Shown here: positions 1-64,000 of the stretch, piece after piece
How positions within the stretch are numbered: the first letter of the stretch is position 1
Layout: every line of letters starts with the position of its first letter
IMG/VR virus record: IMGVR_UViG_3300035212_003113
Location: 124,001 to 188,000 of that record
Strand: one strand, 5' to 3'
Length of the DNA: 64,000 nucleotides
The notes under the pieces: model-generated
Told to the model about the DNA's origin: nothing
The model's database searches: none
The model's input: only the letters and a program-made list of their open reading frames with translations
Made by a program: the position numbers and the translations under genes

Positions 1-2
1 TG

Positions 3-164
3 GAGCACGAGATTGACCCGCTTGTCAATCGAACCTATGAAAAGATTGGTACGGAGCTGGTAAATGGTGATGTGCAGACTCTACAGAATCTGGTCGGCGA
101 CCAGAAGATGAAGGACACCTTTTACGAGGACGACACTTGGGTCGACCCGCTGGACATGCCCTGA
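3..164 (+). CDS. 3' end of a hypothetical protein (partial, enters from left edge)
   Basis: Open frame EHEIDPLVNRTYEKIG...WVDPLDMP ending TGA at 162-164, 1 nt before next ATG. Confidence 0.6.
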   Translation, partial: EHEIDPLVNRTYEKIGTELVNGDVQTLQNLVGDQKMKDTFYEDDTWVDPLDMP

Positions 165-165
165 T

Positions 166-609
166 ATGATAGATGCTAAGAGATTGCACAAGTATCTTTA
201 TCTTGCGGACGTGGCAGTCTGCTGTGATATATGCGGAAAAGATACTTGGACTTGCACCCTACCAGAGAATGAAATCTTCGTAGAGCATCGCTGGCACCAT
301 GCCACCTGTCCGCTTCAAGGAAGAGCAGATGTCTATAGCGACTGGGGAGGTCATCTTGATCCGGAAGTTGCCCCATGGAGCGGCAAGGTTGTGCTGAGTG
401 CTAGGTTTGACCAAGGCAAACGCATTCATACACTGTGGCTAGAGACACATGATTCAAAGCGCTATCGTATAGTTCCTATTTCAGAGTTCGGATTGTATGA
501 CGCAGACCCTTGCTTGCTTGACGGCAAAGATGTGCATATAGTCGGCAGCCTTGTTAACAACGAAACAATTTACTACTCAATGATGATGCAGAGGTTTGAA
601 CATGAGTGA
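166..609 (+). CDS. hypothetical protein, Cys/His-containing
   Basis: 147-aa ORF tightly packed between neighbours; CCDIC and HATCP could bind metal. Confidence 0.6.
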   Translation: MIDAKRLHKYLYLADVAVCCDICGKDTWTCTLPENEIFVEHRWHHATCPLQGRADVYSDWGGHLDPEVAPWSGKVVLSARFDQGKRIHTLWLETHDSKRYRIVPISEFGLYDADPCLLDGKDVHIVGSLVNNETIYYSMMMQRFEHE

Positions 610-1114
610 TCAGGAAACACCGGTTTTTCATTTTTGTCGATCAACGCTTAGCCCACACATCGATGCTTCTTTTCTACCCAAGAAGCAGAATAATGGCGAC
701 GCCGGATTTGATGTACGCGCAGTAATCCTGGATGATAATGGCGAGCCGGGATCAATTGCTCTTCAGCCAGATCAGGCTGTCAAAATTGATCTCGGTATTC
801 GAGTGATTGCTCCTCCTGGCTGGTGGCTTCAGCTAAATCCGCGTAGCAGTACATTTGCCAAACTGCATCTTGCCTGCCTTGTTGGCGTTGTCGACAACGG
901 CTATGAAGGACCTATGATGTTGGCTGGCAAGTATCTGCCGCCGTCAAATGAAACGATTACGATTAAACACGGTGATCGAATTGGTCAGCTCATTCCGATG
1001 CGACTCGAGCAGATGGATGCTCGCTGGGTATCGGAAGAAGAGTTTGACCTACTAAGCCGCTCGCGTAACAATACTCGCGGCACAGGCGGATTCGGCAGCA
1101 GCGGAACGAACTGA
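602..1114 (+). CDS. dut: trimeric dUTPase
   Basis: All five motifs: AGFDV, PRSS, GVVDNGYEG, GDRIGQL, RGTGGFGSSG. Confidence 0.95.
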   Translation: MSDQETPVFHFCRSTLSPHIDASFLPKKQNNGDAGFDVRAVILDDNGEPGSIALQPDQAVKIDLGIRVIAPPGWWLQLNPRSSTFAKLHLACLVGVVDNGYEGPMMLAGKYLPPSNETITIKHGDRIGQLIPMRLEQMDARWVSEEEFDLLSRSRNNTRGTGGFGSSGTN

Positions 1115-1131
1115 AGGGACAAGGCAGGAAG

Positions 1132-2703
1132 TTGAAACCACTCAAAGAGCATTATCCATTTCCTGCCTTTCGCCCTGGCGTAGAGGAGCTGCTTGACGCG
1201 CTAGACAGCAGCGAGCAAAAGAAATACTTTATTATACGCGGCAGAACAGGGTCAGGCAAAAGCGCAATTTCAGTTGCACTTTCGCGAAAGTACGAAGCAC
1301 ACATCCTAACTGCCACTAAGCTCCTACAGGACCAGTATTCAGGCACTCCTGTATTCAATGCGGAGTTCGTGCTCAAAGGCAAGAGCAATTATTCTTGTAC
1401 TATTTCTGGCGGCAGCATGTCTGATGCGCCATGTGGTAGCAGGAAGCTGCTTCAGCTAGGTAAGGCAAAATACAGCTTGCCGGAGAATACGCAGGCCGAG
1501 TTGCGACAGGCATGTGCCAAAAATAACAGGTGCGAGTATTACCAGAAAAAGTATGCACTGCCGCATACAGCTGGCGGGATCCTGAACTATGACCTGGCAT
1601 TTTCTAGCGCCTTTACCGGAAAAGCTATTATCCTTGACGAAGCACATAACTTCATCGACAAGGTGCTGGACTTCTATTCTCTAGAGATTCCTGTAAAACG
1701 CATCGTCTCGCTGCTTAAAATAAAAGACCTGCCAAATCAAACCAATTACGCTGACTGGCTAAAGCGTGTTCGCGGTGCTGCGGCTATCCGTGCCGAAGTA
1801 TCATCTGATGCAAAAACAATCGAGCAGTGTAAGCAGATCGCAGACCGAGTATCTGCCATTCTACAGGAGGCGCGCCTGCCAGGCGACTTCTATGTAGACT
1901 CAGAAAACGAAAAGGTGCAGATTAAACCAATCTATCCGCATAGCATTGCGCATAAATTTTTGTCGCGCTTTGAAAAGATCTTTTTTCTTTCAGCCACAAT
2001 AGACGCAAAGTTTGCAGAAGTACTTGGCCTTGAGCCCGAGCGCACAGCAGAATTTAATCTAGAGTCCAGCTTTCCACTTGAAAATCGGCCTATTTACTTT
2101 CCGAAAGACATACCTACGATCAACTACTCTACCAAGTTTGATCGCAGCCTGCCTTGTATCCAGTTGCTTGATTCAATTCTAGAGCGGCATCAGGGCCAAC
2201 GCGGAATTATACACACCTCGAATTATCGAGTATTTAATGCGCTACAGCTAATGTACGGCACAAATAAGCGCTTTACTTGGGTCGAACAGGGTGCCAATAA
2301 AAGCCTGGCGCTATCGGCGCATCGGGCACAACCAGACTCTGTATTAGTAAGTCCTTCCATGATGGAAGGCGTAGACCTTGCAGGCGATCTAGGCAGGTTT
2401 CAGGTTATTCTAAAACTGCCGTTTCCAGCCCGTTCGGACTACATGGAAGCGCTAAATAACGCCATGCCAGGTATCTATGAAATGGCAACCCGTAATGCTC
2501 TAGTGCAGGCATATGGTCGCGCGGTAAGATCAGATGATGACTGGGCTCATACTTATGTGCTGGACGGTAGCTTGCGATTTATGCTTGAAAGTATCGATTC
2601 ATATTTTGCTAAAGCAGTACGCATGGGTTCATGGGAAAAGCTCAAGGGAGCTTTGCAGTCTGGTGCTATTGGCCAAGATATAAAAGCAAAGCAGGAGAAG
2701 TGA
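1132..2703 (+). CDS. DinG/XPD-family SF2 helicase with putative Fe-S cluster
   Basis: GRTGSGKS Walker A, LKGKSNYSC plus three more Cys, DEAH, LSAT, EGVDL, QAYGRAVRSDDD. Confidence 0.9.
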   Translation: MKPLKEHYPFPAFRPGVEELLDALDSSEQKKYFIIRGRTGSGKSAISVALSRKYEAHILTATKLLQDQYSGTPVFNAEFVLKGKSNYSCTISGGSMSDAPCGSRKLLQLGKAKYSLPENTQAELRQACAKNNRCEYYQKKYALPHTAGGILNYDLAFSSAFTGKAIILDEAHNFIDKVLDFYSLEIPVKRIVSLLKIKDLPNQTNYADWLKRVRGAAAIRAEVSSDAKTIEQCKQIADRVSAILQEARLPGDFYVDSENEKVQIKPIYPHSIAHKFLSRFEKIFFLSATIDAKFAEVLGLEPERTAEFNLESSFPLENRPIYFPKDIPTINYSTKFDRSLPCIQLLDSILERHQGQRGIIHTSNYRVFNALQLMYGTNKRFTWVEQGANKSLALSAHRAQPDSVLVSPSMMEGVDLAGDLGRFQVILKLPFPARSDYMEALNNAMPGIYEMATRNALVQAYGRAVRSDDDWAHTYVLDGSLRFMLESIDSYFAKAVRMGSWEKLKGALQSGAIGQDIKAKQEK

Positions 2704-4007
2704 TGGCAGAGAAAAATTTCTTGGACAAGCTAAAGCAGAAGGCCGGCGAAGTATTAGGTCACCCGTATTTGCAGCAGGCTTCGTCGCTGGGAAATAATCT
2801 GCTTGAAATTACTGCTAATCTCACGCACAATAAAAATCCGCTCAGCATTGGATCTGCTGTGCTTGCTGGAGCAAATGTAATTGCGGATGCCCTGAACGTC
2901 GAATTCACCAATCCTATAAACTTCTACGCATCAAAGCACGACCTGCGCGTACATGACGGACACCTTCACAAGCTCCTGTTGCGCTCCGGAGTTACCAGCC
3001 AATTCCCGCTCGCAACTGTTCTTAAGTATGATACAATGAGTTTTGTAAAGCTGGCTTTTAGCGAAGAGTCGGCCATGTACTGGATTAAGCAAGTGCCACA
3101 GGTAAAGTCGTATGACGTCTATGCTGCGACAGACGAATCTGCAAATCAATACTGGGTTAGTCCTAATTTCGACAGCTCATTGGTACACAATTTTCTGTGG
3201 AGTAAGTTTAAAAACGGCATAAATCTATCCTATGGCAGCTCTGCTGATGATCATTCAGGACTAGACGTAGAAATCTCAGAGCTTCCAGACCTAGGGACAT
3301 ATACCGAGCTAACCGAGCGGTCTGCTGCGGAAATGGTCGACTACATCAAGCTTTCAAAGAGCATTGGAATAAGCCGCAGCTTCCTGCTGTACGGCAAGCC
3401 TGGAACTGGCAAGACAAGCTGGACCGAGCAGATCGCGAAGTCATTCGGTAGCCGGCTTGTCAAGGTAGACTCCTCATTCTTAGAGCAAGTAGATAATAAA
3501 GAGATTGAGCAGATCCTGTCGCTGCTTAAGCCAGAGCTGGTACTGTTTGACGATTTTGATCGGGTTGATTTCGAAGAATTCGAAGGCAAGTTCCTCTATA
3601 TAACCGAGAACTTAAAGCGCAAATATCCTAATATTGCGTTCTTTGCTACCGCCAACAACACCGAGGTCATTGGCGAAGCTCTTATGCGACCAGGCCGTTT
3701 TGATGAGAAGTACGAGTTCTCTTGCCCAACATCAAAAGCTTGCCTAGAGATAATGGACGTTTACGCTAAGAATCTTGGCGTGCAAATTGATGCTGCGGAT
3801 GCCATGCTAGCGATATCAAAATACAGCCTTACTCCGGCAGAGTGCAAGGAGATAGTTCTGCGGTTGCGCCTACGCCCCGGCCTCAAGATAAAGGCGATAG
3901 TTGCAGATCTTAAGAAGTTTGAGATCACTGACGACAATGACGGTGAGCCCTTGCCAGAGCAAGGCGCAAAAAAGCGCGGTCGCCCGCGAAAGAACCCAGA
4001 AGAATGA
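2703..4007 (+). CDS. classical AAA+ ATPase with unique N-terminal domain
   Basis: GKPGTGKT Walker A, LFDDFD Walker B, ATAN sensor 1, RPGRFD; ATG 2703 overlaps upstream stop. Confidence 0.88.
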   Translation: MAEKNFLDKLKQKAGEVLGHPYLQQASSLGNNLLEITANLTHNKNPLSIGSAVLAGANVIADALNVEFTNPINFYASKHDLRVHDGHLHKLLLRSGVTSQFPLATVLKYDTMSFVKLAFSEESAMYWIKQVPQVKSYDVYAATDESANQYWVSPNFDSSLVHNFLWSKFKNGINLSYGSSADDHSGLDVEISELPDLGTYTELTERSAAEMVDYIKLSKSIGISRSFLLYGKPGTGKTSWTEQIAKSFGSRLVKVDSSFLEQVDNKEIEQILSLLKPELVLFDDFDRVDFEEFEGKFLYITENLKRKYPNIAFFATANNTEVIGEALMRPGRFDEKYEFSCPTSKACLEIMDVYAKNLGVQIDAADAMLAISKYSLTPAECKEIVLRLRLRPGLKIKAIVADLKKFEITDDNDGEPLPEQGAKKRGRPRKNPEE

Positions 4008-5077
4008 AAAAGATTAATTTTGTATCTCCTATAAAGACCCAGATGGGATATGCCCAGATGGCTCGTCTTATCTGGCCTGCACTAAAGCAGGCGGGTCAGG
4101 TCGGATGCCATGACATAGATATGCAAACCACGGGCGCCGAATTAGGGCCTGTTAATCGCGAAATGCTTGCCGCCAAATTTAACAGCAGCCCTGATGTTAC
4201 CATAGTTAACATGGTACCAGTATTGTGGCGGCGACTGGCTGGACAGAGCAGGAATATAGGCTATACCACATTTGAAGCCGACAGCATTCCGCGCGACTGG
4301 ACACAGACTATAAACTCTTTTGACTGCTGCTGGACAACATCTGAGTGGAACAAGTCAGTCATGGAGAACTCTGGAGTACTTAAGCCAATCCGCGTTGTCA
4401 CTCCTATCGCTGAGGCACCGGCTGTAACTGCGCCAGAGGAAGAAAAATTTACCTTCTTAGCTTCATTCCAGTGGAGTGAGCGCAAGAATCCCGGCGCGCT
4501 TATAAAGGCATTCTGCGCTGCATTTAATGGCAGCCCGGATGTGCGACTAGTAATTAAGACGCACGTAAGCTCTAATGCAGCTGCATCGAGTACTGCCGTG
4601 CAAAAAGATATTGCATCTTTGCTGTCTGGCATACAGACTCGCAAACCTCCAGATATAAAAGTAAACTGCAATATCGAGTCGGCCGCCAGCATCCAAAAGC
4701 TTAATGCTTCGTCGCATGCTCATTTTAGCATGTCTCATGGAGAAGGCTGGGGGCTTCCTGCATGGGAAGCGGCTCTAGCTGGCAAGCCGGTAATAGCTCC
4801 AGGTTGGTCGGCAACATCTGAGTGGCTTGGTAGCAACTATCCGTACAAGGTGCGATATAATATGACTCCGGTATCTGGAGTTAGCCGAGAGATCTCTCCA
4901 TTCTTTGATATCTCAATGAGCTGGGCAGAGCCACACATTGATGATGCTGTAGACAAGCTGCGATATGTGGTAAAGAACTATTCGACAGCAGCCGAAGTTG
5001 CACGGCAGCGTGCGGCAGAGCTGCTGCAAGAATACAGTGAAGAACGTACGCTGTCCGCTATAATCAATAGCATCTGA
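4004..5077 (+). CDS. GT-B fold glycosyltransferase (GT4-like)
   Basis: GYAQMAR, TTFEAD, RKN, SHGEGWGLPAWEA (EX7E motif). Confidence 0.88.
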   Translation: MKKINFVSPIKTQMGYAQMARLIWPALKQAGQVGCHDIDMQTTGAELGPVNREMLAAKFNSSPDVTIVNMVPVLWRRLAGQSRNIGYTTFEADSIPRDWTQTINSFDCCWTTSEWNKSVMENSGVLKPIRVVTPIAEAPAVTAPEEEKFTFLASFQWSERKNPGALIKAFCAAFNGSPDVRLVIKTHVSSNAAASSTAVQKDIASLLSGIQTRKPPDIKVNCNIESAASIQKLNASSHAHFSMSHGEGWGLPAWEAALAGKPVIAPGWSATSEWLGSNYPYKVRYNMTPVSGVSREISPFFDISMSWAEPHIDDAVDKLRYVVKNYSTAAEVARQRAAELLQEYSEERTLSAIINSI

Positions 5078-5087
5078 CTGGAGATAT

Positions 5088-5771
5088 ATGAACCTGGCCA
5101 TGACAATGACGGCATTTCGCCGAGCAGATTACCTAAAGACTGTTCTTAAAAGCCTAGAGGGCAATTCTGGCACAGAAGACTATGTCCTGCATTTTGGCGT
5201 AGAACCGGTTGACCAGAACGTCATCAATGTATGTAGAGGCGTAAGCTTTATGCGTACGGTTACAACCGTAAATCCCGAGCGTCTAGGAGTACTCAAGAAT
5301 CCATTCGAGCTGCTGCGCCGCACATTTGACACTGGCGCTGACGGAGTGTTATATCTAGAGGATGACGTCGTACTTAGTCCAGATGCAGTTGCAATGGCTT
5401 CTTGGTATTTCAATCATCCTGCTGCAAACAACTATATCTGTCTAAATCTATATAACCACGACAGTGTACCAGGAGCTGATCCAGCCGCTCTATTTGGCGG
5501 AGATAAATTCTCTGCCCTTGGTATCGGCATTACGCGCCATCAGTGGAAGACGCATTTCGAGCCAAACTGGGAAAAGGATAAGCGCGGCTGGGACTTCAGC
5601 ATTACCGGCTTGCTTTCAAGCGGCATGAAGGTATTGCAGCCCCGCTACTCCCGATCACACCATATCGGTCGCGAAGGCGGAATCCATTACCGAGCAGTGC
5701 TTCATGACAAGATGTATGTGAACAATGCTCTGTGGACTGGAAACGTCAGCGACTTTAAGATCGAGGAGTGA
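5088..5771 (+). CDS. GT-A fold glycosyltransferase
   Basis: AFRRADYL N-terminus, YLEDDVVLSPD DxD-type motif, GWD, RSHHIG. Confidence 0.8.
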   Translation: MNLAMTMTAFRRADYLKTVLKSLEGNSGTEDYVLHFGVEPVDQNVINVCRGVSFMRTVTTVNPERLGVLKNPFELLRRTFDTGADGVLYLEDDVVLSPDAVAMASWYFNHPAANNYICLNLYNHDSVPGADPAALFGGDKFSALGIGITRHQWKTHFEPNWEKDKRGWDFSITGLLSSGMKVLQPRYSRSHHIGREGGIHYRAVLHDKMYVNNALWTGNVSDFKIEE

Positions 5772-5774
5772 GGA

Positions 5775-6338
5775 ATGAAAGGCGAAGTAATTCCATTTGG
5801 GCAGATCGCTCCTGACAAGCTAGTGGAAAAAACCCTTGTAGGTCTTGAGGCCGAGAAAGGTCGCTTCGAACTACACGAGGTGGTGACAAAGGTTGCTACA
5901 GGTCAAGATCACGCCGACATGCTAATCTGCCGCTCCTTTATAGAGCCAGACAAGATAAAGACGATTAGCTTCTGGACTGACCTTGAAAAGCAGATTTTTC
6001 TACCAGAAAAGGCCGCCAGCATCTCCGACTTTGTTTTCGTTGCGCCGCTGAATACATCTGCTTTAGCTAGCGATGCAGCACAAGCTGATCTGTCTAATGT
6101 AATCCTACGCGGAGAAAAAGCGCTTGTGTATTATGCTGAAAAGACCATGTCTAGTGGACGCATTAAGTTTGCCCTCATTCAGCAGACTGGCAAAAACTTC
6201 GAGCTATATGAGCTGATGTCTGGTGCAGTACCTCGTCGCAGCAATCCTATTAAGTTGTACACCAAGTATGATGTTGAGTGCAACACAAAGCGCCTCTCCA
6301 AGCTTGGCTACAAAGAAAAGCAACTGCACGCCAAATGA
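5775..6338 (+). CDS. hypothetical protein, possible degenerate WGR-like C-terminal domain
   Basis: RBS GAGG; C-terminus KFALIQ...KRLSKLGYKE resembles a WGR domain end. Confidence 0.55.
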   Translation: MKGEVIPFGQIAPDKLVEKTLVGLEAEKGRFELHEVVTKVATGQDHADMLICRSFIEPDKIKTISFWTDLEKQIFLPEKAASISDFVFVAPLNTSALASDAAQADLSNVILRGEKALVYYAEKTMSSGRIKFALIQQTGKNFELYELMSGAVPRRSNPIKLYTKYDVECNTKRLSKLGYKEKQLHAK

Positions 6339-6946
6339 AGCTCGAGTTATACATAATCAGATATGGCAGCCGAGAAGAGTTGCTAGATTCAGAGCATTCT
6401 GATGTATGTGTAACAATCGTCATGGCCCTACCACCAGAAATACGCGCTAGGATTAGCGGAGTAGGACCAAGCTGGACGAGTAGTAGTGGAGATGGCAACG
6501 TTGAATTGCGTTTTTCTCCTGGCACATTTATAGTCAGCCGCGTAGACAGGAATATATTTGTACCGTTTTTTCTAGAGGATGCAGGTAGTTTTGGTTTGCT
6601 CCGCTGGCAAATGGCAAGATATGCTCGCACCGGATTATGGATTGAGCCACGAGAAGGCATCAATTCTAGCACACTAGGATTTAGGACTCCGCATTCAAAA
6701 TGGGAACGAGTGGAGATGTTTGCCCTGGTAGGTGCTGCTCCACTTATTTTTCCACTGTTAGTACTAGCTGACAATGTTTTAAAAACAGTCAGAAGGATAA
6801 CTGGCTATTTTAAAAACGCGTTGCGCCGGGCGCTACCAACGCGCGCGCCCGCGCGGGCGCGCGGCGGGGCGGCGGCGGCGGCGGGGCCGCGCGCGGGGCG
6901 CGGGGGCGGGGGCGCCCGGCGCCGAACTTGGCAAGATATAAAATGA
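6335..6946 (+). CDS. hypothetical protein, possible membrane helix; 3' end runs through a GC-only tract
   Basis: ATGA overlap with upstream gene; hydrophobic FALVGAAPLIFPLLVLA; true end uncertain. Confidence 0.4.
   Translation: MKLELYIIRYGSREELLDSEHSDVCVTIVMALPPEIRARISGVGPSWTSSSGDGNVELRFSPGTFIVSRVDRNIFVPFFLEDAGSFGLLRWQMARYARTGLWIEPREGINSSTLGFRTPHSKWERVEMFALVGAAPLIFPLLVLADNVLKTVRRITGYFKNALRRALPTRAPARARGGAAAAAGPRAGRGGGGARRRTWQDIK
6840..6924. repeat. G/C-only low-complexity tract with 22-bp perfect palindrome and G-runs
   Basis: cgcgcgcccgcgcgggcgcgcg followed by (ggc)n and five runs of at least 4 G. Confidence 0.8.
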
Positions 6947-6954
6947 GGTTTAAT

Positions 6955-8058
6955 GTGAGTGAAGCTTTTTCAATGCCATCTCTTTATTCTAGGACTGAGA
7001 CCGGTGCCGTCCAGGTTTGGATTGTAGAGGTCGAAGACAATCGCTTTAGAACAATCAGTGGCCAACTAGAGGGCAAGAAGATCACTTCAGAATGGACTGT
7101 CTGCCACGGCAAGAACACTGGTCGCAAGAATGCTACAACAGATGATCAGCAGGCACAGGCAGAAGCGGCTGCAAAGTGGAAAAAGAAGCTAGAGTCGGGC
7201 TACCGCGAATCGGTAGACCAGATTGACCAGCGAGCCTTTATCGAACCGATGCTTGCCAAAAACTACCCGGACTACGCCGACGAGATCCGGTTCCCGGTGT
7301 TCTCCCAGCCAAAGTATGACGGCATCCGCTGTGTGGTAGATGCCTCTTCTATGCGCACCAGGAACGGTAAGGCTATCCTTAGTGCACCCCATATTCAGGC
7401 AGCCCTTGCCCCGATTTTTGAAAAATTTCCAAATTTGGTGCTTGATGGCGAGCTGTACTGCGACAAGCTTGCAAACGACTTTAACAAGATTTGTTCGCTA
7501 GTTAAGAAAACAAAACCAGCGGAAGCTGACCTTGTTGAGAGCGCTGTCAGCATTCAATACTGGATTTATGATATCGCAGACTCCTCTCTAGCATTTTCGC
7601 AGCGAACTGCCTGGATAAAAGACAATATCCCCGCCAGCGATTGCATAAAGATCGTTCCTACTGAGCAAGTAGACGACGCTAGCCGGCTAGATGCACTGTA
7701 CACCAAGTACATGGACGAGGGTTACGAAGGACAGATGGTGCGCCTCGACAGCAAGTACGAGTTCAAGCGCAGTCGCTCGCTCCTAAAGCGCAAGGAATTC
7801 GTTGACGAGGAGTTCAAGATCCTAGGAATTATCGAGGGCGAAGGCAACAAGACCGGCATGGCCGGGTCAATGATCTTTAAAAATGCCGCCGGATCGCAAT
7901 TTAATTCAAACATAAAGGGTGACCGGGAATACCTGCGCAGTCTGCTGCTAAACTCAGGGACAATCGTAGGCAAGCTTGCAACAGTAAAATACTTCAATCT
8001 AACGCCTGATGGCGTGCCGCGTTTTCCTTATGTCGTGGCAATCAGAGATTACGAGTGA
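6955..8058 (+). CDS. ATP-dependent DNA ligase with N-terminal WGR-like domain
   Basis: PMLA, KYDGIR (motif I), LDGELY, IYDI, EGQMVR, LLKRK, RFP. Confidence 0.95.
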   Translation: MSEAFSMPSLYSRTETGAVQVWIVEVEDNRFRTISGQLEGKKITSEWTVCHGKNTGRKNATTDDQQAQAEAAAKWKKKLESGYRESVDQIDQRAFIEPMLAKNYPDYADEIRFPVFSQPKYDGIRCVVDASSMRTRNGKAILSAPHIQAALAPIFEKFPNLVLDGELYCDKLANDFNKICSLVKKTKPAEADLVESAVSIQYWIYDIADSSLAFSQRTAWIKDNIPASDCIKIVPTEQVDDASRLDALYTKYMDEGYEGQMVRLDSKYEFKRSRSLLKRKEFVDEEFKILGIIEGEGNKTGMAGSMIFKNAAGSQFNSNIKGDREYLRSLLLNSGTIVGKLATVKYFNLTPDGVPRFPYVVAIRDYE

Positions 8059-8061
8059 AAC

Positions 8062-8520
8062 ATGAAAATAACTAAAGCATCAACCGCTGGAATTGAATTA
8101 ATCAAGAAATTCGAGTCATTCGTCGCCAAGCCTTATAAGTGCAGCGCCGGAGTGCCAACAATTGGCTACGGTGCAACGTACTATCCGGATGGTCGCAAGG
8201 TGACTCTGAATGATCCGCCCATTAGCGAAGCGTACGCAGTCTCGCTGTTAGAAGAGATGCTGGTTTCATTTGAGAAGTCAGTAGATTCTTTTTGCCGTGA
8301 TGACGTTAATCAGAATCAGTTCGACGCTCTTGTTTGCTTTGCCTATAACATAGGGACGAGCGCTCTAAAAAAGAGCACGCTGTTAAAGAAAGTAAACGAA
8401 AACCCGGCGGATCCTACGATCCGAGCGGAGTTCTTGAAGTGGAACAAGGCTGCTGGGCGAGTGCTAAAGGGCCTAACTCGTCGTCGCGAAGAAGAGGCGG
8501 CGCTCTATTTCAAAGCCTGA
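8062..8520 (+). CDS. GH24 phage lysozyme (endolysin)
   Basis: LIKKFE, GVPTIGYG, NQFDALVCFAYNIG, GLTRRREEE. Confidence 0.93.
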   Translation: MKITKASTAGIELIKKFESFVAKPYKCSAGVPTIGYGATYYPDGRKVTLNDPPISEAYAVSLLEEMLVSFEKSVDSFCRDDVNQNQFDALVCFAYNIGTSALKKSTLLKKVNENPADPTIRAEFLKWNKAAGRVLKGLTRRREEEAALYFKA

Positions 8521-8521
8521 A

Positions 8522-8872
8522 ATGCAAGAAACTGCAGAAATACCGGAGCTGCTAGTACAGGTTGATTGCCCCGTTATTGTCCGGTTTATATCGGACTCTT
8601 TGCATGGCGAAAGTCCTGAGGGAATAGCTCTTGTTGAGCTCCGAGAAATTCCCTGGGAAAACTACTATGCACTTAGGTGTAGCAGCGATGTGCTAGAGGA
8701 AATCCGGCGTCTATCTTCTAAATACGACTTTTGTAAATGGGAATTTGAAGTAAAGAATATAGGCGAGGGCAAGCTTGTTGTCCTCCCAGAACAAGAAATA
8801 GTATGCAAGCAAGAGGATCCAGATGAAAAAAATAACACACAGCTGGCTACAGAAGAACCGAGACTTTCATGA
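8522..8872 (+). CDS. hypothetical protein
   Basis: 116-aa ORF starting 1 nt after the lysozyme stop. Confidence 0.55.
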   Translation: MQETAEIPELLVQVDCPVIVRFISDSLHGESPEGIALVELREIPWENYYALRCSSDVLEEIRRLSSKYDFCKWEFEVKNIGEGKLVVLPEQEIVCKQEDPDEKNNTQLATEEPRLS

Positions 8873-8981
8873 CCGATATGGAATGAAGCCGGTCATTAGC
8901 CGAGCGCCGTGGTACTGGCGTCTATGGTTCGCCGTAACCAATCCAATTACATATGTTTTGTTTGGATTCAAGCGCCTATGA
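8823..8981 (+). CDS. small basic, Trp-rich protein (52 aa; not in ORF track)
   Basis: MKKITHSWLQKNRDFHDRYGMKPVISRAPWYWRLWFAVTNPITYVLFGFKRL; GAGGA upstream; ATGA coupling to next gene. Confidence 0.5.
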   Translation: MKKITHSWLQKNRDFHDRYGMKPVISRAPWYWRLWFAVTNPITYVLFGFKRL

Positions 8982-9409
8982 TGCCCCGTCTTGCACTGCG
9001 CGCAATAGCAGTATCTGCCTGGAAATGGATGCCAGGTATGATGGCTAATGGCCGCATACTTGACTTTAGTCCTGCCGGCAGCACAGTAATAAGAGGCACT
9101 TTTCTAGTTACCGAAGTAGATGGCAATATACCGCGAACCGCTTGGGGATCTCAGGCAATACTAGATGCCTCACCGGTACTGGAAGATCCTGCTACAAAAG
9201 GCTGCTTGCTGCAGCTTGTCCGCAACGCATTCCCAGAGGCGCCTGCTACAACGGATAGCATCCTTGCCTGGTGCAAGGCCGAGCGGCGAGACAGGCACAA
9301 GTGGGTTTGCAATTACAAGAACAATGATGGATTTTGCCAGGCAATTGGCGACACCGAAGAAGAGGCTCTAGTGCTCGCACTAGAGGCTTCTGATGGAGAT
9401 GCAAAATGA
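8978..9409 (+). CDS. phage hypothetical protein
   Basis: WKWMPGM, DPATKGCLLQLVR and TEEEALVLALE pattern recalled from small phage proteins; ATGA coupling at both ends. Confidence 0.65.
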   Translation: MMPRLALRAIAVSAWKWMPGMMANGRILDFSPAGSTVIRGTFLVTEVDGNIPRTAWGSQAILDASPVLEDPATKGCLLQLVRNAFPEAPATTDSILAWCKAERRDRHKWVCNYKNNDGFCQAIGDTEEEALVLALEASDGDAK

Positions 9410-9615
9410 ATAAAGCACCAAACATGTCAGATGATATTGAGCGCATTGCAAAAGAATATTTTCGTGTAGAAACCTTAGATACGCGCCGCAGTGATCGCCT
9501 GGACTTCTATGATGTCGCCGTCTGGAGCATTAAGTCGGCACTGACTGCGGCATATATGGCTGGCGCATCTGCTCGCAAAGACGTTAAAGTTCAGACCGTA
9601 AGCGGTGATGCGTGA
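9406..9615 (+). CDS. DUF6900-like small protein
   Basis: IAKEYFRVETLDTRRSDRLDFYDVAVWSIKSALTAAYMAG matches the family pattern as recalled. Confidence 0.75.
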   Translation: MNKAPNMSDDIERIAKEYFRVETLDTRRSDRLDFYDVAVWSIKSALTAAYMAGASARKDVKVQTVSGDA

Positions 9616-9986
9616 AGCTCGTTTATGTTGCCGGTCCGTATCGTGGCCCATCTACATGGCAGATCGACCGCAACATAAGTGCTGCACGCGAATGGGGTAT
9701 GCTGGTCGCAATGTGCGGAGCATATCCGGTAATTCCTCATTCAAATACTGCTCATTTTGATGGTACACTAGATGACCGATTCTGGCTTGAAGGCACTCTC
9801 GAGTTGCTATCAAGATGCGACGGCAGCATATTCATCCCTGGATGGATCCGGTCTACCGGATCTCGTGGTGAATGGACCTTAGCAGAGCGCATGGGAATTC
9901 CTGCTTTGGATCTAGAAGAAGTAGATCTTGGGTCGTCAATCAAGATACTAACTGGCTGGATTTCTGGCCTAGGTGCTCGCAAATGA
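9612..9986 (+). CDS. DUF4406/DUF1937-like protein (nucleoside deoxyribosyltransferase-like fold)
   Basis: VYVAGPY, PVIPH, LLSRCD, GWIRSTGSRGE. Confidence 0.75.
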   Translation: MKLVYVAGPYRGPSTWQIDRNISAAREWGMLVAMCGAYPVIPHSNTAHFDGTLDDRFWLEGTLELLSRCDGSIFIPGWIRSTGSRGEWTLAERMGIPALDLEEVDLGSSIKILTGWISGLGARK

Positions 9987-10426
9987 ATGCAACAATGGCA
10001 GCTAAGTTCAAGGCACTTGTAGACAAGCTCGAGGGCACGTCCCTACCGCATGGCGCGCTCGCCTGCAGCGATAGCCGGCGCTGGCGAGATCCTGCCGTTG
10101 ATACAGAGCTACTGCTATCAAAAGCAGAGGCCGCCGGTTCCGCTGATTTCGAGGAAGTGCTGATGCTATGTGATCGCATTCACGAACTAGAGGCCGAGCT
10201 AGACTTTTTAAACTCTTCGTATGCGCCTGATGATGATTCAAATCTAACTGCAGGCGGCATCAAGATTGCGCGAAATGCACGAGCACTGATTGCCTTGAAG
10301 ACAAAAAATGAACGGCTGGCTGGCGCGTGCAAAACTGCTATTTCAGAGATACTGCTTGCGTCGGAATTGTCTACTGAAGCAAGAAATCGAATGCTTCTCG
10401 TTATCTCTGCCGCACTATCTGACTGA
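9983..10426 (+). CDS. hypothetical protein
   Basis: ATGA-coupled ORF with coiled-coil character. Confidence 0.6.
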   Translation: MNATMAAKFKALVDKLEGTSLPHGALACSDSRRWRDPAVDTELLLSKAEAAGSADFEEVLMLCDRIHELEAELDFLNSSYAPDDDSNLTAGGIKIARNARALIALKTKNERLAGACKTAISEILLASELSTEARNRMLLVISAALSD

Positions 10427-10450
10427 ACCCGCCGTCTGCCACTTTATCCC

Positions 10451-10490
10451 GAGCCGATCCAGTATTACGATTGGATCGGCTCAGATTTTT
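10451..10490 (+). terminator. hairpin, putative intrinsic terminator upstream of lon
   Basis: gagccgatcca-N10-tggatcggctc followed by agattttt. Confidence 0.6.
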
Positions 10491-10539
10491 AATCTGTAAG
10501 ATTCTAAGACAAATGCTGCATTCCGCAGCCGGAGTATAA

Positions 10540-12960
10540 ATGACATCAAGTAGTCGTCCAGAATTCAATATGAGCGAAGTGCCCGAGCAGCTACCTCTCC
10601 TGCCACTTCGCAACAGCGTATTTTTTCCAGGGGCGGTTATGCCGCTCACAATCGGCCGCCAGAAGACCATCCGTCTTATCGAAGAGACTATGCGCGAGAA
10701 TGCGCTTATTGGCGTCGTGGCTCAGCGTTCGCCCGAGATCGACGACCCAGCCGCTACCGATATGTATCAGATCGGCACGATTGCGCGAGTGATCAAGCTT
10801 ACTCGCACGGGCAAGGAAGGTTTTTCCATCGTAGTGGAGGGCCTTGCCCGATTTAAGACTGATGAGATTACCCAGACCGATCCGTACTTCTTTGCTCGTG
10901 TAACGCCACTGCTTGACGTTGGCGCGGGCGACGCCGAGACGGCTGCGCTCGCAGCAACAGTAAAGGCGACTGCTCGTGAAATCGTCGATATGCTTCCCGA
11001 GATGCCAGTCATGGCCAAGCAGCTACTCGAGAGCATCTCTGACCCAGGCCACCTGGCAGATCTCATCACGGCGAACATGGATGCCATGATCGAGGAAAAG
11101 CAGGAAGTTCTTGAGTCACTAAACGTCAAGAACCGACTGAAAGCCGTTCTCAATCTGCTGACTCAGCAGGCTGAGGTCACTAAGCTGAGCAACAAGATCA
11201 ACTCGCAGGTAAAAGGCGAGATGAGCAAGTCGCAGCGCGATTACTACCTCCGTCAGCAGATGAAGGCAATTAAGGACGAGCTAGGTGAGCGCGAGGATGA
11301 CGAGAGCGGGCTTGACGAGCTAGAGCGTCGACTGCGTAACGCCGGTCTCTCTGAAGAGGCGGAGAAGGCCGCTAATCGTGAGCTGCGACGCCTCCGCAAC
11401 ATGCAGCCAACCCAGGCTGAGTACACTGTAGCGCGTACCTATCTCGAGTGGCTTGCCGAAATGCCATGGGTCACTGCTTCTGTAGATAATCTTGATATCA
11501 GCAATGCCCAGCGCCAACTTGACGAGGACCACTACGGCCTCGACAAGATTAAGAAGCGTATCGTCGAGTACCTCGCCGTCCGCAAGCTGAAGGCCGACAT
11601 GAAAGGCCCAATCCTTTGCTTTGTAGGCCCACCCGGTGTAGGCAAGACATCACTCGGTCGTTCAATCGCTGATAGCCTTGGCCGCAAATTTGGGCGTATT
11701 GCGCTGGGCGGTGTTCGTGATGAGGCCGAGATCCGCGGTCATCGTCGCACATACATTGGCGCTCTCCCAGGTCGCCTTATTCAGGCTATGAAGAAGGCTG
11801 GCACAACGAACCCGGTAGTTCTTCTTGACGAGATCGACAAGCTCGGTCATGACGTACGAGGAGATCCCGCTGCTGCGCTGCTTGAGGTACTTGATCCAGA
11901 GCAGAATAACAGCTTCAATGACCACTACCTTGATTTGCCATATGACCTTTCCAAGGTCCTGTTTATCGCGACGGCTAACCAGCTCGACACAATTCCTGCG
12001 CCGCTCCGTGATCGCATGGAAATCATCGAAGTCCCTGGCTATACTTTCGAGGAAAAACTAAACATTGCTAAGCAGCACCTGGTGCCAAAGCAGATGCGCG
12101 AACACGGTATCACTGATGCACACATCGAGATCCCTGATGCGACCCTGTTGAAGCTTGCTATGAGCTATACCCGCGAAGCCGGTGTACGTAATCTGGAGCG
12201 TGAGGTTGCTAGCGTTTGTCGCGGAGTTGCCGTAGATGTTGCTCGTCACGATGCCACTGCTGGTGAGTTTAACCGTGTTGTCGTAGATGTTTCCAAGCTA
12301 GATGACATCCTCGGCGCCGAGCGCTACTTCAATGAAACTGCCGAGCGCACGTCGGTCCCTGGCGTTGCGACCGGTCTTGCCTGGACGGCCGCAGGCGGCG
12401 ACCTGCTCTTCATCGAAGCAACCAAGATGGGCGGCAAGGGCTCACTGATCCTTACGGGCCAACTTGGCGATGTCATGAAGGAATCGGCTCAGGCAGCCAT
12501 GTCATGGATCCGCAGCCGTGCTGTAGACCTCGGCATTGCGACTGACCTTGAGCACCACTTCCTTGACAAGAGCGACCTGCACCTCCATTTCCCGGCTGGC
12601 GCAATTCCAAAGGATGGTCCTTCTGCCGGCGTAACGATTACTACTGCAATTGTTTCGCTGCTAACTGGCAAGAACGTACGCTCTGATACTGCGATGAGCG
12701 GCGAGATCACTCTGCGCGGCCACGTTCTACCAGTAGGCGGAATCAAGGAAAAGGTACTTGCTGCGCATCGCGGTGGTGCTCGTCGCGTAATCCTGCCCGC
12801 TCGCAACGAAAAAGATCTACGTGATATTCCAAAGAATGTACGCGAAGAGATGGAGTTCATCTTTGCGAAGACAATCGATACCGTGCTGGAGAATGCTATC
12901 GAGGGCGGCTTTCACTTTAGAATGGGTGACGGCACTACAGTGCCTCAGGCCGATGCCTGA
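10540..12960 (+). CDS. lon: Lon protease (LonA), LonD/BsgA-like
   Basis: [12 protein letters not shown]-domain, [23 protein letters not shown] catalytic Ser, GGIKEK catalytic Lys. Confidence 0.97.
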
Positions 12961-12964
12961 ATCT

Positions 12965-12992
12965 AAAAAGGGCCCGCAAGGGCCCTTTTTTT
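12965..12992 (+). terminator. intrinsic terminator
   Basis: aaaaagggccc-gcaa-gggccc plus T7. Confidence 0.9.
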
Positions 12993-13006
12993 ATTGTAAC
13001 GAGGAC

Positions 13007-13618
13007 ATGATGAAGAACGGAAGATTTATAGTTATAGAGGGGGCAGACGGCGTTGGCTCGACTACCCAGGCGAAGCTACTGGTCGAGCACCTTAATAGGG
13101 CCGGCGTACAAACCGTCTTCACAGCAGAGCCATCCGGTGGAGAGATCGGCACACTAGCTCGAAGAATGCTGCGGGGGGACTCTAAGCAAAAGCCCGAAAC
13201 GCTGGCACTGCTATTCGCTGCAGACAGGCTTCAGCACTACCACTCTGAAATTGCACCGGCACTAGAACACGGAATTACGGTAGTTTCGGACAGGTATGTG
13301 TTATCTAGCCTTGTTTACCAGTCACTAGATATTGCAACAGACTGGGTAAGGCAAATAAACAGCTTTGCACCGGCCCCCGATGCTACTGCACTAATAACAG
13401 TGCCTTTCGAGACTGCTTGGAGCAGGATCCGCAGCCGAATTGCTGCTGGCAACACCGAAGAGATTTTTGACAAGAGGGACCTGCAACAAAGGATCCATGC
13501 CCTATACGAACAACTATTATTGGACGTAAATGGTTATATGGTAGACGGCAGTGGCACACCAGAGGAAGTATTAAACCTGCTTATTAAAGCAGTTGCGCCA
13601 CATATTGCCGCTATCTGA
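13007..13618 (+). CDS. tmk: thymidylate kinase
   Basis: FIVIEGADGVGSTTQ P-loop, TAEPS, LLFAADR, SDRY, SSLVYQ. Confidence 0.93.
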   Translation: MMKNGRFIVIEGADGVGSTTQAKLLVEHLNRAGVQTVFTAEPSGGEIGTLARRMLRGDSKQKPETLALLFAADRLQHYHSEIAPALEHGITVVSDRYVLSSLVYQSLDIATDWVRQINSFAPAPDATALITVPFETAWSRIRSRIAAGNTEEIFDKRDLQQRIHALYEQLLLDVNGYMVDGSGTPEEVLNLLIKAVAPHIAAI

Positions 13619-13624
13619 GGCCAT

Positions 13625-13957
13625 ATGAGCGAGGCAGACAGGCTGTATTTCGAGGCTCTGAACGCAATAAAAGAGGCAGCTGATCAGCAGGTCGGCCCCC
13701 TGAGCAGCAATACCCGGCGCGTAGCTGCTGCCAAGGCAGACATAAGTGACGCCCTTATGGCCCACGGAGTAGACCTTATTATTCAGGCTCTGATGCTGGA
13801 CCTTCAAGAAGATATAGAGCTGCGCAAGAAGGTCGGAGTCGAGTGCCGAGTAGCAGAAAAAAAGCTAGAGATGCTATCCAAGGCGCTTTATTGTTCTATT
13901 CGAAATGCAGATAAGCCTGTGATTGAGATAGAAGAGTTTGAGGAACTTGATGAGTAA
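13625..13957 (+). CDS. hypothetical protein
   Basis: GAGG RBS; in-operon ORF. Confidence 0.6.
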   Translation: MSEADRLYFEALNAIKEAADQQVGPLSSNTRRVAAAKADISDALMAHGVDLIIQALMLDLQEDIELRKKVGVECRVAEKKLEMLSKALYCSIRNADKPVIEIEEFEELDE

Positions 13958-14375
13958 ATTTGAATTGCTGTCCAGCGATCATCCTGCCCTGCGGCAGGTG
14001 TGCAGGCCGGTGAGTTTTGATGATGATATCCTTGAGCTGCGCGAAGCGCTCTTTCGCATATGCAAAGAAAATGCCGGCATGGGTCTGGCAGCAAATCAAA
14101 TAGGCAGCAATCTACGGGCTTTCGTAATAGACAATGGCGGATTAAAACTTTATGCAAATCCTGAAATAGTAGAGGCATCAGAGCCTTTCGTTTTTGATGG
14201 AGAGGGCTGTTTGTCCTTTCCGGGCGAGGTATTATGCACCCGCCGCTACAAAAAAATTCTGCTGCGCAGCGATAGCGGTCCGGATGAAATTCTGACCGGT
14301 ATCGTTGCAGTTGCAGCCCAGCATGAGCTGGATCATTTAAATGGCATAACAATGCACGATAGGAGTAAGATATGA
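13950..14375 (+). CDS. def: peptide deformylase
   Basis: GMGLAANQIG, EGCLS, QHELDHLNG motifs. Confidence 0.95.
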   Translation: MSKFELLSSDHPALRQVCRPVSFDDDILELREALFRICKENAGMGLAANQIGSNLRAFVIDNGGLKLYANPEIVEASEPFVFDGEGCLSFPGEVLCTRRYKKILLRSDSGPDEILTGIVAVAAQHELDHLNGITMHDRSKI

Positions 14376-14638
14376 CTGCTAGAAAAATCTCACGAGACCG
14401 GGCAAAAACTGCACTTAAGAAGCTGAAGAAAGAGGGTCGACTGCCGCGCAATTATCCTCTGGCCGCCTACTACAAGCTTCATCTTCTGCAGGAGAAGGGC
14501 GAGCGCCTACTTGCCCAGACGCAGTTCGCCATGAGCCAGCGTGAAGTTGCCGGCGATTTTAGCGCTGATTCCTCGATGGAAGTTGATCTTATTGAGGCAA
14601 CAGATGACACGGTGGCTGCTGAAAGCGTCAGCGAATGA
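14372..14638 (+). CDS. hypothetical protein (basic N-terminus, acidic C-terminus)
   Basis: AGGAG RBS; ATGA overlaps at both ends. Confidence 0.6.
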   Translation: MTARKISRDRAKTALKKLKKEGRLPRNYPLAAYYKLHLLQEKGERLLAQTQFAMSQREVAGDFSADSSMEVDLIEATDDTVAAESVSE

Positions 14639-15051
14639 TGATCCGCAGGATCAATGAGGAACTAGCAGCGGGCAAACTTCTGCCCGTTGTTTTTCCATTT
14701 CCACCATCAAAAATACCAGTTGATGACGCACTAAACGTACGAGCAGATGCAGAGCATGTTCTATACAGCTCCTTAGTCTGGCTAGTAGACGAATCCGCTT
14801 GGGGCATTTTTGAGTTCGATCAAACGATACATGATGCGCTAACTGGCTACGCTTTCCGTAACGGTGGCATGCAGAAGCTAGAATGTCTTCTTAGTAGATA
14901 CCCAGATGGAAGTCTGCGTATAAATGCTGGAAGAATCTTATCTCCTGCTATTGACATTATCGGACCTGATGTTTATAATGAAATGCGTGGGCGCGCAGGA
15001 CGCCTCAAAGATCGCTACCTGAAGTTTGAAAAGTATACCTTCATGGTATAA
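14635..15051 (+). CDS. hypothetical protein
   Basis: ATGA-coupled 138-aa ORF. Confidence 0.6.
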   Translation: MMIRRINEELAAGKLLPVVFPFPPSKIPVDDALNVRADAEHVLYSSLVWLVDESAWGIFEFDQTIHDALTGYAFRNGGMQKLECLLSRYPDGSLRINAGRILSPAIDIIGPDVYNEMRGRAGRLKDRYLKFEKYTFMV

Positions 15052-15061
15052 TGGAGAAAAA

Positions 15062-16774
15062 ATGAAAGCACGTGATATTGTATTCGGCAAAGAGGCGCAG
15101 GACAAGATTACTCGCGGCCTCGAAAAGACTGCGAAAGCCGTACAGAGCACCCTCGGGCCACGCGGCCGCAACGTACTGATTCAGACGCCCTCTGGTTACC
15201 AGTTCACGAAGGATGGGATTACAGTCGCCAAGAACGTAGAGTTTAAGGATGCGTTTGAAAACATGGGCGCCCAGCTTGCTCGTGAAGCCGGCAATCGCTC
15301 GGTTCGTGCTGCAGGTGACGGTACCTCTTCTACGATCACCCTTCTCAATGCTATTGTGCAGGAAGGCAAACGTCAGATCAGCCTCGGTACCGATCCCATG
15401 AGCCTTCGCCGTGGCATTGACGCTGCGTGTACGCGTATTGTTAAGTGGGTCGAGGATCAAGCGGTACCAGTAAAGGGCATGGAAGATCTACTTCGCGTTG
15501 CCACTATCTCTGCAAACGGAGATGGCGAAATCGGCCGAATTATCGCAGATACGCTTGACAAGGTTGGTACTGATGCCACCGTCACCCTGGAAGAGGGCAA
15601 GGGAAATGTCACGAAAGTTACTCTGACAAAGGGCTTTGAGTTTGACCGTGGCATGGTCACCGAGCATTTCATGCGCGATTTTGAAAAGCAGCGCACGGTT
15701 TACGGTGACTCGGTTGACGACAGCATTCTCGCTCAGACGGACGCGCGTTTTTCAAACGCAGAAGACCCGCGCAGTGCGTATGTATGGCTCATCAACGGTC
15801 GCCTGGGCAGCCTTGCACAGGCCGAGGTCCGGGAGTCTTTCACCGCAATCCTGAATATGATTCACCAGACAAACGTTCCATTGCTTATTGTTGCTGAGGC
15901 TGTCGAGGGTGATGCCCTTAAGCTGCTTGCGCAGAATGCCATGCGCGGTATTCTTAATGTCGTAGCCGTACGAGCGCCTGGATTTGGCCAGGATCGCCGC
16001 GATCTAATGGAAGATCTTGCTACGGCCACTGGCGCAAAGGTTCGTCGTACCGATGCTGGTGACTCGCTCTTTGAGGATTTTTCTCTGGCAGAGCTCGGGA
16101 CTGCGCGCTTTGTGCAGGTTGGTCTGGACAAGACGATCATCATTCCACCTGATGAGCAGGCCGAGTCAATCGAGCGCCGTGTCTCAGAAATTGATGCAAA
16201 GATTGCCGTAACCACCGAAGATGATTTCCGCCACACTCTCACCCGCCGGCGCTCAATGCTTACGGGCGGCGTAGCGAATATCATTGTAGGCGGTCGCAGC
16301 GACGCCGAGGTGCGCGAGAAGCGCGATCTGTATGAGGATGCGCTGCTGGCTGCTCGTGCTGCTGCTCAGTCTGGCATCGTTCCTGGCGCGGGCACAATGC
16401 TCACTCGCGCCTCGGACATGCTAGCTGATTTCAGCACTGGCAACGAAGAGCAGAACGTAGGCGTTCATATTCTAAAGAAGGCCCTGCTTGTTCCATTCCA
16501 GGAGATCATCAAGAATGGCGGTGGCAGTGCAGAGGTAGTGCTTCATAATGTTCGCACGTCAACGGATCGTCATGCGGGCTATGATAGTAATCGTAACGAG
16601 TATTGCAATCTTCTAGAGCGCGGCATTATCGACCCCGCCCGTGTGATTGTAAGCGAAGTAGAGCATGCATGTAGCATGGCCGGCCTACTGCTGAGCACTG
16701 ATGTTGTCATTGGATTTGCGGATGAGCCTGATCTGATCAGAGCGCTGTCCGCAGCAAAACAGCAAAACGCTTGA
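15062..16774 (+). CDS. groEL: group I chaperonin (GroEL-like)
   Basis: TLGPRGRNV, TKDGITVAK, AGDGTSS, FDRG, APGFG, GIVPGAG, GIIDP. Confidence 0.95.
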   Translation: MKARDIVFGKEAQDKITRGLEKTAKAVQSTLGPRGRNVLIQTPSGYQFTKDGITVAKNVEFKDAFENMGAQLAREAGNRSVRAAGDGTSSTITLLNAIVQEGKRQISLGTDPMSLRRGIDAACTRIVKWVEDQAVPVKGMEDLLRVATISANGDGEIGRIIADTLDKVGTDATVTLEEGKGNVTKVTLTKGFEFDRGMVTEHFMRDFEKQRTVYGDSVDDSILAQTDARFSNAEDPRSAYVWLINGRLGSLAQAEVRESFTAILNMIHQTNVPLLIVAEAVEGDALKLLAQNAMRGILNVVAVRAPGFGQDRRDLMEDLATATGAKVRRTDAGDSLFEDFSLAELGTARFVQVGLDKTIIIPPDEQAESIERRVSEIDAKIAVTTEDDFRHTLTRRRSMLTGGVANIIVGGRSDAEVREKRDLYEDALLAARAAAQSGIVPGAGTMLTRASDMLADFSTGNEEQNVGVHILKKALLVPFQEIIKNGGGSAEVVLHNVRTSTDRHAGYDSNRNEYCNLLERGIIDPARVIVSEVEHACSMAGLLLSTDVVIGFADEPDLIRALSAAKQQNA

Positions 16775-16808
16775 AATAGGGGCCGGCAAACGGCCCTTAT
16801 TTTTTTTG
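16774..16808 (+). terminator. intrinsic terminator
   Basis: aaataggggccg-gcaaa-cggcccttatt plus T-run. Confidence 0.88.
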
Positions 16809-16815
16809 GAGAAAC

Positions 16816-17874
16816 ATGATAAACCTGGATCGTGCCGCACTTAATTCGCCATTTCCACGAGCAGAGGGCACAATATCACGTGCCATGCGACTGCATCGTC
16901 CGGCATCAAATGTACCTGGACAGGAAGCTCGATCTGCCGTAATAGAATGGCGCTCTGCTATTGCTGATCATCTGCAGCGAGATCATACCGATCTCAGTTT
17001 TTTCGGTTCTGCTACCGCTGCAGTTCGCTTTCTAGCTGACAAGTTAAAGGGCAAAGGCTTGGTCATCTATTGCTCAGAAGTGGAGCATTCGTGCTCCAGG
17101 AGCGTCGCAGATACGCTGCTGCCAGTAGACAGCGAAGGGCAGATATTCGGCAAGCTGGGCGGCGAAGACAATGTTCTGATCATCAGTGCAAAGAATAATG
17201 AGACCGGTATTCAGCCCACTGGCGAGACACGCAGGATTGTATCAGAGTTCCGGGACCGTGGAGGCATATGCGTGGTTGACGCTACAGGAGCAGACTGGCG
17301 CGATCCACTTGTGCTTGAGGCCGATTATATTTTTGCATCGGCTGGAAAGTGGAACGGACTGCCTGGAATGGGCCTGCTTGCAGGAACAAAAGGGATATGG
17401 GATAACCAGAACACAGAAGGCATGGGCGGGCTGATAGCTGGAAGCCCTAATACGATTGGTATTGCATGCCTTGCAGACGCAATGAGCTGGATTTCAAGTT
17501 CCCATGGGGACGGCCTGAAAGAAAAAGCGCGCAACTATAACGCAGCTTTTGATGAGCTGGCCGCAGAACTAGGCTGGATTAAAAATGGCTCAGGAGATTT
17601 TATAGCTAATTACTGCACAGGTATTCCGTCTGACCTATTCGTCGCTGCTGCAGGCGAACACGAGTTGGCGATAAGCGCAGGGTCTGCATGTAATTCTGGT
17701 TTTGCTACAGGCTCTCATGTCATTGCAGCTATGCACGGCGATGACCGGGCGCGATGCAGTGTACGCTTTAGCTGGGACAGGCTAACAAAAGAAACAGAGA
17801 TATCACAGGCTATCGCGATTGTAAGAAAGATCGACAATGAACTAAAGGCACTTCTGCCTAAAGGAGATAGATAA
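16816..17874 (+). CDS. divergent IscS/NifS-like PLP-dependent cysteine desulfurase
   Basis: EHS, NNETG, VDA, SAGK (PLP Lys), SAGSACNSG (catalytic Cys), SHVIAAM, SVRFS. Confidence 0.82.
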   Translation: MINLDRAALNSPFPRAEGTISRAMRLHRPASNVPGQEARSAVIEWRSAIADHLQRDHTDLSFFGSATAAVRFLADKLKGKGLVIYCSEVEHSCSRSVADTLLPVDSEGQIFGKLGGEDNVLIISAKNNETGIQPTGETRRIVSEFRDRGGICVVDATGADWRDPLVLEADYIFASAGKWNGLPGMGLLAGTKGIWDNQNTEGMGGLIAGSPNTIGIACLADAMSWISSSHGDGLKEKARNYNAAFDELAAELGWIKNGSGDFIANYCTGIPSDLFVAAAGEHELAISAGSACNSGFATGSHVIAAMHGDDRARCSVRFSWDRLTKETEISQAIAIVRKIDNELKALLPKGDR

Positions 17875-18464
17875 TGTCAAAGTCAAAGAAGAATGAAGCC
17901 GCTACAGAAGTCAGTGCTGCGCCAGTTGCTGCCGTAGAGGATACCCGTTTTGCCGATCTTGCTGCGCTGCTCGAGGCGCTAGATACGCGAGTCTCTGCCC
18001 TGGAGACTGGCCTTGCTAAGTTTGGCTCGGCTGCAGCGGCGCCTACGGATGCTGACCGCACCGAACCAAAGCGCAAGTCTGCTAAGATTGCTGCAGAGGC
18101 CCGAGGCGGTGCTACGACTGATGGCAGCTTTAATCCGGCCGTTGGCGGCGCCGCTCTTGCCCCAGATGTACTTGCCAAGTACGCCGAGCTGCAGGAGAAG
18201 CGTCAGCGTGATGCCGCTGCTCGTGCCGACTCACGCGTTCGCAAGGTAGTCGAGCCAGGTCGTCTGGAGCAGCTTGCTCGTGAGTTCGAAGGAGCCAACG
18301 TCACCTCGGCTCGCATGCGCCTGCAGGATCTGCAGACCAAAGGCACGATCTCTGACTTCCGAGTACTGCCACCAGGCTCAGCCATGCCGGCCGATACCAA
18401 TCCTGCTCGCATCCTGTTGACGACCGATGCACATGGTTTTATCATCAGTGCCGACGTAGGTTGA
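17874..18464 (+). CDS. protein with C-terminal I78/potato-inhibitor-like domain
   Basis: FRVLPPGSAMPADTNPARILLTTDAHGFIISADVG resembles the I78 consensus; Ala-rich N-terminus. Confidence 0.6.
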   Translation: MSKSKKNEAATEVSAAPVAAVEDTRFADLAALLEALDTRVSALETGLAKFGSAAAAPTDADRTEPKRKSAKIAAEARGGATTDGSFNPAVGGAALAPDVLAKYAELQEKRQRDAAARADSRVRKVVEPGRLEQLAREFEGANVTSARMRLQDLQTKGTISDFRVLPPGSAMPADTNPARILLTTDAHGFIISADVG

Positions 18465-18478
18465 TAAAAAAGAAGTAG

Positions 18479-18516
18479 AATGAGAAAGGCGGGCGTTTTG
18501 CCCGCCTTTCTCATTT
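18479..18516. terminator. long-stem terminator between convergent transcription units
   Basis: aatgagaaaggcgggc-gtttt-gcccgcctttctcatt (16-bp stem). Confidence 0.88.
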
Positions 18517-18558
18517 CCTGAAACCCGGCCTAGGACTGGTAACAAGAAGCGCTAGCCC

Positions 18559-21500
18559 TTACACGTTACTGATGCAGTACCAGGCAGTGCTTATCCAGAC
18601 CCAAGTCTGCCCGCCACCAGCGGTCATCGTGCGCGCTACGCCGGTCGAAGGGGTTACCGTAGACCCGGCGCCCGAGATATTGACGAGCGAGATGGTGAGG
18701 CCGTCGTCGCTCACGGTCATCGCAGGGAGTGCCACTGCAGCTACGTTCACTGTGTAGGCGACGTTCGTGCGGAGGTTTGCTGCTGTTGGTGTTGCCGGAC
18801 AACTGCCCAGCGCCTTCACGCTGCTGGCCAGTTTGTCGAGAGCCGACCAGACCGTGGTGGGGTCAGGGTCGAGCCATTGGGTAGGCACCGTCGGCGTGTA
18901 CGCGAGCGAGCGCGAGTCGTCGAGGAAGTCGTAGGCGACGAGCGCGGAGACGGTGTACGTCGTCCCGGCAGCGGGGATCGGACTCCACGCAGGCGACACC
19001 GTGATGACCGTCCCGGTGTTGGACGAGACGGTGCGCGTCTGCCCCGATCCGGTTCCGCCCGTCAACGTGATCGTGCCGCCCACCCACTGATTTGTCGTGA
19101 ACGCCTTACTGGTGTCCGTGATCGTCGCAGATGCGCCCGCTGTTGCCGTTCCAGAACTCGTCGGGATGTTCAGCGGGCGCGCAGTGAGCACGCCGGTTGT
19201 CGTGCTGCGGCTGAACGCGAGCGTCGTGTACGACGTCGAGTCCATCTTGTAGCGAGCGCCGCCTCCAGAAGAACCGATCTGGTACCGCGAAGCCGGGATT
19301 CCCGTACCCGAATACACGCGGAACTGGTCGACGACCATTCCGAGGTAGGACGTCGAGGTCGATCCGGTGACACCGCCATTGTCGACGGTGCCGAGCATCG
19401 TGCGGTCGATGTCATAGATGCGGCAGCCGTCGATCTCACCGATGACCAGAGTCGGGCCGAGGGCTGCGCCAAGTGTTGAGTTATGGCACTTGAGCGTGAC
19501 GACACCTGACGGTGCTTTGTTCGCCGTGCCGATCAGCGAGTAGCCGGTGCTATTGGCAAGTGGCAGCAGCGGCGACCACGCGGGCGTGACCGTCAGCGTG
19601 TTCGCCGTGTTGGAAACGACCGTAGCCGTCTGGCCCGAACCTTGTCCTCCCGTCAGCGTGACCGTAGCACCAGCATACTGGTTGACCGTCCATGCCTTCG
19701 TCGTGTCTTGCAGGGTCGTGCTGCTCTGGGTGCCCGTGGCTTGGCCCGTGCCGAGGTTCCACGTCGACGGGCTGGAAGCGTAGGCGTAAGGCACCGCGCC
19801 GAGATAGGTGCGAACGAAGCCTGCCTCGCCGACGGTGCAGCCGTCGATCTCGATGACGCACGTCGGAAGACCGTTTGTCGTCGGGATCGTGTACGCGGTC
19901 GCGATAACCTGACCACCAATCAGGTTGGCCCGGTTCGCGTAGAAATTGAACTGCCCGTAGTTGGCATCCCAGTTTTGGCCGAGGTTCGATCCGGGGAAAG
20001 TCGGCTCGTTGAACAAGAGAGTGCTCAAGCCCGTGACCAACAGCGGATCAGAAGTCGCGTCGGCCTCGACACCGCCACCGACAGCACCCGTGATCTCGAA
20101 CGTCGTCAGCGCACCCGCACCAGTCCACGGCGCAGGGAAGCTCGCCCTGATAGACTGCATGTTCGATGCTGGGAAGTCGGCACGCACAGCAGCGAGCGTG
20201 ACGTTTCCGACGATCTGCACGCCGTTGCCGATCAACTGCACTCGCGCCCGCTTGAAGCCGAGTGTCACGTCACCGACGTAGCGCCCCGGCGCAAGCTGGA
20301 AGATCAGCTTCTCAGTGACGAACTGGCCGACGCTTGCGTTGTAGGTGGTGTTGCTGGGATCGCCAAGCGAAGGAACCTGCGAGTAGGCGTAGTTGATGCT
20401 CGCGTAGGGTTGGCCGAGCGTTCCGCCACCGGGGGCATCGGTGCCGTTGACCGGGTCGACGTAGACGGTGAGCGCCCCAGCGAAAACTGCGCCCGTTGCT
20501 GGCGCGCTCCACGCCACGCCAGTCGCTTGCGTGCTGTCGGCGGTGAGTACTTGACCGTTGGTGCCAACTGGGACACGAGTATTCGCGGTGCTGAAACCGA
20601 GAACGTCGCCCTTTGTCGTCAGCGGCGAAAGCGCGCCGAACGCTGCAGAGACAGTCGTCTGTCCTGTACCACCATTTAATACAGGAAGTATTCCTATTAT
20701 TTCACTAGGGCCGTCACCTAGATCAATAGGGGATGCAGGTGACTGCACTACGCCATCAATCACATGTATGACGCCTGTCCCGGATATTCCAAGGATAGTT
20801 GTCAACACATGGCTTGGATGACCATCTCCAAAATGGAAGGACACAGTGTGGCCAGCATCTGTGCATGTAGCTTCAAGCTCTACATAAACTCTGTCAGTTG
20901 ACAGCACAGTTGTTGATGAAAGCACAACAGAGCAAGTGTACTGTGTAATTGACCCAGGATTATATATAGGCGTTGGCTCTGAAGTAGTAAGAAGATTGGC
21001 GGTATATCCGTCATACTTATATACTTTTGCACGCATGTATGCTGCGCCGGGAAGGTCAACATCTGATGACGCCCATACGTTGAAGTCCCAGATTCCAGCT
21101 GGAATCACAGTTATCCCCGGAACATCAACTGCAGTCAAGAAGCCACCTACATAATCGTATACTCCTCCAGTTGACAGTACATTTGAAGTAAAGACCGTGT
21201 CTGCTGGATTTGATAAAAGAGTAAGTGCCTTAGTTGAATAAGGCGTAGACGGGAGTCCACCTAGTGGAGATTCTGCATCAGAACCGGCCTCCAGGAAGTA
21301 GGTCACTCCTCCACCGCCTCCAGAACCGCCGGATGCATTTGCTCCAGGAACCCAGGCGCTGCCGCTCCACGTAAGAACTTGCCCCGCTACTGGAGAAAGG
21401 CTGGACACCGCATTGCCGCGCAGTGCAATCACATCTGGAGAGAAAAGACTGCCCGACAGATCGCCGTCTACAGTAGATGATTTAATTGCGTCAATTGCAT

Positions 21501-22092
21501 CTTGAACATTCGTAACACCAAACGCAGGAGCAGCCAGCGAATCATCGTAGCTTATTCCATCTGCACTGTTAATGATTGCGGGCGGCACTACCCACGACAG
21601 GGCTCCATAACCATCATTGGCAAGCATCCCCTCCTCATCAATCGGCCAACCAGGAAAAGAGATATCAGGCGCAAGTCCTCCTGATGAAGCGAGTGGTGAT
21701 GTCGCTGTAACGCTCGACACTCCGCCACTGCCACCTCCCCCGCCGGACAACCACTTCAGCTCTCCGCTCTCGAATCCAAGGACCGCTCCCTCGAAATAAG
21801 CATTAGATGTCGAGAAGGAATCGGCAGATACGCCTGCGCCAGCATGGGTTGGGTTTACAAACTCGATGACTCGGATTACATTTAGTACTTTCCAGAGCCT
21901 GTATATCTCGCCACTTGGAGACTCCAGTTCTTTTAGAACGGTGGCTGTTAGTGAGCCAAAATCATTATACTCTAGCTCCGCGTACAAGTCTCTCTCTTCA
22001 CCAGGACGCAGCTTGACCCTGCCAAGAATATTAACATCTGACCTTGATATATTCCTTATTAAAAGTACTGGTTTTATCGGCGTAAAAGACAT
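18559..22092 (-). CDS. tail fibre / virion surface protein D (1177 aa, mosaic)
   Basis: Gly/Thr/Ser-rich; N-terminal ~120 aa paralogous to 22399..25647; fibre motifs GQVLTWSGSAW, LTTKGD, GTNGQVLTADST; YVDPVNGTD. Confidence 0.8.
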   Translation of the reverse strand: MSFTPIKPVLLIRNISRSDVNILGRVKLRPGEERDLYAELEYNDFGSLTATVLKELESPSGEIYRLWKVLNVIRVIEFVNPTHAGAGVSADSFSTSNAYFEGAVLGFESGELKWLSGGGGGSGGVSSVTATSPLASSGGLAPDISFPGWPIDEEGMLANDGYGALSWVVPPAIINSADGISYDDSLAAPAFGVTNVQDAIDAIKSSTVDGDLSGSLFSPDVIALRGNAVSSLSPVAGQVLTWSGSAWVPGANASGGSGGGGGVTYFLEAGSDAESPLGGLPSTPYSTKALTLLSNPADTVFTSNVLSTGGVYDYVGGFLTAVDVPGITVIPAGIWDFNVWASSDVDLPGAAYMRAKVYKYDGYTANLLTTSEPTPIYNPGSITQYTCSVVLSSTTVLSTDRVYVELEATCTDAGHTVSFHFGDGHPSHVLTTILGISGTGVIHVIDGVVQSPASPIDLGDGPSEIIGILPVLNGGTGQTTVSAAFGALSPLTTKGDVLGFSTANTRVPVGTNGQVLTADSTQATGVAWSAPATGAVFAGALTVYVDPVNGTDAPGGGTLGQPYASINYAYSQVPSLGDPSNTTYNASVGQFVTEKLIFQLAPGRYVGDVTLGFKRARVQLIGNGVQIVGNVTLAAVRADFPASNMQSIRASFPAPWTGAGALTTFEITGAVGGGVEADATSDPLLVTGLSTLLFNEPTFPGSNLGQNWDANYGQFNFYANRANLIGGQVIATAYTIPTTNGLPTCVIEIDGCTVGEAGFVRTYLGAVPYAYASSPSTWNLGTGQATGTQSSTTLQDTTKAWTVNQYAGATVTLTGGQGSGQTATVVSNTANTLTVTPAWSPLLPLANSTGYSLIGTANKAPSGVVTLKCHNSTLGAALGPTLVIGEIDGCRIYDIDRTMLGTVDNGGVTGSTSTSYLGMVVDQFRVYSGTGIPASRYQIGSSGGGARYKMDSTSYTTLAFSRSTTTGVLTARPLNIPTSSGTATAGASATITDTSKAFTTNQWVGGTITLTGGTGSGQTRTVSSNTGTVITVSPAWSPIPAAGTTYTVSALVAYDFLDDSRSLAYTPTVPTQWLDPDPTTVWSALDKLASSVKALGSCPATPTAANLRTNVAYTVNVAAVALPAMTVSDDGLTISLVNISGAGSTVTPSTGVARTMTAGGGQTWVWISTAWYCISNV

Positions 22093-22131
22093 GGTTCGCT
22101 CCCTCTAATTATTCTTTTCTGCAAAAAGCCC

Positions 22132-22374
22132 TCAAAATAAACCTAACTCAATGATAAGGTCCGCATCAGCAGAGCCATCCACTTGAAACAAAAAAAGCAA
22201 TATATGAGCAAGATTAACTCTGCGCAAATAGCTAGCGGCATCGGTCTCTGTGCCGATGGAAGTTAATTTCATTAATATCGCAGTATCACAAGCACTCACT
22301 GCATTAACTTCTAGCGGCGACATGGATAAAATGCCCTTTACCGCGACTACAGATACCCGGATGATTTTATTAAA
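22132..22374 (-). pseudogene. decayed duplicate of the C-terminal ~80 codons of the adjacent fibre gene
   Basis: AILMKLTSIGTETDAASYLRRVNLA...QVDGSADADLIIELGLF* aligns with [25 protein letters not shown]...[20 protein letters not shown]. Confidence 0.75.
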
Positions 22375-22398
22375 TCACTGCGGCATGCATCTGCCTTG

Positions 22399-25300
22399 CT
22401 AGTAGAGATCTATCTCTACAACGAGGTCCGCAGCCAACGACCCGTTGGAGCAATCGACCTGCACCGAGAGATAGTCGAATTGCGCGAAATCCACGCTGCG
22501 AAGGTAGCTGGTGGCGCTCGTTGAGGTACCACTTATCGTAGCCTTCATCAGTGTCGCGACGCCCGTATTACCCATGCCCGTTGTCGACTTGTTGATCGTG
22601 ACCGTGAGGTCTTCGCCGACGCCGCCTGCGGTGCGGATATTAATGAACATGCCTTGCAAAATCGTCTTCTGCTGAAAGCGATAAAATACTTCATCCGGGT
22701 CCATGCTGTTGACAAGTGTTCCAGGCCACAGGTAATGCTTACCGGAGTCGATATTACCCCGTACACAAAACTGAATCGTTGTCGGAGTGACGTAAGTGGT
22801 AAACGGGTGCGTGCAGGCAGTCTTTGTAACAAGATCGGTTCCCGGCCCTAGCTGTATGCCGTTTGTTCCGTTGCCTGCCTGTGGTGCGGACTGCAGAATG
22901 TCGCCGCCCGCGTACCGCTGCACCCACGTCAACGCTGCTGTTCCGACGAGGCCCGTGGTTGTACACTCCCAGCCTGTATACGCAAAGGTGCCGTCGTTGC
23001 AGAAGGTATATGCACCGAGCGCCTGGGAGCCCGATGCCATGTCGCCTGCACGCGTCCATGCACCTGCGGCAACGACGTAGATGCCGTTATCCACAGGGTT
23101 AGTTTGGCCAGTGGCAAGCACACGGTCACCGGCAACAAGGGCTACGCCTTGCAGCGTGTAGAGGCCAGTCAGCGCAGTGCTTGACGTTGTCACGACAACT
23201 GGCAGCTTTAGCTGTATTGCAGGATAAGGCGAACCTGCAATGCTTGTTGAGCGCGTCTGAATTTGCGAACCGCTATTCTCGACATAGACTCCGACATAGA
23301 GGCCCGTCGAGGTCGCGGTCGTCGGTGCCGCGACGTATATGTTGAGGTCGCGCGTCGAGAGCTGATTTCCTGCGCCCGTCGACGGCTGGTAGACGCCGAA
23401 CTTGTTGCCCGCGCCGTTGCTACGGACGTTGAGCGTGCTGCCCTTCAAGCAGTTGAACGAGAACGTCGCGACGTTGAGAGCACCCGTGCCGTTAGAGAGC
23501 ACCCCGTAGACGTTCGTCGTCGTGCCAACAGCGAGGCCGCTGTTGTCAACGGTGAGGACCGACGTGCGAAGTTTGCTCGTCACGCTCGTCGTGCCGGGGA
23601 GCGCGATGCCGACGAGATTCGTCGTCGCGTTCGCTGAGTTGAGCGTGAGGCTCAAGTCCTCGACACGCGTGTTCTCGCCCATCGTCAGCAACGTGACCGT
23701 GCCGCCGGGGTTGCTCGCGCTCATCACGATCCGCGTCGTCTGCAACGACATGCCGCGCAGTGAACAGTTGGCTGGGATCGTGAGGCCCGTCGTCGCCGAC
23801 GCGAGCGTATACGTCCCCGGCATGATCCACACGCTTACGCCTGTGAGGGAGTTCGTGTTAATATGCGAGATTGCGGCTTCGACGGTGAGGAACGGCGGAC
23901 CGTTCACGGTGCCCGTCGCGTCGTTGCCGTTCACGCCGTCCACGATCAGTACGTTGCCGAGCTTCGGAGTCAGCGCGCCGCTCGGAAGAGCGATTGCGAC
24001 ATTCGACGCGCTCGTGATGCGGCCCTTAGCGTCAACAGCTATCTGAGCAACGCTGGTGCTGCTACCATAAGTATTAGCTGCAACACCCGTCGTTGTCAGC
24101 GTTGGGTTCGGATACGTATCGGTGAGGTCACCACCAGCAGGACCGCTTGGCGGGAGACTTGTTGGAGGCGCAGGGAACGCGATTGGGGTCGTCGTCGCGG
24201 TGGTGACGTGGCCCTTCGCGTCCACGGTGACCTGCGCGACGTTGGTGCCGTCGCCGTAGGTACCTGCGACGACGCCGCTGGCGTTGTGGGAGACGACCGG
24301 GTTCGCTCCTGTCGTCACGTTGATCGGGGCGGTGCCGGTGACTGACTGGATCGGAGCCGCCGGGAACGCGATGGCGACTTCCGTCGCCGACGTGACGCGA
24401 CCCTTCGTATCGACGGCGACCTGTGCGACGTGCGTACCGTCGCCGTAGGTGGTCGCGACGACTCCCGTCGTCGTGAGCGTTGGGTTCGGATAGCTGCCAG
24501 TCAGATCGCCACCCGCTGGGCCGTTCGGCGGAAGGCTCGTCGGAGGTGCGGGGAACGCAATAGGGGTAGTCGTTGCCGAGGTGACATGCCCCTTGGCATC
24601 GACCGTGAGCCTCGCGCTATTCGTACCGTCACCGTAGGTGGCAGCCACGACACCGCTCGCATCATGACTGACGGTCGGGTTCACACCCGCAGTGACGCTG
24701 ATAGGAGCAGTACCAGTGACCGATTGAATCGGTGAGGAGGGGAACGCAATCGCAACGCTACTCGCGCTCGTGACACGACCCTTGGCGTCGACCGTGACCT
24801 GAGCAACGCTGGTGCCGCTGCCATAGGTATTAGCGGCAACCCCTGTTGTCGTCAGCGTTGGGTTCGGGTAGGTGCCCGTGAGATCGCCGCCGGCGCTTCC
24901 GTTCGGAGGGATGCTTGCTGGAAATGATATCGGAGTTGTCGTCGCCGAGGTGATGCGACCTTTTGCGTCGACCGTCAAACTAGCACTATTTGTGCCGTCG
25001 CCATAGGTATTTGCGACCACACCTGTTGCCGTAAGTGTCGGATTTGGATAAGTCCCAGAGAGATCCCCTCCAGCAGAACCCAATGGAGGCAGTGCAGCTG
25101 GAAATGATATCGGCTCATTGCTTGCACTTGTAATTATGCCTTTTTCACTTACGGTCAGTATGGGCACAGTTGCGCCGTTGCCATAGGTACCTGCAACTAC
25201 TCCGCTATCCTGAATACTTATATTTGGCGTTACTCCGCCTGTAGATGATAGCGGGTTCGATGCACTCACGCCTGATACGCCTACTGTCGCGCCGCCGGCA

Positions 25301-25647
25301 AGCCACTTTAATCCGCCGCTTTCAAAACCTAGTACAGCTCCTTCGAAATAGCTATTTGTTGTTTGAATAGCGCTTGCAACTAATCCATCGCCTTGGTAAG
25401 ATGGATTTATAAAGTTAATTACTTCAATCTTTCTATATATCTTCCACAGAAGATAGATCTCTCCTGCCGGAGCCTCGAGCTCTCTTAGTATTGTGCTGGT
25501 AAGAGGAGATCCATACTCTTTATATTCTAGCCGACTATAAAGATCAACAATTTCCCCTGGTCTTATCTTTACTTTTCCAAGTAGATTGACATCAGATTTA
25601 GTTATATTCTTTACAGTAAATATCGGAAATACCGGATCAGTCCTCAT
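22399..25647 (-). CDS. tail fibre / virion surface protein C (1082 aa) with repetitive shaft
   Basis: Seven TYG-x8-VDAKGRxTSA-type repeats, GDRVL...NGIY fibre module, globular C-terminus. Confidence 0.85.
23985..25285 (-). repeat. intragenic tandem repeat, seven ~60-codon units with two linker types
   Basis: GGDLxxxYPNPTL linker x4 and VTGTAPI/VSASNPL linker x3, each followed by GVxAxTYG...VDxKG. Confidence 0.85.
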
Positions 25648-25666
25648 GAGTCGCCCCCTCTTCTAC

Positions 25667-28600
25667 TCACTTCAGCGGCTCTAGTAATAGCTCTAATGCT
25701 GCCAGTCTGGCTTCTAGATCCTGATTCTTCTGATGCAGCTCCTGGCATGCCTTTACGACGACGGGAAATAGTCGCAGTGGGGTTGCCTCTAATCTATCTG
25801 GATTATCTTTTAGGGCCAGGCCCATCCACTCCGCATTAGCAGCAGTCTGCGCGGCGTCGAGTTCCTGCGCAATGAATCCGCCCTCAAACTTTTCCTGCTT
25901 CTTGCTGCCGTCAGACACCCCCGGTGTCTGGCCGATAACATTGCCTTCGTCGTCGAGGACTGGAGAGGAGTACCACTCACGGCGGTCCCATTTGAACTGC
26001 ACAGGGCGCACGGTCGAGAGAAAATCTATGCCGAGCGAAATGTCTTGGATGTCAGCCTTGTCGCGCGCGTCGGAGATCAGCGTGATCGTGTTAACTGCGC
26101 AACGCAGCGTCGTCACCGACGAGTTGCCAAGCGTGATCTGATTTGTCGCACTAACGGCAGTCGGAGTCGCGCCATTTCCGATACAAGTCAGGTTCGTTCC
26201 TGATAGAAAAGCGACGCCGCCTGCCGTCTGCCCGAGCACGGTGTTCGTGATCTGCGAGCCCAGCCCTCTTCCGACGTTCAAGCCGTTGATCAGCGCATCA
26301 CCGCCTTGAACATCAAGCGTGGCCGCAGGGTTGACGTTCCCGCCAGTCGCATTTACCAGTACCCTGTTGTTTGACGTATCTACTGCAAATATGCGTACTG
26401 AACCGGCTGCATTTTGTACCTGAAATGCAGTGGTATTGCCCGTATTCGCTCTGGCTATAACAGAGCCAGCGATTCCAGCGTTCGCTCTTGCTCCTGCGAC
26501 AATCACTACGTCGCCGCCGTTTGTGTTTCCTACTGCTGCACCGGCTTGAGCAGTCAGAGTGATACTTGTTCCGTTGCCAGACCCGGCCGTGCCACCTGCC
26601 ACTTGCAGCGGCCCTGTAGGCGTCGACGTACCGACTCCGAGCCGTGAGTTCGTGTTATCCCAGAACAGCCTAGCATTATTCTGCGAATAGATGCCTGATG
26701 CGCCAGCGAAAACAACGCTGCCTAGGGTGAACGCGGTTGCCGTTCCCGTGCCGCCGTTCGCTGCACTGACCGTGCTCCATGAAAACGTGCCCGACCCGTT
26801 GTTCGTCAATACGCCCGAAGCGTTCGCTGCCGGGAACGTCGTCGTCTGACCCCGGATGGCGACGATGTCGCCATCCGCGCTGACTTGAAACTGACCCGTC
26901 GTGCCGACGTTGAGCGTCGATGACAACGTGCGCGAACTGGAGGCCACCGTCGTCGTCGTGTAATAGCCAGACGGGAGTGTCAGCCCGCCGTTCACTATCG
27001 TTGGCGTCGCCAAGATGGCAAAATTTGTGGGAGCTAGCAGAGCCGACGCCAGTGTGTTTCCGGTGACGCCCGTTCCGTACCGAACCATGACCGAGCTAGC
27101 AGTGTTCACGTCTCTGACGACGGTTCCAGCCGGGACAAACAGGTCAAACGACGCCTCAACGGTACACACTGCTGTCGTGGTCAGGGAAATAGTCGTACTG
27201 CCGAGCGTGAGAACGCCGCTGAACGTGACCGCAGGGACAAAGCCAATGCCCAACCGGTTGTTCGTGTCGTCCCAGAATAGGTTGTTGTTGTCCTGCGTAT
27301 AGACACCCGACGCGCCAGCGAAGACAACGCTGCCGAGGGTCAACGCAGGGCCGCTCGGTGCAGTTGCCCATGACAGATTGCCTGCACCATCATTAACAAG
27401 AGCTCCTACTGCATCTGGAGTAGGGAACCCGCGATCCAATACGCCGCCGCCTAGTAACTCGTAAGAAGATGCAGTTATCCTGCCGCCATTTGAAATAGTT
27501 ACTTGAGGAATTCCCGTCTCAGAAATATTGAGATAGCCGTCATCAATATTTACTCCTATGGACCAGTCTGCTGGAAATGCAGACTCGCTAAGTTTAGAGA
27601 CCAGGTGCAGGGACGTTGGGCCGAAATACCCATCTGCCCAGCGGTTTGCGTATGACCCTATTTCATATGCAAGATCGGTATCAGGAATGAGCGAGGCATT
27701 TATAGACGTAGTTGTGAGATTACTAAGTGCTCTGTTGGCTATGCTGGCATCGTCTATAGTATCAAGCGCACTCTGAACAGTGGTGTCCGCTGGAGACAAT
27801 ATGCCATTAAAGCTAGCTGTGTCAGTGTATATCGCACTCGCCGGATGATCTGGATCAAGTAGCCCAGAAAGATTACCGTGATCGCTTATCTGATTTATTG
27901 GCAACGAAGAGACTTTGCGCAAGTCTACGTAATTTGCGCCTGTATCGGTGGACACAATTCTACCTTTTATGGCATTTGTATAGGCATTTGCTGTTTGATA
28001 TATAACTGTGCCAATTATCACTATCTCTGCGAATGGCAGACCCGACAGCGTAGCAAGCTCGGTTGTAGCTCCGGAGCGGGCCGCACTTATGTTGTTGTAT
28101 TCGTTTATGCCCTGTATTGCTATAATTGGATGATTTATGTCATTTGTTGCAAAGACATGCACTAGCACGAAATTGCCGCTTGTCAGCTCTGTTAGCTGCC
28201 ACGTAGAGCCGGTCCACTGATTATAAGGAAGCCTCCCGCCAGCACCTGTATAGCCCGCAGTTCCAGAATAGATTATAGGAAATGTGTCGGCCGTCTTACT
28301 TCTCCAATTACCGGAGACTCCCTCTCTAAAGAAAACCGGTATGCTGGCAATTGGAGCAAGCTCCTGGGGGGCACCATCTGTTATTATATGCTTTATGTCT
28401 TCGTCATAAAACATGCCATTTCCGGCAGAAAACTGGCCATGAATTGCGCTGTCTCCGGCGCCGTCAACATTGAAATCGCTTAGTGCGAATCCATTTATAA
28501 AAGCAGCGCCCATGCTATTATGTAGCCACAGGTGCGTTCCGCCGTCCATGACAAGACCATGACGCTCATCTGCAACGTATATCGCCTTGTTGTTTCCGGC

Positions 28601-28912
28601 GTCCCAGTATACGATTGATACGATTGCATAGGATAAAATCAAGTCATCTGAAAATGTTTGTGTGGTCTCTAGCGTGTAGCCATCAAAATAAAAAAACCAC
28701 AGCCCCTCTGTGTCTGTTATAGAAGCAGATGCAGCGGACAGATGAGTATATTTCACTCCTTGTGCATAGTACTCGAAACGAGATGATGTCGGGGTAATCG
28801 TAAGAGTGCGACTTGTGTCATCAAACGACAGCGTCGTGTCGGCTCTGTTGGGAAAACCGGTTGGCTCCTTGGACATCTCATATATTGTCTTTACGTTTGG
28901 ATTGTGCGACAT
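25667..28912 (-). CDS. tail fibre protein B with C-terminal S74 intramolecular chaperone
   Basis: ISDARDKADI...GIDFLSTVRPVQFKW...GFIAQE...VVKACQEL coiled coil; LFWDxTNxRLGxG repeats. Confidence 0.9.
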   Translation of the reverse strand: MSHNPNVKTIYEMSKEPTGFPNRADTTLSFDDTSRTLTITPTSSRFEYYAQGVKYTHLSAASASITDTEGLWFFYFDGYTLETTQTFSDDLILSYAIVSIVYWDAGNNKAIYVADERHGLVMDGGTHLWLHNSMGAAFINGFALSDFNVDGAGDSAIHGQFSAGNGMFYDEDIKHIITDGAPQELAPIASIPVFFREGVSGNWRSKTADTFPIIYSGTAGYTGAGGRLPYNQWTGSTWQLTELTSGNFVLVHVFATNDINHPIIAIQGINEYNNISAARSGATTELATLSGLPFAEIVIIGTVIYQTANAYTNAIKGRIVSTDTGANYVDLRKVSSLPINQISDHGNLSGLLDPDHPASAIYTDTASFNGILSPADTTVQSALDTIDDASIANRALSNLTTTSINASLIPDTDLAYEIGSYANRWADGYFGPTSLHLVSKLSESAFPADWSIGVNIDDGYLNISETGIPQVTISNGGRITASSYELLGGGVLDRGFPTPDAVGALVNDGAGNLSWATAPSGPALTLGSVVFAGASGVYTQDNNNLFWDDTNNRLGIGFVPAVTFSGVLTLGSTTISLTTTAVCTVEASFDLFVPAGTVVRDVNTASSVMVRYGTGVTGNTLASALLAPTNFAILATPTIVNGGLTLPSGYYTTTTVASSSRTLSSTLNVGTTGQFQVSADGDIVAIRGQTTTFPAANASGVLTNNGSGTFSWSTVSAANGGTGTATAFTLGSVVFAGASGIYSQNNARLFWDNTNSRLGVGTSTPTGPLQVAGGTAGSGNGTSITLTAQAGAAVGNTNGGDVVIVAGARANAGIAGSVIARANTGNTTAFQVQNAAGSVRIFAVDTSNNRVLVNATGGNVNPAATLDVQGGDALINGLNVGRGLGSQITNTVLGQTAGGVAFLSGTNLTCIGNGATPTAVSATNQITLGNSSVTTLRCAVNTITLISDARDKADIQDISLGIDFLSTVRPVQFKWDRREWYSSPVLDDEGNVIGQTPGVSDGSKKQEKFEGGFIAQELDAAQTAANAEWMGLALKDNPDRLEATPLRLFPVVVKACQELHQKNQDLEARLAALELLLEPLK

Positions 28913-28928
28913 ATTTACTCCACCCTGA

Positions 28929-31900
28929 TCAGATTATCCACCAAGCGCTGCCATCCGATTGAATCTTTATTGCTTCATACTGTGTGCTGAGCGTGTATGT
29001 TGTCGCGCCGTCTATTAGTTCGGACGCATCAGCATCTACGGTGACAATATTCGCCGTGATGTCTTTTTTCTTTATAGTAAATATGCGTTCGACTGCTGAT
29101 GCAGCGGATGGCAGCGTCATCGTTATTGCGCCGGAAGAAGCATCGGCCAAAATTGTGCCATCGGAAGAGGCCAGAGTATAATTGGCAGTTTTGGTTGAAA
29201 TCGGCGCAGTGCTGTTCTGTGCGGCGCCCGAGGTCCATGACAGAGTTCCGCTTCCATTGTTTGTTAGAATAGAATTTGCAGAGCCCTGAGATGATGGGAA
29301 GCTATATGGGATATCGTTTATTCTAGTTAGATCCCCGCTAGAGCTTACCTGGAACTGCGAGCTGGCGCCGACGGATAGCGCCGAAGCTGGCGCGTTCGTA
29401 CCGACACCGACACGCGCATTCGTCGTGTCGACGTCGAAGATGGTCGAGCCCGCTGCGTTCTGCACCGAGAATGCGGTCGTGCCGTCCGACGTGTTCCTCG
29501 AGAGCACGACGCCGTCGTTGCCGACGCTGAAAGTGGTCGTGCCGTTATCACGGGCAAGGAAGATTGGATCGCCCTTGTCCATGTTGTCTGCTATCAGCGC
29601 CGCTGAGGCGTTGACCGTAGGCTGCGACGCGCCTGTGGTCTGCAAAGCGAACAGGCCGCCGATGCGGATACCGCTGTTGTTCTTCGCCATGCCCGTGACG
29701 GCTATGTTGGCACCAGTGCCGTCGCCTGTTGTGTTGCCGAAGACGGCGTAGTTGCGGGCGCCGTTCGACGCGAGGCCCATCATACCGATGTTGTGGCCAG
29801 ATGCCGTCGTGCCCGCAGCCGAGCCTTGCAGCGCGAAGTTGGCTTGTAGCGCCGAGACGGGGTCTTGTCCGCTGCCTGCGATCACGGTGCCGAAGCTGCC
29901 CGCGTAAGAAGTTGACGGCGTACCTGCGCCGCTCAAATAACCGATAACGCCGTAGACCGGGGCGACGACGCTCGCAGATACGCTTCCTTCAATGTACGAA
30001 ACGATGGTTCCGCCGCCAGGGGTCAGGGTTGCGTCGACGTTCAGCGCGTACACGCCACTGGCCGTCGAGCCTGCCTGCACGTCGACGACGTGCGCCGGAG
30101 TTGCTATGCCTACGCCTAGGCGATTATTTGAATCGTCCCAGTACAGGTTGGAATCCGATGATAGCGATGAAGTGCCGCTCCAAAATGCCACGCGCGTAGC
30201 TACGCCACTGCCTGTAACAGTACCTGCTGGTGACCATGACAGGTTGCCCGAGCCATCATTTGTCAGCGCGCCCGACGCATTCGCCGCCGGGAACGTCGTC
30301 GTCTGGCCCCGGATAGCGACAATGTCGCCCGAGGAATTAACTTGGAACTGAGAGGATGAGCCAACAGATAATAGCGATATAGGACTTGTAGTCCCTATGC
30401 CAACGCTCCCGGCATTTGTGATACGCACACGCTCAGTCGTTGAGCTGCCTAACGTAGTAAATCCATCAGTGCCGCTAGCAGTCGTGTGAAATTCAATTCG
30501 ACCGCCGCTCGCCGTCGACGTAAAAGCCTGCTCGGCCTTCATAGTCATCATCGCGCCGTAGTTAATGCCGCCCGTGGCAGTCCAACCTGCACCGAGCACA
30601 TTGATCATGCCGTCGCCAGCGCCGATCTGCGTCGGCGCGGCCTTCGTTCCTCTCGAACGCACACCGGCAAACTGACCACCGCGATATGACTCTTGAAGCA
30701 CGGTTCCAGCGGCGCCGTGCCCAAGCATCACCGCGCCTGCTGTCACGTCAGAACTGTCAAACGTAAACTGCCCGTATACAGTCGACGTTCCAACCAGAAA
30801 CACGGGCGATCCGCCCGACTGCTGGAAGCGCGCGATCTCCGTGCCGTTGACGCCGACACCGATAATATCGTTCGACGGCGAGAAGAAGCCGCTGTTCAGG
30901 TTGTCGCGGAAGGCGACGGCGGGAGCGGCGGCGCTACCATCGGGGATGGCGAGTTGGCCGCTGGCGATGTCAAGGGCGGCAACGGGGGCGTTGGTGCCGA
31001 TACCCAGTTTACCGCTGCCCGTGTTGTCCCAATAGAGGTTCGCATTCGACGACAGCGACGAAGCGCCATCCCAGAATGCCACACGCGTTGCAGTACCGCT
31101 GCCGGTGACCGTGCCACTTCCGCCCGCCGCAGCCCACGACACGTTGCCGGCGCCGTCTGTCGTGAGTACTTCACCGCTCGCGCCGTCTATCATTGGAAGG
31201 GTAAATGCATCGCTTATATTTACCGGAGTGGTGACGGAACCGATGGTTACCCCAGTTGTTAAATAATAGGCCGAATTATTTCCTATTTTAATTGGTCCGC
31301 CATCATTATCAATCCACAGCGGCTTCTCAATCGGATACTCGTTATTGGTATAGCGAAGCGAAAGACCAGGCGAGAATCCAAGTGACCCCTGAAGCTGTAG
31401 GAGTGCAGTGTCGTCGGTAGCGCCGAGCTTAAGATAAAGCGCAGGGTCGCCCAGATCTAGACCGAGTGCAGCCTCGTTGCCCCCTATAGAAGGGACCAAC
31501 GGCCCCGCCACAAATCGGGCATACTGACTGGATAAAATTCCTTCTACTCCAAGATTCTCGACTACCACTGCTCCAGTAGTCAGCCACTTCAAGGCAGAGC
31601 TGCCGTCAAAAACTCCTGCATTGCTAAATTGAATCGCCCGATCTGGACCGCCTGGTGCGCCACTTGCAGGCGAATCCCACGATAGATTTCCGGCTCCATC
31701 GTTCGTTAATACAGTTCCGGCAGAGCCCACGGCCGCAGGCCAGGCCGCATCAACGCCTCCAGACCCCAGAAACAAGGTTCCTATTGCAGAAATCTGAATG
31801 TCAGCAAAGCTTGACAGCGATATATTTTCTGTGCCAGAGACAGAAAACTCGCCATTCCCGGAATCCGTTGTAATCGTGTTGCCCGACTCATAAGCAGCCT

Positions 31901-32216
31901 GTAAGCTAGAGCTAGCAGAGGAAAGAAGGGCAAGTAGGCTGTCAACACTTATTTTATTTAACTCTGTAGAGGCATAATCTATGTACGCAATGTAGCCGTC
32001 TAGCAGCGGTGGTACTATTGGAGCCACCAGGAATTCGCCATAAAAGTAGCCATCTGCCGAGCCGGACAACCCCTGATATGACCCACCATCCAGTGAAAGC
32101 TCTATTCGGCCAAGGTCGTAGTTATACCTAATTATGGCCATACCGGCTTCTGGAACGCCTAGACCCTCGCCCGCCCTAAAGGTCAGAAAAGGAATTGTTT
32201 GTTTTTTCTGCGTCAT
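28929..32216 (-). CDS. tail fibre / virion surface protein A
   Basis: GAGGAG RBS before ATG 32216; repeated LTxDGxGNxSW, ERVRITNAGSVGIGT; C-terminal TKTANYTL...SDGSAWWII domain. Confidence 0.85.
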   Translation of the reverse strand: MTQKKQTIPFLTFRAGEGLGVPEAGMAIIRYNYDLGRIELSLDGGSYQGLSGSADGYFYGEFLVAPIVPPLLDGYIAYIDYASTELNKISVDSLLALLSSASSSLQAAYESGNTITTDSGNGEFSVSGTENISLSSFADIQISAIGTLFLGSGGVDAAWPAAVGSAGTVLTNDGAGNLSWDSPASGAPGGPDRAIQFSNAGVFDGSSALKWLTTGAVVVENLGVEGILSSQYARFVAGPLVPSIGGNEAALGLDLGDPALYLKLGATDDTALLQLQGSLGFSPGLSLRYTNNEYPIEKPLWIDNDGGPIKIGNNSAYYLTTGVTIGSVTTPVNISDAFTLPMIDGASGEVLTTDGAGNVSWAAAGGSGTVTGSGTATRVAFWDGASSLSSNANLYWDNTGSGKLGIGTNAPVAALDIASGQLAIPDGSAAAPAVAFRDNLNSGFFSPSNDIIGVGVNGTEIARFQQSGGSPVFLVGTSTVYGQFTFDSSDVTAGAVMLGHGAAGTVLQESYRGGQFAGVRSRGTKAAPTQIGAGDGMINVLGAGWTATGGINYGAMMTMKAEQAFTSTASGGRIEFHTTASGTDGFTTLGSSTTERVRITNAGSVGIGTTSPISLLSVGSSSQFQVNSSGDIVAIRGQTTTFPAANASGALTNDGSGNLSWSPAGTVTGSGVATRVAFWSGTSSLSSDSNLYWDDSNNRLGVGIATPAHVVDVQAGSTASGVYALNVDATLTPGGGTIVSYIEGSVSASVVAPVYGVIGYLSGAGTPSTSYAGSFGTVIAGSGQDPVSALQANFALQGSAAGTTASGHNIGMMGLASNGARNYAVFGNTTGDGTGANIAVTGMAKNNSGIRIGGLFALQTTGASQPTVNASAALIADNMDKGDPIFLARDNGTTTFSVGNDGVVLSRNTSDGTTAFSVQNAAGSTIFDVDTTNARVGVGTNAPASALSVGASSQFQVSSSGDLTRINDIPYSFPSSQGSANSILTNNGSGTLSWTSGAAQNSTAPISTKTANYTLASSDGTILADASSGAITMTLPSAASAVERIFTIKKKDITANIVTVDADASELIDGATTYTLSTQYEAIKIQSDGSAWWII

Positions 32217-32401
32217 ATGCTCCTCAGCGCCAGGGGATCCAGCCCAATACAATGCACGGAGAACCATAGTTATTAAATGCGGGTGGTCCGCGAGCATTAA
32301 TTATATTTGCGTCAGATCGCAAACAAGCCGCGACCGCCGGCTGCAACTGAAGGCAACTAATTGAATAACAGTCTTTCTGATCTTTTCACATGGAGCAAAT
32401 A

Positions 32402-33301
32402 ATGAAATTTCCGCTTATAAAGATGGCAGCTGACCCCAGCCTAGGCAAAACCTGGCACGATATCTTTAAAAAAACTCCTGTCGCCCAGTTTGTTTCTTCC
32501 TTCAGCGGAAGCGACGATGCTTCGCGTAAAAAGGCACTTCAGCCGATATACGACAGCTACGTGGTATATATGACCACGCTGTCTGATGCAGCGGAAAAAG
32601 AACTGGCAATGAAAAATATTCAAGAGTTGGTGACGGCTCTAACTGCCAGCCCCAAGGCTCCGCAGGCAACGCCCGCGACGGGCAATGCCTCCCCTGCTGC
32701 GCAACCAAAAAAGACCGATACCAATAAATCTGGCCCGCACCCTGGTATGACCGCTCTACAGCAAAAGCTAAATGAATATCTCGCTGCAAATCCAAAAGAA
32801 GGCGTTTCGCCAGTAAAAGTGACCGGCTACCAGGGTGACCAGGGCACATGGGGAGTGATAAAGAAAGTATGGCCGCAATGGTTCGATGGCAACAAGACGA
32901 AGTTCAAAAGCTATTCACAGGTGACTGGCTGGATTGAGAAAGAGATGAGCGCGAAGCCGGCCGGCGCGCCAGATGCTCAAAAAGCTGCACTAAACAACAA
33001 AATTGTCTCAGAAGAAGATCGGCAATTGGTGGCTGCATGGAGAGCATTCTTGCAGGCAGACTCGCTAAATGTAGGCGCTGATGTCGTCAGCACATATGCG
33101 GCCGGCAGCCCTAAGACGGTCGGATCCAATATTGCAAAATACATTGCAGATGGAAAGATGAAAACACCGGTAAAAGCGCCGCTTGAAGCTGCGCAGGCCC
33201 ATCTTGCAATTGGTTTCCCAGCAGAAGCGACAAAGGCCCTTGCCCAAGGCGCTGCAGCTGCAAAAAAATACAAGGGCATGCGAAAGCTGGATAATAAATG
33301 A
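32402..33301 (+). CDS. hypothetical protein with possible peptidoglycan-binding-like segment
   Basis: GGAG RBS; LQQKLN...VTGYQGDQGTWGVIKK resembles PG_binding_1; N-terminal MKFPLIKMA. Confidence 0.6.
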   Translation: MKFPLIKMAADPSLGKTWHDIFKKTPVAQFVSSFSGSDDASRKKALQPIYDSYVVYMTTLSDAAEKELAMKNIQELVTALTASPKAPQATPATGNASPAAQPKKTDTNKSGPHPGMTALQQKLNEYLAANPKEGVSPVKVTGYQGDQGTWGVIKKVWPQWFDGNKTKFKSYSQVTGWIEKEMSAKPAGAPDAQKAALNNKIVSEEDRQLVAAWRAFLQADSLNVGADVVSTYAAGSPKTVGSNIAKYIADGKMKTPVKAPLEAAQAHLAIGFPAEATKALAQGAAAAKKYKGMRKLDNK

Positions 33302-33319
33302 GCGTCTGCTGCACACAGC

Positions 33320-33388
33320 ATGAGAAATAAACCAACTTTTGACCTCGAGTCCTCGGCATAGTCCGAGGACTTCTTTTTTGCCGCTTGA
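33320..33388 (+). pseudogene. relic duplicate of RNase HII 5' end containing a terminator hairpin
   Basis: MRNKPTFDLESSA*SEDFFFAA* vs MIKNSPTFALESSAWSEDLFFAAC; stem agtcctcgg/ccgaggact plus T-run. Confidence 0.85.
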
Positions 33389-33487
33389 TAAAGAGAGGTG
33401 CGCGAGGCCATCAGTAACAAGCCGAATATCAATATATTAGCAAAACGACAGAGGCGGGCAAGATAAATGATACTTAAATATTAAAAT

Positions 33488-35389
33488 ATGAAGTATTTTG
33501 TATACAAAGTAGATCACGACTTTAAGCGGCCAGGTGGCTTTCAAGAGGCCACGGATGCAGAGGACAAGATATGGTCGTGTCTAAAGATGTTTCACCAAGA
33601 AGTCGACAGCATCGACAATGCTGACATAGCCTTTATAGGATTGAATAATGCTTCATTTTACTTCAATAAGGGTGACCTTAAGAAAGTGTGGCAAGAGTCT
33701 GTTTGCCCAAGACTCGTCAATAAAGATATCCCACATGTGGCAATATTCACTTACGTTATAAATGAAGATGACCTGAGCTTTATCCCGCCATGGATAACAA
33801 TATGGGCATACGAAACAGAATGCTCGCATCACGACTCCCCGTCTCTGCAGACCACGGACAGCGGATGCGGAGACCGGATGTGCATGATACCATATGTACT
33901 CACTCCTCAGACACATCCTGCGGCAGGAGTTATTGAGACCACAAATATAAATCCTGAAAACTTCAATACCGAGCTGTGGACCAGGAGATCTAACACGGCA
34001 TTTATAGGCTCTTTACAGGCAGGCGGGCGACCGCGCATAAATACTCGCGCTAGCCAAGTTATTGGCTGGCAGTCGCAAATTGGGTGCGACATATATGGAG
34101 ATCGACAAGCTACCGAGCCAAATGACACGTACTCTAGATACAAATTCGCTCTAATTCTGCGAGGGGATACTCCGACTCGTAAAGCGTTCTATCAAGCCAT
34201 TGCAGCCGGGGCAATTCCAGTAATTACTGAAAGCGCATGGCAACAGTACAGCGAGCTGTACAGAGGTCATTGCGAAAGCCTGGCCGACATAGTCGTAGTT
34301 GTGCCAGATAATGCCGAGCTATGGGACTGCGCCGAAATACAAAAGATCCTAAATAAAAGAGCAATGGAGTGCGCTACGTTGCTTCCACGGCTGCACAGCT
34401 GGTCGAGCAAATATCTTGATTATGACAGCGGCGGGGTCGTAGATGCGGCAATGCGCGCAACTCTGGCCAAAGTGAGGAAGCCAGCCATGCCCTTGGCATA
34501 CATCCACTCACTGGAGCCAGCAAGCGTATATCGACCGACAAGCGTAAAGATTAGTGAACAAGAGGTGATAACTGAAGAAAACATACTAGAAAGCCAGTAT
34601 GCCCTGGAGCAAATAATTCTCAAAACCGTCTACAACTATCCTTATAAAACTGGTTGCCTAGACAAGGCAACGGCTGCAATAGTACCAGTTCATACCTTTT
34701 TAACATGCTGGAATCGGCCGAATCACTATTCCGTGATCGACTCTGTAAACGTAATAAAAAAAGCTTTAAATGCGCTCCCTGCATGGAAAAACAGCAGCGT
34801 GCCCCATTACCTTGGATATGCCGATGTTCTTTGGAATGACGAGCGCGTCTTTCTCCGACACGTAGATATTCCTGATAATACAACAGTTATTGCCCTGGAG
34901 GCTTGCGACCTTCCGGTGCAACAAGAGGCAGTCCCATTTCCATGCGGAAGCATGCCTGGTGTTCTTTCATCAGCGGATCGGCAATTAGCTGTGTACATAG
35001 GAAGGGAGAGAGAAGAGGTCAGCGGGTACGATATCGATTACGAGATGATAAACACACCTGGCTGGCACTCTACAAATACCCAAAACACCAGGATTGTGCA
35101 GGCCTACTCCCAGCATAAATTTTCTTTGCAACCTCACGGAGACCGAGTGACAAGGCGAGGCTTCTATCAGTCCGTGGCATGCGGGTGCATACCCGTGATT
35201 ACTGCTGACTGCGTCAAGGCGTATAGCGATGCTACCGGGCTGGATGTATCAGAGTTTTGCATAATTATCCCGGAGTGGCACGAAAACGTTGTAGAACTAT
35301 TGCGACAATCAGACTTCGAGTCCATGCAAAAGAAATTGCCCCAGTTATCATTATCAGGCAGGATCTTGAAAATCACGGGGTTGTACTGA
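33488..35389 (+). CDS. exostosin-family (GT47-like) protein with two tandem domains
   Basis: FALILRGDTPTRKAFYQAIAAGAIPVI and FSLQPHGDRVTRRGFYQSVACGCIPVI. Confidence 0.85.
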   Translation: MKYFVYKVDHDFKRPGGFQEATDAEDKIWSCLKMFHQEVDSIDNADIAFIGLNNASFYFNKGDLKKVWQESVCPRLVNKDIPHVAIFTYVINEDDLSFIPPWITIWAYETECSHHDSPSLQTTDSGCGDRMCMIPYVLTPQTHPAAGVIETTNINPENFNTELWTRRSNTAFIGSLQAGGRPRINTRASQVIGWQSQIGCDIYGDRQATEPNDTYSRYKFALILRGDTPTRKAFYQAIAAGAIPVITESAWQQYSELYRGHCESLADIVVVVPDNAELWDCAEIQKILNKRAMECATLLPRLHSWSSKYLDYDSGGVVDAAMRATLAKVRKPAMPLAYIHSLEPASVYRPTSVKISEQEVITEENILESQYALEQIILKTVYNYPYKTGCLDKATAAIVPVHTFLTCWNRPNHYSVIDSVNVIKKALNALPAWKNSSVPHYLGYADVLWNDERVFLRHVDIPDNTTVIALEACDLPVQQEAVPFPCGSMPGVLSSADRQLAVYIGREREEVSGYDIDYEMINTPGWHSTNTQNTRIVQAYSQHKFSLQPHGDRVTRRGFYQSVACGCIPVITADCVKAYSDATGLDVSEFCIIIPEWHENVVELLRQSDFESMQKKLPQLSLSGRILKITGLY

Positions 35390-35443
35390 GGCAATGCTCT
35401 CGGCTCTGCGTCTGGGCTTTTTTTCTAAGCGTCTCGCGTTAGC

Positions 35444-36055
35444 ATGATCAAAAATTCGCCAACATTCGCTCTTGAGTCCTCGGCGTGGTCCGAGGATCTC
35501 TTTTTTGCTGCTTGCGATGAGGCAGGCTATGGCTGTGCTGCAGGCAGCATGTGGGTGGCCGCAACAATCTGGCCCAAGAATAGTCCCATTCTGCCGTCGA
35601 TGTCGGGCATAAAAGACAGCAAAAAGACTACAGCGGCACAGCGAGAAGAGCTGGTCAAGCTGATTAAAGACAGCTGTCAGTGGTTCTTATGGGAGATAAC
35701 AGTCGACCAGATCAACTCAGGCAATCCATATTGGCTTCGCTTCGAAGCCGCTGACACAGGCCTGGCATCTCTGCCCCCGCTAGTCACATGCTTTGATGGG
35801 AATGTCTGCTTGAAGAATAACAAGCACCACAACACTTGCCAAGTAAAAGGTGACGCGATAAGTATCAGCATAGCTGCGGCGTCTATTCTTGCGAAACATG
35901 CTAAAGATTTAGAATGTAAGGACCTACACGAAAAACATCCAGCATATGGATTCATTAATCACAGCGGATACTTAACAGAAGAGCACACAAAAGCACTAAA
36001 GACGTTCGGCCCAGCGCCCTGTCATCGCAGCAAATACATATCAGCTCACATATAA
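35444..36055 (+). CDS. rnhB: ribonuclease HII
   Basis: DEAGYG, DSKK, FDG, KGD, IAAASILAK, YGFxxHxGY, HR. Confidence 0.93.
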   Translation: MIKNSPTFALESSAWSEDLFFAACDEAGYGCAAGSMWVAATIWPKNSPILPSMSGIKDSKKTTAAQREELVKLIKDSCQWFLWEITVDQINSGNPYWLRFEAADTGLASLPPLVTCFDGNVCLKNNKHHNTCQVKGDAISISIAAASILAKHAKDLECKDLHEKHPAYGFINHSGYLTEEHTKALKTFGPAPCHRSKYISAHI

Positions 36056-36100
36056 ACCGCGCAAAACTTCGACAAAGTAAGAAAAAATGATAGGATAGAT

Positions 36101-37795
36101 ATGAGCGCGCAATGGCTGCCGGTACTGGCAAGCCCTAAGACAAGTAACAAGCATCTCGGGAGAAAAGGTCAAGTGACTTTTTCCGGCGATGCCTTTGATA
36201 AACTTGTTGCAAGCGCAAATATCTCGCTGCAGAACTGGCCGCGCATGGTGCCGCACCGTGCCGAATTTCGCGTTCTAGTCGAGGCGACATTTCCTGGGTT
36301 CTGGGCGCGAGCAGAGGGCGTTGGCGTAGAGCTGGCTACGCGTCTTGTCATGGCCGCCGGACGTGCCGCCGAGACTGGTGCAGCAGTCAAGATCCCAGCT
36401 GGCGATGTTTTTCTATATAAAGCGAAGCAGCTAGGTTTTGCTCAGAAAAAGAACCACTCTTACTTTGCAGAGCGCGAGCGCGCTCGTCAGTTTGTTGCGC
36501 GACGTGGCGGTGGCAGCAGCGCATCACGTATCCTAAAAGATGCCGTAAATAAACTAGGCATGCAGAATCACTGCAGCATTGCCGTCTATGCTGCGCCAAG
36601 CGCCACTCACGTAGTGTTGATACCACATTCTGCCGACGCAGATGTCGGCAGAGTTTATACTGCCGGCCGCGGCGACCAATTCTATCTGGCTGCCGAAGAA
36701 GCAGGAAACAACAACAATCATGTGTCGCGCTACATGACCAGCGTACCAGTAGGCCGCTGGCAGTCTACCGCCTCTAGGCAGCAAATACTGCAGCTTATTG
36801 ATGAGCGCTGCTCACATGCTGGTTATCGCGAAATTCTAAAAGAGACCGTGATCGTCGGCATGGCGAGCGACTTTCGCTCAAACTATATTCAAGAGCACGA
36901 CTCGCAGCGAGTATTTGCGACTGGCGCCAGCATGCAGTTTATGCCATCCTGGTTGCGCAGTGCGTTGTTTCCAGAATGGTTTGAGATGGACTTCTCAAAC
37001 ATGCATCTTGCAATCCTCAATAGCCAAGCCGATCTCGGCATCAACCTGGATACTTCTATTTGGACCCAGATCATGGATACCTGGGAGACTGCGATCAATG
37101 CCGCAGGAGAAGCCCTGGGTCGCGAGGCGATGCTAGATGAGGCCGGAATAAAAGACCTGTTCGACGGCAGCATGAACAGCGGAAATAGCAAAACACTGTT
37201 TTTCGATACCTCCAAGGTTGATCGGACTGCCCTAAAGAAGGCGCTAAAGGTGAGCCTATATAGCCTGCAATTCGGGATGACAGCGCCAGCAGCGCGGCGC
37301 GGCTTTACTGGCGACTTGCTTAAAATGGGCTTCTCGCGCGGAGAGGCTACATTCCTGGGGAACCTTTGGTCACGCGATCCGATCCTGCAAAAGATTGCCA
37401 GTGGTATAAAGGCATACTGCGAAACACATGCCATTAGCCCCAGCGAATTGGCGCTCCGCTGCCAGGCAATCGAAACCACCCTGGTAAAAGAAATCTATAC
37501 AGTTGCACGCAGATTTAAGCGCTCAGACGTCTGCATCACCCTGCACAGCCATGACGGTGTATCAGTGTGGTCGCGTAGCGCGAGCGTAGGGCGAAAGTTT
37601 CATGCGCGCTGTGCGGCACGATGTGCGCGCCTTCTGGAGAAGCTAGGAATCCAGTCACGACTGGAGAGCAAAGGCTTGCCAAAAGAGGTCCGGACAGAAA
37701 AGGCACCCGCGCCCAAGTCAGAAGTGACGTCTTGTGTAGAACTGGCCCTGGTCACTGAGCGCGATTCACGTCCCGTGGCAACCGGCCCTCCTTAG
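36101..37795 (+). CDS. divergent family-A-like polymerase (TV-Pol-like), no exonuclease motifs seen
   Basis: RVF...MQFMPSWLR, EMDFSNMHLAIL (motif A), RxxLKxxLKxxLYxxxFG (motif B), LHSHDGV (motif C). Confidence 0.7.
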   Translation: MSAQWLPVLASPKTSNKHLGRKGQVTFSGDAFDKLVASANISLQNWPRMVPHRAEFRVLVEATFPGFWARAEGVGVELATRLVMAAGRAAETGAAVKIPAGDVFLYKAKQLGFAQKKNHSYFAERERARQFVARRGGGSSASRILKDAVNKLGMQNHCSIAVYAAPSATHVVLIPHSADADVGRVYTAGRGDQFYLAAEEAGNNNNHVSRYMTSVPVGRWQSTASRQQILQLIDERCSHAGYREILKETVIVGMASDFRSNYIQEHDSQRVFATGASMQFMPSWLRSALFPEWFEMDFSNMHLAILNSQADLGINLDTSIWTQIMDTWETAINAAGEALGREAMLDEAGIKDLFDGSMNSGNSKTLFFDTSKVDRTALKKALKVSLYSLQFGMTAPAARRGFTGDLLKMGFSRGEATFLGNLWSRDPILQKIASGIKAYCETHAISPSELALRCQAIETTLVKEIYTVARRFKRSDVCITLHSHDGVSVWSRSASVGRKFHARCAARCARLLEKLGIQSRLESKGLPKEVRTEKAPAPKSEVTSCVELALVTERDSRPVATGPP

Positions 37796-37992
37796 AACTG
37801 CTACAGCTTAAATCCGCAGCTGCCTGAGAGACCGGCGGCTTTTTGTGTTTCTCTTTCATATAAAATCAGCAAAAGCAGCGCCGCCCAGGGCGCCAGAGAA
37901 GTAAGAGCAGATAATCAACGGCAGTCAGCTAGGTGCGGATACTGCCAAATAGCCACTGAGCGTACAGCTTAGGTAAAGAGATTGGTACCTGT

Positions 37993-38379
37993 ATGAAATT
38001 AGAACAAAGTCTTCATATCATGAATGAGTTAGAATTATCACGCTACTTGCTCGCCCGCGGGTTTCCCGAGGAGCTACCGTGTTTCTCTGTCTACGACCTC
38101 TCAATGTTCATGATGGGTCGCCAGGTCACGGAGGCTGAGATTATTACTGGTGGCAAGTCCGTATGCTTGTTTTGGTCATCTAAGAATCTAATTGCTACTA
38201 CAAATATTCTAGAGGAGCCGTGTGCAAGCACCGTTATTCTATCTTCTTTGCGTGGCAGCAATTTCTCTATCTCACTGAGGAGAGCCGGGTTCCACAGTTC
38301 TATTCATCCAATTCAATATACTCCAGAGTGGGTGGACTGTTTTGTGTTTTCGTTGGGCGCGGGGGTGAAGTATGAGTAA
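37993..38379 (+). CDS. hypothetical protein, module gene X1 (paralog of 39173..39559)
   Basis: Shared MKLExxLH, GFP, CxFWSS, LRGSxFS, SIHPxxYTPEWVxCFVF. Confidence 0.75.
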   Translation: MKLEQSLHIMNELELSRYLLARGFPEELPCFSVYDLSMFMMGRQVTEAEIITGGKSVCLFWSSKNLIATTNILEEPCASTVILSSLRGSNFSISLRRAGFHSSIHPIQYTPEWVDCFVFSLGAGVKYE

Positions 38380-39157
38380 GACGGCAGCGCAACAGTATGC
38401 CGAGCTTAAACGAAATAAGCTAAACGCCGCGCGTCAAGCAAAGCTAGAATTAGCTGCATCTAGAGCCAGAAGAGCATCTGTTGCCAAAGATGACAGCATT
38501 GTGCCTTCTGCATCTGCCAATACTATCGGGAAAAGGAATATGAAAAAGGTACCGCTTTACTTCAATTTTGTTGGATCCAGACGCGACATGCTTGACACAG
38601 CGATGGAGTCATATGATCGAGTCGCTGGCGATCTGATAGACGTCAGAGTGCACTATTCATACAGACCGCGCAGATTCACAGAATGCTTAAATGAAATCCT
38701 GAAGATAAATGATGAGCCATACTTCTTCGCTCACTTTGATTCTGTTCTGACAGATCGTAGCGCTATAGAGAATATCCTTGCACATGAGCCAGGTCCCGCT
38801 GGACTAGTAGCGCACTGCTTGATTGTGGACCTTCTCATGTTGGTCGTGCCGAAGGCCGTAAGAAGCATAGGCGGGTGGGACGAAGCATACAGCAATTCCT
38901 GCATGGATCTCGACCTGCAACAGCGGCTGCATAGGAGTGGCCAGACGATGCACATAATTCATTCTGATATAGAGCAGGGCCGCGGAGTTGATCATTTTAA
39001 TGCCAGTGCCGCTAGAAAAGATCCTGCTATGAGAAAAGTGTATGGCGTAACAATGCAGCAGGATTACGACCGATACTATGACAAGTATCACAATCGGTCG
39101 GACCCAGGCTATTTGCATGTGTGTGAGTACATTAAAAAAGAATTTGGCGACGGCTGA
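38372..39157 (+). CDS. GT2-like glycosyltransferase with shared N-terminal tag
   Basis: FAHFDS, IGGWDE, MDLDLQQRL; N-terminus paralogous to 39556..40896. Confidence 0.75.
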   Translation: MSKTAAQQYAELKRNKLNAARQAKLELAASRARRASVAKDDSIVPSASANTIGKRNMKKVPLYFNFVGSRRDMLDTAMESYDRVAGDLIDVRVHYSYRPRRFTECLNEILKINDEPYFFAHFDSVLTDRSAIENILAHEPGPAGLVAHCLIVDLLMLVVPKAVRSIGGWDEAYSNSCMDLDLQQRLHRSGQTMHIIHSDIEQGRGVDHFNASAARKDPAMRKVYGVTMQQDYDRYYDKYHNRSDPGYLHVCEYIKKEFGDG

Positions 39158-39172
39158 TCTGGACTAGTCGGC

Positions 39173-39559
39173 ATGAAGCTTGAAGATCAACTGCATTTGC
39201 TAGAGCCTGTCAGCCTTGCAAGATTTTTTTCTTCCTGCGGTGGGTTTCCATCAGATTGCCAGAGTATGTCCGCGCACGAGGTCGCAGTGAGCTTGCTCAA
39301 CAGAGAGCTGTACGAAGCAGAATGGTCCACTGGAAACATGGAAACTGCTTGTGTATTCTGGTCATCAGGAAAGCTACGCTTAATAAGGCGTCAAACTTTT
39401 GACACTTTTGTGCCGCATGTGGTGGTGGTATCTGCACTTAGGGGTAGTTCGTTCTCGGCAAATGCTGTGCGCCTTGGTCTTTTGCGCTCTATTCATCCTT
39501 TTGCATACACTCCTGAATGGGTCGAATGTTTTGTGTTTGGCGCTAGGGGGGAGGTATGA
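39173..39559 (+). CDS. hypothetical protein, module gene X2 (paralog of 37993..38379)
   Basis: Same conserved blocks as X1; ATGA-coupled to next gene. Confidence 0.75.
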   Translation: MKLEDQLHLLEPVSLARFFSSCGGFPSDCQSMSAHEVAVSLLNRELYEAEWSTGNMETACVFWSSGKLRLIRRQTFDTFVPHVVVVSALRGSSFSANAVRLGLLRSIHPFAYTPEWVECFVFGARGEV

Positions 39560-40896
39560 GCAAGACAGCAGAGCAACGTTATGCCGAGTTCAAGAGGAAT
39601 AGGCTAAATGCCGCGCGACAGGCCAGGATAGAAATGGCCAAGGAAAGGATGCGCAAAGCCTCCGCCATTAAAAATAGCGCCATTTCTTCTAGTCAGACAA
39701 CTGTATTAGATAGCCCGCCCCAAGAGTCACCGATAGCAGTCAGCCATGTAGATAGTTCTTCTGCCGAGCAAGCAAGCACCATTAGTGATGGCTTGTATCA
39801 AGGCCTAGGTGATGAAGAATTTATAATACGACAATTCAAGGATTTCTGTGGTCGCAGTCCCAGTGCAGGCGAACTCAATGCCCATGTCGGTTCGCTTGCA
39901 TCCATGTCGCGATCCGCCGTCAATGACAGATTTGCTTACTGTGACGAGGTCGTGCGCCGTACATGGGCACACAAGAGTGCGCCATTTGATTCTCGATCTA
40001 CATTTAGCGGCTTCCATGGATTGCGAATTGCTGTTCTTCTTACTGGTCACCTAAGAACATTTAAGCAAACCTATCCTGTTTTGCGTTCGCAATTAATTAC
40101 CCCGGCATCCGCAGACGTTTTTGTTCATACGTGGGATACGCTAGGCATCCAGAGGCATGATCCTATATATGGTCCTATTCCTGATGACACTCTAAAAGTC
40201 GATATCTCTGAGATATATAGACTGCTTCCGGAGACGGTTGACGTTAGAGTAGAGGGCAATGCTGCATTTATCGCATGTGCGAAAACGCGCAACAGTCGTC
40301 CATATGTATTTGGATCAGGCAGTGGTCCTAATTCGAAAATGCTTAGCGCTAAGCCGGTTCTTATCGAGAGTCAGTTGTACGGCATATCTTCTGCTTTTAA
40401 GCTAATGGAGCAGCACGAAATAAAAAACGGCTTCAGATATGATCTTGTTATAAAGCTACGCTCGGACATGGAGGTTTTAGATTTTTTTCCTGATCTGGCA
40501 AATTTGAGCACAAAGGATCTTTGGGTTTCAAGCCCACCAGAGAATAATCACAACCACCCTGTATGCTTTGCATGCGAGAGAGGGCCGCACGAAGGGTGTC
40601 ATGCGACAGATGTGTGCGATACATATGCATATGGTGGCCGCGAAGCGATGGCACATTACTGCAGTCTGTGGGATAATCTCGAGACAGTATATGCCCGCAT
40701 GTGCGCAGAAAATAATGTTAATATTATGGATCCAACCGCATCTCACGGTCTTAGGGATGGGCACGTAGTTGTTCCAATTTGGAAAAATGGCGCTAGCCAT
40801 CGTCTGCATTGCTTTTATCCAGAAAGAATACTAAGACTGTATCTAGAGGGCTGGCATCTGAAAAAAGGACGCGTTTCGTGCAAGGTGAAGCGATGA
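39556..40896 (+). CDS. shared tag + DUF4214-like domain + putative glycosyltransferase domain
   Basis: LGDEEFI...GRSP...SR...F..E segment; IAVLLTGHLRTF, DVFVHTW, YDLVIKLRSD, PE. Confidence 0.7.
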   Translation: MSKTAEQRYAEFKRNRLNAARQARIEMAKERMRKASAIKNSAISSSQTTVLDSPPQESPIAVSHVDSSSAEQASTISDGLYQGLGDEEFIIRQFKDFCGRSPSAGELNAHVGSLASMSRSAVNDRFAYCDEVVRRTWAHKSAPFDSRSTFSGFHGLRIAVLLTGHLRTFKQTYPVLRSQLITPASADVFVHTWDTLGIQRHDPIYGPIPDDTLKVDISEIYRLLPETVDVRVEGNAAFIACAKTRNSRPYVFGSGSGPNSKMLSAKPVLIESQLYGISSAFKLMEQHEIKNGFRYDLVIKLRSDMEVLDFFPDLANLSTKDLWVSSPPENNHNHPVCFACERGPHEGCHATDVCDTYAYGGREAMAHYCSLWDNLETVYARMCAENNVNIMDPTASHGLRDGHVVVPIWKNGASHRLHCFYPERILRLYLEGWHLKKGRVSCKVKR

Positions 40897-41095
40897 ATAA
40901 GACGCACCTGCACTTCAACCATGCCGGTGCTCAGTCGTACGGCTGCATCATCCAGTATGTATGCTGCATTAATGAAGGCTGACCTGGAGACATGTTGTAG
41001 TCAAAAAGCGATCCAGATCTCCTCAGACTTGAGGCGCATATTCTAGAGGTATTTGGATAAACACACGATCTGCATTATAATTTTAAAACAAACAG

Positions 41096-41782
41096 ATGAT
41101 GAAAAAAATCGCAATCATAATGCCAACTCGTTCCGCTGGCGGCATCCGTAATACGGCTGCCCAACTAGCTTTTGCCAGCTGGCAGGCAACAACCTCTGGT
41201 CACTCCGACTTCTATTATGGCATGGACACAGATGATCATCATCTTTATGTAGTGCCTGCTGGTGCGAAAACTCTTATAAATGAGAGGTTGCGCCTTGTGC
41301 CAAAGCTAAATAGGATGGCGCAGCAGCTTCAAGAAGAGTACAAGTATTTGTATTTCATAGGCGATGATCATAGATTTGTGACAGCTGCATGGGAAGAGCG
41401 CTTTCTAGAGGATGCCGAAAAGACAGCTGGTTTAACCATAATGTACGGTAATGATCTACTGCAGGGTGCGGCTCTACCGACTGCGGTCTTCATAAGTACT
41501 GCTATCACCTCTGCGCTTGGCTTTATGGCACCTCCATGCATTCAGCATATGTATGCTGATAATTTTTGGAAGGACCTGGGCAGCTCTCTCGGTGTACTAA
41601 AATACTATCCCGATATCATAGTAGAACACATGCATTTCTCAGTTAAGAAATCTAAGTCTGATGCACAATATCGTGAGGTTGCTGCCCTACATAGATCTGA
41701 TGAAGTTGCTTATAAAGAATATCTAAAAAATACTTTTTCTGCTGATATTGAGCGCGTGAGGAAGGCGTGCGGATTGCTGTAG
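41096..41782 (+). CDS. GT2-family glycosyltransferase
   Basis: IIMPTR, DTDD, FIGDDH, HMYADN, VEHMH. Confidence 0.85.
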   Translation: MMKKIAIIMPTRSAGGIRNTAAQLAFASWQATTSGHSDFYYGMDTDDHHLYVVPAGAKTLINERLRLVPKLNRMAQQLQEEYKYLYFIGDDHRFVTAAWEERFLEDAEKTAGLTIMYGNDLLQGAALPTAVFISTAITSALGFMAPPCIQHMYADNFWKDLGSSLGVLKYYPDIIVEHMHFSVKKSKSDAQYREVAALHRSDEVAYKEYLKNTFSADIERVRKACGLL

Positions 41783-42777
41783 TAGGTGGTGGCTTTTACG
41801 GCTGCCTGATTGCGCTACGCTTGTCCGATATTAGCGTAGCGCAAATTGATTTATTTGAGAAAAAGGACAGGCTGCTATCGGGGGCAATCTCCGCAAATCA
41901 GCATCGACTGCACCTGGGGTTTCACTACCCGAGATGCGATCTCACGATATCTCAGGCGATAGAATCTTTTGAACTGTTTGGCTCGCATTATGGCTCTGCA
42001 GTAGAGAATATTGCAGATAACATATACTGTGTTCACGAGAGCAGTGGCGTATCTGCAGAAAATTATGCGGCAAAGATGCTGCAGCACGGGCTTGAGTTCA
42101 AAGAGGTCTCTACCCCGGATGCCATACTAGACAAGGGCTCGATGCCTCTCTCAATACGCGTCAACGAGAAAATGATAAATCTTTCTACTCTGACAAGTAT
42201 CGTGCGCGAGCAAGTATCTCAGTCAAAGGTAAATATTCTCCTTGGGACTGAGGCAGATCCCCGTGAATTATCATCTAGTTATGACTATGTGATAAACTGC
42301 ACATACACGGAGCCTGGTCTAGGCGTAGGTATTAAAACAAAATCAGAGCTGGCGGTCATGCTTCTTGCGCAAGCCCCCGCCCAGTGGGCAGGAAAGGCGA
42401 TAACAATAATGGACGGCCCATTCTGTAGCATATATCCTGCTGACAACGGGATGCATACAATAAGCTCCGTAGTTCATACGCCTGCTATCCGAGCTGCATC
42501 AAGCAGGATGCTAGAAAGAATAGCCGGATCACTCGGCCCAGCGGACTGGGCTGAGATAGATCAGAATATACTTTATCATGCTGGTTCTCTTGTTAATCTA
42601 GACGGCTTTAACATAGTTGGTCGCTATGTCACGATAAAGACAAAGCTCGAACAAGATCGGAATGATTTCCGAGGCACATTTGTTGTTCAAAAAGATAATG
42701 TAATTTCTGTTATGGCAGGAAAGATATCCTGCGCATTTCTTGTCATAGATGAAATTCTAAAAAAGATTGGTGCATGA
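41767..42777 (+). CDS. FAD-dependent oxidoreductase
   Basis: IAVVGGGFYG Rossmann motif, NQHRLHLGFHYPR, INCTY, TIMDGPF, GKI. Confidence 0.88.
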   Translation: MRIAVVGGGFYGCLIALRLSDISVAQIDLFEKKDRLLSGAISANQHRLHLGFHYPRCDLTISQAIESFELFGSHYGSAVENIADNIYCVHESSGVSAENYAAKMLQHGLEFKEVSTPDAILDKGSMPLSIRVNEKMINLSTLTSIVREQVSQSKVNILLGTEADPRELSSSYDYVINCTYTEPGLGVGIKTKSELAVMLLAQAPAQWAGKAITIMDGPFCSIYPADNGMHTISSVVHTPAIRAASSRMLERIAGSLGPADWAEIDQNILYHAGSLVNLDGFNIVGRYVTIKTKLEQDRNDFRGTFVVQKDNVISVMAGKISCAFLVIDEILKKIGA

Positions 42778-43511
42778 TGGATGCTATAGTCGGAGCGTCG
42801 GGCTTTGTAGGCGCAAGTCTCGCTAAGATAATAAATGCAAAGCATTTTACCTCTGCGAATATCTCAGAGCTAGCGGATCACCGGCCCGATACGGTATGGG
42901 TAGCTGCGCCATCTGCGGTCAAGTGGAAGGCCAATGCCGAGCCAGACGTAGACGCGGCCAGTGTGCGTGCCTTGTGCGCAAGCGTAAACTCTGCTGCTCC
43001 CACTAGAATAGTGCATTTCAGCACCGTCGATGTTTACGGCTCGGCCCAATTTGTTCATGCTCCAGATGAGAATGTGCTGCCACTGCCAGACTGTCCATAT
43101 GGAGCCAATCGCCTGTGGCTGGAAAACAACTGGAGTGCAGACTCCGTACAAGTAGTAAGATTGCCAGGTCTATTTGGCAGCGGACTGAAAAAGAACATTA
43201 TATTCGACCTAATAAACTCTCGGAATCACGGAGCTGTATCATTAGACAGCCATTTCCAGTGGTATGATATGTCGGACTTTGAAAGTCTAGTATCTGAAAT
43301 CAATTCAGCTGGACCCGGTGTATTGAATATAGCGGTCGAGCCACTGCACACAGAACTACTGGTTCAGAGTGCGTTTCCTGAGGTGCAAGATCTATGCACA
43401 GGAACCGGTCGTGCAAAATATGACATGCGGAGCAAGAATGGATACCGATTTTCAAAAGATATCGTCATTGAACAGATCCAGAGATACGTTGCAGCATGTC
43501 GCAATATGTAG
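42774..43511 (+). CDS. NAD-dependent epimerase/dehydratase-like SDR
   Basis: VGASGFVG, SAVKWKAN, STVDVY, YGANR, RLPGLFG, FQWYD. Confidence 0.88.
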   Translation: MMDAIVGASGFVGASLAKIINAKHFTSANISELADHRPDTVWVAAPSAVKWKANAEPDVDAASVRALCASVNSAAPTRIVHFSTVDVYGSAQFVHAPDENVLPLPDCPYGANRLWLENNWSADSVQVVRLPGLFGSGLKKNIIFDLINSRNHGAVSLDSHFQWYDMSDFESLVSEINSAGPGVLNIAVEPLHTELLVQSAFPEVQDLCTGTGRAKYDMRSKNGYRFSKDIVIEQIQRYVAACRNM

Positions 43512-44211
43512 CATATCAGGAGTAGCATTTCCAAAGATGGAGATTGCTCCAACCATGTACGGCGACTGGGAATCCCTGTTTTCTGGTGCTGCGAAAATAG
43601 ACATCGTACCCGCTGCAATTCAGAGTTGCTTTTTTAACACCAAGCATAATCTGTACTCTGGTCCAGATGAATGGGTCCAGCACTTGAATATGGTTGCGGA
43701 CCTCTCCCGTAGTCTGGGGTGCTTTTACTTGGTCGTAGGTAGCCCAGGTGCTCGTTTCGCGCCGGCCCACATGCTAGGCGTCCCCGGCGAGTTATCCGCA
43801 GCAGACCGTGTATTGGCAAATGTGCTTGCAAAAGCTGCCGACTCAAACAAAGACATCTTTTTTGGGCTAGAGGCAAATCCGGTCAAGTATGGAGCGAATA
43901 CGGCTACAGATGCTGCCTCAGCAATAAGAATAGCAGAGTTTGCAGATCGCAGCAATATATGCTTTCATATTGACACGGGTTGCCTAAGGGTTGCGGGCGA
44001 TGATCCGGTTCAAGTATTATCAGATGGCGCTGCAATAATTAAACGTGGCCACGTCTCTATGCCCGACTTGCTGCCATACGACGGGTCGGAGCGCGAGTTC
44101 ATACGCAAGGCGCTGCAGCTTGGCATAGGACTGAGTTATGAGGCTCGACCCAGTGCAACTGGAGAGGATGGTGCTGCACGTTTTTTGCAGGATGTTGAAG
44201 CAGCTTTATAG
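43489..44211 (+). CDS. sugar phosphate isomerase/epimerase (xylose-isomerase-like TIM barrel)
   Basis: EIAPT, VVGSPGAR, LEANPVKYG, HIDTG, HVSMP, SYE; start inferred at TTG 43489. Confidence 0.8.
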   Translation: MQHVAICSISGVAFPKMEIAPTMYGDWESLFSGAAKIDIVPAAIQSCFFNTKHNLYSGPDEWVQHLNMVADLSRSLGCFYLVVGSPGARFAPAHMLGVPGELSAADRVLANVLAKAADSNKDIFFGLEANPVKYGANTATDAASAIRIAEFADRSNICFHIDTGCLRVAGDDPVQVLSDGAAIIKRGHVSMPDLLPYDGSEREFIRKALQLGIGLSYEARPSATGEDGAARFLQDVEAAL

Positions 44212-44239
44212 GAATAGTTTAGAATGTTAACGGTGAAAT

Positions 44240-44560
44240 ATGAAGTCAAAGTGCAATGAATGCTGGGATCTGGCGCGGCAGTTTGCCGCTGCGGGCGACT
44301 CGGATCATGCTGCAGAGGCGGCGGAGCTGGGTCATAAATTTGCGGTCGCCGAGCGCCGGCCCCGTAAAGCTGAGCACGATCACGAGGGCCGCATGGCCGT
44401 TGGAGAGCTGAGCTCGCTTGCGAAAAACGTAGACGAGCTACGCTCTCTCGTAGGTAAAGACGACGAGCTTCCGGGCTGGGTCTCGGCCTATATTACGCTC
44501 GCTTCGGATTACATGAACAGCGTCGCGCAATACATGCGCCATCCTGACGACGAAGAGTAG
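44240..44560 (+). CDS. phage hypothetical protein
   Basis: DHEGRMA...DELPGWVSAYITLASDYM pattern recalled from large-phage proteins. Confidence 0.65.
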   Translation: MKSKCNECWDLARQFAAAGDSDHAAEAAELGHKFAVAERRPRKAEHDHEGRMAVGELSSLAKNVDELRSLVGKDDELPGWVSAYITLASDYMNSVAQYMRHPDDEE

Positions 44561-44616
44561 TCACTCGTCTGGCGATATATCTCCTGCCCCTCTATACAGA
44601 GCCACAGGAGATTGTC

Positions 44617-45678
44617 ATGAGTGACATAGGAATTACGTTTGATGATATTACGCTGGTACCGCAGCTAAATGAAGTGCGGAGCCGCAGCGAAGTTGTACTG
44701 GAAACAGTGTTAGGAGAAGTCCGACCACTGATGCTAAAAATTCCTCTTATTAGCGCTCCGATGGACACAGTGTCAAGTCCTGCGCTTGCAGCGTTGCTCT
44801 CTGACCGCGGCGGAATCTGTATCCTTCATCGCTATTTATCTATTGCTGACCAGGTAGCTCAGGTGCATGCTGCACGTGATTTCGCCCAGAACAAGGACGA
44901 GTTTCAAGTAGGCGCAGCGGTCGGCTCTACTGGCGACTACGAAGAACGGGCGGCGGCGCTTGTTGAGGCCGGAGTTGTGACAATCTGTGTCGACGTCGCC
45001 CACGGGCATTCGCGCGTGGTCGCAGATGCAATAAGGTCTTTGCGAAAGACGCACCCATCGCTCCACATAATGGCCGGAAATATTGCAACGGCAGAGGCTT
45101 ATGATTATCTTGTCGATGCCGGCGCAGATTCACTGCGGGTTTCGATTGGCAGTGGCTCGTGCTGCGAGACACGAGTAAACACTGGCCATGGACTTCCTGC
45201 GCTATACAGCGTAATAGATGTTGTGGCCAATGCTGGAACAGGACAACCGAATACAGCAGGACGCCGTCGTCCCGCTGGCGTCATTCTGGACGGAGGGATT
45301 CGTAACCCTGGCGACATTGTCAAATCACTTGCAGTAGGCGCCCATGCAGTTATGATGGGCAGCATGTTTGCTGGTACAGATGAGTCGCCAGGCAAGAGGA
45401 TTACGGTTAATGGCAAAGATAAAATCCTCTTCCGTGGAATGGCGTCGGCAGACTCTCAGCTAGAGTGGCGTGGCTTCGTTGGCAGCGAAGAGGGCACTTC
45501 TCATTACGTAGACCCAAAGGGCTCTGCCTCTGTAGTAGTAGATAAGATTCTGAACGGGGTGCGATCTGGCTTTACTTATACAGGAGCAAGAAACTTAGCA
45601 GAGTTTCATGCAAAGGCCCGATTTGTGAAACAGACCCTGTCCGGCCTAGTAGAGGGTCGCCCGCACATCAAACTTTGA
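44617..45678 (+). CDS. guaB: IMP dehydrogenase / GMP reductase family, no CBS domains
   Basis: TFDDITLVP, SAPMDTV, DVAHGH, AGNIAT, IGSGSCCETR, DGGIR, FRGMAS. Confidence 0.88.
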   Translation: MSDIGITFDDITLVPQLNEVRSRSEVVLETVLGEVRPLMLKIPLISAPMDTVSSPALAALLSDRGGICILHRYLSIADQVAQVHAARDFAQNKDEFQVGAAVGSTGDYEERAAALVEAGVVTICVDVAHGHSRVVADAIRSLRKTHPSLHIMAGNIATAEAYDYLVDAGADSLRVSIGSGSCCETRVNTGHGLPALYSVIDVVANAGTGQPNTAGRRRPAGVILDGGIRNPGDIVKSLAVGAHAVMMGSMFAGTDESPGKRITVNGKDKILFRGMASADSQLEWRGFVGSEEGTSHYVDPKGSASVVVDKILNGVRSGFTYTGARNLAEFHAKARFVKQTLSGLVEGRPHIKL

Positions 45679-45687
45679 GAGTCTAAT

Positions 45688-46449
45688 ATGAGCTATGCAG
45701 ATGGATATTGTTACTGGCCAGTTGATTATTCTATTATTCCGTCTGCGGCAGATGGCGTACTCTTGACAAAGTCTTCAAAGACCGAGGGCGCGCGAGCAGT
45801 TGTCGACGCAAGCTGGCAGGTGCCGGCTACAGCAACGCAGCTTCACAAGGTTAATCAAGGGGCGCATGCTTCTGCCGCAGATCTTGTAGAGCAGCAGATA
45901 GTTGGCATACGCAACGGCGCCAGTATTGATCTATATAAGATAGATTTTGTCAGTAAGCATAGGCCAGATCATGATCTGCATGATCGCGTAGATATGCTTG
46001 TGCTATCCGGTCTAATTAGCAAAGAGGTTCGCACGCTGACGTACTGGACTGACTTTGACGCAGAACTGATTCTACCTAAAACAGCTGCATCCAGCAGACT
46101 TTTTGTAGAAGATCTGCTTAAGCCGAAGGTAGTGGTAGTGGGAGGAGATGCCGTCGCCCAGCAGAACTCGACTGTTATTGTAGCGAGTACTGCAAAGCAT
46201 TCTTGGCCAGCCGTCAAAAAAGATCAGGATGATCTTGTAAGAATGGAGGCGACGGAGGATGGTGAGTGGAAATTTTGGTCGATTTGGAAAAATGGACCAC
46301 GGGTTTACTATCACCATGGACGTATCGGAGAGCCCTCTGGAAATGAGGGCGTCTACGTGGGCAGCTCAGTCCGAGCAGGCGGAGGAGCTGACACCTTTAT
46401 GCAACGCAAAATTGCAGAAAAGGTACGCAAAGGGTATGTAAAAGTGTGA
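45688..46449 (+). CDS. hypothetical protein with C-terminal WGR domain
   Basis: KFWSIW...YHHGRIG...KIAEKVRKGY. Confidence 0.75.
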   Translation: MSYADGYCYWPVDYSIIPSAADGVLLTKSSKTEGARAVVDASWQVPATATQLHKVNQGAHASAADLVEQQIVGIRNGASIDLYKIDFVSKHRPDHDLHDRVDMLVLSGLISKEVRTLTYWTDFDAELILPKTAASSRLFVEDLLKPKVVVVGGDAVAQQNSTVIVASTAKHSWPAVKKDQDDLVRMEATEDGEWKFWSIWKNGPRVYYHHGRIGEPSGNEGVYVGSSVRAGGGADTFMQRKIAEKVRKGYVKV

Positions 46450-46481
46450 TATTGCCGTACAGGCAGAAACGAGAATAATAA

Positions 46482-46745
46482 GTGGAAGATAATAAGGGGC
46501 GGCGTTTCTTTCGCCGTCGAGACCGCAACGAGGATGACTCGTTTGAGGTCAAAGTAGTACTCCGTGATGGAGAGACTGCTGAGTCGTTAGTTAGACGTTT
46601 CAAATGGGCCGTTGAGGCCAGTGGCGTACTGAAGGAGGTGAAAGATCGTGAATACGCCATGACGCCGTCTGAAAAAGCAAAATTCAAACAGCGCCGCGCT
46701 GCAAAGCGCCGAAACAAGTCTAGGCAAGATCGAGACGAGGGATGA
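46482..46745 (+). CDS. rpsU: ribosomal protein bS21
   Basis: VVLRDGETAESLVRRFK...GVLKEVKDREYAMTPSEK...AAKRR. Confidence 0.88.
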   Translation: MEDNKGRRFFRRRDRNEDDSFEVKVVLRDGETAESLVRRFKWAVEASGVLKEVKDREYAMTPSEKAKFKQRRAAKRRNKSRQDRDEG

Positions 46746-46750
46746 TTCCC

Positions 46751-46778
46751 AAACGGCCGGAGTAAAATCCGGCCGTTT
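46751..46778 (+). terminator. hairpin terminator after rpsU
   Basis: aaacggccgga-gtaaaa-tccggccgttt. Confidence 0.75.
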
Positions 46779-46856
46779 CTGCTATTAAATGGACAGCTGT
46801 ATTTTGTCTGCAGTTTAAGGCCACTGGATCTAGCTTGCAGAGTAGGAGTATAATTC

Positions 46857-47444
46857 GTGGCTAGACCTAAGAAACCAATTACGCCAATCGCGCCGCCACC
46901 GATCCAGCAGGGCCGGGATCGCATACTGCCGCACAATCCAAAGCGCAGCATATTGCTATTTGGAGAAGTGAATACAGATATGACAAAGCAACTGGCGGAG
47001 CAGATAGCGGTTCTCCTAAAAGAGGACGATAAGAGTCCTATTTGCGTAGTGGTCAATACTGAAGGAGGCGGTGTTTATGAATCATTTGCAATGCATGATC
47101 TCATTCGCGCCTGTTCCGTGCCGATCTACACGTACGGTCTTGGTACGGTAATGAGCGCCGGCACGATTATGCTTGCAGCAGGCAAAAAGCGGTATGCTTA
47201 TCCTAACTGCTGGATCATGGCTCATGAGCCGTGGTTTGTTGGCTCAGAGCTACGAGCAGGCGAGCTGAAAGCAGACCTGATGCACAATGAAAAACTGAGC
47301 ATGGTTTTCTACGGGCTTTATAGCCGTTACTGTCAGAAGCCAGCAGACATTATTGAAAACGATCTAAATGGCAGGACGATATACTTCAATGCAATCGAGG
47401 CGAAGAAGTATGGATTTGTGGACGACATCGTAGATATCGACTAG
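46857..47444 (+). CDS. clpP: ClpP-family protease
   Basis: LFGEV, NTEGGGV, VMSAG (Ser), MAHEP (His), YFNAIEAKKYGFVD. Confidence 0.9.
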   Translation: MARPKKPITPIAPPPIQQGRDRILPHNPKRSILLFGEVNTDMTKQLAEQIAVLLKEDDKSPICVVVNTEGGGVYESFAMHDLIRACSVPIYTYGLGTVMSAGTIMLAAGKKRYAYPNCWIMAHEPWFVGSELRAGELKADLMHNEKLSMVFYGLYSRYCQKPADIIENDLNGRTIYFNAIEAKKYGFVDDIVDID

Positions 47445-47494
47445 CTGGTCTGCTCGGAATATGACCCAGCTTCTAATGAGAAGGGCTAGGCGCA

Positions 47495-47803
47495 GTGAAC
47501 AGAGCAGATCTTGTATTAGGATGCAACGGTCGGGAGGAGCACGGCATATGCTTGTGCGGTGGTACCTCATCTGTCTTGCTAGATATGGCCAGTATATCCG
47601 TTACAGATCGCAGATTCTACGATTACATGTTCAAGCTAATGCGGCTCGAGACCCGGCCAATTACAGACTACAATGCTGTCATTAGCGCCCTCCAGTTCTT
47701 GAAAGATTCGTATCTAACCGAGCAGCAATATAATTCTATCGGCGAGTGGTTGCGCTTTCATAAGCGCTGCGGTATATATATGTACAGGAGTTCCTATGAG
47801 TAA
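47495..47803 (+). CDS. hypothetical protein
   Basis: 102-aa ORF overlapping the next start. Confidence 0.5.
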   Translation: MNRADLVLGCNGREEHGICLCGGTSSVLLDMASISVTDRRFYDYMFKLMRLETRPITDYNAVISALQFLKDSYLTEQQYNSIGEWLRFHKRCGIYMYRSSYE

Positions 47804-48158
47804 GCAGATGAGTCCAACAAAGCTTTCTGCGGCATATCGCAAGCTGCAGGATGCTCAGGATTCAATGACTGCCGCAGGGAAAAGCTTCTGGGCATATTTT
47901 AAATCTCGTCCACTTGATGCAGACATGGAGCAGCTAAATACCGCGGCGAAAAATCTAAATGCGGTCACTACTGCCGAAGGAGCACAGACCAGCGCCACGC
48001 TGGCACTAAACGGTCTGTTGCATTTGGCTTCGCGGATTCGAGATCTAGAGGAAGAGAATCGCAGTTTGCGCAGACGTCTAGAAAGGTTGGAAGCAAATGC
48101 AGAACGGCCGAGTGAAGTTCCAGCAGAGCAACCACCAGCTGAAATCACTCCTGAGTGA
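47796..48158 (+). CDS. hypothetical coiled-coil protein
   Basis: AGGAG RBS; RIRDLEEENRSLRRRLERLE. Confidence 0.65.
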   Translation: MSKQMSPTKLSAAYRKLQDAQDSMTAAGKSFWAYFKSRPLDADMEQLNTAAKNLNAVTTAEGAQTSATLALNGLLHLASRIRDLEEENRSLRRRLERLEANAERPSEVPAEQPPAEITPE

Positions 48159-48669
48159 GCGAGCAGCGGAATCAGCATTCGCTCTACTCTCCGCAAGGCG
48201 TCAGCTACAGGCAGGCAGTGGAAAGTTTACGCACAAATGCAGCTGTCCTCATCCTGCCCATAAAGGTGGCAGCGAGAAGACGGCTAGTTTTTACTTTAGC
48301 CGTGACACAGGGCAATTCTTCTGCTTTGGCTGCAACATATATGGCAACGCTTTTGATCTAATCTCTTTGCTGGGAGGCAGCAGCGACAATGCTCTTGATG
48401 CCGCAATGCAACAGGGACCTATTGCGATACCAGAGACGCCAAACATTCAAAAGCTAATTGGCGATCACAGCAGAAAACTAGTCAAGAAGTGTAGAAGTAA
48501 GCTGGCGGCCGCGGTGGGCGGATCAACCTGGGAAGCAGACTTTAAGTGGATGCAGGACTTCTATTGTAAGCTCGACAAGATACTTCCAGAGCTAGAGGAC
48601 GAATCGGCAGAGCAGATTCATGGACGGTTTCTCCAGTTCAACATGGAGCTAAACAGGAGATTTAAGTGA
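48097..48669 (+). CDS. stand-alone primase-type CHC2 zinc-binding domain protein
   Basis: CPHPAH...EKTASF...FFCFGC...GNAFDL; no TOPRIM domain; start uncertain. Confidence 0.8.
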   Translation: MQNGRVKFQQSNHQLKSLLSERAAESAFALLSARRQLQAGSGKFTHKCSCPHPAHKGGSEKTASFYFSRDTGQFFCFGCNIYGNAFDLISLLGGSSDNALDAAMQQGPIAIPETPNIQKLIGDHSRKLVKKCRSKLAAAVGGSTWEADFKWMQDFYCKLDKILPELEDESAEQIHGRFLQFNMELNRRFK

Positions 48670-49832
48670 TTGGAATTATTGGCGACTGCCATCTTGGGGC
48701 AAGTCTAAAAGCAGGAACAAAAGATCCGGTAACAGGAATACCGAGCCGTCTGATAGATTATCACAACACTCTGCTATTTTGTATCGAGGATATTGCGAAG
48801 ACGTGCGATACAATCGTATTCACTGGCGATATCTTCGAGCACAGATATCCTCACATGATTCAGCAGCAGATGTTCAGCAATGCATTGCGCCGAGCACTGG
48901 AGCTTGGCATCAAGCAGATACATATCCTTATTGGGAATCATGATCAGCAGCGGACCGCTAGTACGACTACGCTGGCGTATCTCTCAGAGCTAAAGCTGCC
49001 CAATATCGTCATCCATGATGATCCGAGCACTGTCCGATTGGGAGATCATGCCCTGCATTTCTTCCCGTATCGCGACAGGAAATATCTCGCTGCTGCCTCA
49101 TATATCGAGGGCATCGCCGCTGCAGATGCAATTATTGCCGAGCTAGCCTCACATAGGGCGCCAGGCTCTAATGTTCTGATTGGTCACATGGCAATCGAAG
49201 GTACCTTCTTTGCTGAAGAAGAGGCAGAGCTTTATACGGATAACGAGCTGATGTTGCCGAAAGCCAGCTTTGCGCCGTTTGATCTAACAATCATGGGCCA
49301 TGTGCATACGCCCGGTCTGGTTTGCGAATCTCCGCCAATTTATTATGTTGGCTCACTCGAGAAGCGCGGCGCGTTTGAAAGCCACAAGAAGCAGTATTGT
49401 TTGCTTGATCTTGAAAACCGCTGTGCAGAATGGAAGACACTGCCGTGCCGAGATTTTTTCGAGTACGAAGTCGTAATGCAGAAAACAGGCACCGACTTGA
49501 TGGCAGTCATGCTACAGGAGATCGACAAGCAGATAGGTGACACCGCTCTGCGAGGCTGCATAGCAAAAGCGGCCGTCACGATTTCGTCTGATGATATCGG
49601 TCACCTGAATACAGAGCAACTGGTGATGCATCTCGGCACAAAAGGCTGCGCGTTCGTTTATCCGCCCACCGTCTCTGTAAAGACCGAGCGAGCTGCCCGC
49701 AGCGACATCAAAGAGCTTGGCTCAGACACCGAGACGTGGGCGCAATATGTCCAGGGAATTATCCCTGATAAAGATTTTGCCGCACAGTTAATTGCTACCG
49801 GTAACAGCATAATTGCAGAGGAAGAAGCATGA
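48666..49832 (+). CDS. sbcD: Mre11/SbcD nuclease
   Basis: DCHLG, TGDIFE, GNHD, GH, MGHVH, YVGS. Confidence 0.92.
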   Translation: MIGIIGDCHLGASLKAGTKDPVTGIPSRLIDYHNTLLFCIEDIAKTCDTIVFTGDIFEHRYPHMIQQQMFSNALRRALELGIKQIHILIGNHDQQRTASTTTLAYLSELKLPNIVIHDDPSTVRLGDHALHFFPYRDRKYLAAASYIEGIAAADAIIAELASHRAPGSNVLIGHMAIEGTFFAEEEAELYTDNELMLPKASFAPFDLTIMGHVHTPGLVCESPPIYYVGSLEKRGAFESHKKQYCLLDLENRCAEWKTLPCRDFFEYEVVMQKTGTDLMAVMLQEIDKQIGDTALRGCIAKAAVTISSDDIGHLNTEQLVMHLGTKGCAFVYPPTVSVKTERAARSDIKELGSDTETWAQYVQGIIPDKDFAAQLIATGNSIIAEEEA

Positions 49833-51844
49833 TTCCATTAAAGATGCACATGGTGAATTTCGGTCCCTATGCGGATTCCGCAGTAGACTTTAACTTTAAG
49901 TCTGCTCTCGTTGTTGGCGAGAACTCTTCTGTTTCGGGTGCCAGCAATGGCACTGGCAAGAGTACTATATTTCAGGCACTGACATGGGTCCTCACTGGCA
50001 GCTCTCGTTACAAGAATTCAAACTCAATTATCCGAGACGGCACCGATGCTGCAAAGGTAACACTTCTTTTTAAAGTTGGCGAGGAGCATTATCAGATTAT
50101 TCGTGGTCGAAACAGAACGAACAAGCAGACGCTTGATTTTAATAAGGTTCTGCCGGATGGCAAACTTGAGCCGGTAAAGGCAGATACGAACTCAAAGTTA
50201 GACGAAAAGATCGCAGAGGTCACCCGTGTTCGTTACGACTCGTTTGTTAATACCGCGTACTTTGCGCAGAATACGATATCCGAGTTTATGTATGGCACCA
50301 GCTCTGTTCGGCAGAAGTTGATTGCAGAGATCCTGTCAATGGACAGGTGGAATAGCTACGCGAAGAATGCCGCCACGCATCTAGCCGACACAGAGCGCGA
50401 GCTAGAGATGGCGCGTTACAAGGCAAGCGTATTTGGCAACCTTGCAGAGCAAAAGAAAAAGGCAGCAGCTGACCGCGAGACGGCCGAGGTCACTGCTGCT
50501 TCGCTCCTCCAGAAGATTGCAGAACTGGAGTCCGCGGAAGAAGCAGTCAGGACAGCGGCGGCCAGTGAGGCCGGACGGGTGCAGGCTGCAGCAACTAGGT
50601 CCGCACTACAGCAGCTGTTGGCATCTGCCCAGCGTGGCGCGGCAGACGCGCGAAAAGCATCTACAGATGCGGATGCACATGTACAGCGTATCGATGCAGA
50701 CATCTTGTCACTTGCGTCTGCTGTAGTCGAGCCGGGTGCGAGGCCAGATGTATCGGCAGCAATTGCACAGCGCTTGGCGGAGCGTCGCGGCGATCTTGCG
50801 GTAATTCAGCGCCGTGTCGCTGCGATGGAGGCCGGCAAGTGCGACACCTGCGGTTCATCCTGGGGTCATGATCATAGCTCGGAAATCGAATCCCTGCGAG
50901 CGCAGGCCAACGACTTACGTAATCGTATTTCGGTTGGCGAAGGTAAACTAGCAGAGGCGAGGGCCGCAGAGCTTGCCTGGGACCAAGCCAACTCTAAGTA
51001 CATGACAGCTATCAACAGGCGCGACAGCTTGGTGCGAGAGCTCGAGTCCGCTAGCGCTGCAGCTCGATCCGCTGCAAATCGTATAGCCGCAGCAGAAGCA
51101 GAATTACGCAGTGCAGAGGGCAAGCTGGCATCTGCGCCTGAGCCGCCTGTCGGCGCTTCTGATGCTATCGATAAACTAAAGAAGATACAGGCCGATCTTA
51201 GTGCATCTCGACAGAAGCACTCAACCTGCATGGCGAGCCTTGGTCAGCTGTCCGCTAAAGCTGATTTACTACAGCAGCAGGAGACCGAGTTCTCTGTCTT
51301 AGCCGTCAGAACGGTAGAGCTAGAAAAAGAAGTAAATCTGTACACTGCTCTTTCTAAGCATTTTTCAAAAACCGGCATCCAGGCATCAATTCTGGATACG
51401 GTTGTCTCCGAGATTGAGACGCTCAGCAATACATTCTTGAGGCGCCTAAGCCACAAGCCATTCAGCATTCGTTTCATCACTCAGAAGCAGGACACGAAAG
51501 GCCAGATGAAGGAGACCCTGGATGTAGAGGTAATGAGCCCCGGGTCGATTAAGTACATCGAGGATTTGAGCGGTGGAGAGCAGTTCAGGGTCGCATTCAG
51601 TGTTCGCCTTGCCCTTGCTGCAGTACAGGCCCGGCGTCAGGGCGGCGAGCTAACACTGCTGTTGCTCGACGAGGTGTCGAGCAGCCTTGATAAGGTTGGA
51701 ATCGAGACGTTTGTCAGCATAGTAAAAGAGTTGCAGAAAACCATGATCGTCATGCTAATTACTCATGATGATTCTCTCAAAGAGCACTTCGACAATGTTA
51801 TTAAGGTTAGCAGCGACGGACAAGTAGCAAAGATCATTCAATAG
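49829..51844 (+). CDS. sbcC: Rad50/SbcC ABC ATPase
   Basis: NGTGKS, coiled coil with CDTC zinc hook, LSGGE, LLLDE, ITH. Confidence 0.93.
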   Translation: MIPLKMHMVNFGPYADSAVDFNFKSALVVGENSSVSGASNGTGKSTIFQALTWVLTGSSRYKNSNSIIRDGTDAAKVTLLFKVGEEHYQIIRGRNRTNKQTLDFNKVLPDGKLEPVKADTNSKLDEKIAEVTRVRYDSFVNTAYFAQNTISEFMYGTSSVRQKLIAEILSMDRWNSYAKNAATHLADTERELEMARYKASVFGNLAEQKKKAAADRETAEVTAASLLQKIAELESAEEAVRTAAASEAGRVQAAATRSALQQLLASAQRGAADARKASTDADAHVQRIDADILSLASAVVEPGARPDVSAAIAQRLAERRGDLAVIQRRVAAMEAGKCDTCGSSWGHDHSSEIESLRAQANDLRNRISVGEGKLAEARAAELAWDQANSKYMTAINRRDSLVRELESASAAARSAANRIAAAEAELRSAEGKLASAPEPPVGASDAIDKLKKIQADLSASRQKHSTCMASLGQLSAKADLLQQQETEFSVLAVRTVELEKEVNLYTALSKHFSKTGIQASILDTVVSEIETLSNTFLRRLSHKPFSIRFITQKQDTKGQMKETLDVEVMSPGSIKYIEDLSGGEQFRVAFSVRLALAAVQARRQGGELTLLLLDEVSSSLDKVGIETFVSIVKELQKTMIVMLITHDDSLKEHFDNVIKVSSDGQVAKIIQ

Positions 51845-51849
51845 GTTAT

Positions 51850-51876
51850 AAGGCCGGCTATTAATGCCGGCCTTTT
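51850..51876 (+). terminator. intrinsic terminator
   Basis: aaggccggc-tattaat-gccggcctttt. Confidence 0.8.
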
Positions 51877-51909
51877 ACTATGTAATGAGTATTTGCGAAG
51901 AGGAACGAC

Positions 51910-52227
51910 GTGGATGTGCTAGCCTTTATGCAGCCAGAGACTACCAATAGCCTTGCAGCTATAAAGATGCTGGGATTCGAAGGAGCCCAGCGCGCAGCAT
52001 TTGTTAGAGCTATGGCGTGTGTCAGTCCGCGAGAAGAGGCATTGCGATGCCTTAAACTCTCAAGATCGTACTTAAAGGATGCTCGTCTTTTTGAGTTCTC
52101 TAGCGGTCTTAATTCCAGATACCTGCTGCTTGCCAGTTTCTACAGAGTACTGGCTCACCGGGTTTATAGGGCAGCGGGCGCAGGCGAGGAAGGCATTCGG
52201 CAGGGATTCTTGAGAGTGGTGAAATGA
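51910..52227 (+). CDS. hypothetical protein
   Basis: GAGGA RBS, GTG start, ATGA coupling. Confidence 0.6.
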   Translation: MDVLAFMQPETTNSLAAIKMLGFEGAQRAAFVRAMACVSPREEALRCLKLSRSYLKDARLFEFSSGLNSRYLLLASFYRVLAHRVYRAAGAGEEGIRQGFLRVVK

Positions 52228-53108
52228 CTATTTCTAGCCTTATATTCGAAGAATCCGAGGACCAGATAATATCTGGCTTCCCTGTGCGCGTATCGATTCT
52301 AGCATCTGAAGCTTCTGCGATTATATATTTTACGACCGATGGTTCGTCTCCCGACCCACTGTCAAATGTGTATATTGAGCCGGTACTGCTGCCTACTGAT
52401 GGCTCCCCGTTTACCCTAAGCGCTATTGCCTATTCAGATGTCGATGGGTATTATGTCCCGAGTAGCATAATTACCTATACATGGACGCTTGACAATACGG
52501 CTTACTTTGAGCAGCGCAAGTCGCATAAAGCAGGAATAGCATATATATATCCAGGTGGCCAGGACATACCGTTTTGGTATGACTTCGAGGGAAATCCGGC
52601 CACATATATTGATGAAGATCCTTACTATATTCCTTTTCTAATTTCCGACCGAGACGCGCAAGGTCGCCCGCAGTCTAGCGCGTACAATAACGAGATCGCG
52701 GGTCCATCTAATACGGACATGTCATACCTGAGTACTCTTGGGTCTGACAACTTCAATCCTGATGCACACATAATAGTGATCGATACCCGCCCTGGATCCG
52801 AAAGGGCCCCATCGGTAACCGTTATAAACGGTCCGTACATGACGTTGCGCAATCCGGACCGGTACTACCGCGGTATAGATTACAGGGCTGTAGACGTATC
52901 GAATCACACGTCCGGTCAGCATATTCAGAGCTTTTATAACCGGAAGACCGGAACTCACGTAGCTTATTATTTTGATACCGTTGACGCCCGCTGGATAAAG
53001 TCTATAAGCTATGTTCCGGTTGTAGAAAACAAAGAGAGGCCGTTGCCAGTTTACCAGCGGCCGCTGGTTTTCCAGTGGAACCTTTTCGGCAGGTTCAATA
53101 CGTTCTAG
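52224..53108 (+). CDS. putative structural protein with CHB_HEX_C/Fn3-associated Ig-like N-terminal domain
   Basis: IYFTTDGSSP...YIEPV...TLSAIAY. Confidence 0.7.
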   Translation: MTISSLIFEESEDQIISGFPVRVSILASEASAIIYFTTDGSSPDPLSNVYIEPVLLPTDGSPFTLSAIAYSDVDGYYVPSSIITYTWTLDNTAYFEQRKSHKAGIAYIYPGGQDIPFWYDFEGNPATYIDEDPYYIPFLISDRDAQGRPQSSAYNNEIAGPSNTDMSYLSTLGSDNFNPDAHIIVIDTRPGSERAPSVTVINGPYMTLRNPDRYYRGIDYRAVDVSNHTSGQHIQSFYNRKTGTHVAYYFDTVDARWIKSISYVPVVENKERPLPVYQRPLVFQWNLFGRFNTF

Positions 53109-53176
53109 GCCGTCTGCGCAAAATCTGCAAACCACTAATATAGGTAGGACCCGAAACCTATGATTGGTGGTATAAA

Positions 53177-53947
53177 TTGACTCTAAAAGTTTCAGTAAGC
53201 AGCTTAGATACGTACGAGAGCTGCCCTCGTAAATACAAATTTCAGCAAATCGACAGGCTTCCGAGGAAAAGCTGGGAGCATCTGGACGTCGGCAACTACG
53301 TCCACGAGGTGCTAGAGCATTTTCACAAAGAGCTGAATGCGGATGCCAGTCAGCAGCCAGAGGCACTACTGAAGCGCCTTGCGAAGTCCACTTGGGAGAA
53401 GTTTGAGAAAAAGATCTCCGTAGAGGGCCAGGAGAAGAGCAAGGGACTGCTGAAGTCTTATTTGGCGCATATAAATAGCACAGGCTGGCCCACGGTCCTC
53501 GCCACAGAGGATCGATTTAGTATACAGATTAACGAGAATCTGCTGATTCGTGGTGTAGTTGATCGCATCGATAGGGACGGGGATAATTATATAATCTTAG
53601 ATTACAAAACGGGCCAGTCGAAGTACCTCGACAAATTCCAGCTCCAGGTCTACGGCATGCACCTCAAGAACATGGTTCCTGACCTCAAAGAATACGAAGG
53701 CGTATACCTAGTCTTGCCGGAAGGTCCTAAAAAACTTAGTTATAAGATTACTCTAGATGATGTCGAGGAGGCCAAGGCGGACATTATTAAGACCGCAGAG
53801 CAGATCGCAAGCGACCGTACCTGGGCACCAAAGCCAACGTTTCTCTGCAAATACTGTGACTATATTGATGCTTGCCCAGACGCTTGGGGCAAGTCTAAGT
53901 CGAGTGAGGCAGATCTAGTTAAGATTTCAGGCAGAAAGAAGTTTTGA
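53177..53947 (+). CDS. PD-(D/E)XK nuclease (RecB/AddB/Cas4-like)
   Basis: SVSSLDTYESCPRKY, GNYVHEVLE, RGVVDRID, LDYKTG, QLQVY, CKYCDYIDAC. Confidence 0.92.
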   Translation: MTLKVSVSSLDTYESCPRKYKFQQIDRLPRKSWEHLDVGNYVHEVLEHFHKELNADASQQPEALLKRLAKSTWEKFEKKISVEGQEKSKGLLKSYLAHINSTGWPTVLATEDRFSIQINENLLIRGVVDRIDRDGDNYIILDYKTGQSKYLDKFQLQVYGMHLKNMVPDLKEYEGVYLVLPEGPKKLSYKITLDDVEEAKADIIKTAEQIASDRTWAPKPTFLCKYCDYIDACPDAWGKSKSSEADLVKISGRKKF

Positions 53948-53956
53948 GGAAAGCAT

Positions 53957-54745
53957 ATGAACATTGACGGCACATACAAAGTAGGCAATAACAAGTATAT
54001 CTACCTAAACAGCCGAACAGGCGAGGGCTTTAGCAAGCTGATCGGCCTAATGCGAGGCTTCCTTAATTACCAGCTATCTATAATGGAGTTTCCGAGCTTT
54101 GGGCGGGACGATCTTGAGCAGGAGATGCTGGCACTGGCCATGGAGGCCCTGCCGCGGTACGACGAGAGTAAGCCTGCGAATTTGCTCACCTTTCTACAGA
54201 ACCACGTGAAAAATCGTCTGATCAATATGTGTAAGTTCTACAGTGAGAAGCGGCGCTGTGCTACCCACGTGGACAGCGGCATGCAGAAGGTTCGTTGTAA
54301 TTCGTGCCGCACGTTCTTCAGGGCTCGGAACGAAGTAGAGACCCTGTCCTGTGCAAAGTGCGGCGAGTCAGCTGCTCGAAATAGTGGGATGTGGAAGTTT
54401 TATAATCTGATTGCCATTCCTGGCCAGATTCCGGTTAATGACAGTGACGTACCAATTGAGCAGGAAATCGACCCAGACCTGTCGCAATTTACCGCAATAG
54501 GATGCGCTGGCGGCCCGATTACAGTGGATCATAACATTGATATTTCACGGCTTTTGGACAAGGAAGACGAAGTAAATAAATCAATAATCAATCTAGTTTG
54601 TCAGGGATACAGCCGGGCAGAGATCGCGATTAGACTTAATTTGAGTTCTTCAATTGTAAGTAAAAATCTGACGGATGTCTGCAACAGGCTAAGAAATAGG
54701 ATAACAGAGGATGGTAATGAATTTTCAGCTCTTCAAGACGGCTAA
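53957..54745 (+). CDS. sigma-70-family-like factor with internal zinc ribbon
   Basis: RDDLEQE...ALPRYD...TFL...VKNRL (region 2); CNSC...CAKC; GYSRAEIAIRLNLS (region 4 HTH). Confidence 0.8.
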   Translation: MNIDGTYKVGNNKYIYLNSRTGEGFSKLIGLMRGFLNYQLSIMEFPSFGRDDLEQEMLALAMEALPRYDESKPANLLTFLQNHVKNRLINMCKFYSEKRRCATHVDSGMQKVRCNSCRTFFRARNEVETLSCAKCGESAARNSGMWKFYNLIAIPGQIPVNDSDVPIEQEIDPDLSQFTAIGCAGGPITVDHNIDISRLLDKEDEVNKSIINLVCQGYSRAEIAIRLNLSSSIVSKNLTDVCNRLRNRITEDGNEFSALQDG

Positions 54746-57700
54746 GCTACAGAACGAGATCACCCTTCCCCGGACCGACTTCCTTGTAGAGGTATTGCGG
54801 AGCATCATTGCTCCGCTTTACCTTATGAATGACAAGGCTCATCCGGAGCTTAATGGCATTGCCGAAGCACTGGCCTCTTATTACGAAGAGAGTCAGCCAG
54901 GAGAACTGGTGTTCAGGAGCACGCGTTCGCGTGATCCATATGAGCTGTTCAATCCCAAACTATTGAATCTAAAGCTATCGGATGTCCGCGGCATTGCCTC
55001 CAAGGTCTCTAATAGCTCTATTGAGTTGACAGACAAAAGCATTATCAGTCTGATAGATCTCGTAATGCACGAGACGATCTACATTTGCTGGCTAGAGTTT
55101 TGTGCAATGCATCCCGGTCTTAGCTTTTTCGCTGGAGCCGAGGGCCTTTCTCCGGCAGAGCTGATTAAGACAGCCGTTGAGCAGGTAGAGGCGGGAGAAG
55201 AGGATGGAGAAAGCGAACAGCCAGCAGGCAAGGACAGGAATACGGGCAGGCGTATAAAAAGGAACAATGAAGTTCTAAAGACTAACCTTGGTCCTTCTTA
55301 TGATCAAGTTCGTAGAGCCAAGGCGGCATTGGCGTATCGCGCTGCATTCAATGGCTATACCCATAAAGGCTGGATGGACCTTATGCCATCGCACCAAGTG
55401 CAGACCCCCAAAGGCCTAAAGACCAAGGTGATAAGCACTGCTACCAGAGATGCGTTAAAAAATAAAAGCTTTAACATGATGGTGTTTTGGGCAGATAGCT
55501 CGGACCACGTCTCAAACGTAATGGCCAATATAGCCGAAAGGCTTGATCGCGGCGAGCGTCCGAACGTAGATGGCATGCCGCTGACTCGCAATCCTGTTGC
55601 ATCAAACGCAATTTACACAAATCCTGATTACTACTATACTGCTGGACAGAGCAAGGTCAGCCCCGCTGCCATCTATTCTGCATTCAACCTCGGGCACTCG
55701 GAGACAGTTGCCACACAGGCCGCAAACATGGGCCTGCTTAAGCACAAGCTTCTCTTTGGAGAAGAGGGTGACAGAGAGACGTTAATCTCTGGTTATGCAC
55801 AGTCTGCAATCGGCGCTCACAAGCGCATCCGCTCGGCATTCGGCAAGAATCCGGAACTCCTAAAGGATAAGCTGTCCTCTGTTCTAGTTGACGGCTTTAA
55901 TTTTCATGTCGAGCTGATGAAGAGCAATGGCGTGAATTCTCTTGAGTACCTGAATATCTTCAAGGCTCTGTCCAATAGTTCGTTTAAATCTTTTGCGGAT
56001 AGATTTCTCGCTCGCATAGTGGCGTCTTTGCGCACAGACTATGCATCGCTCCAACAGGCAAGCCAAGACTCATTCAACATTGTAGAAAAGCATATCTTAG
56101 AGTCCAAGACAGAGTTTGAGGGGCTTGCATCAGAGCTCCGGCACATGATGATTAGCGACGAAGACATGGCCAAGATCAATTCCGGCATGGGGTACTCTGA
56201 CTTCTTGCACTTCTTTGCGGAGATTGAGCTGAATCTGCCGAGCTATCTCCACTCCAAGTTTTCACAAGAAAACGTAAATAGCTTTTTTGCACCAGTTCCT
56301 GTTCTCAATACAGAGGCCTCTATAAAGCTCGGAGATAAAGAAATTAGGGCTAGCAACATGGTAGAGTCCTTCTTGGGCACCGCCAAAGAGAAGCAGAATC
56401 CCGATGAGCTAAAGTTTGAAAGTGCGGTCGCGCAGGCACTGAAAACACTTTCTTCGAAAAAAGTTAAGATGTCGCAAGATTCCATCAGTCTAATCCGCTC
56501 TGCATTAGAGTCGGTTTCTAAGCCGAACAGGCTCATGATGCCAGATGTTGATTTCGAAAGCGCCATCAAAGATCTTCAGACGCTGCAGAATGCGATCAAG
56601 CAGGGCGTAGAATTGGCTCCAGAGCAGGTAGACGCGATGCTAAAGGGCTTGCAGGTCCGCAATATCTATAGCAAAGAGTCGGCCCCAGAAGATATTCGCG
56701 AGGTATCTGCCAAGGCCGCAGCTGCCGTTGCAGATCACGGGTACAAGGATACGCTGTTCAATGTGTTTTCTCACTCTACGGTCGCATTGAGAAATCTATA
56801 CGTACAGACAAAGCAGCTCTCGATACTGCTCGCCAGCAAAAGAAAAAACAAAGAGCAGACGAGTGCTGCTCAAAAGCAGTGGAGAGAGGCTCCTAGTGGA
56901 AGCAGGGACCAGGGCATTGCATTCAAGATGCGAAATCTCTTAGAGACAGAAGGAAAAGACATAGATGCGCAGATCTCTGCTGCGCGTAAGTCGGTTTCAG
57001 TAAGACTGGAGCAGCTACTGCGAGGCGCCAAGGAAGACGAAAAGTCTTCTGCTTTGGCCGGAACAGGCCTGAAAAAAACTTCTGAGAAGGTCGTGGGAGA
57101 AATAAGGCTTGCTCTTGCCGAGGGCAAAACTTACAAAAAGCTTGATCGTGATGCAATGCTCAGTATTGTCAACGCTTATGACATGTCTGAGTCAGGTAGA
57201 CTTAATATTGAGGCGAGCCTGTTAGAGGGGATGCTCACCGCGCACGCTACCGCTGGGACACCGCTGTCTGCAGATGGCAAAATTCTAACTACTGCAGATC
57301 TAAGCAATGCTTGCCGCGCATTGGTGCAAAACAAGCAGACTGAGGCCGACTATGACACAATATCTGCATTTCTAGCGTCGTCATTCAGTGACGACTTTAA
57401 CCCAGATTTGCCTACGCAAACGTACTCGGACTTCTTTGGAGCTCAAAAGGAGTACCGAGGAACTCTTTCTGTTCTAAAGCCTGACTCAAATGAGCCAGAT
57501 GAAGAGGCAGATCCTATCTTGCACCTAGGCGTAGGTAGCGTGCCGTTTACTGTCGATACGGTACTTGAGAAGTTTATCGGAGATGTCTCTGGCCATGCCC
57601 TAAACAACCAACTTTTAACAAATGCCGTCTCTAGCCAGTTTTCTGCAAACAAGGAGAGGATTGAAAAAGAGATCGAAGAGAACTTTGAAGTAGATAGTGA

Positions 57701-60700
57701 CTCGGGCCTTACCAAGGGCACAAGAGACGACTTAAATGAAAAAATAAGACAGCTTGATTCGTCGTCAATATTGGGGCAGCACGGCCTCGATCTTGAGCCA
57801 CAAGCCGATGAAATTGCGAAATGGGGAACTGGGCCAGATGCTCGAGCCTCAGAGATAAAGTTCCGTATTGCGGCACTGGGCAGATTTCTTGGCAAGCGAA
57901 CGCGCTCCTCTGTAATAGCTGTCCTTGAAAAGACAATCAATCCTGGTATTAAGACAAAGAAGAAAGATGGCTCAGAGGAGGATTCGTATTTTGATGAGTC
58001 TTATTACGACCCCCTCTTGACTCTAGTCTCCAGAGAGATGAGACTTGCTCTTGAGACAGAGATCCAGGACGCAGTAGTTGCGCGCTATAAGCGTGGCAAA
58101 TTTAGAGAAACCACTAGCCTCGAACAGGCAGAGGGCGGAGCTGCCCGGGTCGATGAGTCCGAGGGGGACATCTCGGAGAAGAAAAAGAAGACCGTGAAAG
58201 AGGATGCTGGAGAATCTGTTGTCAGAGGAGAGGATATAAAGCAGTACGTATCTCGTTGGATTCAGTACCCTAATTACGGTGTCCGCGGAGGTCTGACTTC
58301 CTACTCAATGGCAGGAGTGATTGCTGATGCGCTCGAGAAGCGTGACTCTGGAGATGCCGGCCCTTTTTCCAATGCCATATCTTCTGGTTCTAAGCTTTCC
58401 TCTGATACGGTCAAGCTAAACAGCCTTCCGCAATTCGTAAGAGTTCTAAAGAATATGGCCAAGCTCGCCACTGGTTATCAGCTGTTCTATGTTCCAGCTG
58501 CCAAGAATCTTTCCCAGATTCTTGCGATCAGCAAGAAGAGTGGAGGTCTTTCTAGCCATCGCGAGATTGCTATTGACATAGGCGTTTATTGCGATCCGCT
58601 GACTGCAGCCAAGAACCTTGCCCGTGGAGCTAAGATCGGTGACACATTCAAGGAGGCCTTTGATCGCTTACTTATCAAGGTCGGAGACGAAAAGACAGAT
58701 AGCTATGAAGAGTGGCGAAATGCCGTCATAGAAGTGTCAAATTACTCTGTTGGCTCAAGGAGAAAGGCGGTATCAGGCTTGCACCAGCTTTCTACCGAGG
58801 ACAAGGATTTTCTAGATTCTCTTTTGGACAGAAAGTACGAACCAAGCCTATCATGGGGAGGAGACATGTACTCTGACTCAGAGAGGACGAGGTTGCGTGT
58901 GATCGGAAAAATTCTCCTGGAGCCTCGCCAGATTCCATGGTTAAAAGAATTCGTACAAGTTACCAAGGATCCGCAGCTGCTAGATGCCATGAAAAAGCGC
59001 TTTCCCAAAAAAGCAGAGGTCCTTGGAAAAGAGTTGGAAGACCTAGAGAAAAGCGTCGAGATGCGCAAAGCGTTCGCGTACGAGGCAAATGCCGCCCGCG
59101 ACCAGGAACCCGCATCTACCGGCACAGATCTTGTGAAGATTTTTCTTTCTGCCTATGCAAAACTAAATCATATTGATGCAGAAAAGAAGAAAACCTATAG
59201 AGCAGCTGTGTCCAAGGTGTCATCCGAAGTAAGGCCGAATGATCTAGTGCTGGCAATTTCTCGAGACACGAAATGCCAGGCGGCGACGGACTCTATGCTA
59301 GATAATTTACTCGAAAGCGGCGGAAAGCTAATCAACTCTGCTCTTGCGGGCGTTGCCGGCTACAAAGATATGGAGAGCGCAAAGGCAGACCCGTCTTTCA
59401 AGATAAAACTGCGCGAAGGCTTTTTGCAAAAACTATCTAAAGACCCATACTTTATCATTTCCTTTAAGGCTGGGCTAGAAGATCTATTTGGAGATGATTT
59501 CGATGACGCTGGCGAAGCCAAAGCGATATCCGCTGCGCTCAGCACGACAGGAGAGGTAGTACAGGATAACCGCGAAGTGGTAACGGGCGCACTTCTTGCC
59601 GCAGTGGGCGAGACGTGGAGGATTGTTCTCGGGGTTGCCTCCAAGGATGACGCATCGCGCGCAGCTGTCGACTCGCACGAATCGACCGCGCTTGCCGCCG
59701 TCGAGGGCTTTGCCAGAGTGCAGGGCGATCACCTGTCCAAGTATTCTGACGGGGTTTCGGTAAGAGATGCGATCCGCAGTGCCTGCGGAGCTAATGCAAA
59801 CCTAAATAAATTCATTGGCATGGTTGCCATGAAATACACAGGCGAAACGTTGCTCGGTGGGGAGAAGATTGAAGCGACGCGAACAATGATGAGTGATATG
59901 GCTTCTCTGTTCACTCCGAACTCAGAGCAGGTAAAGAAGTTTATAGAGACTGGCGACACCGCGCCAACTGCTTCTAAGACAATAAGAAGAAATGCGCCTG
60001 CTGCTCCGCCACAGCCAGTTGTTCGTCCGCCAGGTTTTTATGAAAATCTTTGCGAGGATGCTCAGTCTGTAGTTACGCAAGTCCTCGATTACTTTAATGC
60101 ATCTGAGGCTGTCCGTGACCGCGTTTTTGAGGCCAAGCAAGCAGCATCACGCGCCACTGCAAACTCGCAGGATAATCAGATCCGCCAGTTGTTTGAAGAG
60201 ATTAGCGTGGCAACAATGCCTGTGGCTGGTGCCCTGTCTCAGTATAAAACCGCATATCAGCTACATGCTAAGCATATACTTGAAAGGGCGAATGAGCTTA
60301 CTGGCATAATGAAGCAGGCATATCCCGATATTCACAATGTCCTTGACGAGATCTCTGCCAAAGGTATGGATCTTGCTCGAATCACTGACGAAGATCTTAA
60401 GAACTTGATTGCTGGAGATATGGCAAAAAATGCTCCAGAGGTCAAAGCATTTGTCTCTGCAGTGTCGACCGAGGGGGTTGACGCAGTCGTAGCGGCTACG
60501 CGTCGACAGGTCTACAGTGGAGTTGTGCCAAAAGGCAAGAAGATCGTAAGCCCTGCAGAAAGGGACAGGGCAAATATCACTCTGGACAAAATCTCTGCAG
60601 AGATAAAAAAATATCTTGATGTCAACGGACTAAACCTACTTGGCGACGAGGTGCTTAACAGCAGGATCTTGAGAGCTATCGGAATGGACGTTCTTAATGT

Positions 60701-62807
60701 ATTTAGAAACGGCAAGGTTGTCTTTGCCGAAGCAAGCAAAATCCTTGTCTCGCTTGGCGACTCCGCACCGATTACCCAAGAGGAGCTGGACCAGCGCCTG
60801 CGCTCCATGGTGCAAGACGCCATGGCGGACAAGGCGGCCGTCATAACCCGTTATATTTCCGGTAGCACCCAAAGCTTTGAAGACGTAGAAGAAGCAATGG
60901 AGTACGAGAGGACCGGGGCGACCGATCAGGATGAGCTGGAGGCAAGATTTAAGCTTGTTCGCCGCCATGGCCCAGGTATTCTTGAAAAGAAAAAGATCAT
61001 AACTGAGCGCGTGGTTTTCGCTTCCGATCTTTCAAAGAAAGCAGAGACGCAGTCGAGCCGCATTTCTCCCGAATTCCAATCAGAATTCCAAAAGGCTCAG
61101 GAGAAGATTAATGCGGGACGAAATATTGCTCAAGAGATAATTGAAAGTGCTCAGGGGGCAACAGACAGTGTTGACGAAGAGGTCACCATCTCCGAAGCCG
61201 AAGAGGCGCAAAAAGAAGACGTCCGCCGAAAGATCTCGGCTTATCTTGCCGCTCGCGCCGCTTCTGCACAAGGTGTTGCCAAGAAGATGATCGAGCTACT
61301 CCAGACAGAGGTAGACTCGGCACTTGGTGACGAAGAGGTCTTTGCATTCGTCTCTTTGCCAGGACTCAATACCATGTTGCGTTCACTACAGGGAGTAGAG
61401 AGCATCAGGCCGAATGAACTAGAGAGATCCGCTCGCTCACGCATAGAGCTCGTACTATCGAAAGTGAACGAGGCTTTTGAGGGAAGATTCCGCATTGTCT
61501 TGGACTACGGCAAAAAGGCTTCAGACTTTGATCTAAAGTTAGATGAAAAGCTTTTGGCAATAGTTCGTAAAGTAGATGCTCTAGCGAAGAATGTCGACCC
61601 AGACTCGGCCTCAGGGATCGGTCTATATAATATTCGACTTGCAGCGAGCAGCATACTCGCAGAAAAGAGAACCGTTCGCGATGACGCCAATATCTCCAGT
61701 GTCATCTCCTCTTTAAATGATCTTGATAGTCTGATTGCCATTGATCGCGCTGATCGCGCAAATCCGCGCACTGTCTCAAGTATAATGAGCAGAGTGTCTA
61801 ACCTTGGCGTATCAAGTGCAGATCGCACTGTGATATACAAAGAAGTTCCAGATGGCGCAGGAAGTCAGCAGGCAGTCGCAGACTTTGACAAGGAACTGGC
61901 CAAGATTGATGATTTTGTAAAAGCCAGCGAGGGATTCGGCCTAGAGCCAGAGCTAAAGGCAGTCGTCACACGACTAGGCGAAATGGCAAGTCTCTTGTCT
62001 CCTGGTCGCAGAAAGATAGATACCGGCGCCAACATGGACGGAGCCCTTTCTGCAATAAGAGAGCTTAATAGAGCACTGATCAGAGGCACTAAGCTAGAGA
62101 GAGCACAGCTGGATATGTTCCTTGATAGCATGCATCGCTTTGGCATAAAGACGGACGAGTTTGGCGCCGAGGTTATCGAGGTCACAGAGGATGTCGAGAC
62201 CGCGCCGCTAGAGGCCACAGGTCCTACTGCAGAGGTCCAGGTCGAAGCACCGACAGAAGAGGACGTTTTGGAAATTAGTGAGGATGACGTAACTTCCCTA
62301 GAGCCCCCCGCCGCAGAGTCAGGAAAAATGGCGCCTGATGAGGAGGAGCCGGTTGAAATCTCACAAGAGGATATTCAGCCGATTGAAGAGCCAGCCGCAG
62401 AAGCCCCTCCGGCCCCTGTTGCCCCGGCCTATGACCTGACCGAGGCACATGATGCCTTGCACCAGGTCGCAGAAGGTACTTCGTCTGCTGCCAAGGCCGC
62501 CGGCGCAGTTGGCGATACCGCCAACAAGCTCTCGACCCTGGTCAGCCGGCTCAGTGCAATGCTGCCCCCAACTGTGGACGTAGCTGCACTGCCCGCCAAG
62601 TTGCATGCTGCAACTGAAACGGCCAAGGCGGTGCAGGCCCTGGTGTCCTCGTCTGTCCGCTCGCCCACATGGACGGCAGGTTCTGAGTTGCCGCACATGC
62701 CCGAGTTGGACAAACTGATCTCCGAAGTAGATCAGATTATGTCGCCAACACGGCGGGCATCTAGGTCTCTCCGCTTCGTAAGAACAGGAGACTCCTGGTT
62801 GATCTGA
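54717..62807 (+). CDS. giant hypothetical protein (~2,700 aa), possibly virion-internal
   Basis: Uninterrupted ORF, charged and helical, acidic Pro-rich region near C-terminus; no catalytic motif recognised. Confidence 0.8.
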   Translation: MNFQLFKTAKLQNEITLPRTDFLVEVLRSIIAPLYLMNDKAHPELNGIAEALASYYEESQPGELVFRSTRSRDPYELFNPKLLNLKLSDVRGIASKVSNSSIELTDKSIISLIDLVMHETIYICWLEFCAMHPGLSFFAGAEGLSPAELIKTAVEQVEAGEEDGESEQPAGKDRNTGRRIKRNNEVLKTNLGPSYDQVRRAKAALAYRAAFNGYTHKGWMDLMPSHQVQTPKGLKTKVISTATRDALKNKSFNMMVFWADSSDHVSNVMANIAERLDRGERPNVDGMPLTRNPVASNAIYTNPDYYYTAGQSKVSPAAIYSAFNLGHSETVATQAANMGLLKHKLLFGEEGDRETLISGYAQSAIGAHKRIRSAFGKNPELLKDKLSSVLVDGFNFHVELMKSNGVNSLEYLNIFKALSNSSFKSFADRFLARIVASLRTDYASLQQASQDSFNIVEKHILESKTEFEGLASELRHMMISDEDMAKINSGMGYSDFLHFFAEIELNLPSYLHSKFSQENVNSFFAPVPVLNTEASIKLGDKEIRASNMVESFLGTAKEKQNPDELKFESAVAQALKTLSSKKVKMSQDSISLIRSALESVSKPNRLMMPDVDFESAIKDLQTLQNAIKQGVELAPEQVDAMLKGLQVRNIYSKESAPEDIREVSAKAAAAVADHGYKDTLFNVFSHSTVALRNLYVQTKQLSILLASKRKNKEQTSAAQKQWREAPSGSRDQGIAFKMRNLLETEGKDIDAQISAARKSVSVRLEQLLRGAKEDEKSSALAGTGLKKTSEKVVGEIRLALAEGKTYKKLDRDAMLSIVNAYDMSESGRLNIEASLLEGMLTAHATAGTPLSADGKILTTADLSNACRALVQNKQTEADYDTISAFLASSFSDDFNPDLPTQTYSDFFGAQKEYRGTLSVLKPDSNEPDEEADPILHLGVGSVPFTVDTVLEKFIGDVSGHALNNQLLTNAVSSQFSANKERIEKEIEENFEVDSDSGLTKGTRDDLNEKIRQLDSSSILGQHGLDLEPQADEIAKWGTGPDARASEIKFRIAALGRFLGKRTRSSVIAVLEKTINPGIKTKKKDGSEEDSYFDESYYDPLLTLVSREMRLALETEIQDAVVARYKRGKFRETTSLEQAEGGAARVDESEGDISEKKKKTVKEDAGESVVRGEDIKQYVSRWIQYPNYGVRGGLTSYSMAGVIADALEKRDSGDAGPFSNAISSGSKLSSDTVKLNSLPQFVRVLKNMAKLATGYQLFYVPAAKNLSQILAISKKSGGLSSHREIAIDIGVYCDPLTAAKNLARGAKIGDTFKEAFDRLLIKVGDEKTDSYEEWRNAVIEVSNYSVGSRRKAVSGLHQLSTEDKDFLDSLLDRKYEPSLSWGGDMYSDSERTRLRVIGKILLEPRQIPWLKEFVQVTKDPQLLDAMKKRFPKKAEVLGKELEDLEKSVEMRKAFAYEANAARDQEPASTGTDLVKIFLSAYAKLNHIDAEKKKTYRAAVSKVSSEVRPNDLVLAISRDTKCQAATDSMLDNLLESGGKLINSALAGVAGYKDMESAKADPSFKIKLREGFLQKLSKDPYFIISFKAGLEDLFGDDFDDAGEAKAISAALSTTGEVVQDNREVVTGALLAAVGETWRIVLGVASKDDASRAAVDSHESTALAAVEGFARVQGDHLSKYSDGVSVRDAIRSACGANANLNKFIGMVAMKYTGETLLGGEKIEATRTMMSDMASLFTPNSEQVKKFIETGDTAPTASKTIRRNAPAAPPQPVVRPPGFYENLCEDAQSVVTQVLDYFNASEAVRDRVFEAKQAASRATANSQDNQIRQLFEEISVATMPVAGALSQYKTAYQLHAKHILERANELTGIMKQAYPDIHNVLDEISAKGMDLARITDEDLKNLIAGDMAKNAPEVKAFVSAVSTEGVDAVVAATRRQVYSGVVPKGKKIVSPAERDRANITLDKISAEIKKYLDVNGLNLLGDEVLNSRILRAIGMDVLNVFRNGKVVFAEASKILVSLGDSAPITQEELDQRLRSMVQDAMADKAAVITRYISGSTQSFEDVEEAMEYERTGATDQDELEARFKLVRRHGPGILEKKKIITERVVFASDLSKKAETQSSRISPEFQSEFQKAQEKINAGRNIAQEIIESAQGATDSVDEEVTISEAEEAQKEDVRRKISAYLAARAASAQGVAKKMIELLQTEVDSALGDEEVFAFVSLPGLNTMLRSLQGVESIRPNELERSARSRIELVLSKVNEAFEGRFRIVLDYGKKASDFDLKLDEKLLAIVRKVDALAKNVDPDSASGIGLYNIRLAASSILAEKRTVRDDANISSVISSLNDLDSLIAIDRADRANPRTVSSIMSRVSNLGVSSADRTVIYKEVPDGAGSQQAVADFDKELAKIDDFVKASEGFGLEPELKAVVTRLGEMASLLSPGRRKIDTGANMDGALSAIRELNRALIRGTKLERAQLDMFLDSMHRFGIKTDEFGAEVIEVTEDVETAPLEATGPTAEVQVEAPTEEDVLEISEDDVTSLEPPAAESGKMAPDEEEPVEISQEDIQPIEEPAAEAPPAPVAPAYDLTEAHDALHQVAEGTSSAAKAAGAVGDTANKLSTLVSRLSAMLPPTVDVAALPAKLHAATETAKAVQALVSSSVRSPTWTAGSELPHMPELDKLISEVDQIMSPTRRASRSLRFVRTGDSWLI

Positions 62808-62809
62808 AG

Positions 62810-62838
62810 AAAAGCCCGGCCCCAAGCCGGGCTTTTTT
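62810..62838 (+). terminator. intrinsic terminator
   Basis: aaaagcccggc-cccaa-gccgggc plus T6. Confidence 0.88.
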
Positions 62839-62873
62839 GTCTGCTGCTTTTTGTGACAAGTGTAAGTCTTGGC

Positions 62874-64000
62874 ATGAACACACCAACCACAAAGCTAGTC
62901 GAAAAAGACGGCAACTTTATAGTGTCAATTACTGTTCCAACCCGTGATGTCGAGGACGCACTAAATTCTGCCGCCTCGGCAATCATGCCTTCGGCCGAAG
63001 TGCCCGGGTTCCGCCCAGGGCACACGCCACTGCCAGTAATTCGTCAGCATTACTCTACGCAGCTAAAGACGCAGGTGTCGGCCAAGCTAGTGCAGGAGGC
63101 AACTCGCACTGCTCTAAAGCAGCTAAGCATCTCGGCCGGCGCCCGTCCTACGTTAGATGGCGACTGTCGTCCGCGCGGCATTCGCAAGTGGCTCGGCAAG
63201 TTCGATATCAATGGTTCATTTTCTTTTTCGGTTGTGACTCCGGTCCCACCAAGAGTAGAGGCGGTCTGTGTCGACGGACTCAACATCGACACTAATGCGG
63301 ACGACTCCTCTCGTGCCGTAGACGAGCAGCTGCACCACCTGCGTCATGACTTTGTCATCAAGACAGTTTCAGAACTGCCATCCGCCGACGGTGACGAGGT
63401 CGTTTGCTCGATTACCGCTACAGATAGCAACGGACAGGAGATCCCAGACTTACGCCTGACAAGCTTTCCACTTTCCATGGATTTGCAAGCCAGCAACATG
63501 CTTAGCAAGACAATGGCACAGCACCTTCTTGGCAAGCGCCCCGGAGATATCGCAGAATTCTCCGAAGACGGCACCACGTACCGCATGGCTGTGGAAAGCG
63601 TCAGCAACCAGCAGCTGCCCCCCCTTGATGACGAATTTGCGGTCAAGTGTGGTTTCACGTCGCTTGCAGATCTGCGCCAACAGGTACTTAATGAGTGGTT
63701 TCTGAAAAATGCCGGCAGGGTTCGACGAGCGCTACATCTGCAGGTTCGCGAGCAGCTTGTAAAGAACAATCCTTTTGAAGTTCCCTCGGAGTGGCTCGCA
63801 GATTACGACAACAAAGTCCGCGGTCTTGCTCAAAATGACGAAACACTCCAGGGAGCAGATGCAGCGGAGTTCGCAAGGGTTTACGCAGCATCAGACTACC
63901 TACTAGAGCTTCTAGAGGATCAGTTCCCGGCAGAGACTACAATTTCAGATGTAGATTTGATTCAGTACGCAAAAGAAGAGCTGGCAACTGCTGCCGTCAA
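62874..64000 (+). CDS. tig: trigger factor (partial, runs off right edge; absent from ORF track)
   Basis: Manual translation: MNTPTTK...EVPGFRPGHTPLPVIRQHY (GFRxGxxP), VDEQLHHLR, DGDEV, LPPLDDEFAVKCGFTSLADLRQ. Confidence 0.88.
   Translation, partial: MNTPTTKLVEKDGNFIVSITVPTRDVEDALNSAASAIMPSAEVPGFRPGHTPLPVIRQHYSTQLKTQVSAKLVQEATRTALKQLSISAGARPTLDGDCRPRGIRKWLGKFDINGSFSFSVVTPVPPRVEAVCVDGLNIDTNADDSSRAVDEQLHHLRHDFVIKTVSELPSADGDEVVCSITATDSNGQEIPDLRLTSFPLSMDLQASNMLSKTMAQHLLGKRPGDIAEFSEDGTTYRMAVESVSNQQLPPLDDEFAVKCGFTSLADLRQQVLNEWFLKNAGRVRRALHLQVREQLVKNNPFEVPSEWLADYDNKVRGLAQNDETLQGADAAEFARVYAASDYLLELLEDQFPAETTISDVDLIQYAKEELATAAV

What the first reader, a model, noticed from the sequence alone, without database searches (positions are those of the whole stretch)
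37993..40896. Duplicated two-gene module: partner protein X plus a common N-terminal tag fused to different glycosyltransferase domains
Seen: X1 (37993) and X2 (39173) are paralogs, each overlapping the start of a downstream gene. Those genes begin MSKTAAQQYAELKRNKLNAARQAKLELA and MSKTAEQRYAEFKRNRLNAARQARIEMA. Similarity stops after ~40 aa, then a Ser-rich linker leads to a GT2-like domain in one and DUF4214-like plus an unrelated GT-like domain in the other. Many differences in the tag are synonymous or conservative, suggesting selection. Inference: a plug-and-play system in which the basic helical tag, with X as adaptor, docks exchangeable sugar transferases onto a common target (virion, DNA or membrane). 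I know no described system with this layout.
Basis: partly seen in the sequence, partly recalled or inferred. Interest (0 to 1): 0.82.

Follow-up and report, generated by a model that had tools for sequence, protein, structure and literature searches.

The report
Mosaic glycosyltransferase cassettes in huge phage
Two neighbouring gene pairs in an uncultured 372-kb lake phage each combine a small orphan gene with a sugar-transferase that starts with the same basic helical peptide; relatives show this is cassette shuffling in a hypervariable glycosylation island, and the small gene is not a partner specific to the peptide.

Summary
X1/X2 are paralogs (39% identity, E=3e-30). Each overlaps a downstream gene whose first ~40 residues are shared (E=5e-15). 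The catalytic parts are unrelated GT-A folds: GT2-like, and DUF4214-like plus GT6-like. The window is part of a 371,675-bp IMG/VR phage contig. At least five lake metagenomes hold the same arrangement.

Twelve related phage lineages share the order RNase HII, 564-aa gene, X, then a variable sugar-enzyme cassette. X is an orphan: 6 clusters in 1.84 billion proteins, a confident predicted fold, and no structural match. It is the constant leader gene, not a tag-specific partner.
- It also precedes enzymes that carry a different ~125-aa N-terminal domain, or no N-terminal module.
- Tags occur without X.
- X types and tag types reassort, with a sharp breakpoint at the X|tag junction.

The tag is a selected peptide: synonymous sites are saturated while pN is 0.06-0.21. 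It is a +7/+8 helix followed by a disordered linker. Orthologs of the GT2-like enzyme lack the tag. A decayed copy of that enzyme lies downstream of tagGT2 at 40893-41095. So X1-tag1::GT1 arrived from a divergent relative and replaced the resident copy.

The most likely role of the tag is an anchor-plus-stem tether. This is inferred, not shown. The glycosylation target is unknown.

The parts
36101..37795 (+). Conserved 564-aa gene of the left flank (no family hit). It is followed by a 197-nt intergenic region before X1.
   Evidence: Present upstream of X in every relative. No Pfam, PHROG or PDB sequence hit.
37993..38379 (+). X1: orphan 128-aa alpha/beta protein, the leader gene of cassette 1. 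Its stop overlaps the tagGT1 start by 8 nt.
   Evidence: AF2 pLDDT 89, pTM 0.82. No fold match in PDB or BFVD. 80% identical to the X of L003. Omega 0.09 against L003.
38372..38491 (+). tag1: basic helical N-terminal peptide (codons 1-40, net charge +7).
38492..38539 (+). Linker 1 (16 aa, Ser/Ala/Pro-rich). It ends in an SD-like AAGGA just before the ancestral GT1 start codon.
38540..39157 (+). GT1 catalytic domain (GT-A, GT2-like). It begins at Met57, which is the start codon of the untagged orthologs.
   Evidence: Alignment A4. Atlas features 0.97 and TM about 0.6 to GT2-family clusters.
39173..39559 (+). X2: paralog of X1 (39%). It lies 15 nt after the GT1 stop. Its own stop overlaps the tagGT2 start (ATGA).
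   Evidence: 85-87% identical to the partial X of L009.
39556..39684 (+). tag2: basic helical peptide (codons 1-43, net charge +8), predicted as a single helix spanning residues 5-43.
   Evidence: pLDDT 83-92.
39685..39786 (+). Linker 2 (residues 44-77), Ser/Pro-rich, predicted disordered.
   Evidence: pLDDT below 50 for residues 44-77.
39787..39990 (+). DUF4214-like helical domain (about residues 78-145).
   Evidence: Pfam E=0.0085, sub-threshold. Profile hit to phycobilisome-linker-type domains at E=2e-6. Helices at 86-139.
40003..40896 (+). GT-A catalytic domain with a GT6-like fold and a conserved His/Cys cluster. Homologs match DUF7796 weakly.
   Evidence: Foldseek PDB probability 1.0, E about 1e-5 to GTA/GTB, BoGT6a and alpha3GalT..
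40893..41095 (+). Decayed remnant of a resident untagged GT1 gene: a 5' piece, a 3' piece and the conserved spacer before the next gene.
   Evidence: tblastx and blastn to the GT1 region of L004: 50% over the first 18 codons, 65% over 20 C-terminal codons, 81.5% nucleotide identity over 65 nt of 3' end plus spacer.
41096..41782 (+). Constant 228-aa glycosyltransferase (phrog_14945), the start of the conserved right flank. FAD oxidoreductase, epimerase and TIM-barrel genes follow it.

Best explanation
The region is a mosaic part of a hypervariable glycan-synthesis island in an uncultured ~372-kb freshwater phage.

Shown:
- X is an orphan, well-folded small protein under purifying selection. In all 12 related lineages it is the constant first gene after a conserved flank (RNase HII, then the 564-aa gene), and it is usually translationally coupled to whatever enzyme follows.
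- The first enzyme after X usually carries an exchangeable N-terminal appendage. This is a ~40-aa very basic helix plus a disordered linker (the tag), an unrelated ~125-aa basic domain (N-dom), or another basic helix. Two lineages have none.
- The ancestral order was X, tag-DUF4214-GT6-like, untagged GT1, GT228. In this phage a second cassette, X1-tag1::GT1, came in from a divergent relative and sits upstream. The resident GT1 then decayed to a ~200-nt remnant.
- Recombination breakpoints fall at module borders (X|tag).

Inferred:
- The tag acts as an anchor and the linker as a stem. Together they tether a neutral or acidic catalytic domain to a shared, probably polyanionic, site where the glycan is built: DNA, an anionic membrane face or an acidic partner.
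- With both enzymes tagged here, two steps of one pathway would be co-localised.
- X is a shared first-gene factor of the island, not a tag-specific adaptor. It may be a subunit, regulator or specificity factor. Its biochemical role is unknown.
For: Anatomy.
Synteny and what follows X.
X is an orphan: 2 hits in 5.8 billion proteins, 6 clusters in 1.84 billion, no Pfam or PHROG family, and no PDB or BFVD fold match despite pLDDT 89.
Selection.
Tag structure and charge: helix 5-43 and disordered 44-77; net charge +6 to +10 and pI 11 for the tags, against pI 6.0-7.7 for the catalytic domains.
GT folds.
Untagged GT1 orthologs start at the residue that corresponds to Met57.
The pseudo-GT1 remnant.
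Mosaicism: X2 is about 92% identical in nucleotides to L009 up to its end, and the tag drops to about 51-55%. dS differs several-fold between the flank with X and the GT genes in the same phage pair.
The same N-dom is fused to two different catalytic architectures, is absent from an ortholog, and in one phage is in a separate ORF from the catalytic domain.
The arrangement recurs in independent samples.
Against: No direct evidence shows what the tag binds. Its hydrophobic moment is low (0.3-0.4), which argues against a classic amphipathic membrane helix. No nucleic-acid-binding family matches it either. The tag on GT1 is a single instance, and the selection signal may predate the fusion. An internal SD plus ATG at 38540 could yield untagged GT1. 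A contact between X and the N-terminal modules was not tested and is not excluded: 11 of 13 X copies precede a protein with some N-terminal module. The loci are phylogenetically related, so counts of co-occurrence are not independent.
Confidence: 0.6

Rival explanations
1. One reading: X is an adaptor that binds the basic tag and docks exchangeable transferases onto one target.
For: X lies immediately upstream and overlaps the start codon in all five X-plus-tag junctions seen (window twice, L003, L004, L009). X was duplicated or acquired together with a tag in the window. Both parts are under purifying selection. X is mildly acidic and the tag is strongly basic.
Against: X also precedes tag-less enzymes in 7 of 12 lineages, with the same ATGA coupling in L014, L020 and L021. 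Tag-type proteins occur without X (L007 P0006, L008). Each X type is seen with two tag types, and there is a recombination breakpoint at the junction. There are no further tags elsewhere in the 372-kb genome by a strict pattern.
Confidence: 0.15
2. Accidental fusion: tag1 and its linker are the leftover 5' end of a deleted tag-DUF4214-GT6-like gene that happens to be in frame with GT1. The active enzyme is made from the internal start at 38540, and the tag on GT1 has no role.
For: Met57 is exactly the ancestral start, and an SD-like AAGGA precedes it. All four orthologs are untagged. The tag::GT1 fusion is seen only in this phage, and its twin contig is near-identical, so there is no post-fusion divergence to measure.
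Against: The 56-codon extension is open and in frame. Its start codon is coupled to the X1 stop with a G-rich SD. The resident GT1 decayed after the tagged copy arrived, although this is also compatible with use of the internal start. N-terminal modules are likewise gained and lost on other enzymes of the island (N-dom), which suggests a recurrent and therefore useful architecture.
Confidence: 0.2
3. The target is phage DNA. The island hypermodifies DNA bases with sugars, and the Arg/Lys/Ala-rich helix is a non-specific DNA-binding arm.
For: The tag is a very basic helix. The island lies among replication and repair genes: RNase HII, primase-like, SbcCD, ligase, dUTPase-like. A GT4 'conflict-system' glycosyltransferase lies at 4004-5077. 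Phage GT-A enzymes that add and extend glycans on 5hmC DNA are known (bioRxiv 10.1101/2023.12.21.572611).
Against: No cytosine methyltransferase, 5mYOX/TET or thymidylate-synthase-like hydroxymethylase was found among the window genes scanned. Relatives carry GT11-like, GT7-like and pyruvyl-transferase genes typical of polysaccharide synthesis. Tail-fibre-like genes adjoin the island. The tag matches no DNA-binding family.
Confidence: 0.2
4. The target is a lipid-linked or envelope glycan, or virion fibres. The tag or N-dom holds the enzyme at the anionic inner-membrane face, or on an acidic protein partner.
For: Structure and feature neighbours of the GT6-like domain include bacterial 'capsular biosynthesis' clusters. 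Sugar-nucleotide enzymes flank the island. Four ~1100-aa tail-fibre-like genes lie directly upstream, one with a Peptidase_S74 chaperone domain. Phage virion glycosylation is known (cited in PMC12619734).
Against: The tags have low hydrophobicity and a low hydrophobic moment. No membrane protein, flippase or polymerase genes were seen in the island.
Confidence: 0.25

Closest known systems
Phage-encoded glycosyltransferase clusters: DNA-hypermodifying GT-A/GT-B pathways (10.1101/2023.12.21.572611) and mycobacteriophage virion glycosylation (cited in PMC12619734)
   Same: Several successive phage GTs with GT-A folds are clustered with sugar-metabolism genes. Gene content is highly variable between relatives.
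   Different: No base-hydroxymethylating or methylating partner genes were found nearby. The acceptor is unknown. The constant orphan leader gene X and the exchangeable N-terminal tag or N-dom are not mentioned in the passages of the two papers I searched by keyword; I did not read either paper in full.
Golgi-type glycosyltransferase architecture: N-terminal anchor, flexible stem, GT-A catalytic domain (e.g. GT6 blood-group transferases). The architecture is from general knowledge; the fold match is.
   Same: A short N-terminal helix, a disordered Ser/Pro-rich stem, then a GT-A (GT6-like) catalytic domain.
   Different: The helix here is strongly basic and hydrophilic, not a transmembrane segment. 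The proteins are phage-encoded and presumably cytoplasmic.
Small chaperone or adaptor encoded upstream of a cargo with an N-terminal binding region (type III secretion class I chaperones, T6SS Eag-type adaptors). Recalled from general knowledge.
   Same: A ~130-aa mildly acidic alpha/beta protein is encoded just upstream of, and coupled to, a protein with an N-terminal appendage.
   Different: No fold or sequence similarity was found. X also precedes proteins without the tag. There is no secretion context.
Mosaic module exchange at gene and domain borders in phage host-interaction loci (general phage biology)
   Same: There are sharp identity breakpoints at the X|tag border, strongly unequal dS between adjacent genes, cassette replacement and a decaying resident copy.
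   Different: Here the exchanged units include an N-terminal targeting-like peptide moved onto another enzyme.

Membership tests
GT2-family GT-A glycosyltransferase (GT1 catalytic domain, residues 57-261) | GT-A fold resembling GT2 enzymes | tested here: met
   Atlas structure TM 0.57-0.63 over residues ~55-261 to GT2-family clusters; feature score 0.97. This compares predicted models only.
GT2-family GT-A glycosyltransferase (GT1 catalytic domain, residues 57-261) | Pfam GT2-type HMM above the gathering score | tested here: not met
   No hit at E<=1 for the window protein. The L004 ortholog gives Glyco_trans_2_3 at E=0.094, 13 bits against a cut-off of 27.
GT2-family GT-A glycosyltransferase (GT1 catalytic domain, residues 57-261) | Acidic motifs for nucleotide-sugar and metal binding and a catalytic base | tested here: inconclusive
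   Invariant GGWDE ... MDLDL..RL in four orthologs resembles the GT2 hallmark as I recall it. It was not mapped on a structure.
GT6 family (catalytic domain of tagGT2) | GT-A fold closest to GT6 structures | tested here: met
   Foldseek against the PDB: top 50 hits are GTA/GTB, BoGT6a and alpha-1,3-GalT, probability 1.0, E 6e-6 to 6e-5, TM (target-normalised) 0.31-0.48.
GT6 family (catalytic domain of tagGT2) | Sequence membership (Pfam family) and the DxD/NxN plus catalytic Glu motifs | tested here: not met
   No GT6 Pfam hit at E<=1. About 10% identity in the structural alignments. The motifs were not mapped.
DUF4214 | Pfam HMM above the gathering score | tested here: inconclusive
   E=0.0085, 16.6 bits against 23.2; the same level in P0007. 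A family profile hits phycobilisome-linker-type domains in the PDB at E=2e-6.
DUF7796 | Pfam HMM above the gathering score | tested here: inconclusive
   Distant homologs P0019 and P0020 reach 25.9 and 24.8 bits against 27, over the first ~40 profile positions only. Atlas neighbours include DUF7796 clusters.
   7 of 12 X-bearing lineages have no tag after X. Two tag-type proteins have no X in front.
   An X1-type X with a tag2-type tag (L003); an X2-type X with an L004-type tag (L009); a breakpoint at the junction.
Known nucleic-acid-binding basic helices (bZIP basic region, arginine-rich motifs) | Match to a curated family or a solved homolog | tested here: not met
   No Pfam hit at E<=1. A tag profile against the PDB gives only a helical M-like protein repeat at E=0.0016. 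The resemblance is compositional only.
Phage DNA sugar-hypermodification gene cluster | GTs clustered with C5-methyltransferase, 5mYOX or a ThyS-like hydroxymethylase | tested here: not met
   None among the window proteins scanned with Pfam or PHROGs. The rest of the 372-kb genome was not examined.

The most novel reading that the evidence does not exclude
X together with the exchangeable N-terminal modules (the basic tag or N-dom) forms a dedicated docking system in a clade of huge freshwater phages. X would be a hub, or the primed acceptor, at which interchangeable glycosyltransferase cassettes are recruited, so that recombination can re-program the glycan without re-evolving targeting. Such a protein-level 'plug-and-play' glycosylation platform has not been described for phages.
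Probability: 0.15. Interest if true: 0.75.

Novelty: new variant of a known kind. Interest (0 to 1): 0.45.

Why it matters
Phage glycosyltransferase islands are known to be variable. How new enzymes are integrated into an existing pathway is rarely visible. This locus preserves the intermediate states side by side:
- a basic anchor peptide moved onto a second enzyme;
- the replaced resident gene caught in decay;
- recombination breakpoints at module borders;
- a second, unrelated N-terminal module that behaves the same way in relatives.

It also marks out a confidently folded orphan protein (X) that heads the island in every known relative. X is a concrete target for finding what huge phages glycosylate (DNA, virion or host envelope) and how the enzymes are directed there.

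Tried and rejected
- Near and protein-level searches of GenBank phages with the region, tagGT2 and X found nothing.
- A word-index search with the tag alone (region 1-45) found only the query itself.
The strict pattern found only this phage and its twin in IMG/VR and nothing in 185,579 prokaryotic genomes. Divergent tags would be missed by it.
- A tag HMM run on six-frame translations of the window and all loci found no further tags. It did not detect the basic N-termini of P0011 and P0012, so I treat these as analogous and their homology as unproven.
- N-dom looked to me like the N-terminal half of a GT9 heptosyltransferase. No Pfam or PDB sequence support was found, so I dropped this.
- A Roadblock/LAMTOR-like fold for X: only low-probability Foldseek hits (E of at least 0.37, TM 0.2-0.3). 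Rejected.
- A programmed frameshift fusing X to the downstream gene: rejected. The downstream frames differ (+1 for X1/GT1, -1 for X2/GT2), and relatives have spacers of 4-28 nt.
- An amphipathic membrane helix: the hydrophobic moment is only 0.3-0.4. Weakened, not excluded.
- RNA evidence: a single 151-nt contig inside X1 in one putative RNA run. This is too little to claim transcription.
- Promoter and terminator scans gave no more sites than shuffled sequence.
Full report
**1. What is there**

- X1, 37993-38379, 128 aa.
- tagGT1, 38372-39157, 261 aa. Its ATG lies inside the end of X1 (ATGAGTAA, 8-nt overlap).
- X2, 39173-39559, 128 aa. It starts 15 nt after the tagGT1 stop.
- tagGT2, 39556-40896, 446 aa (ATGA overlap).

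X1 and X2 are 39% identical (E=3e-30). The two enzymes align only at their N-termini (E=5e-15). The window is part of a 371,675-bp IMG/VR contig. It encodes Lon, GroEL, DNA ligase, peptide deformylase, ClpP, S21, SbcCD and tail-fibre-like genes, so it is an uncultured huge phage. A second IMG/VR contig from another sample differs at one base in 6.7 kb. At least five lake-water DNA runs hold the stretch. Contigs from further lake and river runs bridge the X1/tag and linker/GT1 junctions without a difference. The arrangement is real.

**2. The parts**

*tagGT2.* AlphaFold2 on an 18-sequence alignment gives pLDDT 86. The model has a single helix at residues 5-43 (pLDDT 83-92), a disordered segment at 44-77, a small helical domain at 86-139, and an alpha/beta domain at 158-446.
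- The helical domain is the sub-threshold DUF4214 hit. At profile level it resembles phycobilisome-linker-type domains (E=2e-6).
- The catalytic domain is GT-A. By Foldseek its nearest solved structures are GT6 enzymes: human GTA/GTB, Bacteroides BoGT6a and alpha-1,3-GalT (probability 1.0, E about 1e-5).
- By sequence it belongs to no curated GT family. Distant homologs touch DUF7796 just below threshold. Atlas neighbours are phage proteins and bacterial 'capsular biosynthesis' clusters.

*tagGT1.* Residues 57-261 resemble GT2-family GT-A enzymes by Atlas features (0.97) and predicted structure (TM about 0.6). No Pfam model reaches threshold.

*The tags.* They are very basic (net +7 and +8, pI 11). 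The catalytic domains are neutral to acidic (pI 6.0-7.7). The hydrophobic moment is low (0.3-0.4).

*X.* It has no Pfam or PHROG family and no PDB sequence match. It has only two hits among 5.8 billion clustered proteins and six clusters among 1.84 billion representatives with a profile. It nevertheless folds confidently from five sequences (pLDDT 89, pTM 0.82; order beta-alpha-alpha-beta4-alpha-beta). There is no significant structural neighbour in the PDB or BFVD and no look-alike in the Atlas. Thirteen columns are invariant across nine diverse members, including E49, H105 and C116.

**3. Comparative evidence**

Look-ups of homologs, scans with an X profile, and contig retrieval gave 12 X-bearing lineages and one without X. 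All share the same order: RNase HII, a 564-576-aa gene, X, a variable sugar-enzyme cassette, then a conserved right flank. The right flank has a 228-aa GT, FAD oxidoreductase, epimerase, TIM-barrel protein, IMPDH/GMP-reductase-like protein, S21 and ClpP.

What follows X:

| Lineage | Gene(s) after X |
|---|---|
| window X2, L004/5/6, L009 | tag + DUF4214 + GT6-like |
| L003 | tag, then the contig ends |
| window X1 | tag + GT2-like (only here) |
| L007 | a different basic N-terminal helix + DUF4214 + GT6-like (P0012) |
| L010/11, L014/15, L022 | unrelated ~125-aa basic N-terminal domain (N-dom) + DUF4214 + GT6-like |
| L020/23 | N-dom + DUF4214 in one ORF, GT6-like catalytic domain in the next ORF |
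| L012/13 | N-dom + GT11-like + GT2 |
| L016 | a plain GT2 |
| L021 | a dehydrogenase-like gene, then the GT11-like + GT2 enzyme without N-dom |

Tags also occur without X. In L007, P0006 follows the untagged GT1. In L008, P0011 has a degenerate basic N-terminus and a 335-nt ORF-free gap upstream. So X is the constant leader of the island, not a partner specific to the tag. The tag is one of at least two alternative N-terminal modules. N-dom itself sits on two different catalytic architectures and is absent from an ortholog. It has no Pfam or PDB sequence match.

**4. Selection and mosaicism**

Tags are constrained as peptides. For tag1 against tag2, pS=0.77 (saturated) and pN=0.21. For tag2 against the L003 tag, pS=0.91 and pN=0.057. 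X is under purifying selection in five close pairs (omega 0.08-0.29). Over longer distances it is the most diverged gene of the neighbourhood: 30-45% identity, where its neighbours keep about 45-90%.

X types and tag types reassort. The L003 X is 80% identical to X1, but its tag is about 89% identical to tag2 (33/37 by my own count of the aligned sequences; 80% over 43 aligned residues). The L009 X is 85-87% identical to X2, but its tag is of the L004 type. At the nucleotide level, by eye in alignment A8, the window and L009 are about 92% identical to the end of X; over the tag they drop to 51%. That is a recombination breakpoint at the X|tag border. In the L004-L007 pair, dS is 0.31-0.37 for the 564-aa gene and X. 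For the GT genes it is 1.96 or saturated. X1 against X2 (40%) is as diverged as X between lineages. The second cassette was therefore acquired from a divergent relative, not duplicated recently in place.

**5. How the window arrangement arose**

Orthologs of GT1 in L004, L007, L010, L020 and L022 are 204-214 aa and untagged. They start at the residue that corresponds to Met57 of tagGT1 and lie downstream of the GT6-like gene. In the window, the 200 nt between tagGT2 and the 228-aa GT (40893-41095) still hold three traces of such a gene:
- its first codons, overlapping the tagGT2 stop as in L004;
- its last ~20 codons;
- the spacer, 81.5% identical in nucleotides to L004.

So the ancestral order X, tagGT2, GT1, GT228 existed here. 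X1-tag1::GT1 was inserted upstream, and the resident GT1 then decayed. The fusion joins tag and linker in frame to the ancestral GT1 start. An SD-like AAGGA remains before that internal ATG at 38540. A short untagged isoform is therefore possible.

**6. Mechanism**

Shown: the modular anatomy, the selection on the tag and on X, the translational coupling, and the cassette exchange.

Inferred: the tag and linker act as anchor and stem. They would tether otherwise neutral catalytic domains to a common, probably polyanionic, site. With both enzymes tagged here, two steps would be co-localised.

What the anchor binds is open.
- DNA. For: the basic helix, the replication-gene context, a GT4 'conflict' GT at 4004-5077, and known DNA-glycosylating phage GT-A enzymes. 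Against: no hydroxymethylase or methyltransferase partners were seen.
- An anionic membrane face, lipid-linked glycan or virion fibres. For: capsule-like relatives, polysaccharide-type genes in relatives, and adjacent tail-fibre-like genes. Against: the tags have a low hydrophobic moment.

The biochemical role of X is unknown. A contact with N-terminal modules in general is not excluded, since 11 of 13 X copies precede a protein with some N-terminal module. Specific pairing with the tag is contradicted.

**7. Comparison and novelty**

The nearest known things are:
- phage GT clusters for DNA hypermodification or virion glycosylation;
- the anchor-stem-GT-A layout of Golgi GT6 enzymes, where the anchor is a transmembrane helix, not a basic helix;
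- chaperone-plus-N-terminal-region pairs of secretion systems, with which no fold or sequence similarity was found.

I found no description of X, the tag or N-dom. Two literature searches (DUF4214 with glycosyltransferase; DUF7796) returned nothing. Papers on huge phages mention GTs only generically.

I rate this a new variant of a known kind: a hypervariable phage glycosylation island with an orphan leader gene and exchangeable N-terminal targeting-like modules. Its 'exchangeable enzymes behind a common N-terminal peptide' idea is partly right.

Noticed in passing
window 40893-41095: Decayed remnant of an untagged GT1 gene between tagGT2 and the 228-aa GT. It has a 5' piece overlapping the tagGT2 stop, a 3' piece, and a spacer 81.5% identical in nucleotides to L004.
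   Followed up: yes
window 18559-32297 (minus strand): Four paralogous ~1080-1180-aa genes. One has a Peptidase_S74 (endosialidase-chaperone) domain and another has head-decoration/Ig-like PHROG hits. They are probably tail fibres or spikes directly adjoining the sugar island. Relatives also have giant minus-strand genes here.
   Followed up: partly
window 33488-35389: A 633-aa protein with two Exostosin/GT47-like regions (E=1.2e-21). It is also present in L014 but absent from L004. The variable sugar region therefore extends to the left of RNase HII.
   Followed up: partly
window 4004-5771: Two further glycosyltransferases sit among replication genes: a GT4 'conflict-system' family member (PF20706, E=1e-6) and a 227-aa GT2/MGAT2-like protein, near a dUTPase/dCTP-deaminase-like gene (596-1114).
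   Followed up: no
window 36101-37795: The conserved 564-aa protein upstream of X has no family or PDB hit. By eye it has motifs reminiscent of family A polymerase motifs A and C (DFSNMHLAIL; HSHDGV). Not tested.
   Followed up: no
L020 5390-7018 (= L023): The N-dom + DUF4214 part and the GT6-like catalytic part are separate adjacent ORFs (247 and 289 aa). This is either a natural split or a frameshifted gene.
   Followed up: partly
L007 5383-8871: This relative carries two paralogs of the DUF4214 + GT6-like enzyme. One, after X, has a different Lys-rich N-terminal helix. The other has the tag but no X. A 72-aa ORF and the untagged GT1 lie between them.
   Followed up: partly
window 54711-62807: A 2698-aa ORF without any Pfam hit at E<=0.001, preceded by a weak sigma-70 region-2-like protein (53957-54745) and a PD-(D/E)XK/Cas4-like nuclease (53177-53947).
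   Followed up: no
window 10540-16774 and 46482-47444: Host-like proteostasis and translation genes in a phage: Lon protease, peptide deformylase, GroEL, ribosomal protein S21 (46482-46745, 90% identical to L004) and ClpP.
   Followed up: partly
window 38123-38273: One 151-nt contig from a putative RNA run lies inside X1, with one T>C difference at 38235. This is too little to call transcription.
   Followed up: partly
window 41096-41782: The constant 228-aa GT has 35-38% identical homologs annotated as glycosyltransferase in ~130-kb Streptomyces phages, next to heptose-phosphate nucleotidyltransferase-like genes. It also matches part of a PHROG annotated as DNA methyltransferase (phrog_2675).
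   Followed up: partly

What the first reader, a model, noticed from the sequence alone, without database searches (positions are those of the whole stretch)
62874..64000. Hidden trigger factor with intact ribosome-docking loop but eroded PPIase domain
Missed by the ORF track because it leaves the window. GFRPGHTP fits the L23-binding signature and LPPLDDEFA...SLADLR marks the C-domain. The middle region lacks the usual FKBP hallmark (IPGFE-type; here NMLSKTMAQHLLGKRPGD). Trigger factor is rarely reported from phages. Inference: it may displace host TF from the exit tunnel or act as a holdase.
Basis: partly seen in the sequence, partly recalled or inferred. Interest (0 to 1): 0.7.

Follow-up and report, generated by a model that had tools for sequence, protein, structure and literature searches.

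The report
Phage-encoded trigger factor, PPIase-dead variant
A 372-kb freshwater phage carries an intact copy of the bacterial ribosome-docking chaperone trigger factor that keeps its ribosome-binding loop but has lost its prolyl-isomerase pocket, and it belongs to a previously undescribed, phage-specific branch of that chaperone family.

Summary
The frame at window 62874 runs past the window and ends 112 bases later, giving an intact 412-aa protein. Four other public lake metagenome runs assembled this stretch without any difference.

It is a three-domain trigger factor (TF):
- Trigger_N scores 70 bits, and TIGR00115 aligns end to end at 138 bits.
- The AF2 model has pLDDT 94 and matches solved TFs at VIA Z 17-18.
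- The GFRxGxxP docking loop is intact.
- The head keeps an FKBP fold (Z about 10), but pocket residues are replaced and 13 residues, Y221 among them, are deleted.

The gene is not a stray host gene. It belongs to one clade of 42 representative TFs that share an 11-residue basic/aromatic insertion in the N domain. Of 13 members whose surroundings were read, nine lie just upstream of two small ORFs and a DnaE polymerase; all 13 lie among phage-like genes, none beside clpP-clpX. Basal members still have a canonical PPIase.

The same genome also holds a second TF paralog with a degenerate docking loop, plus Lon, a GroEL-like chaperonin and DnaJ.

My best reading is a ribosome-docked, isomerase-dead holdase for phage nascent chains. 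Ribosome binding is untested. I class it as a new variant of a known kind.

The parts
62874..64000 (+). Trigger factor gene TF-A, codons 1-375 of 412. The ORF continues 112 bases beyond the window to genome position 188112.
   Evidence: ORF listing and its continuation in L001. Trigger_N 70 bits. TIGR00115 138 bits, end to end. AF2 pLDDT 94. TF structures at Foldseek E 1e-15 to 1e-19 and VIA Z 17-18.
62874..63242 (+). N-terminal (tail) domain, aa 1-123. In characterised TFs this is the ribosome-binding domain.
   Evidence: Pfam Trigger_N covers aa 14-155. VIA Z 12.3 and rmsd 2.8 A to the E. coli TF N domain 1oms, over model residues 4-129.
63006..63029 (+). TF signature loop GFRPGHTP (aa 45-52), the uL23-docking motif GFRxGxxP.
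   Evidence: It aligns with E. coli G43 F44 R45 K46 G47 K48 V49 P50. G, F, R, G and P are conserved in at least 90% of 105 aligned TFs. It lies in the loop between helices 23-40 and 53-59 of the model.
63159..63203 (+). Clade-specific insertion in the N domain (aa 96-110, GDCRPRGIRKWLGKF). It is basic and aromatic. Its function is unknown.
   Evidence: This region is 19-23 residues long in the 42 phage-type TFs, against 11-15 in 62 of the 63 others (P0171 has 21). Conservation among the 42: K/R at position 104 in 38, an aromatic residue at 106 in 41, G108 in 42, F110 in 36. pLDDT is 96.
63243..63353 (+). Linker from the N domain to the head (aa 124-160), with the conserved helix EQLHHLRHD.
   Evidence: Helix 145-159 in the model. 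E151 Q152 H154 H155 L156 R157 H158 D159 are invariant in the close clade.
63354..63614 (+). Head domain (aa 161-247). It has an FKBP-like fold, but the PPIase pocket is remodelled and 13 residues of the flap region are deleted.
   Evidence: VIA Z 9-10 and rmsd 1.6-2.2 A to FKBP13, SlyD, SlpA and FKBP12 over residues 166-247. No FKBP_C hit. Against E. coli TF: F168->I, F177->I, I195->S, F198->M, Y221 and H222 deleted, F233->Y, F185 kept.
63615..64000 (+). First part of the C-terminal body/arms domain (aa 248-375 lie in the window; the domain ends at aa 412).
   Evidence: Trigger_C hit at aa 263-332, 17.5 bits, below the cut-off. The model is helical from residue 253 on, with the main helices from 264 to 409. 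Aligned to the C domains of 1w26 and 3gty within the full-length matches.
62808..62838 (+). Terminator-like hairpin with a T run, between the stop of the giant ORF (62805-62807) and the TF start.
   Evidence: Fold of -27.6 kcal/mol, z -3.05. Found by the terminator scan. A second such hairpin follows the 100-aa gene after TF, outside the window.
54711..62807 (+). Giant upstream neighbour, 2698 aa, with no Pfam or PHROG match. This slot before TF holds a large ORF in all close relatives.
   Evidence: Homologous at the N and C termini to the 2094-aa neighbour in L003 (E 4e-33). Not detectably related to the proteins in the same slot of distant relatives.
10540..12960 (+). LonA protease. It is part of the same genome's protein-quality-control gene set (context, not part of TF).
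   Evidence: Lon_C 4.8e-86, LON_substr_bdg 1.7e-49, AAA 1e-25.
15026..16774 (+). GroEL-like chaperonin (context).
   Evidence: Cpn60_TCP1 2.6e-64. 36-39% identity to GroEL genes in phage-collection records, among them Bacteroides and Flavobacterium phages.

Best explanation
The window's right end encodes an intact, virus-borne trigger factor, here called TF-A.

Shown:
- It has the three-domain TF architecture: N-terminal tail, FKBP-like head, and C-terminal body with arms.
- The uL23-docking signature loop is complete.
- The FKBP fold is kept, but the aromatic pocket is replaced and 13 residues including Y221 are gone.
- The gene is under purifying selection.
- It is a conserved gene of an uncultured huge-phage lineage, where it sits just upstream of two small ORFs and the phage DnaE.

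Inferred:
- TF-A docks through its N domain on the host ribosome's uL23. The phage has no uL23 gene of its own.
- It cradles emerging phage polypeptides as an ATP-independent holdase/foldase, without catalysing prolyl isomerisation.
- It is one arm of a phage-encoded protein-quality-control kit: a GroEL-like chaperonin, DnaJ (which would recruit host DnaK), LonA, and a second TF paralog.
- This kit would support a proteome unusually rich in very large proteins during a long infection in which host chaperones are not renewed.
- The head survives as an auxiliary client-binding module.
For: Identity:
- Trigger_N scores 70 bits.
- TIGR00115 aligns over positions 5-410 of 410, E 3e-40.
- phmmer finds solved TFs 1t11 and 1w26.
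- The AF2 model has pLDDT 94 and pTM 0.81.
- Foldseek gives 3gty, 2vrh, 1w26 and 1t11 at 1e-15 to 1e-19. VIA gives Z 17.9, 17.5 and 17.3 over 377-387 residues.

Docking loop:
- GFRPGHTP aligns with E. coli G43-P50, and each of G, F, R, G and P is at least 90% conserved in 105 TFs.
- No uL23 gene is found in the phage.

Dead PPIase on a kept fold:
- No FKBP_C hit at E<=1 genome-wide.
- The pocket substitutions and the 13-residue deletion are seen.
- The FKBP core matches at Z 9-10 and rmsd about 2 A.

Selection and age:
- Identity within the close clade is 0.52 for the N domain, 0.47 for the head and 0.56 for the C domain.
- dN is 0.14-0.52 while dS is saturated, and dN/dS is 0.06-0.30 where it can be computed.
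- The 42 phage-type TFs lie on one side of a branch, SH-aLRT 99, with the insertion columns removed.
- TF, two small ORFs and then DnaE (PHP domain) are seen for nine members, down to about 22% identity. Two more members lie on contigs too short to reach DnaE.
- Basal members pass the tig equivalog cut-off and keep the IPGFE motif and the flap.

The kit:
- LonA and the GroEL-like chaperonin, DnaJ, the second TF paralog.
- 22 ORFs of 800 aa or more.

It is a real replicating entity:
- Near-identical DNA occurs in lake and river metagenomes of several studies, 2020-2025.
Against: - Ribosome binding is inferred only from a motif. The single complex prediction, N domain with E. coli uL23, returned no verdict.
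- The host is unknown, so the match to its uL23 cannot be judged.
- The strict motif is kept in only 26 of the 42 phage-type TFs, against 62 of 63 others. Docking is therefore not a universal constraint in this family.
- In E. coli, by general knowledge, TF is in molar excess over ribosomes. If the host is similar, it is unclear what an extra copy adds.
- The gene sits in a replication/recombination module, not with translation genes.
- No expression data exist. Every sequencing run found holds DNA.
- Loss of PPIase activity is inferred from residues, not measured.
Confidence: 0.6

Rival explanations
1. TF-A is a dedicated off-ribosome assembly chaperone. It would work mainly free in the cytoplasm, holding one or a few specific phage clients until assembly. 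Candidates are the giant protein encoded just upstream, the DnaE replisome encoded just downstream, or virion parts. Thermotoga TF does something similar with ribosomal protein S7.
For: - The position is strictly conserved: a large or giant ORF, then TF, two small ORFs, then DnaE.
- In most relatives the first small ORF overlaps or abuts the TF stop codon, which suggests coupled translation.
- The best structural match includes 3gty, the TF-S7 assembly complex.
- The Hodor megaplasmid preprint also places a TF gene in a conserved gene module with giant proteins, and proposes that it chaperones them (PMC12934698).
- The docking motif is dispensable in parts of the phage family.
Against: - TF-A keeps the complete docking loop, while its paralog in the same genome has lost it. 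A purely off-ribosome protein has no need to keep the loop.
- The upstream slot is not homologous across the lineage. It holds 242 aa, 1293 aa or 2094-2698 aa proteins with no detectable similarity between the distant ones, yet TF is kept throughout.
- Neither small neighbour has a recognisable fold or family.
Confidence: 0.2
2. TF-A acts in host takeover by competition at the tunnel exit. Its main job would be to occupy uL23 and so exclude host TF, SRP or SecA, redirecting or crippling host protein biogenesis. The basic/aromatic N-domain insertion would supply extra ribosome affinity.
For: - The docking loop is intact.
- The clade-specific, highly conserved basic/aromatic insertion in the ribosome-binding domain is well ordered in the model.
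Against: - No data on affinity or competition exist.
- I could not read where the insertion lies relative to the ribosome face, because model coordinates are not exposed.
- The whole C-terminal client-binding cradle and the head are conserved under purifying selection. A mere plug would not need them.
- The co-occurrence with GroEL, DnaJ and Lon points to folding support rather than sabotage.
Confidence: 0.12
3. TF-A is a decaying host-derived passenger gene with no present function, and the lost PPIase is the first stage of its erosion.
For: - It scores below the tig equivalog cut-off (138 against 180 bits).
- The Trigger_C hit is below the Pfam cut-off.
- The head evolves about twice as fast as the N and C domains.
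Against: - The frame is intact here and in every relative, down to about 22% identity, at the same genomic position.
- dN is far below the saturated dS.
- 82 columns are invariant across a clade that spans 38-81% identity to the window's protein, and many lie in the head.
- The model is confident in all three domains.
Confidence: 0.03
4. The gene is bacterial DNA misassembled into, or misfiled as, a virus record.
For: The one TF hit in deposited 'phage' records that I inspected is exactly this kind of error: a tig-clpP-clpX bacterial contig filed as phage. The other hits in those records have 35% identity or less.
Against: - The gene is flanked on both sides by phage-lineage genes on a 371,675-bp record with 127-bp terminal repeats.
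- The same junctions occur in other assemblies and in relatives.
- There is no clpP-clpX beside it.
- Phage features elsewhere in the record: tail-fibre-like proteins with a Peptidase_S74 domain, a weak sheath-like domain, PhoH and ribonucleotide reductase, and five tRNAs.
Confidence: 0.01

Closest known systems
Bacterial trigger factor, Tig (E. coli b0436; PDB 1w26, 2vrh; TIGR00115)
   Same: - Same three-domain order and fold (VIA Z 17.9 over 387 residues).
- Same GFRxGxxP loop at the same place.
- End-to-end profile alignment.
- It is therefore expected to work alike, as a ribosome-docked, ATP-independent cradle for nascent chains.
   Different: - Only 19% identical and below the equivalog cut-off.
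- PPIase pocket changes: F168I, F177I, I195S, F198M, Y221 and H222 deleted within a 13-residue deletion.
- An 11-residue basic/aromatic insertion in the N domain.
- Shortened arm region and C terminus.
- Encoded by a phage beside DnaE, not in a tig-clpP-clpX-lon cluster.
Thermotoga maritima trigger factor (PDB 3gty, 3gu0)
   Same: It is the best Foldseek match (E 9e-19; VIA Z 17.5). The entry title names both folding and assembly activities, which fits a holdase reading.
   Different: It is a cellular protein with 17-18% identity, and it lacks the N-domain insertion.
Phage-type trigger factors with a canonical head (representatives P0148, P0127, P0153, P0126, P0244; metagenomic, unnamed)
   Same: - Same clade (SH-aLRT 99).
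- Same N-domain insertion, full-length or shorter.
- For P0127 and P0148, the two whose contigs were read, the same TF, two small ORFs and PHP/DnaE order.
   Different: - They keep the [IV]PGF[ED] motif and the full 30-residue flap.
- P0127 and P0148 pass the tig cut-off at 272 and 308 bits. Their precomputed Pfam records include FKBP_C.
- The window's subclade has lost these features.
Second paralog TF-B in the same genome (genome 93421-94743; representative P0125)
   Same: - 26% identical over the full length (E 3e-49).
- Same insertion.
- Its representative P0125 lies in the same phage-type clade, next to the window's subclade.
   Different: - The docking loop is degenerate (PPHPKGSVP), while the long flap segment is kept.
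- It sits at a different conserved locus, beside a Peptidase_M41-like gene and DHH, NUDIX and AAA_3 genes.
Chloroplast Tig2, a truncated trigger factor (PMC11731035)
   Same: It is a precedent for a TF lineage that sheds canonical domains or activities while keeping the ribosome-binding N domain.
   Different: By that paper's abstract, Tig2 lacks the typical three-domain layout, whereas this protein keeps all three. Tig2 is eukaryotic-organellar and serves ribosome biogenesis. I read only the abstract.
Trigger factor of 'Hodor' gut megaplasmids (preprint PMC12934698)
   Same: It is a TF gene on a mobile element of more than 300 kb, in a conserved gene module with giant proteins. The authors propose that it chaperones them.
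   Different: There it sits with sortase and SecYEG genes on conjugative plasmids of Bacillota. Here it sits in the replication module of a freshwater phage, with no secretion genes nearby. Sequence relatedness was not tested.
Phage-encoded GroEL-type chaperonins
   Same: They show the same logic of a large phage bringing its own folding machinery. One is encoded in this very window.
   Different: They belong to a different family and work post-translationally with ATP. The phage chaperonin literature is cited from general knowledge, not checked here.

Membership tests
Trigger factor (Tig; TIGR00115 / Pfam Trigger_N + FKBP_C + Trigger_C) | N-terminal ribosome-binding domain (PF05697) above the curated cut-off | tested here: met
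   70.3 bits against a cut-off of 22.2, E 2.8e-19. VIA Z 12.3 and rmsd 2.8 A to 1oms.
Trigger factor (Tig; TIGR00115 / Pfam Trigger_N + FKBP_C + Trigger_C) | TF signature loop GFRxGxxP | tested here: met
   GFRPGHTP at aa 45-52, aligned to E. coli residues 43-50.
Trigger factor (Tig; TIGR00115 / Pfam Trigger_N + FKBP_C + Trigger_C) | FKBP-type PPIase domain recognisable by sequence (PF00254), with its aromatic pocket and flap | tested here: not met
   No FKBP_C hit for the protein or anywhere in the genome at E<=1. Four of the seven pocket positions compared are substituted non-conservatively (F168I, F177I, I195S, F198M), F233 becomes Y, Y221 is deleted, and F185 is kept. 13 residues are deleted.
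Trigger factor (Tig; TIGR00115 / Pfam Trigger_N + FKBP_C + Trigger_C) | Head domain with an FKBP fold, inserted between the N and C domains | tested here: met
   Residues 166-247 match FKBP13, SlyD, SlpA and FKBP12 at Z 9-10 and rmsd 1.6-2.2 A. E. coli TF PPIase domain 1l1p is found by Foldseek.
Trigger factor (Tig; TIGR00115 / Pfam Trigger_N + FKBP_C + Trigger_C) | C-terminal body/arms domain (PF05698) | tested here: inconclusive
   The Pfam hit is below the cut-off (17.5 against 22.7 bits, covering only profile positions 1-70). However, the TIGR00115 alignment and the structural alignments to 1w26 and 3gty run to the C terminus.
Trigger factor (Tig; TIGR00115 / Pfam Trigger_N + FKBP_C + Trigger_C) | Score above the NCBIfam equivalog cut-off (same function as cellular Tig) | tested here: not met
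   138.3 bits against 180.2. Basal phage-type members P0127 and P0148 do pass (272 and 308 bits).
Trigger factor (Tig; TIGR00115 / Pfam Trigger_N + FKBP_C + Trigger_C) | Binding to uL23 at the ribosomal tunnel exit | tested here: inconclusive
   The complex prediction with E. coli uL23 returned no verdict. Only the motif supports binding. A biochemical test is needed.
Trigger factor (Tig; TIGR00115 / Pfam Trigger_N + FKBP_C + Trigger_C) | Prolyl cis/trans isomerase activity | not testable with these tools
   Absence is predicted from the pocket residues. An enzyme assay is needed.
Trigger factor-related chaperone of Mycoplasma type (NF045969) | Score above the family cut-off | tested here: not met
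   19 bits against 140.
Phage-type trigger factor clade (defined here) | N-domain insertion of 19-23 residues with the [KR][KR]-aromatic-x-G-x-F motif, and placement in the clade | tested here: met
   Insertion RPRGIRKWLGKF. The protein lies in the 42-member clade, SH-aLRT 99, with the insertion columns dropped.
Phage-type trigger factor clade (defined here) | Position immediately upstream of two small conserved ORFs and the phage DnaE | tested here: met
   Seen in the window's genome and on the contigs of eight other clade members, plus IMG/VR locus L014. P0122 and P0124 lie on contigs too short to reach DnaE.

The most novel reading that the evidence does not exclude
A virus-specific trigger-factor family re-programmes the ribosomal tunnel exit.

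- After one ancient capture, huge phages evolved TFs with an extra basic/aromatic ribosome contact, the N-domain insertion.
- They repeatedly discarded prolyl isomerase activity.
- In this lineage the gene duplicated into two forms: a docking-competent, PPIase-dead form (TF-A, possibly working with the small protein encoded just after it, whose start overlaps the TF stop in most relatives) and a docking-loop-dead form (TF-B).
- Together they would give the phage its own co-translational and post-translational holdase pair, able to outcompete host TF and SRP on host ribosomes.
Probability: 0.2. Interest if true: 0.8.

Novelty: new variant of a known kind. Interest (0 to 1): 0.6.

Why it matters
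Large phages are known to carry chaperonins and translation parts. A conserved virus-borne ribosome-associated chaperone has not been described in the literature I could search.

If TF-A docks on host ribosomes, phage control of the host would reach the first moment of protein folding at the tunnel exit. That site is shared with SRP and SecA.

The family is also a natural separation-of-function series for trigger factor:
- members with a canonical PPIase;
- members with the FKBP fold but no pocket;
- members with a degenerate docking loop, found together with a docking-competent copy in one genome;
- a conserved insertion in the ribosome-binding domain.

This series could help settle what the head domain and ribosome docking each contribute to chaperone function. 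It also flags an uncultured freshwater huge-phage lineage with an unusually complete protein-quality-control kit: two TFs, a GroEL-like chaperonin, DnaJ and LonA.

Tried and rejected
- **Complex prediction.** TF-A N domain (aa 1-160) with E. coli uL23 returned no verdict (score 0.00, chains poorly folded without alignments). It counts neither for nor against binding.
- **First small neighbour, s1.** The AF2 model has pLDDT 82, but only one of five models is good. Foldseek against PDB found nothing at E<=0.001. The Atlas gave no usable hit and Pfam gave nothing.
- **Second small neighbour, s2.** It matches only 'hypothetical protein' clusters, partly viral.
- **Megaplasmid question.** I asked whether the record is a megaplasmid like the 'Hodor' elements. 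I rejected this on the tail-fibre, sheath-like, PhoH, RNR and tRNA content and on the IMG/VR classification. However, no terminase or major capsid gene was identified: Terminase_6C and Terminase_6N found nothing, and ten structural-region ORFs gave no hallmark PHROG.
- **HSP70/DnaK.** None in the genome.
- **dN/dS per domain.** dS is saturated for every pair with DNA available, and DNA of the closest relative (P0002, 81% identical) was not retrievable. Only qualitative purifying selection can be claimed.
- **Deposited phage genomes.** Hits to TF have 35% identity or less. The one record inspected is a bacterial tig-clpP-clpX contig filed as phage. DnaE has no relative above 32% identity there, so the lineage could not be named.
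- **Literature.** Seven searches on phage, viral or jumbo-phage trigger factor found no report.
- **Host.** It was not determined.
Full report
**1. The observation**

It opens at GTG 62853 or ATG 62874 and is still open at base 64000. The window is bases 124001-188000 of a 371,675-bp IMG/VR virus record with 127-bp terminal repeats and 51% G+C.

In the flanking DNA (locus L001) the frame runs on for 112 more bases to a stop at genome position 188112. There is no frameshift. The protein is 412 aa from the ATG, and homologues begin at this ATG.

Logan contigs of four other lake-water runs cover L001 at 100% identity with no indels. Two of those runs are flagged as a possible source of the record.

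**2. What it is**

By sequence:
- Pfam Trigger_N scores 70 bits (E 2.8e-19). Trigger_C is sub-threshold at 17.5 bits. There is no FKBP_C hit.
- NCBIfam TIGR00115 (tig) aligns over profile positions 5-410 of 410 at 138 bits (E 3e-40), below its equivalog cut-off of 180.
- phmmer against PDB sequences finds Vibrio and E. coli TF.

By structure:
- An AF2 model built on a 105-sequence alignment is confident throughout (mean pLDDT 94, pTM 0.81).
- Foldseek returns full-length TFs first: 3gty, 3gu0, 2vrh, 1t11, 1w26 and chloroplast TIG1, at E 1e-10 to 1e-19.
- VIA-align gives Z 17.9, 17.5 and 17.3 over 377-387 residues. The N domain matches 1oms at Z 12.3 and rmsd 2.8 A. The head (residues 166-247) matches FKBP13, SlyD, SlpA and FKBP12 at Z 9-10 and rmsd 1.6-2.2 A.

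The protein therefore has all three TF domains as folds.

**3. Docking loop and PPIase pocket**

I aligned the protein with E. coli Tig, fetched from NC_000913.3.
- The signature G43-F44-R45-x-G47-x-x-P50 is matched by G45-F46-R47-P48-G49-H50-T51-P52.
- In the head, F168 becomes I, F177 becomes I, I195 becomes S, P196 becomes K, G197 becomes T, F198 becomes M and F233 becomes Y. Only F185 is kept.
- A 13-residue segment that contains Y221 and H222 is deleted.
- FKBP_C finds nothing anywhere in the genome, even at E<=1.

The fold is kept but the catalytic pocket is not, so loss of isomerase activity is the expected consequence. This is an inference. The review PMC8185961 states three relevant points. 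The N domain binds uL23. The C domain carries the main chaperone function. [quoted passage not shown]

**4. It is a conserved gene of a phage lineage**

Close relatives:
- A word-index search found ten relatives at 37-81% identity. None of them carries an FKBP_C annotation, and nine of the ten carry Trigger_N alone. Below them there is a gap down to cellular TFs at 21-28%.
- The relatives sit on contigs of up to 173 kb.
- The gene order is the same each time: PD-(D/E)XK nuclease, a roughly 260-aa ORF, a giant ORF of 2094-2698 aa, TF, a roughly 100-aa ORF, a roughly 105-aa ORF, DnaE, and further on RuvC-like, DnaJ and RecA genes.
- The window's genome has the same downstream DnaJ and RecA.

The wider family:
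- A profile search of 1.84 billion representatives gave 31 proteins at E<=1e-30 and a graded series below that.
- The contigs of P0123, P0127, P0131, P0148 and P0149 (about 22-30% identity to the window's TF) all show TF, two small ORFs and DnaE, or its PHP domain at a contig end. P0122 and P0124 lie on short contigs that are compatible but do not reach DnaE.
- None of the contigs shows the cellular tig-clpP-clpX arrangement.

The shared insertion and the tree:
- All these proteins share an insertion in the N domain, 19-23 residues where 62 of the 63 other TFs compared have 11-15.
- Among the 42 insertion-bearing proteins, K/R occurs at position 104 in 38, an aromatic residue at 106 in 41, G108 in 42 and F110 in 36.
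- With the insertion columns removed, the 42 lie on one side of a branch with SH-aLRT 99 (quick IQ-TREE; same result).
- This fits a single capture from a cell followed by long vertical descent in phages. The root and the donor are not established.

**5. Stepwise loss of the PPIase**

- Basal phage-type members (P0126, P0127, P0148, P0153, P0244) keep the [IV]PGF[ED] motif and a 30-residue flap. P0127 and P0148 pass the tig equivalog cut-off at 272 and 308 bits.
- In a Pfam scan of the 32 best representatives, Trigger_N was found in 32, Trigger_C in 31 and FKBP_C in only 9.
- The short-flap state occurs in 17 of the 42 and needs at least three changes on the tree. The isomerase module has therefore been lost more than once.
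- The cellular sequences in these alignments were picked by similarity to the phage profile, so they are not a fair background for how often cellular TFs lose the pocket.

**6. Selection**

- Within the close clade, mean pairwise identity is 0.52 for the N domain, 0.47 for the head and 0.56 for the C domain.
- For gene pairs with DNA available, dN is 0.14-0.52 while dS is saturated. dN/dS is 0.06-0.30 where it can be computed. In the closest pair with DNA (L002 against L014), the head's dN is about twice that of the N and C domains.
- The head is relaxed but still constrained. That fits a retained binding module, not a decaying one.

**7. A second paralog, and the rest of the kit**

A scan of the genome with Trigger_N found a second gene, TF-B, at genome 93421-94743.
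- It is 440 aa and 26% identical to TF-A over the full length (E 3e-49).
- It is 64% identical to representative P0125.
- Its docking loop reads PPHPKGSVP, so the F-R pair is lost. It keeps the insertion and the long flap segment.
- P0125 and its kin lie inside the phage-type clade, next to the window's subclade. That points to a duplication within the phage lineage.
- TF-B lies at a different conserved locus: Peptidase_M41-like, two small ORFs, TF-B, a small ORF, then DHH/DHHA1, NUDIX and AAA_3 genes.

Across the phage-type family, the strict GFRxGxxP motif is kept in 26 of 42, against 62 of 63 other TFs. Its retention in TF-A is therefore informative.

The window also encodes a full-length LonA (10540-12960) and a GroEL-like chaperonin (15026-16774). 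No Hsp70 and no uL23 were found. The genome has 22 ORFs of 800 aa or more.

**8. Local gene structure**

- A strong terminator-like hairpin (62808-62838, -27.6 kcal/mol, z -3.05) separates the giant ORF from TF. Another follows the 100-aa gene downstream. Here, TF plus that small gene look like a unit.
- In most relatives the small gene's start overlaps or abuts the TF stop.
- Both small proteins are conserved across the lineage but match no known family or fold.
- The giant upstream protein is homologous only among close relatives. Distant relatives have unrelated proteins of 242 or 1293 aa in that slot.

**9. Is the record a phage, and where does it live?**

Evidence for a phage:
- IMG/VR classes it as a complete virus with terminal repeats.
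- It has four tail-fibre-like proteins of about 1100 aa, one with a Peptidase_S74 domain.
- It has a weak tail-sheath C-terminal domain (22 bits, below the cut-off).
- It has PhoH, ribonucleotide reductase and a weak PhuZ-like tubulin hit.
- It has five tRNAs.

I did not find a terminase or a major capsid gene with the few profiles I tried. This remains a gap.

Near-identical DNA occurs in lake-water and river metagenomes of several studies, 2020-2025. No RNA run holds it. The host is unknown.

**10. Mechanism**

The best-supported reading is that TF-A docks on host uL23 through its intact loop. It would shield emerging phage chains in the C-domain cradle, with the pocket-less FKBP head as an extra binding surface. 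It would act alongside phage DnaJ (with host DnaK), the GroEL-like chaperonin, Lon and the loop-less TF-B.

Shown: fold, motif, pocket loss, conservation, synteny and the paralog. Inferred: ribosome binding, holdase activity and lack of isomerase activity.

Rivals, with evidence for and against, are given in their own section:
- a dedicated off-ribosome assembly chaperone for the neighbouring giant protein or the replisome;
- competitive takeover of the tunnel exit, helped by the insertion;
- a decaying passenger gene;
- an assembly or filing artefact.

**11. Novelty**

- Seven literature searches found no report of a phage trigger factor. One viral-ecology paper states explicitly that none was found in its set (PMC8407431).
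- BFVD holds no viral protein with this fold at E<=0.001.
- Deposited phage genomes hold no relative above 35% identity. The one such record inspected is bacterial DNA filed as phage.
- JGI's automatic annotation already names some members 'trigger factor', so the bare identification is not new.
- New here are the phage-specific clade with its insertion, its fixed position beside DnaE, the repeated loss of the PPIase, and the two-paralog arrangement.
- The nearest published parallel is a TF gene in a conserved module with giant proteins on 'Hodor' megaplasmids (PMC12934698).

I rate it a new variant of a known kind, with interest 0.6.

Noticed in passing
outside the window: genome 93421-94743 (+) = L028:1477-2796: A second trigger-factor paralog (TF-B, 440 aa) lies in the same phage genome. 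Its docking loop is degenerate (PPHPKGSVP), but it keeps the clade-specific insertion and the long flap. It is 26% identical to the window's TF and 64% identical to representative P0125. It sits at a different conserved locus.
   Followed up: partly
window 10540-12960 (+) and 15026-16774 (+): The phage encodes a full-length LonA protease and a GroEL-like chaperonin. The 138-aa ORF just upstream of the chaperonin (14635-15051) has no GroES (Cpn10) or other Pfam hit.
   Followed up: partly
outside the window: genome 196226-198287 (L011:8226-10284): DnaJ (J domain, zinc-finger and C-terminal domains) is followed directly by RecA. This pair is conserved downstream of DnaE in most relatives whose contigs reach that far. 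No Hsp70 gene is present, so this DnaJ would have to use host DnaK.
   Followed up: partly
window 54711-62807 (+): A 2698-aa ORF has no Pfam or PHROG match. Its N terminus and its extreme C terminus (…RTGDSWLI) are conserved in the 2094-aa counterpart of a relative whose TF is 38% identical. Distant relatives have unrelated proteins of 242 or 1293 aa in this slot.
   Followed up: partly
window 53957-54745 (+): A 262-aa ORF just before the giant gene has a weak Sigma70_r2 hit (E 6.6e-4, below the cut-off). Its positional counterpart in L023 carries a precomputed Sigma70_r2 annotation. It may be a phage sigma-like factor conserved in this module.
   Followed up: no
just outside the window: L001:2768-3070 and L001:3107-3418 (genome 188120-188422 and 188459-188770): Two small ORFs always lie between TF and DnaE. 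The first often overlaps the TF stop and is duplicated in tandem within one protein in L022. The second has an invariant CxxC pair. Neither matches a known family or fold.
   Followed up: partly
window 18559-32297 (-): Four consecutive minus-strand ORFs of 1081-1177 aa interrupt the plus-strand gene array. One carries a Peptidase_S74 (endosialidase chaperone) domain. Window 18001-20000, at one end of the block, reaches 62% G+C against a genome mean of 51%. They are probably tail fibres.
   Followed up: no
outside the window: genome 92254-92823 (L028:310-879): A 189-aa ORF with an HEAGH motif and a weak Peptidase_M41 (FtsH protease domain) hit lies upstream of TF-B. The same neighbour is conserved beside P0125 in L029 and L030.
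   Followed up: no
outside the window: genome 317857-319203 (L009:7857-9200): A 448-aa ORF has a weak hit to the PHROG 'tubulin PhuZ' (E 3e-6). Whether this phage builds a PhuZ spindle or a nucleus-like compartment was not examined.
   Followed up: no
L002:12029-16219, L003:11893-15753, and the unfetched P0002 contig: Self-splicing or homing elements may be present in relatives' replication genes. DnaE is split into 915 + 378 aa in L002. It is 1286 aa with a faint intein hit in L003. The PD-(D/E)XK nuclease carries a LAGLIDADG_3 insertion on the P0002 contig, and only a faint LAGLIDADG_3 hit in L002.
   Followed up: no
L026 (GenBank CAKLQH020000005.1, 'Acinetobacter phage MD-2021a'): This 219-kb record filed under Caudoviricetes carries leuA, a TonB-dependent receptor and tig-clpP-clpX. 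It looks like a bacterial chromosome contig. Some short 'phage' records with TF hits (for example 1.6 and 3.7 kb) may be similar; these were not inspected.
   Followed up: partly
window 48666-51844 (+), 6928-8058 (+), 1132-2703 (+): The window is largely a replication and repair module: SbcD/SbcC-like nuclease, ATP-dependent DNA ligase, a helicase, a clamp-loader-like ATPase and a PD-(D/E)XK/Cas4-like nuclease (53177-53947). It also holds glycosyltransferases, among them an Exostosin GT47-like protein at 33488-35389.
   Followed up: no
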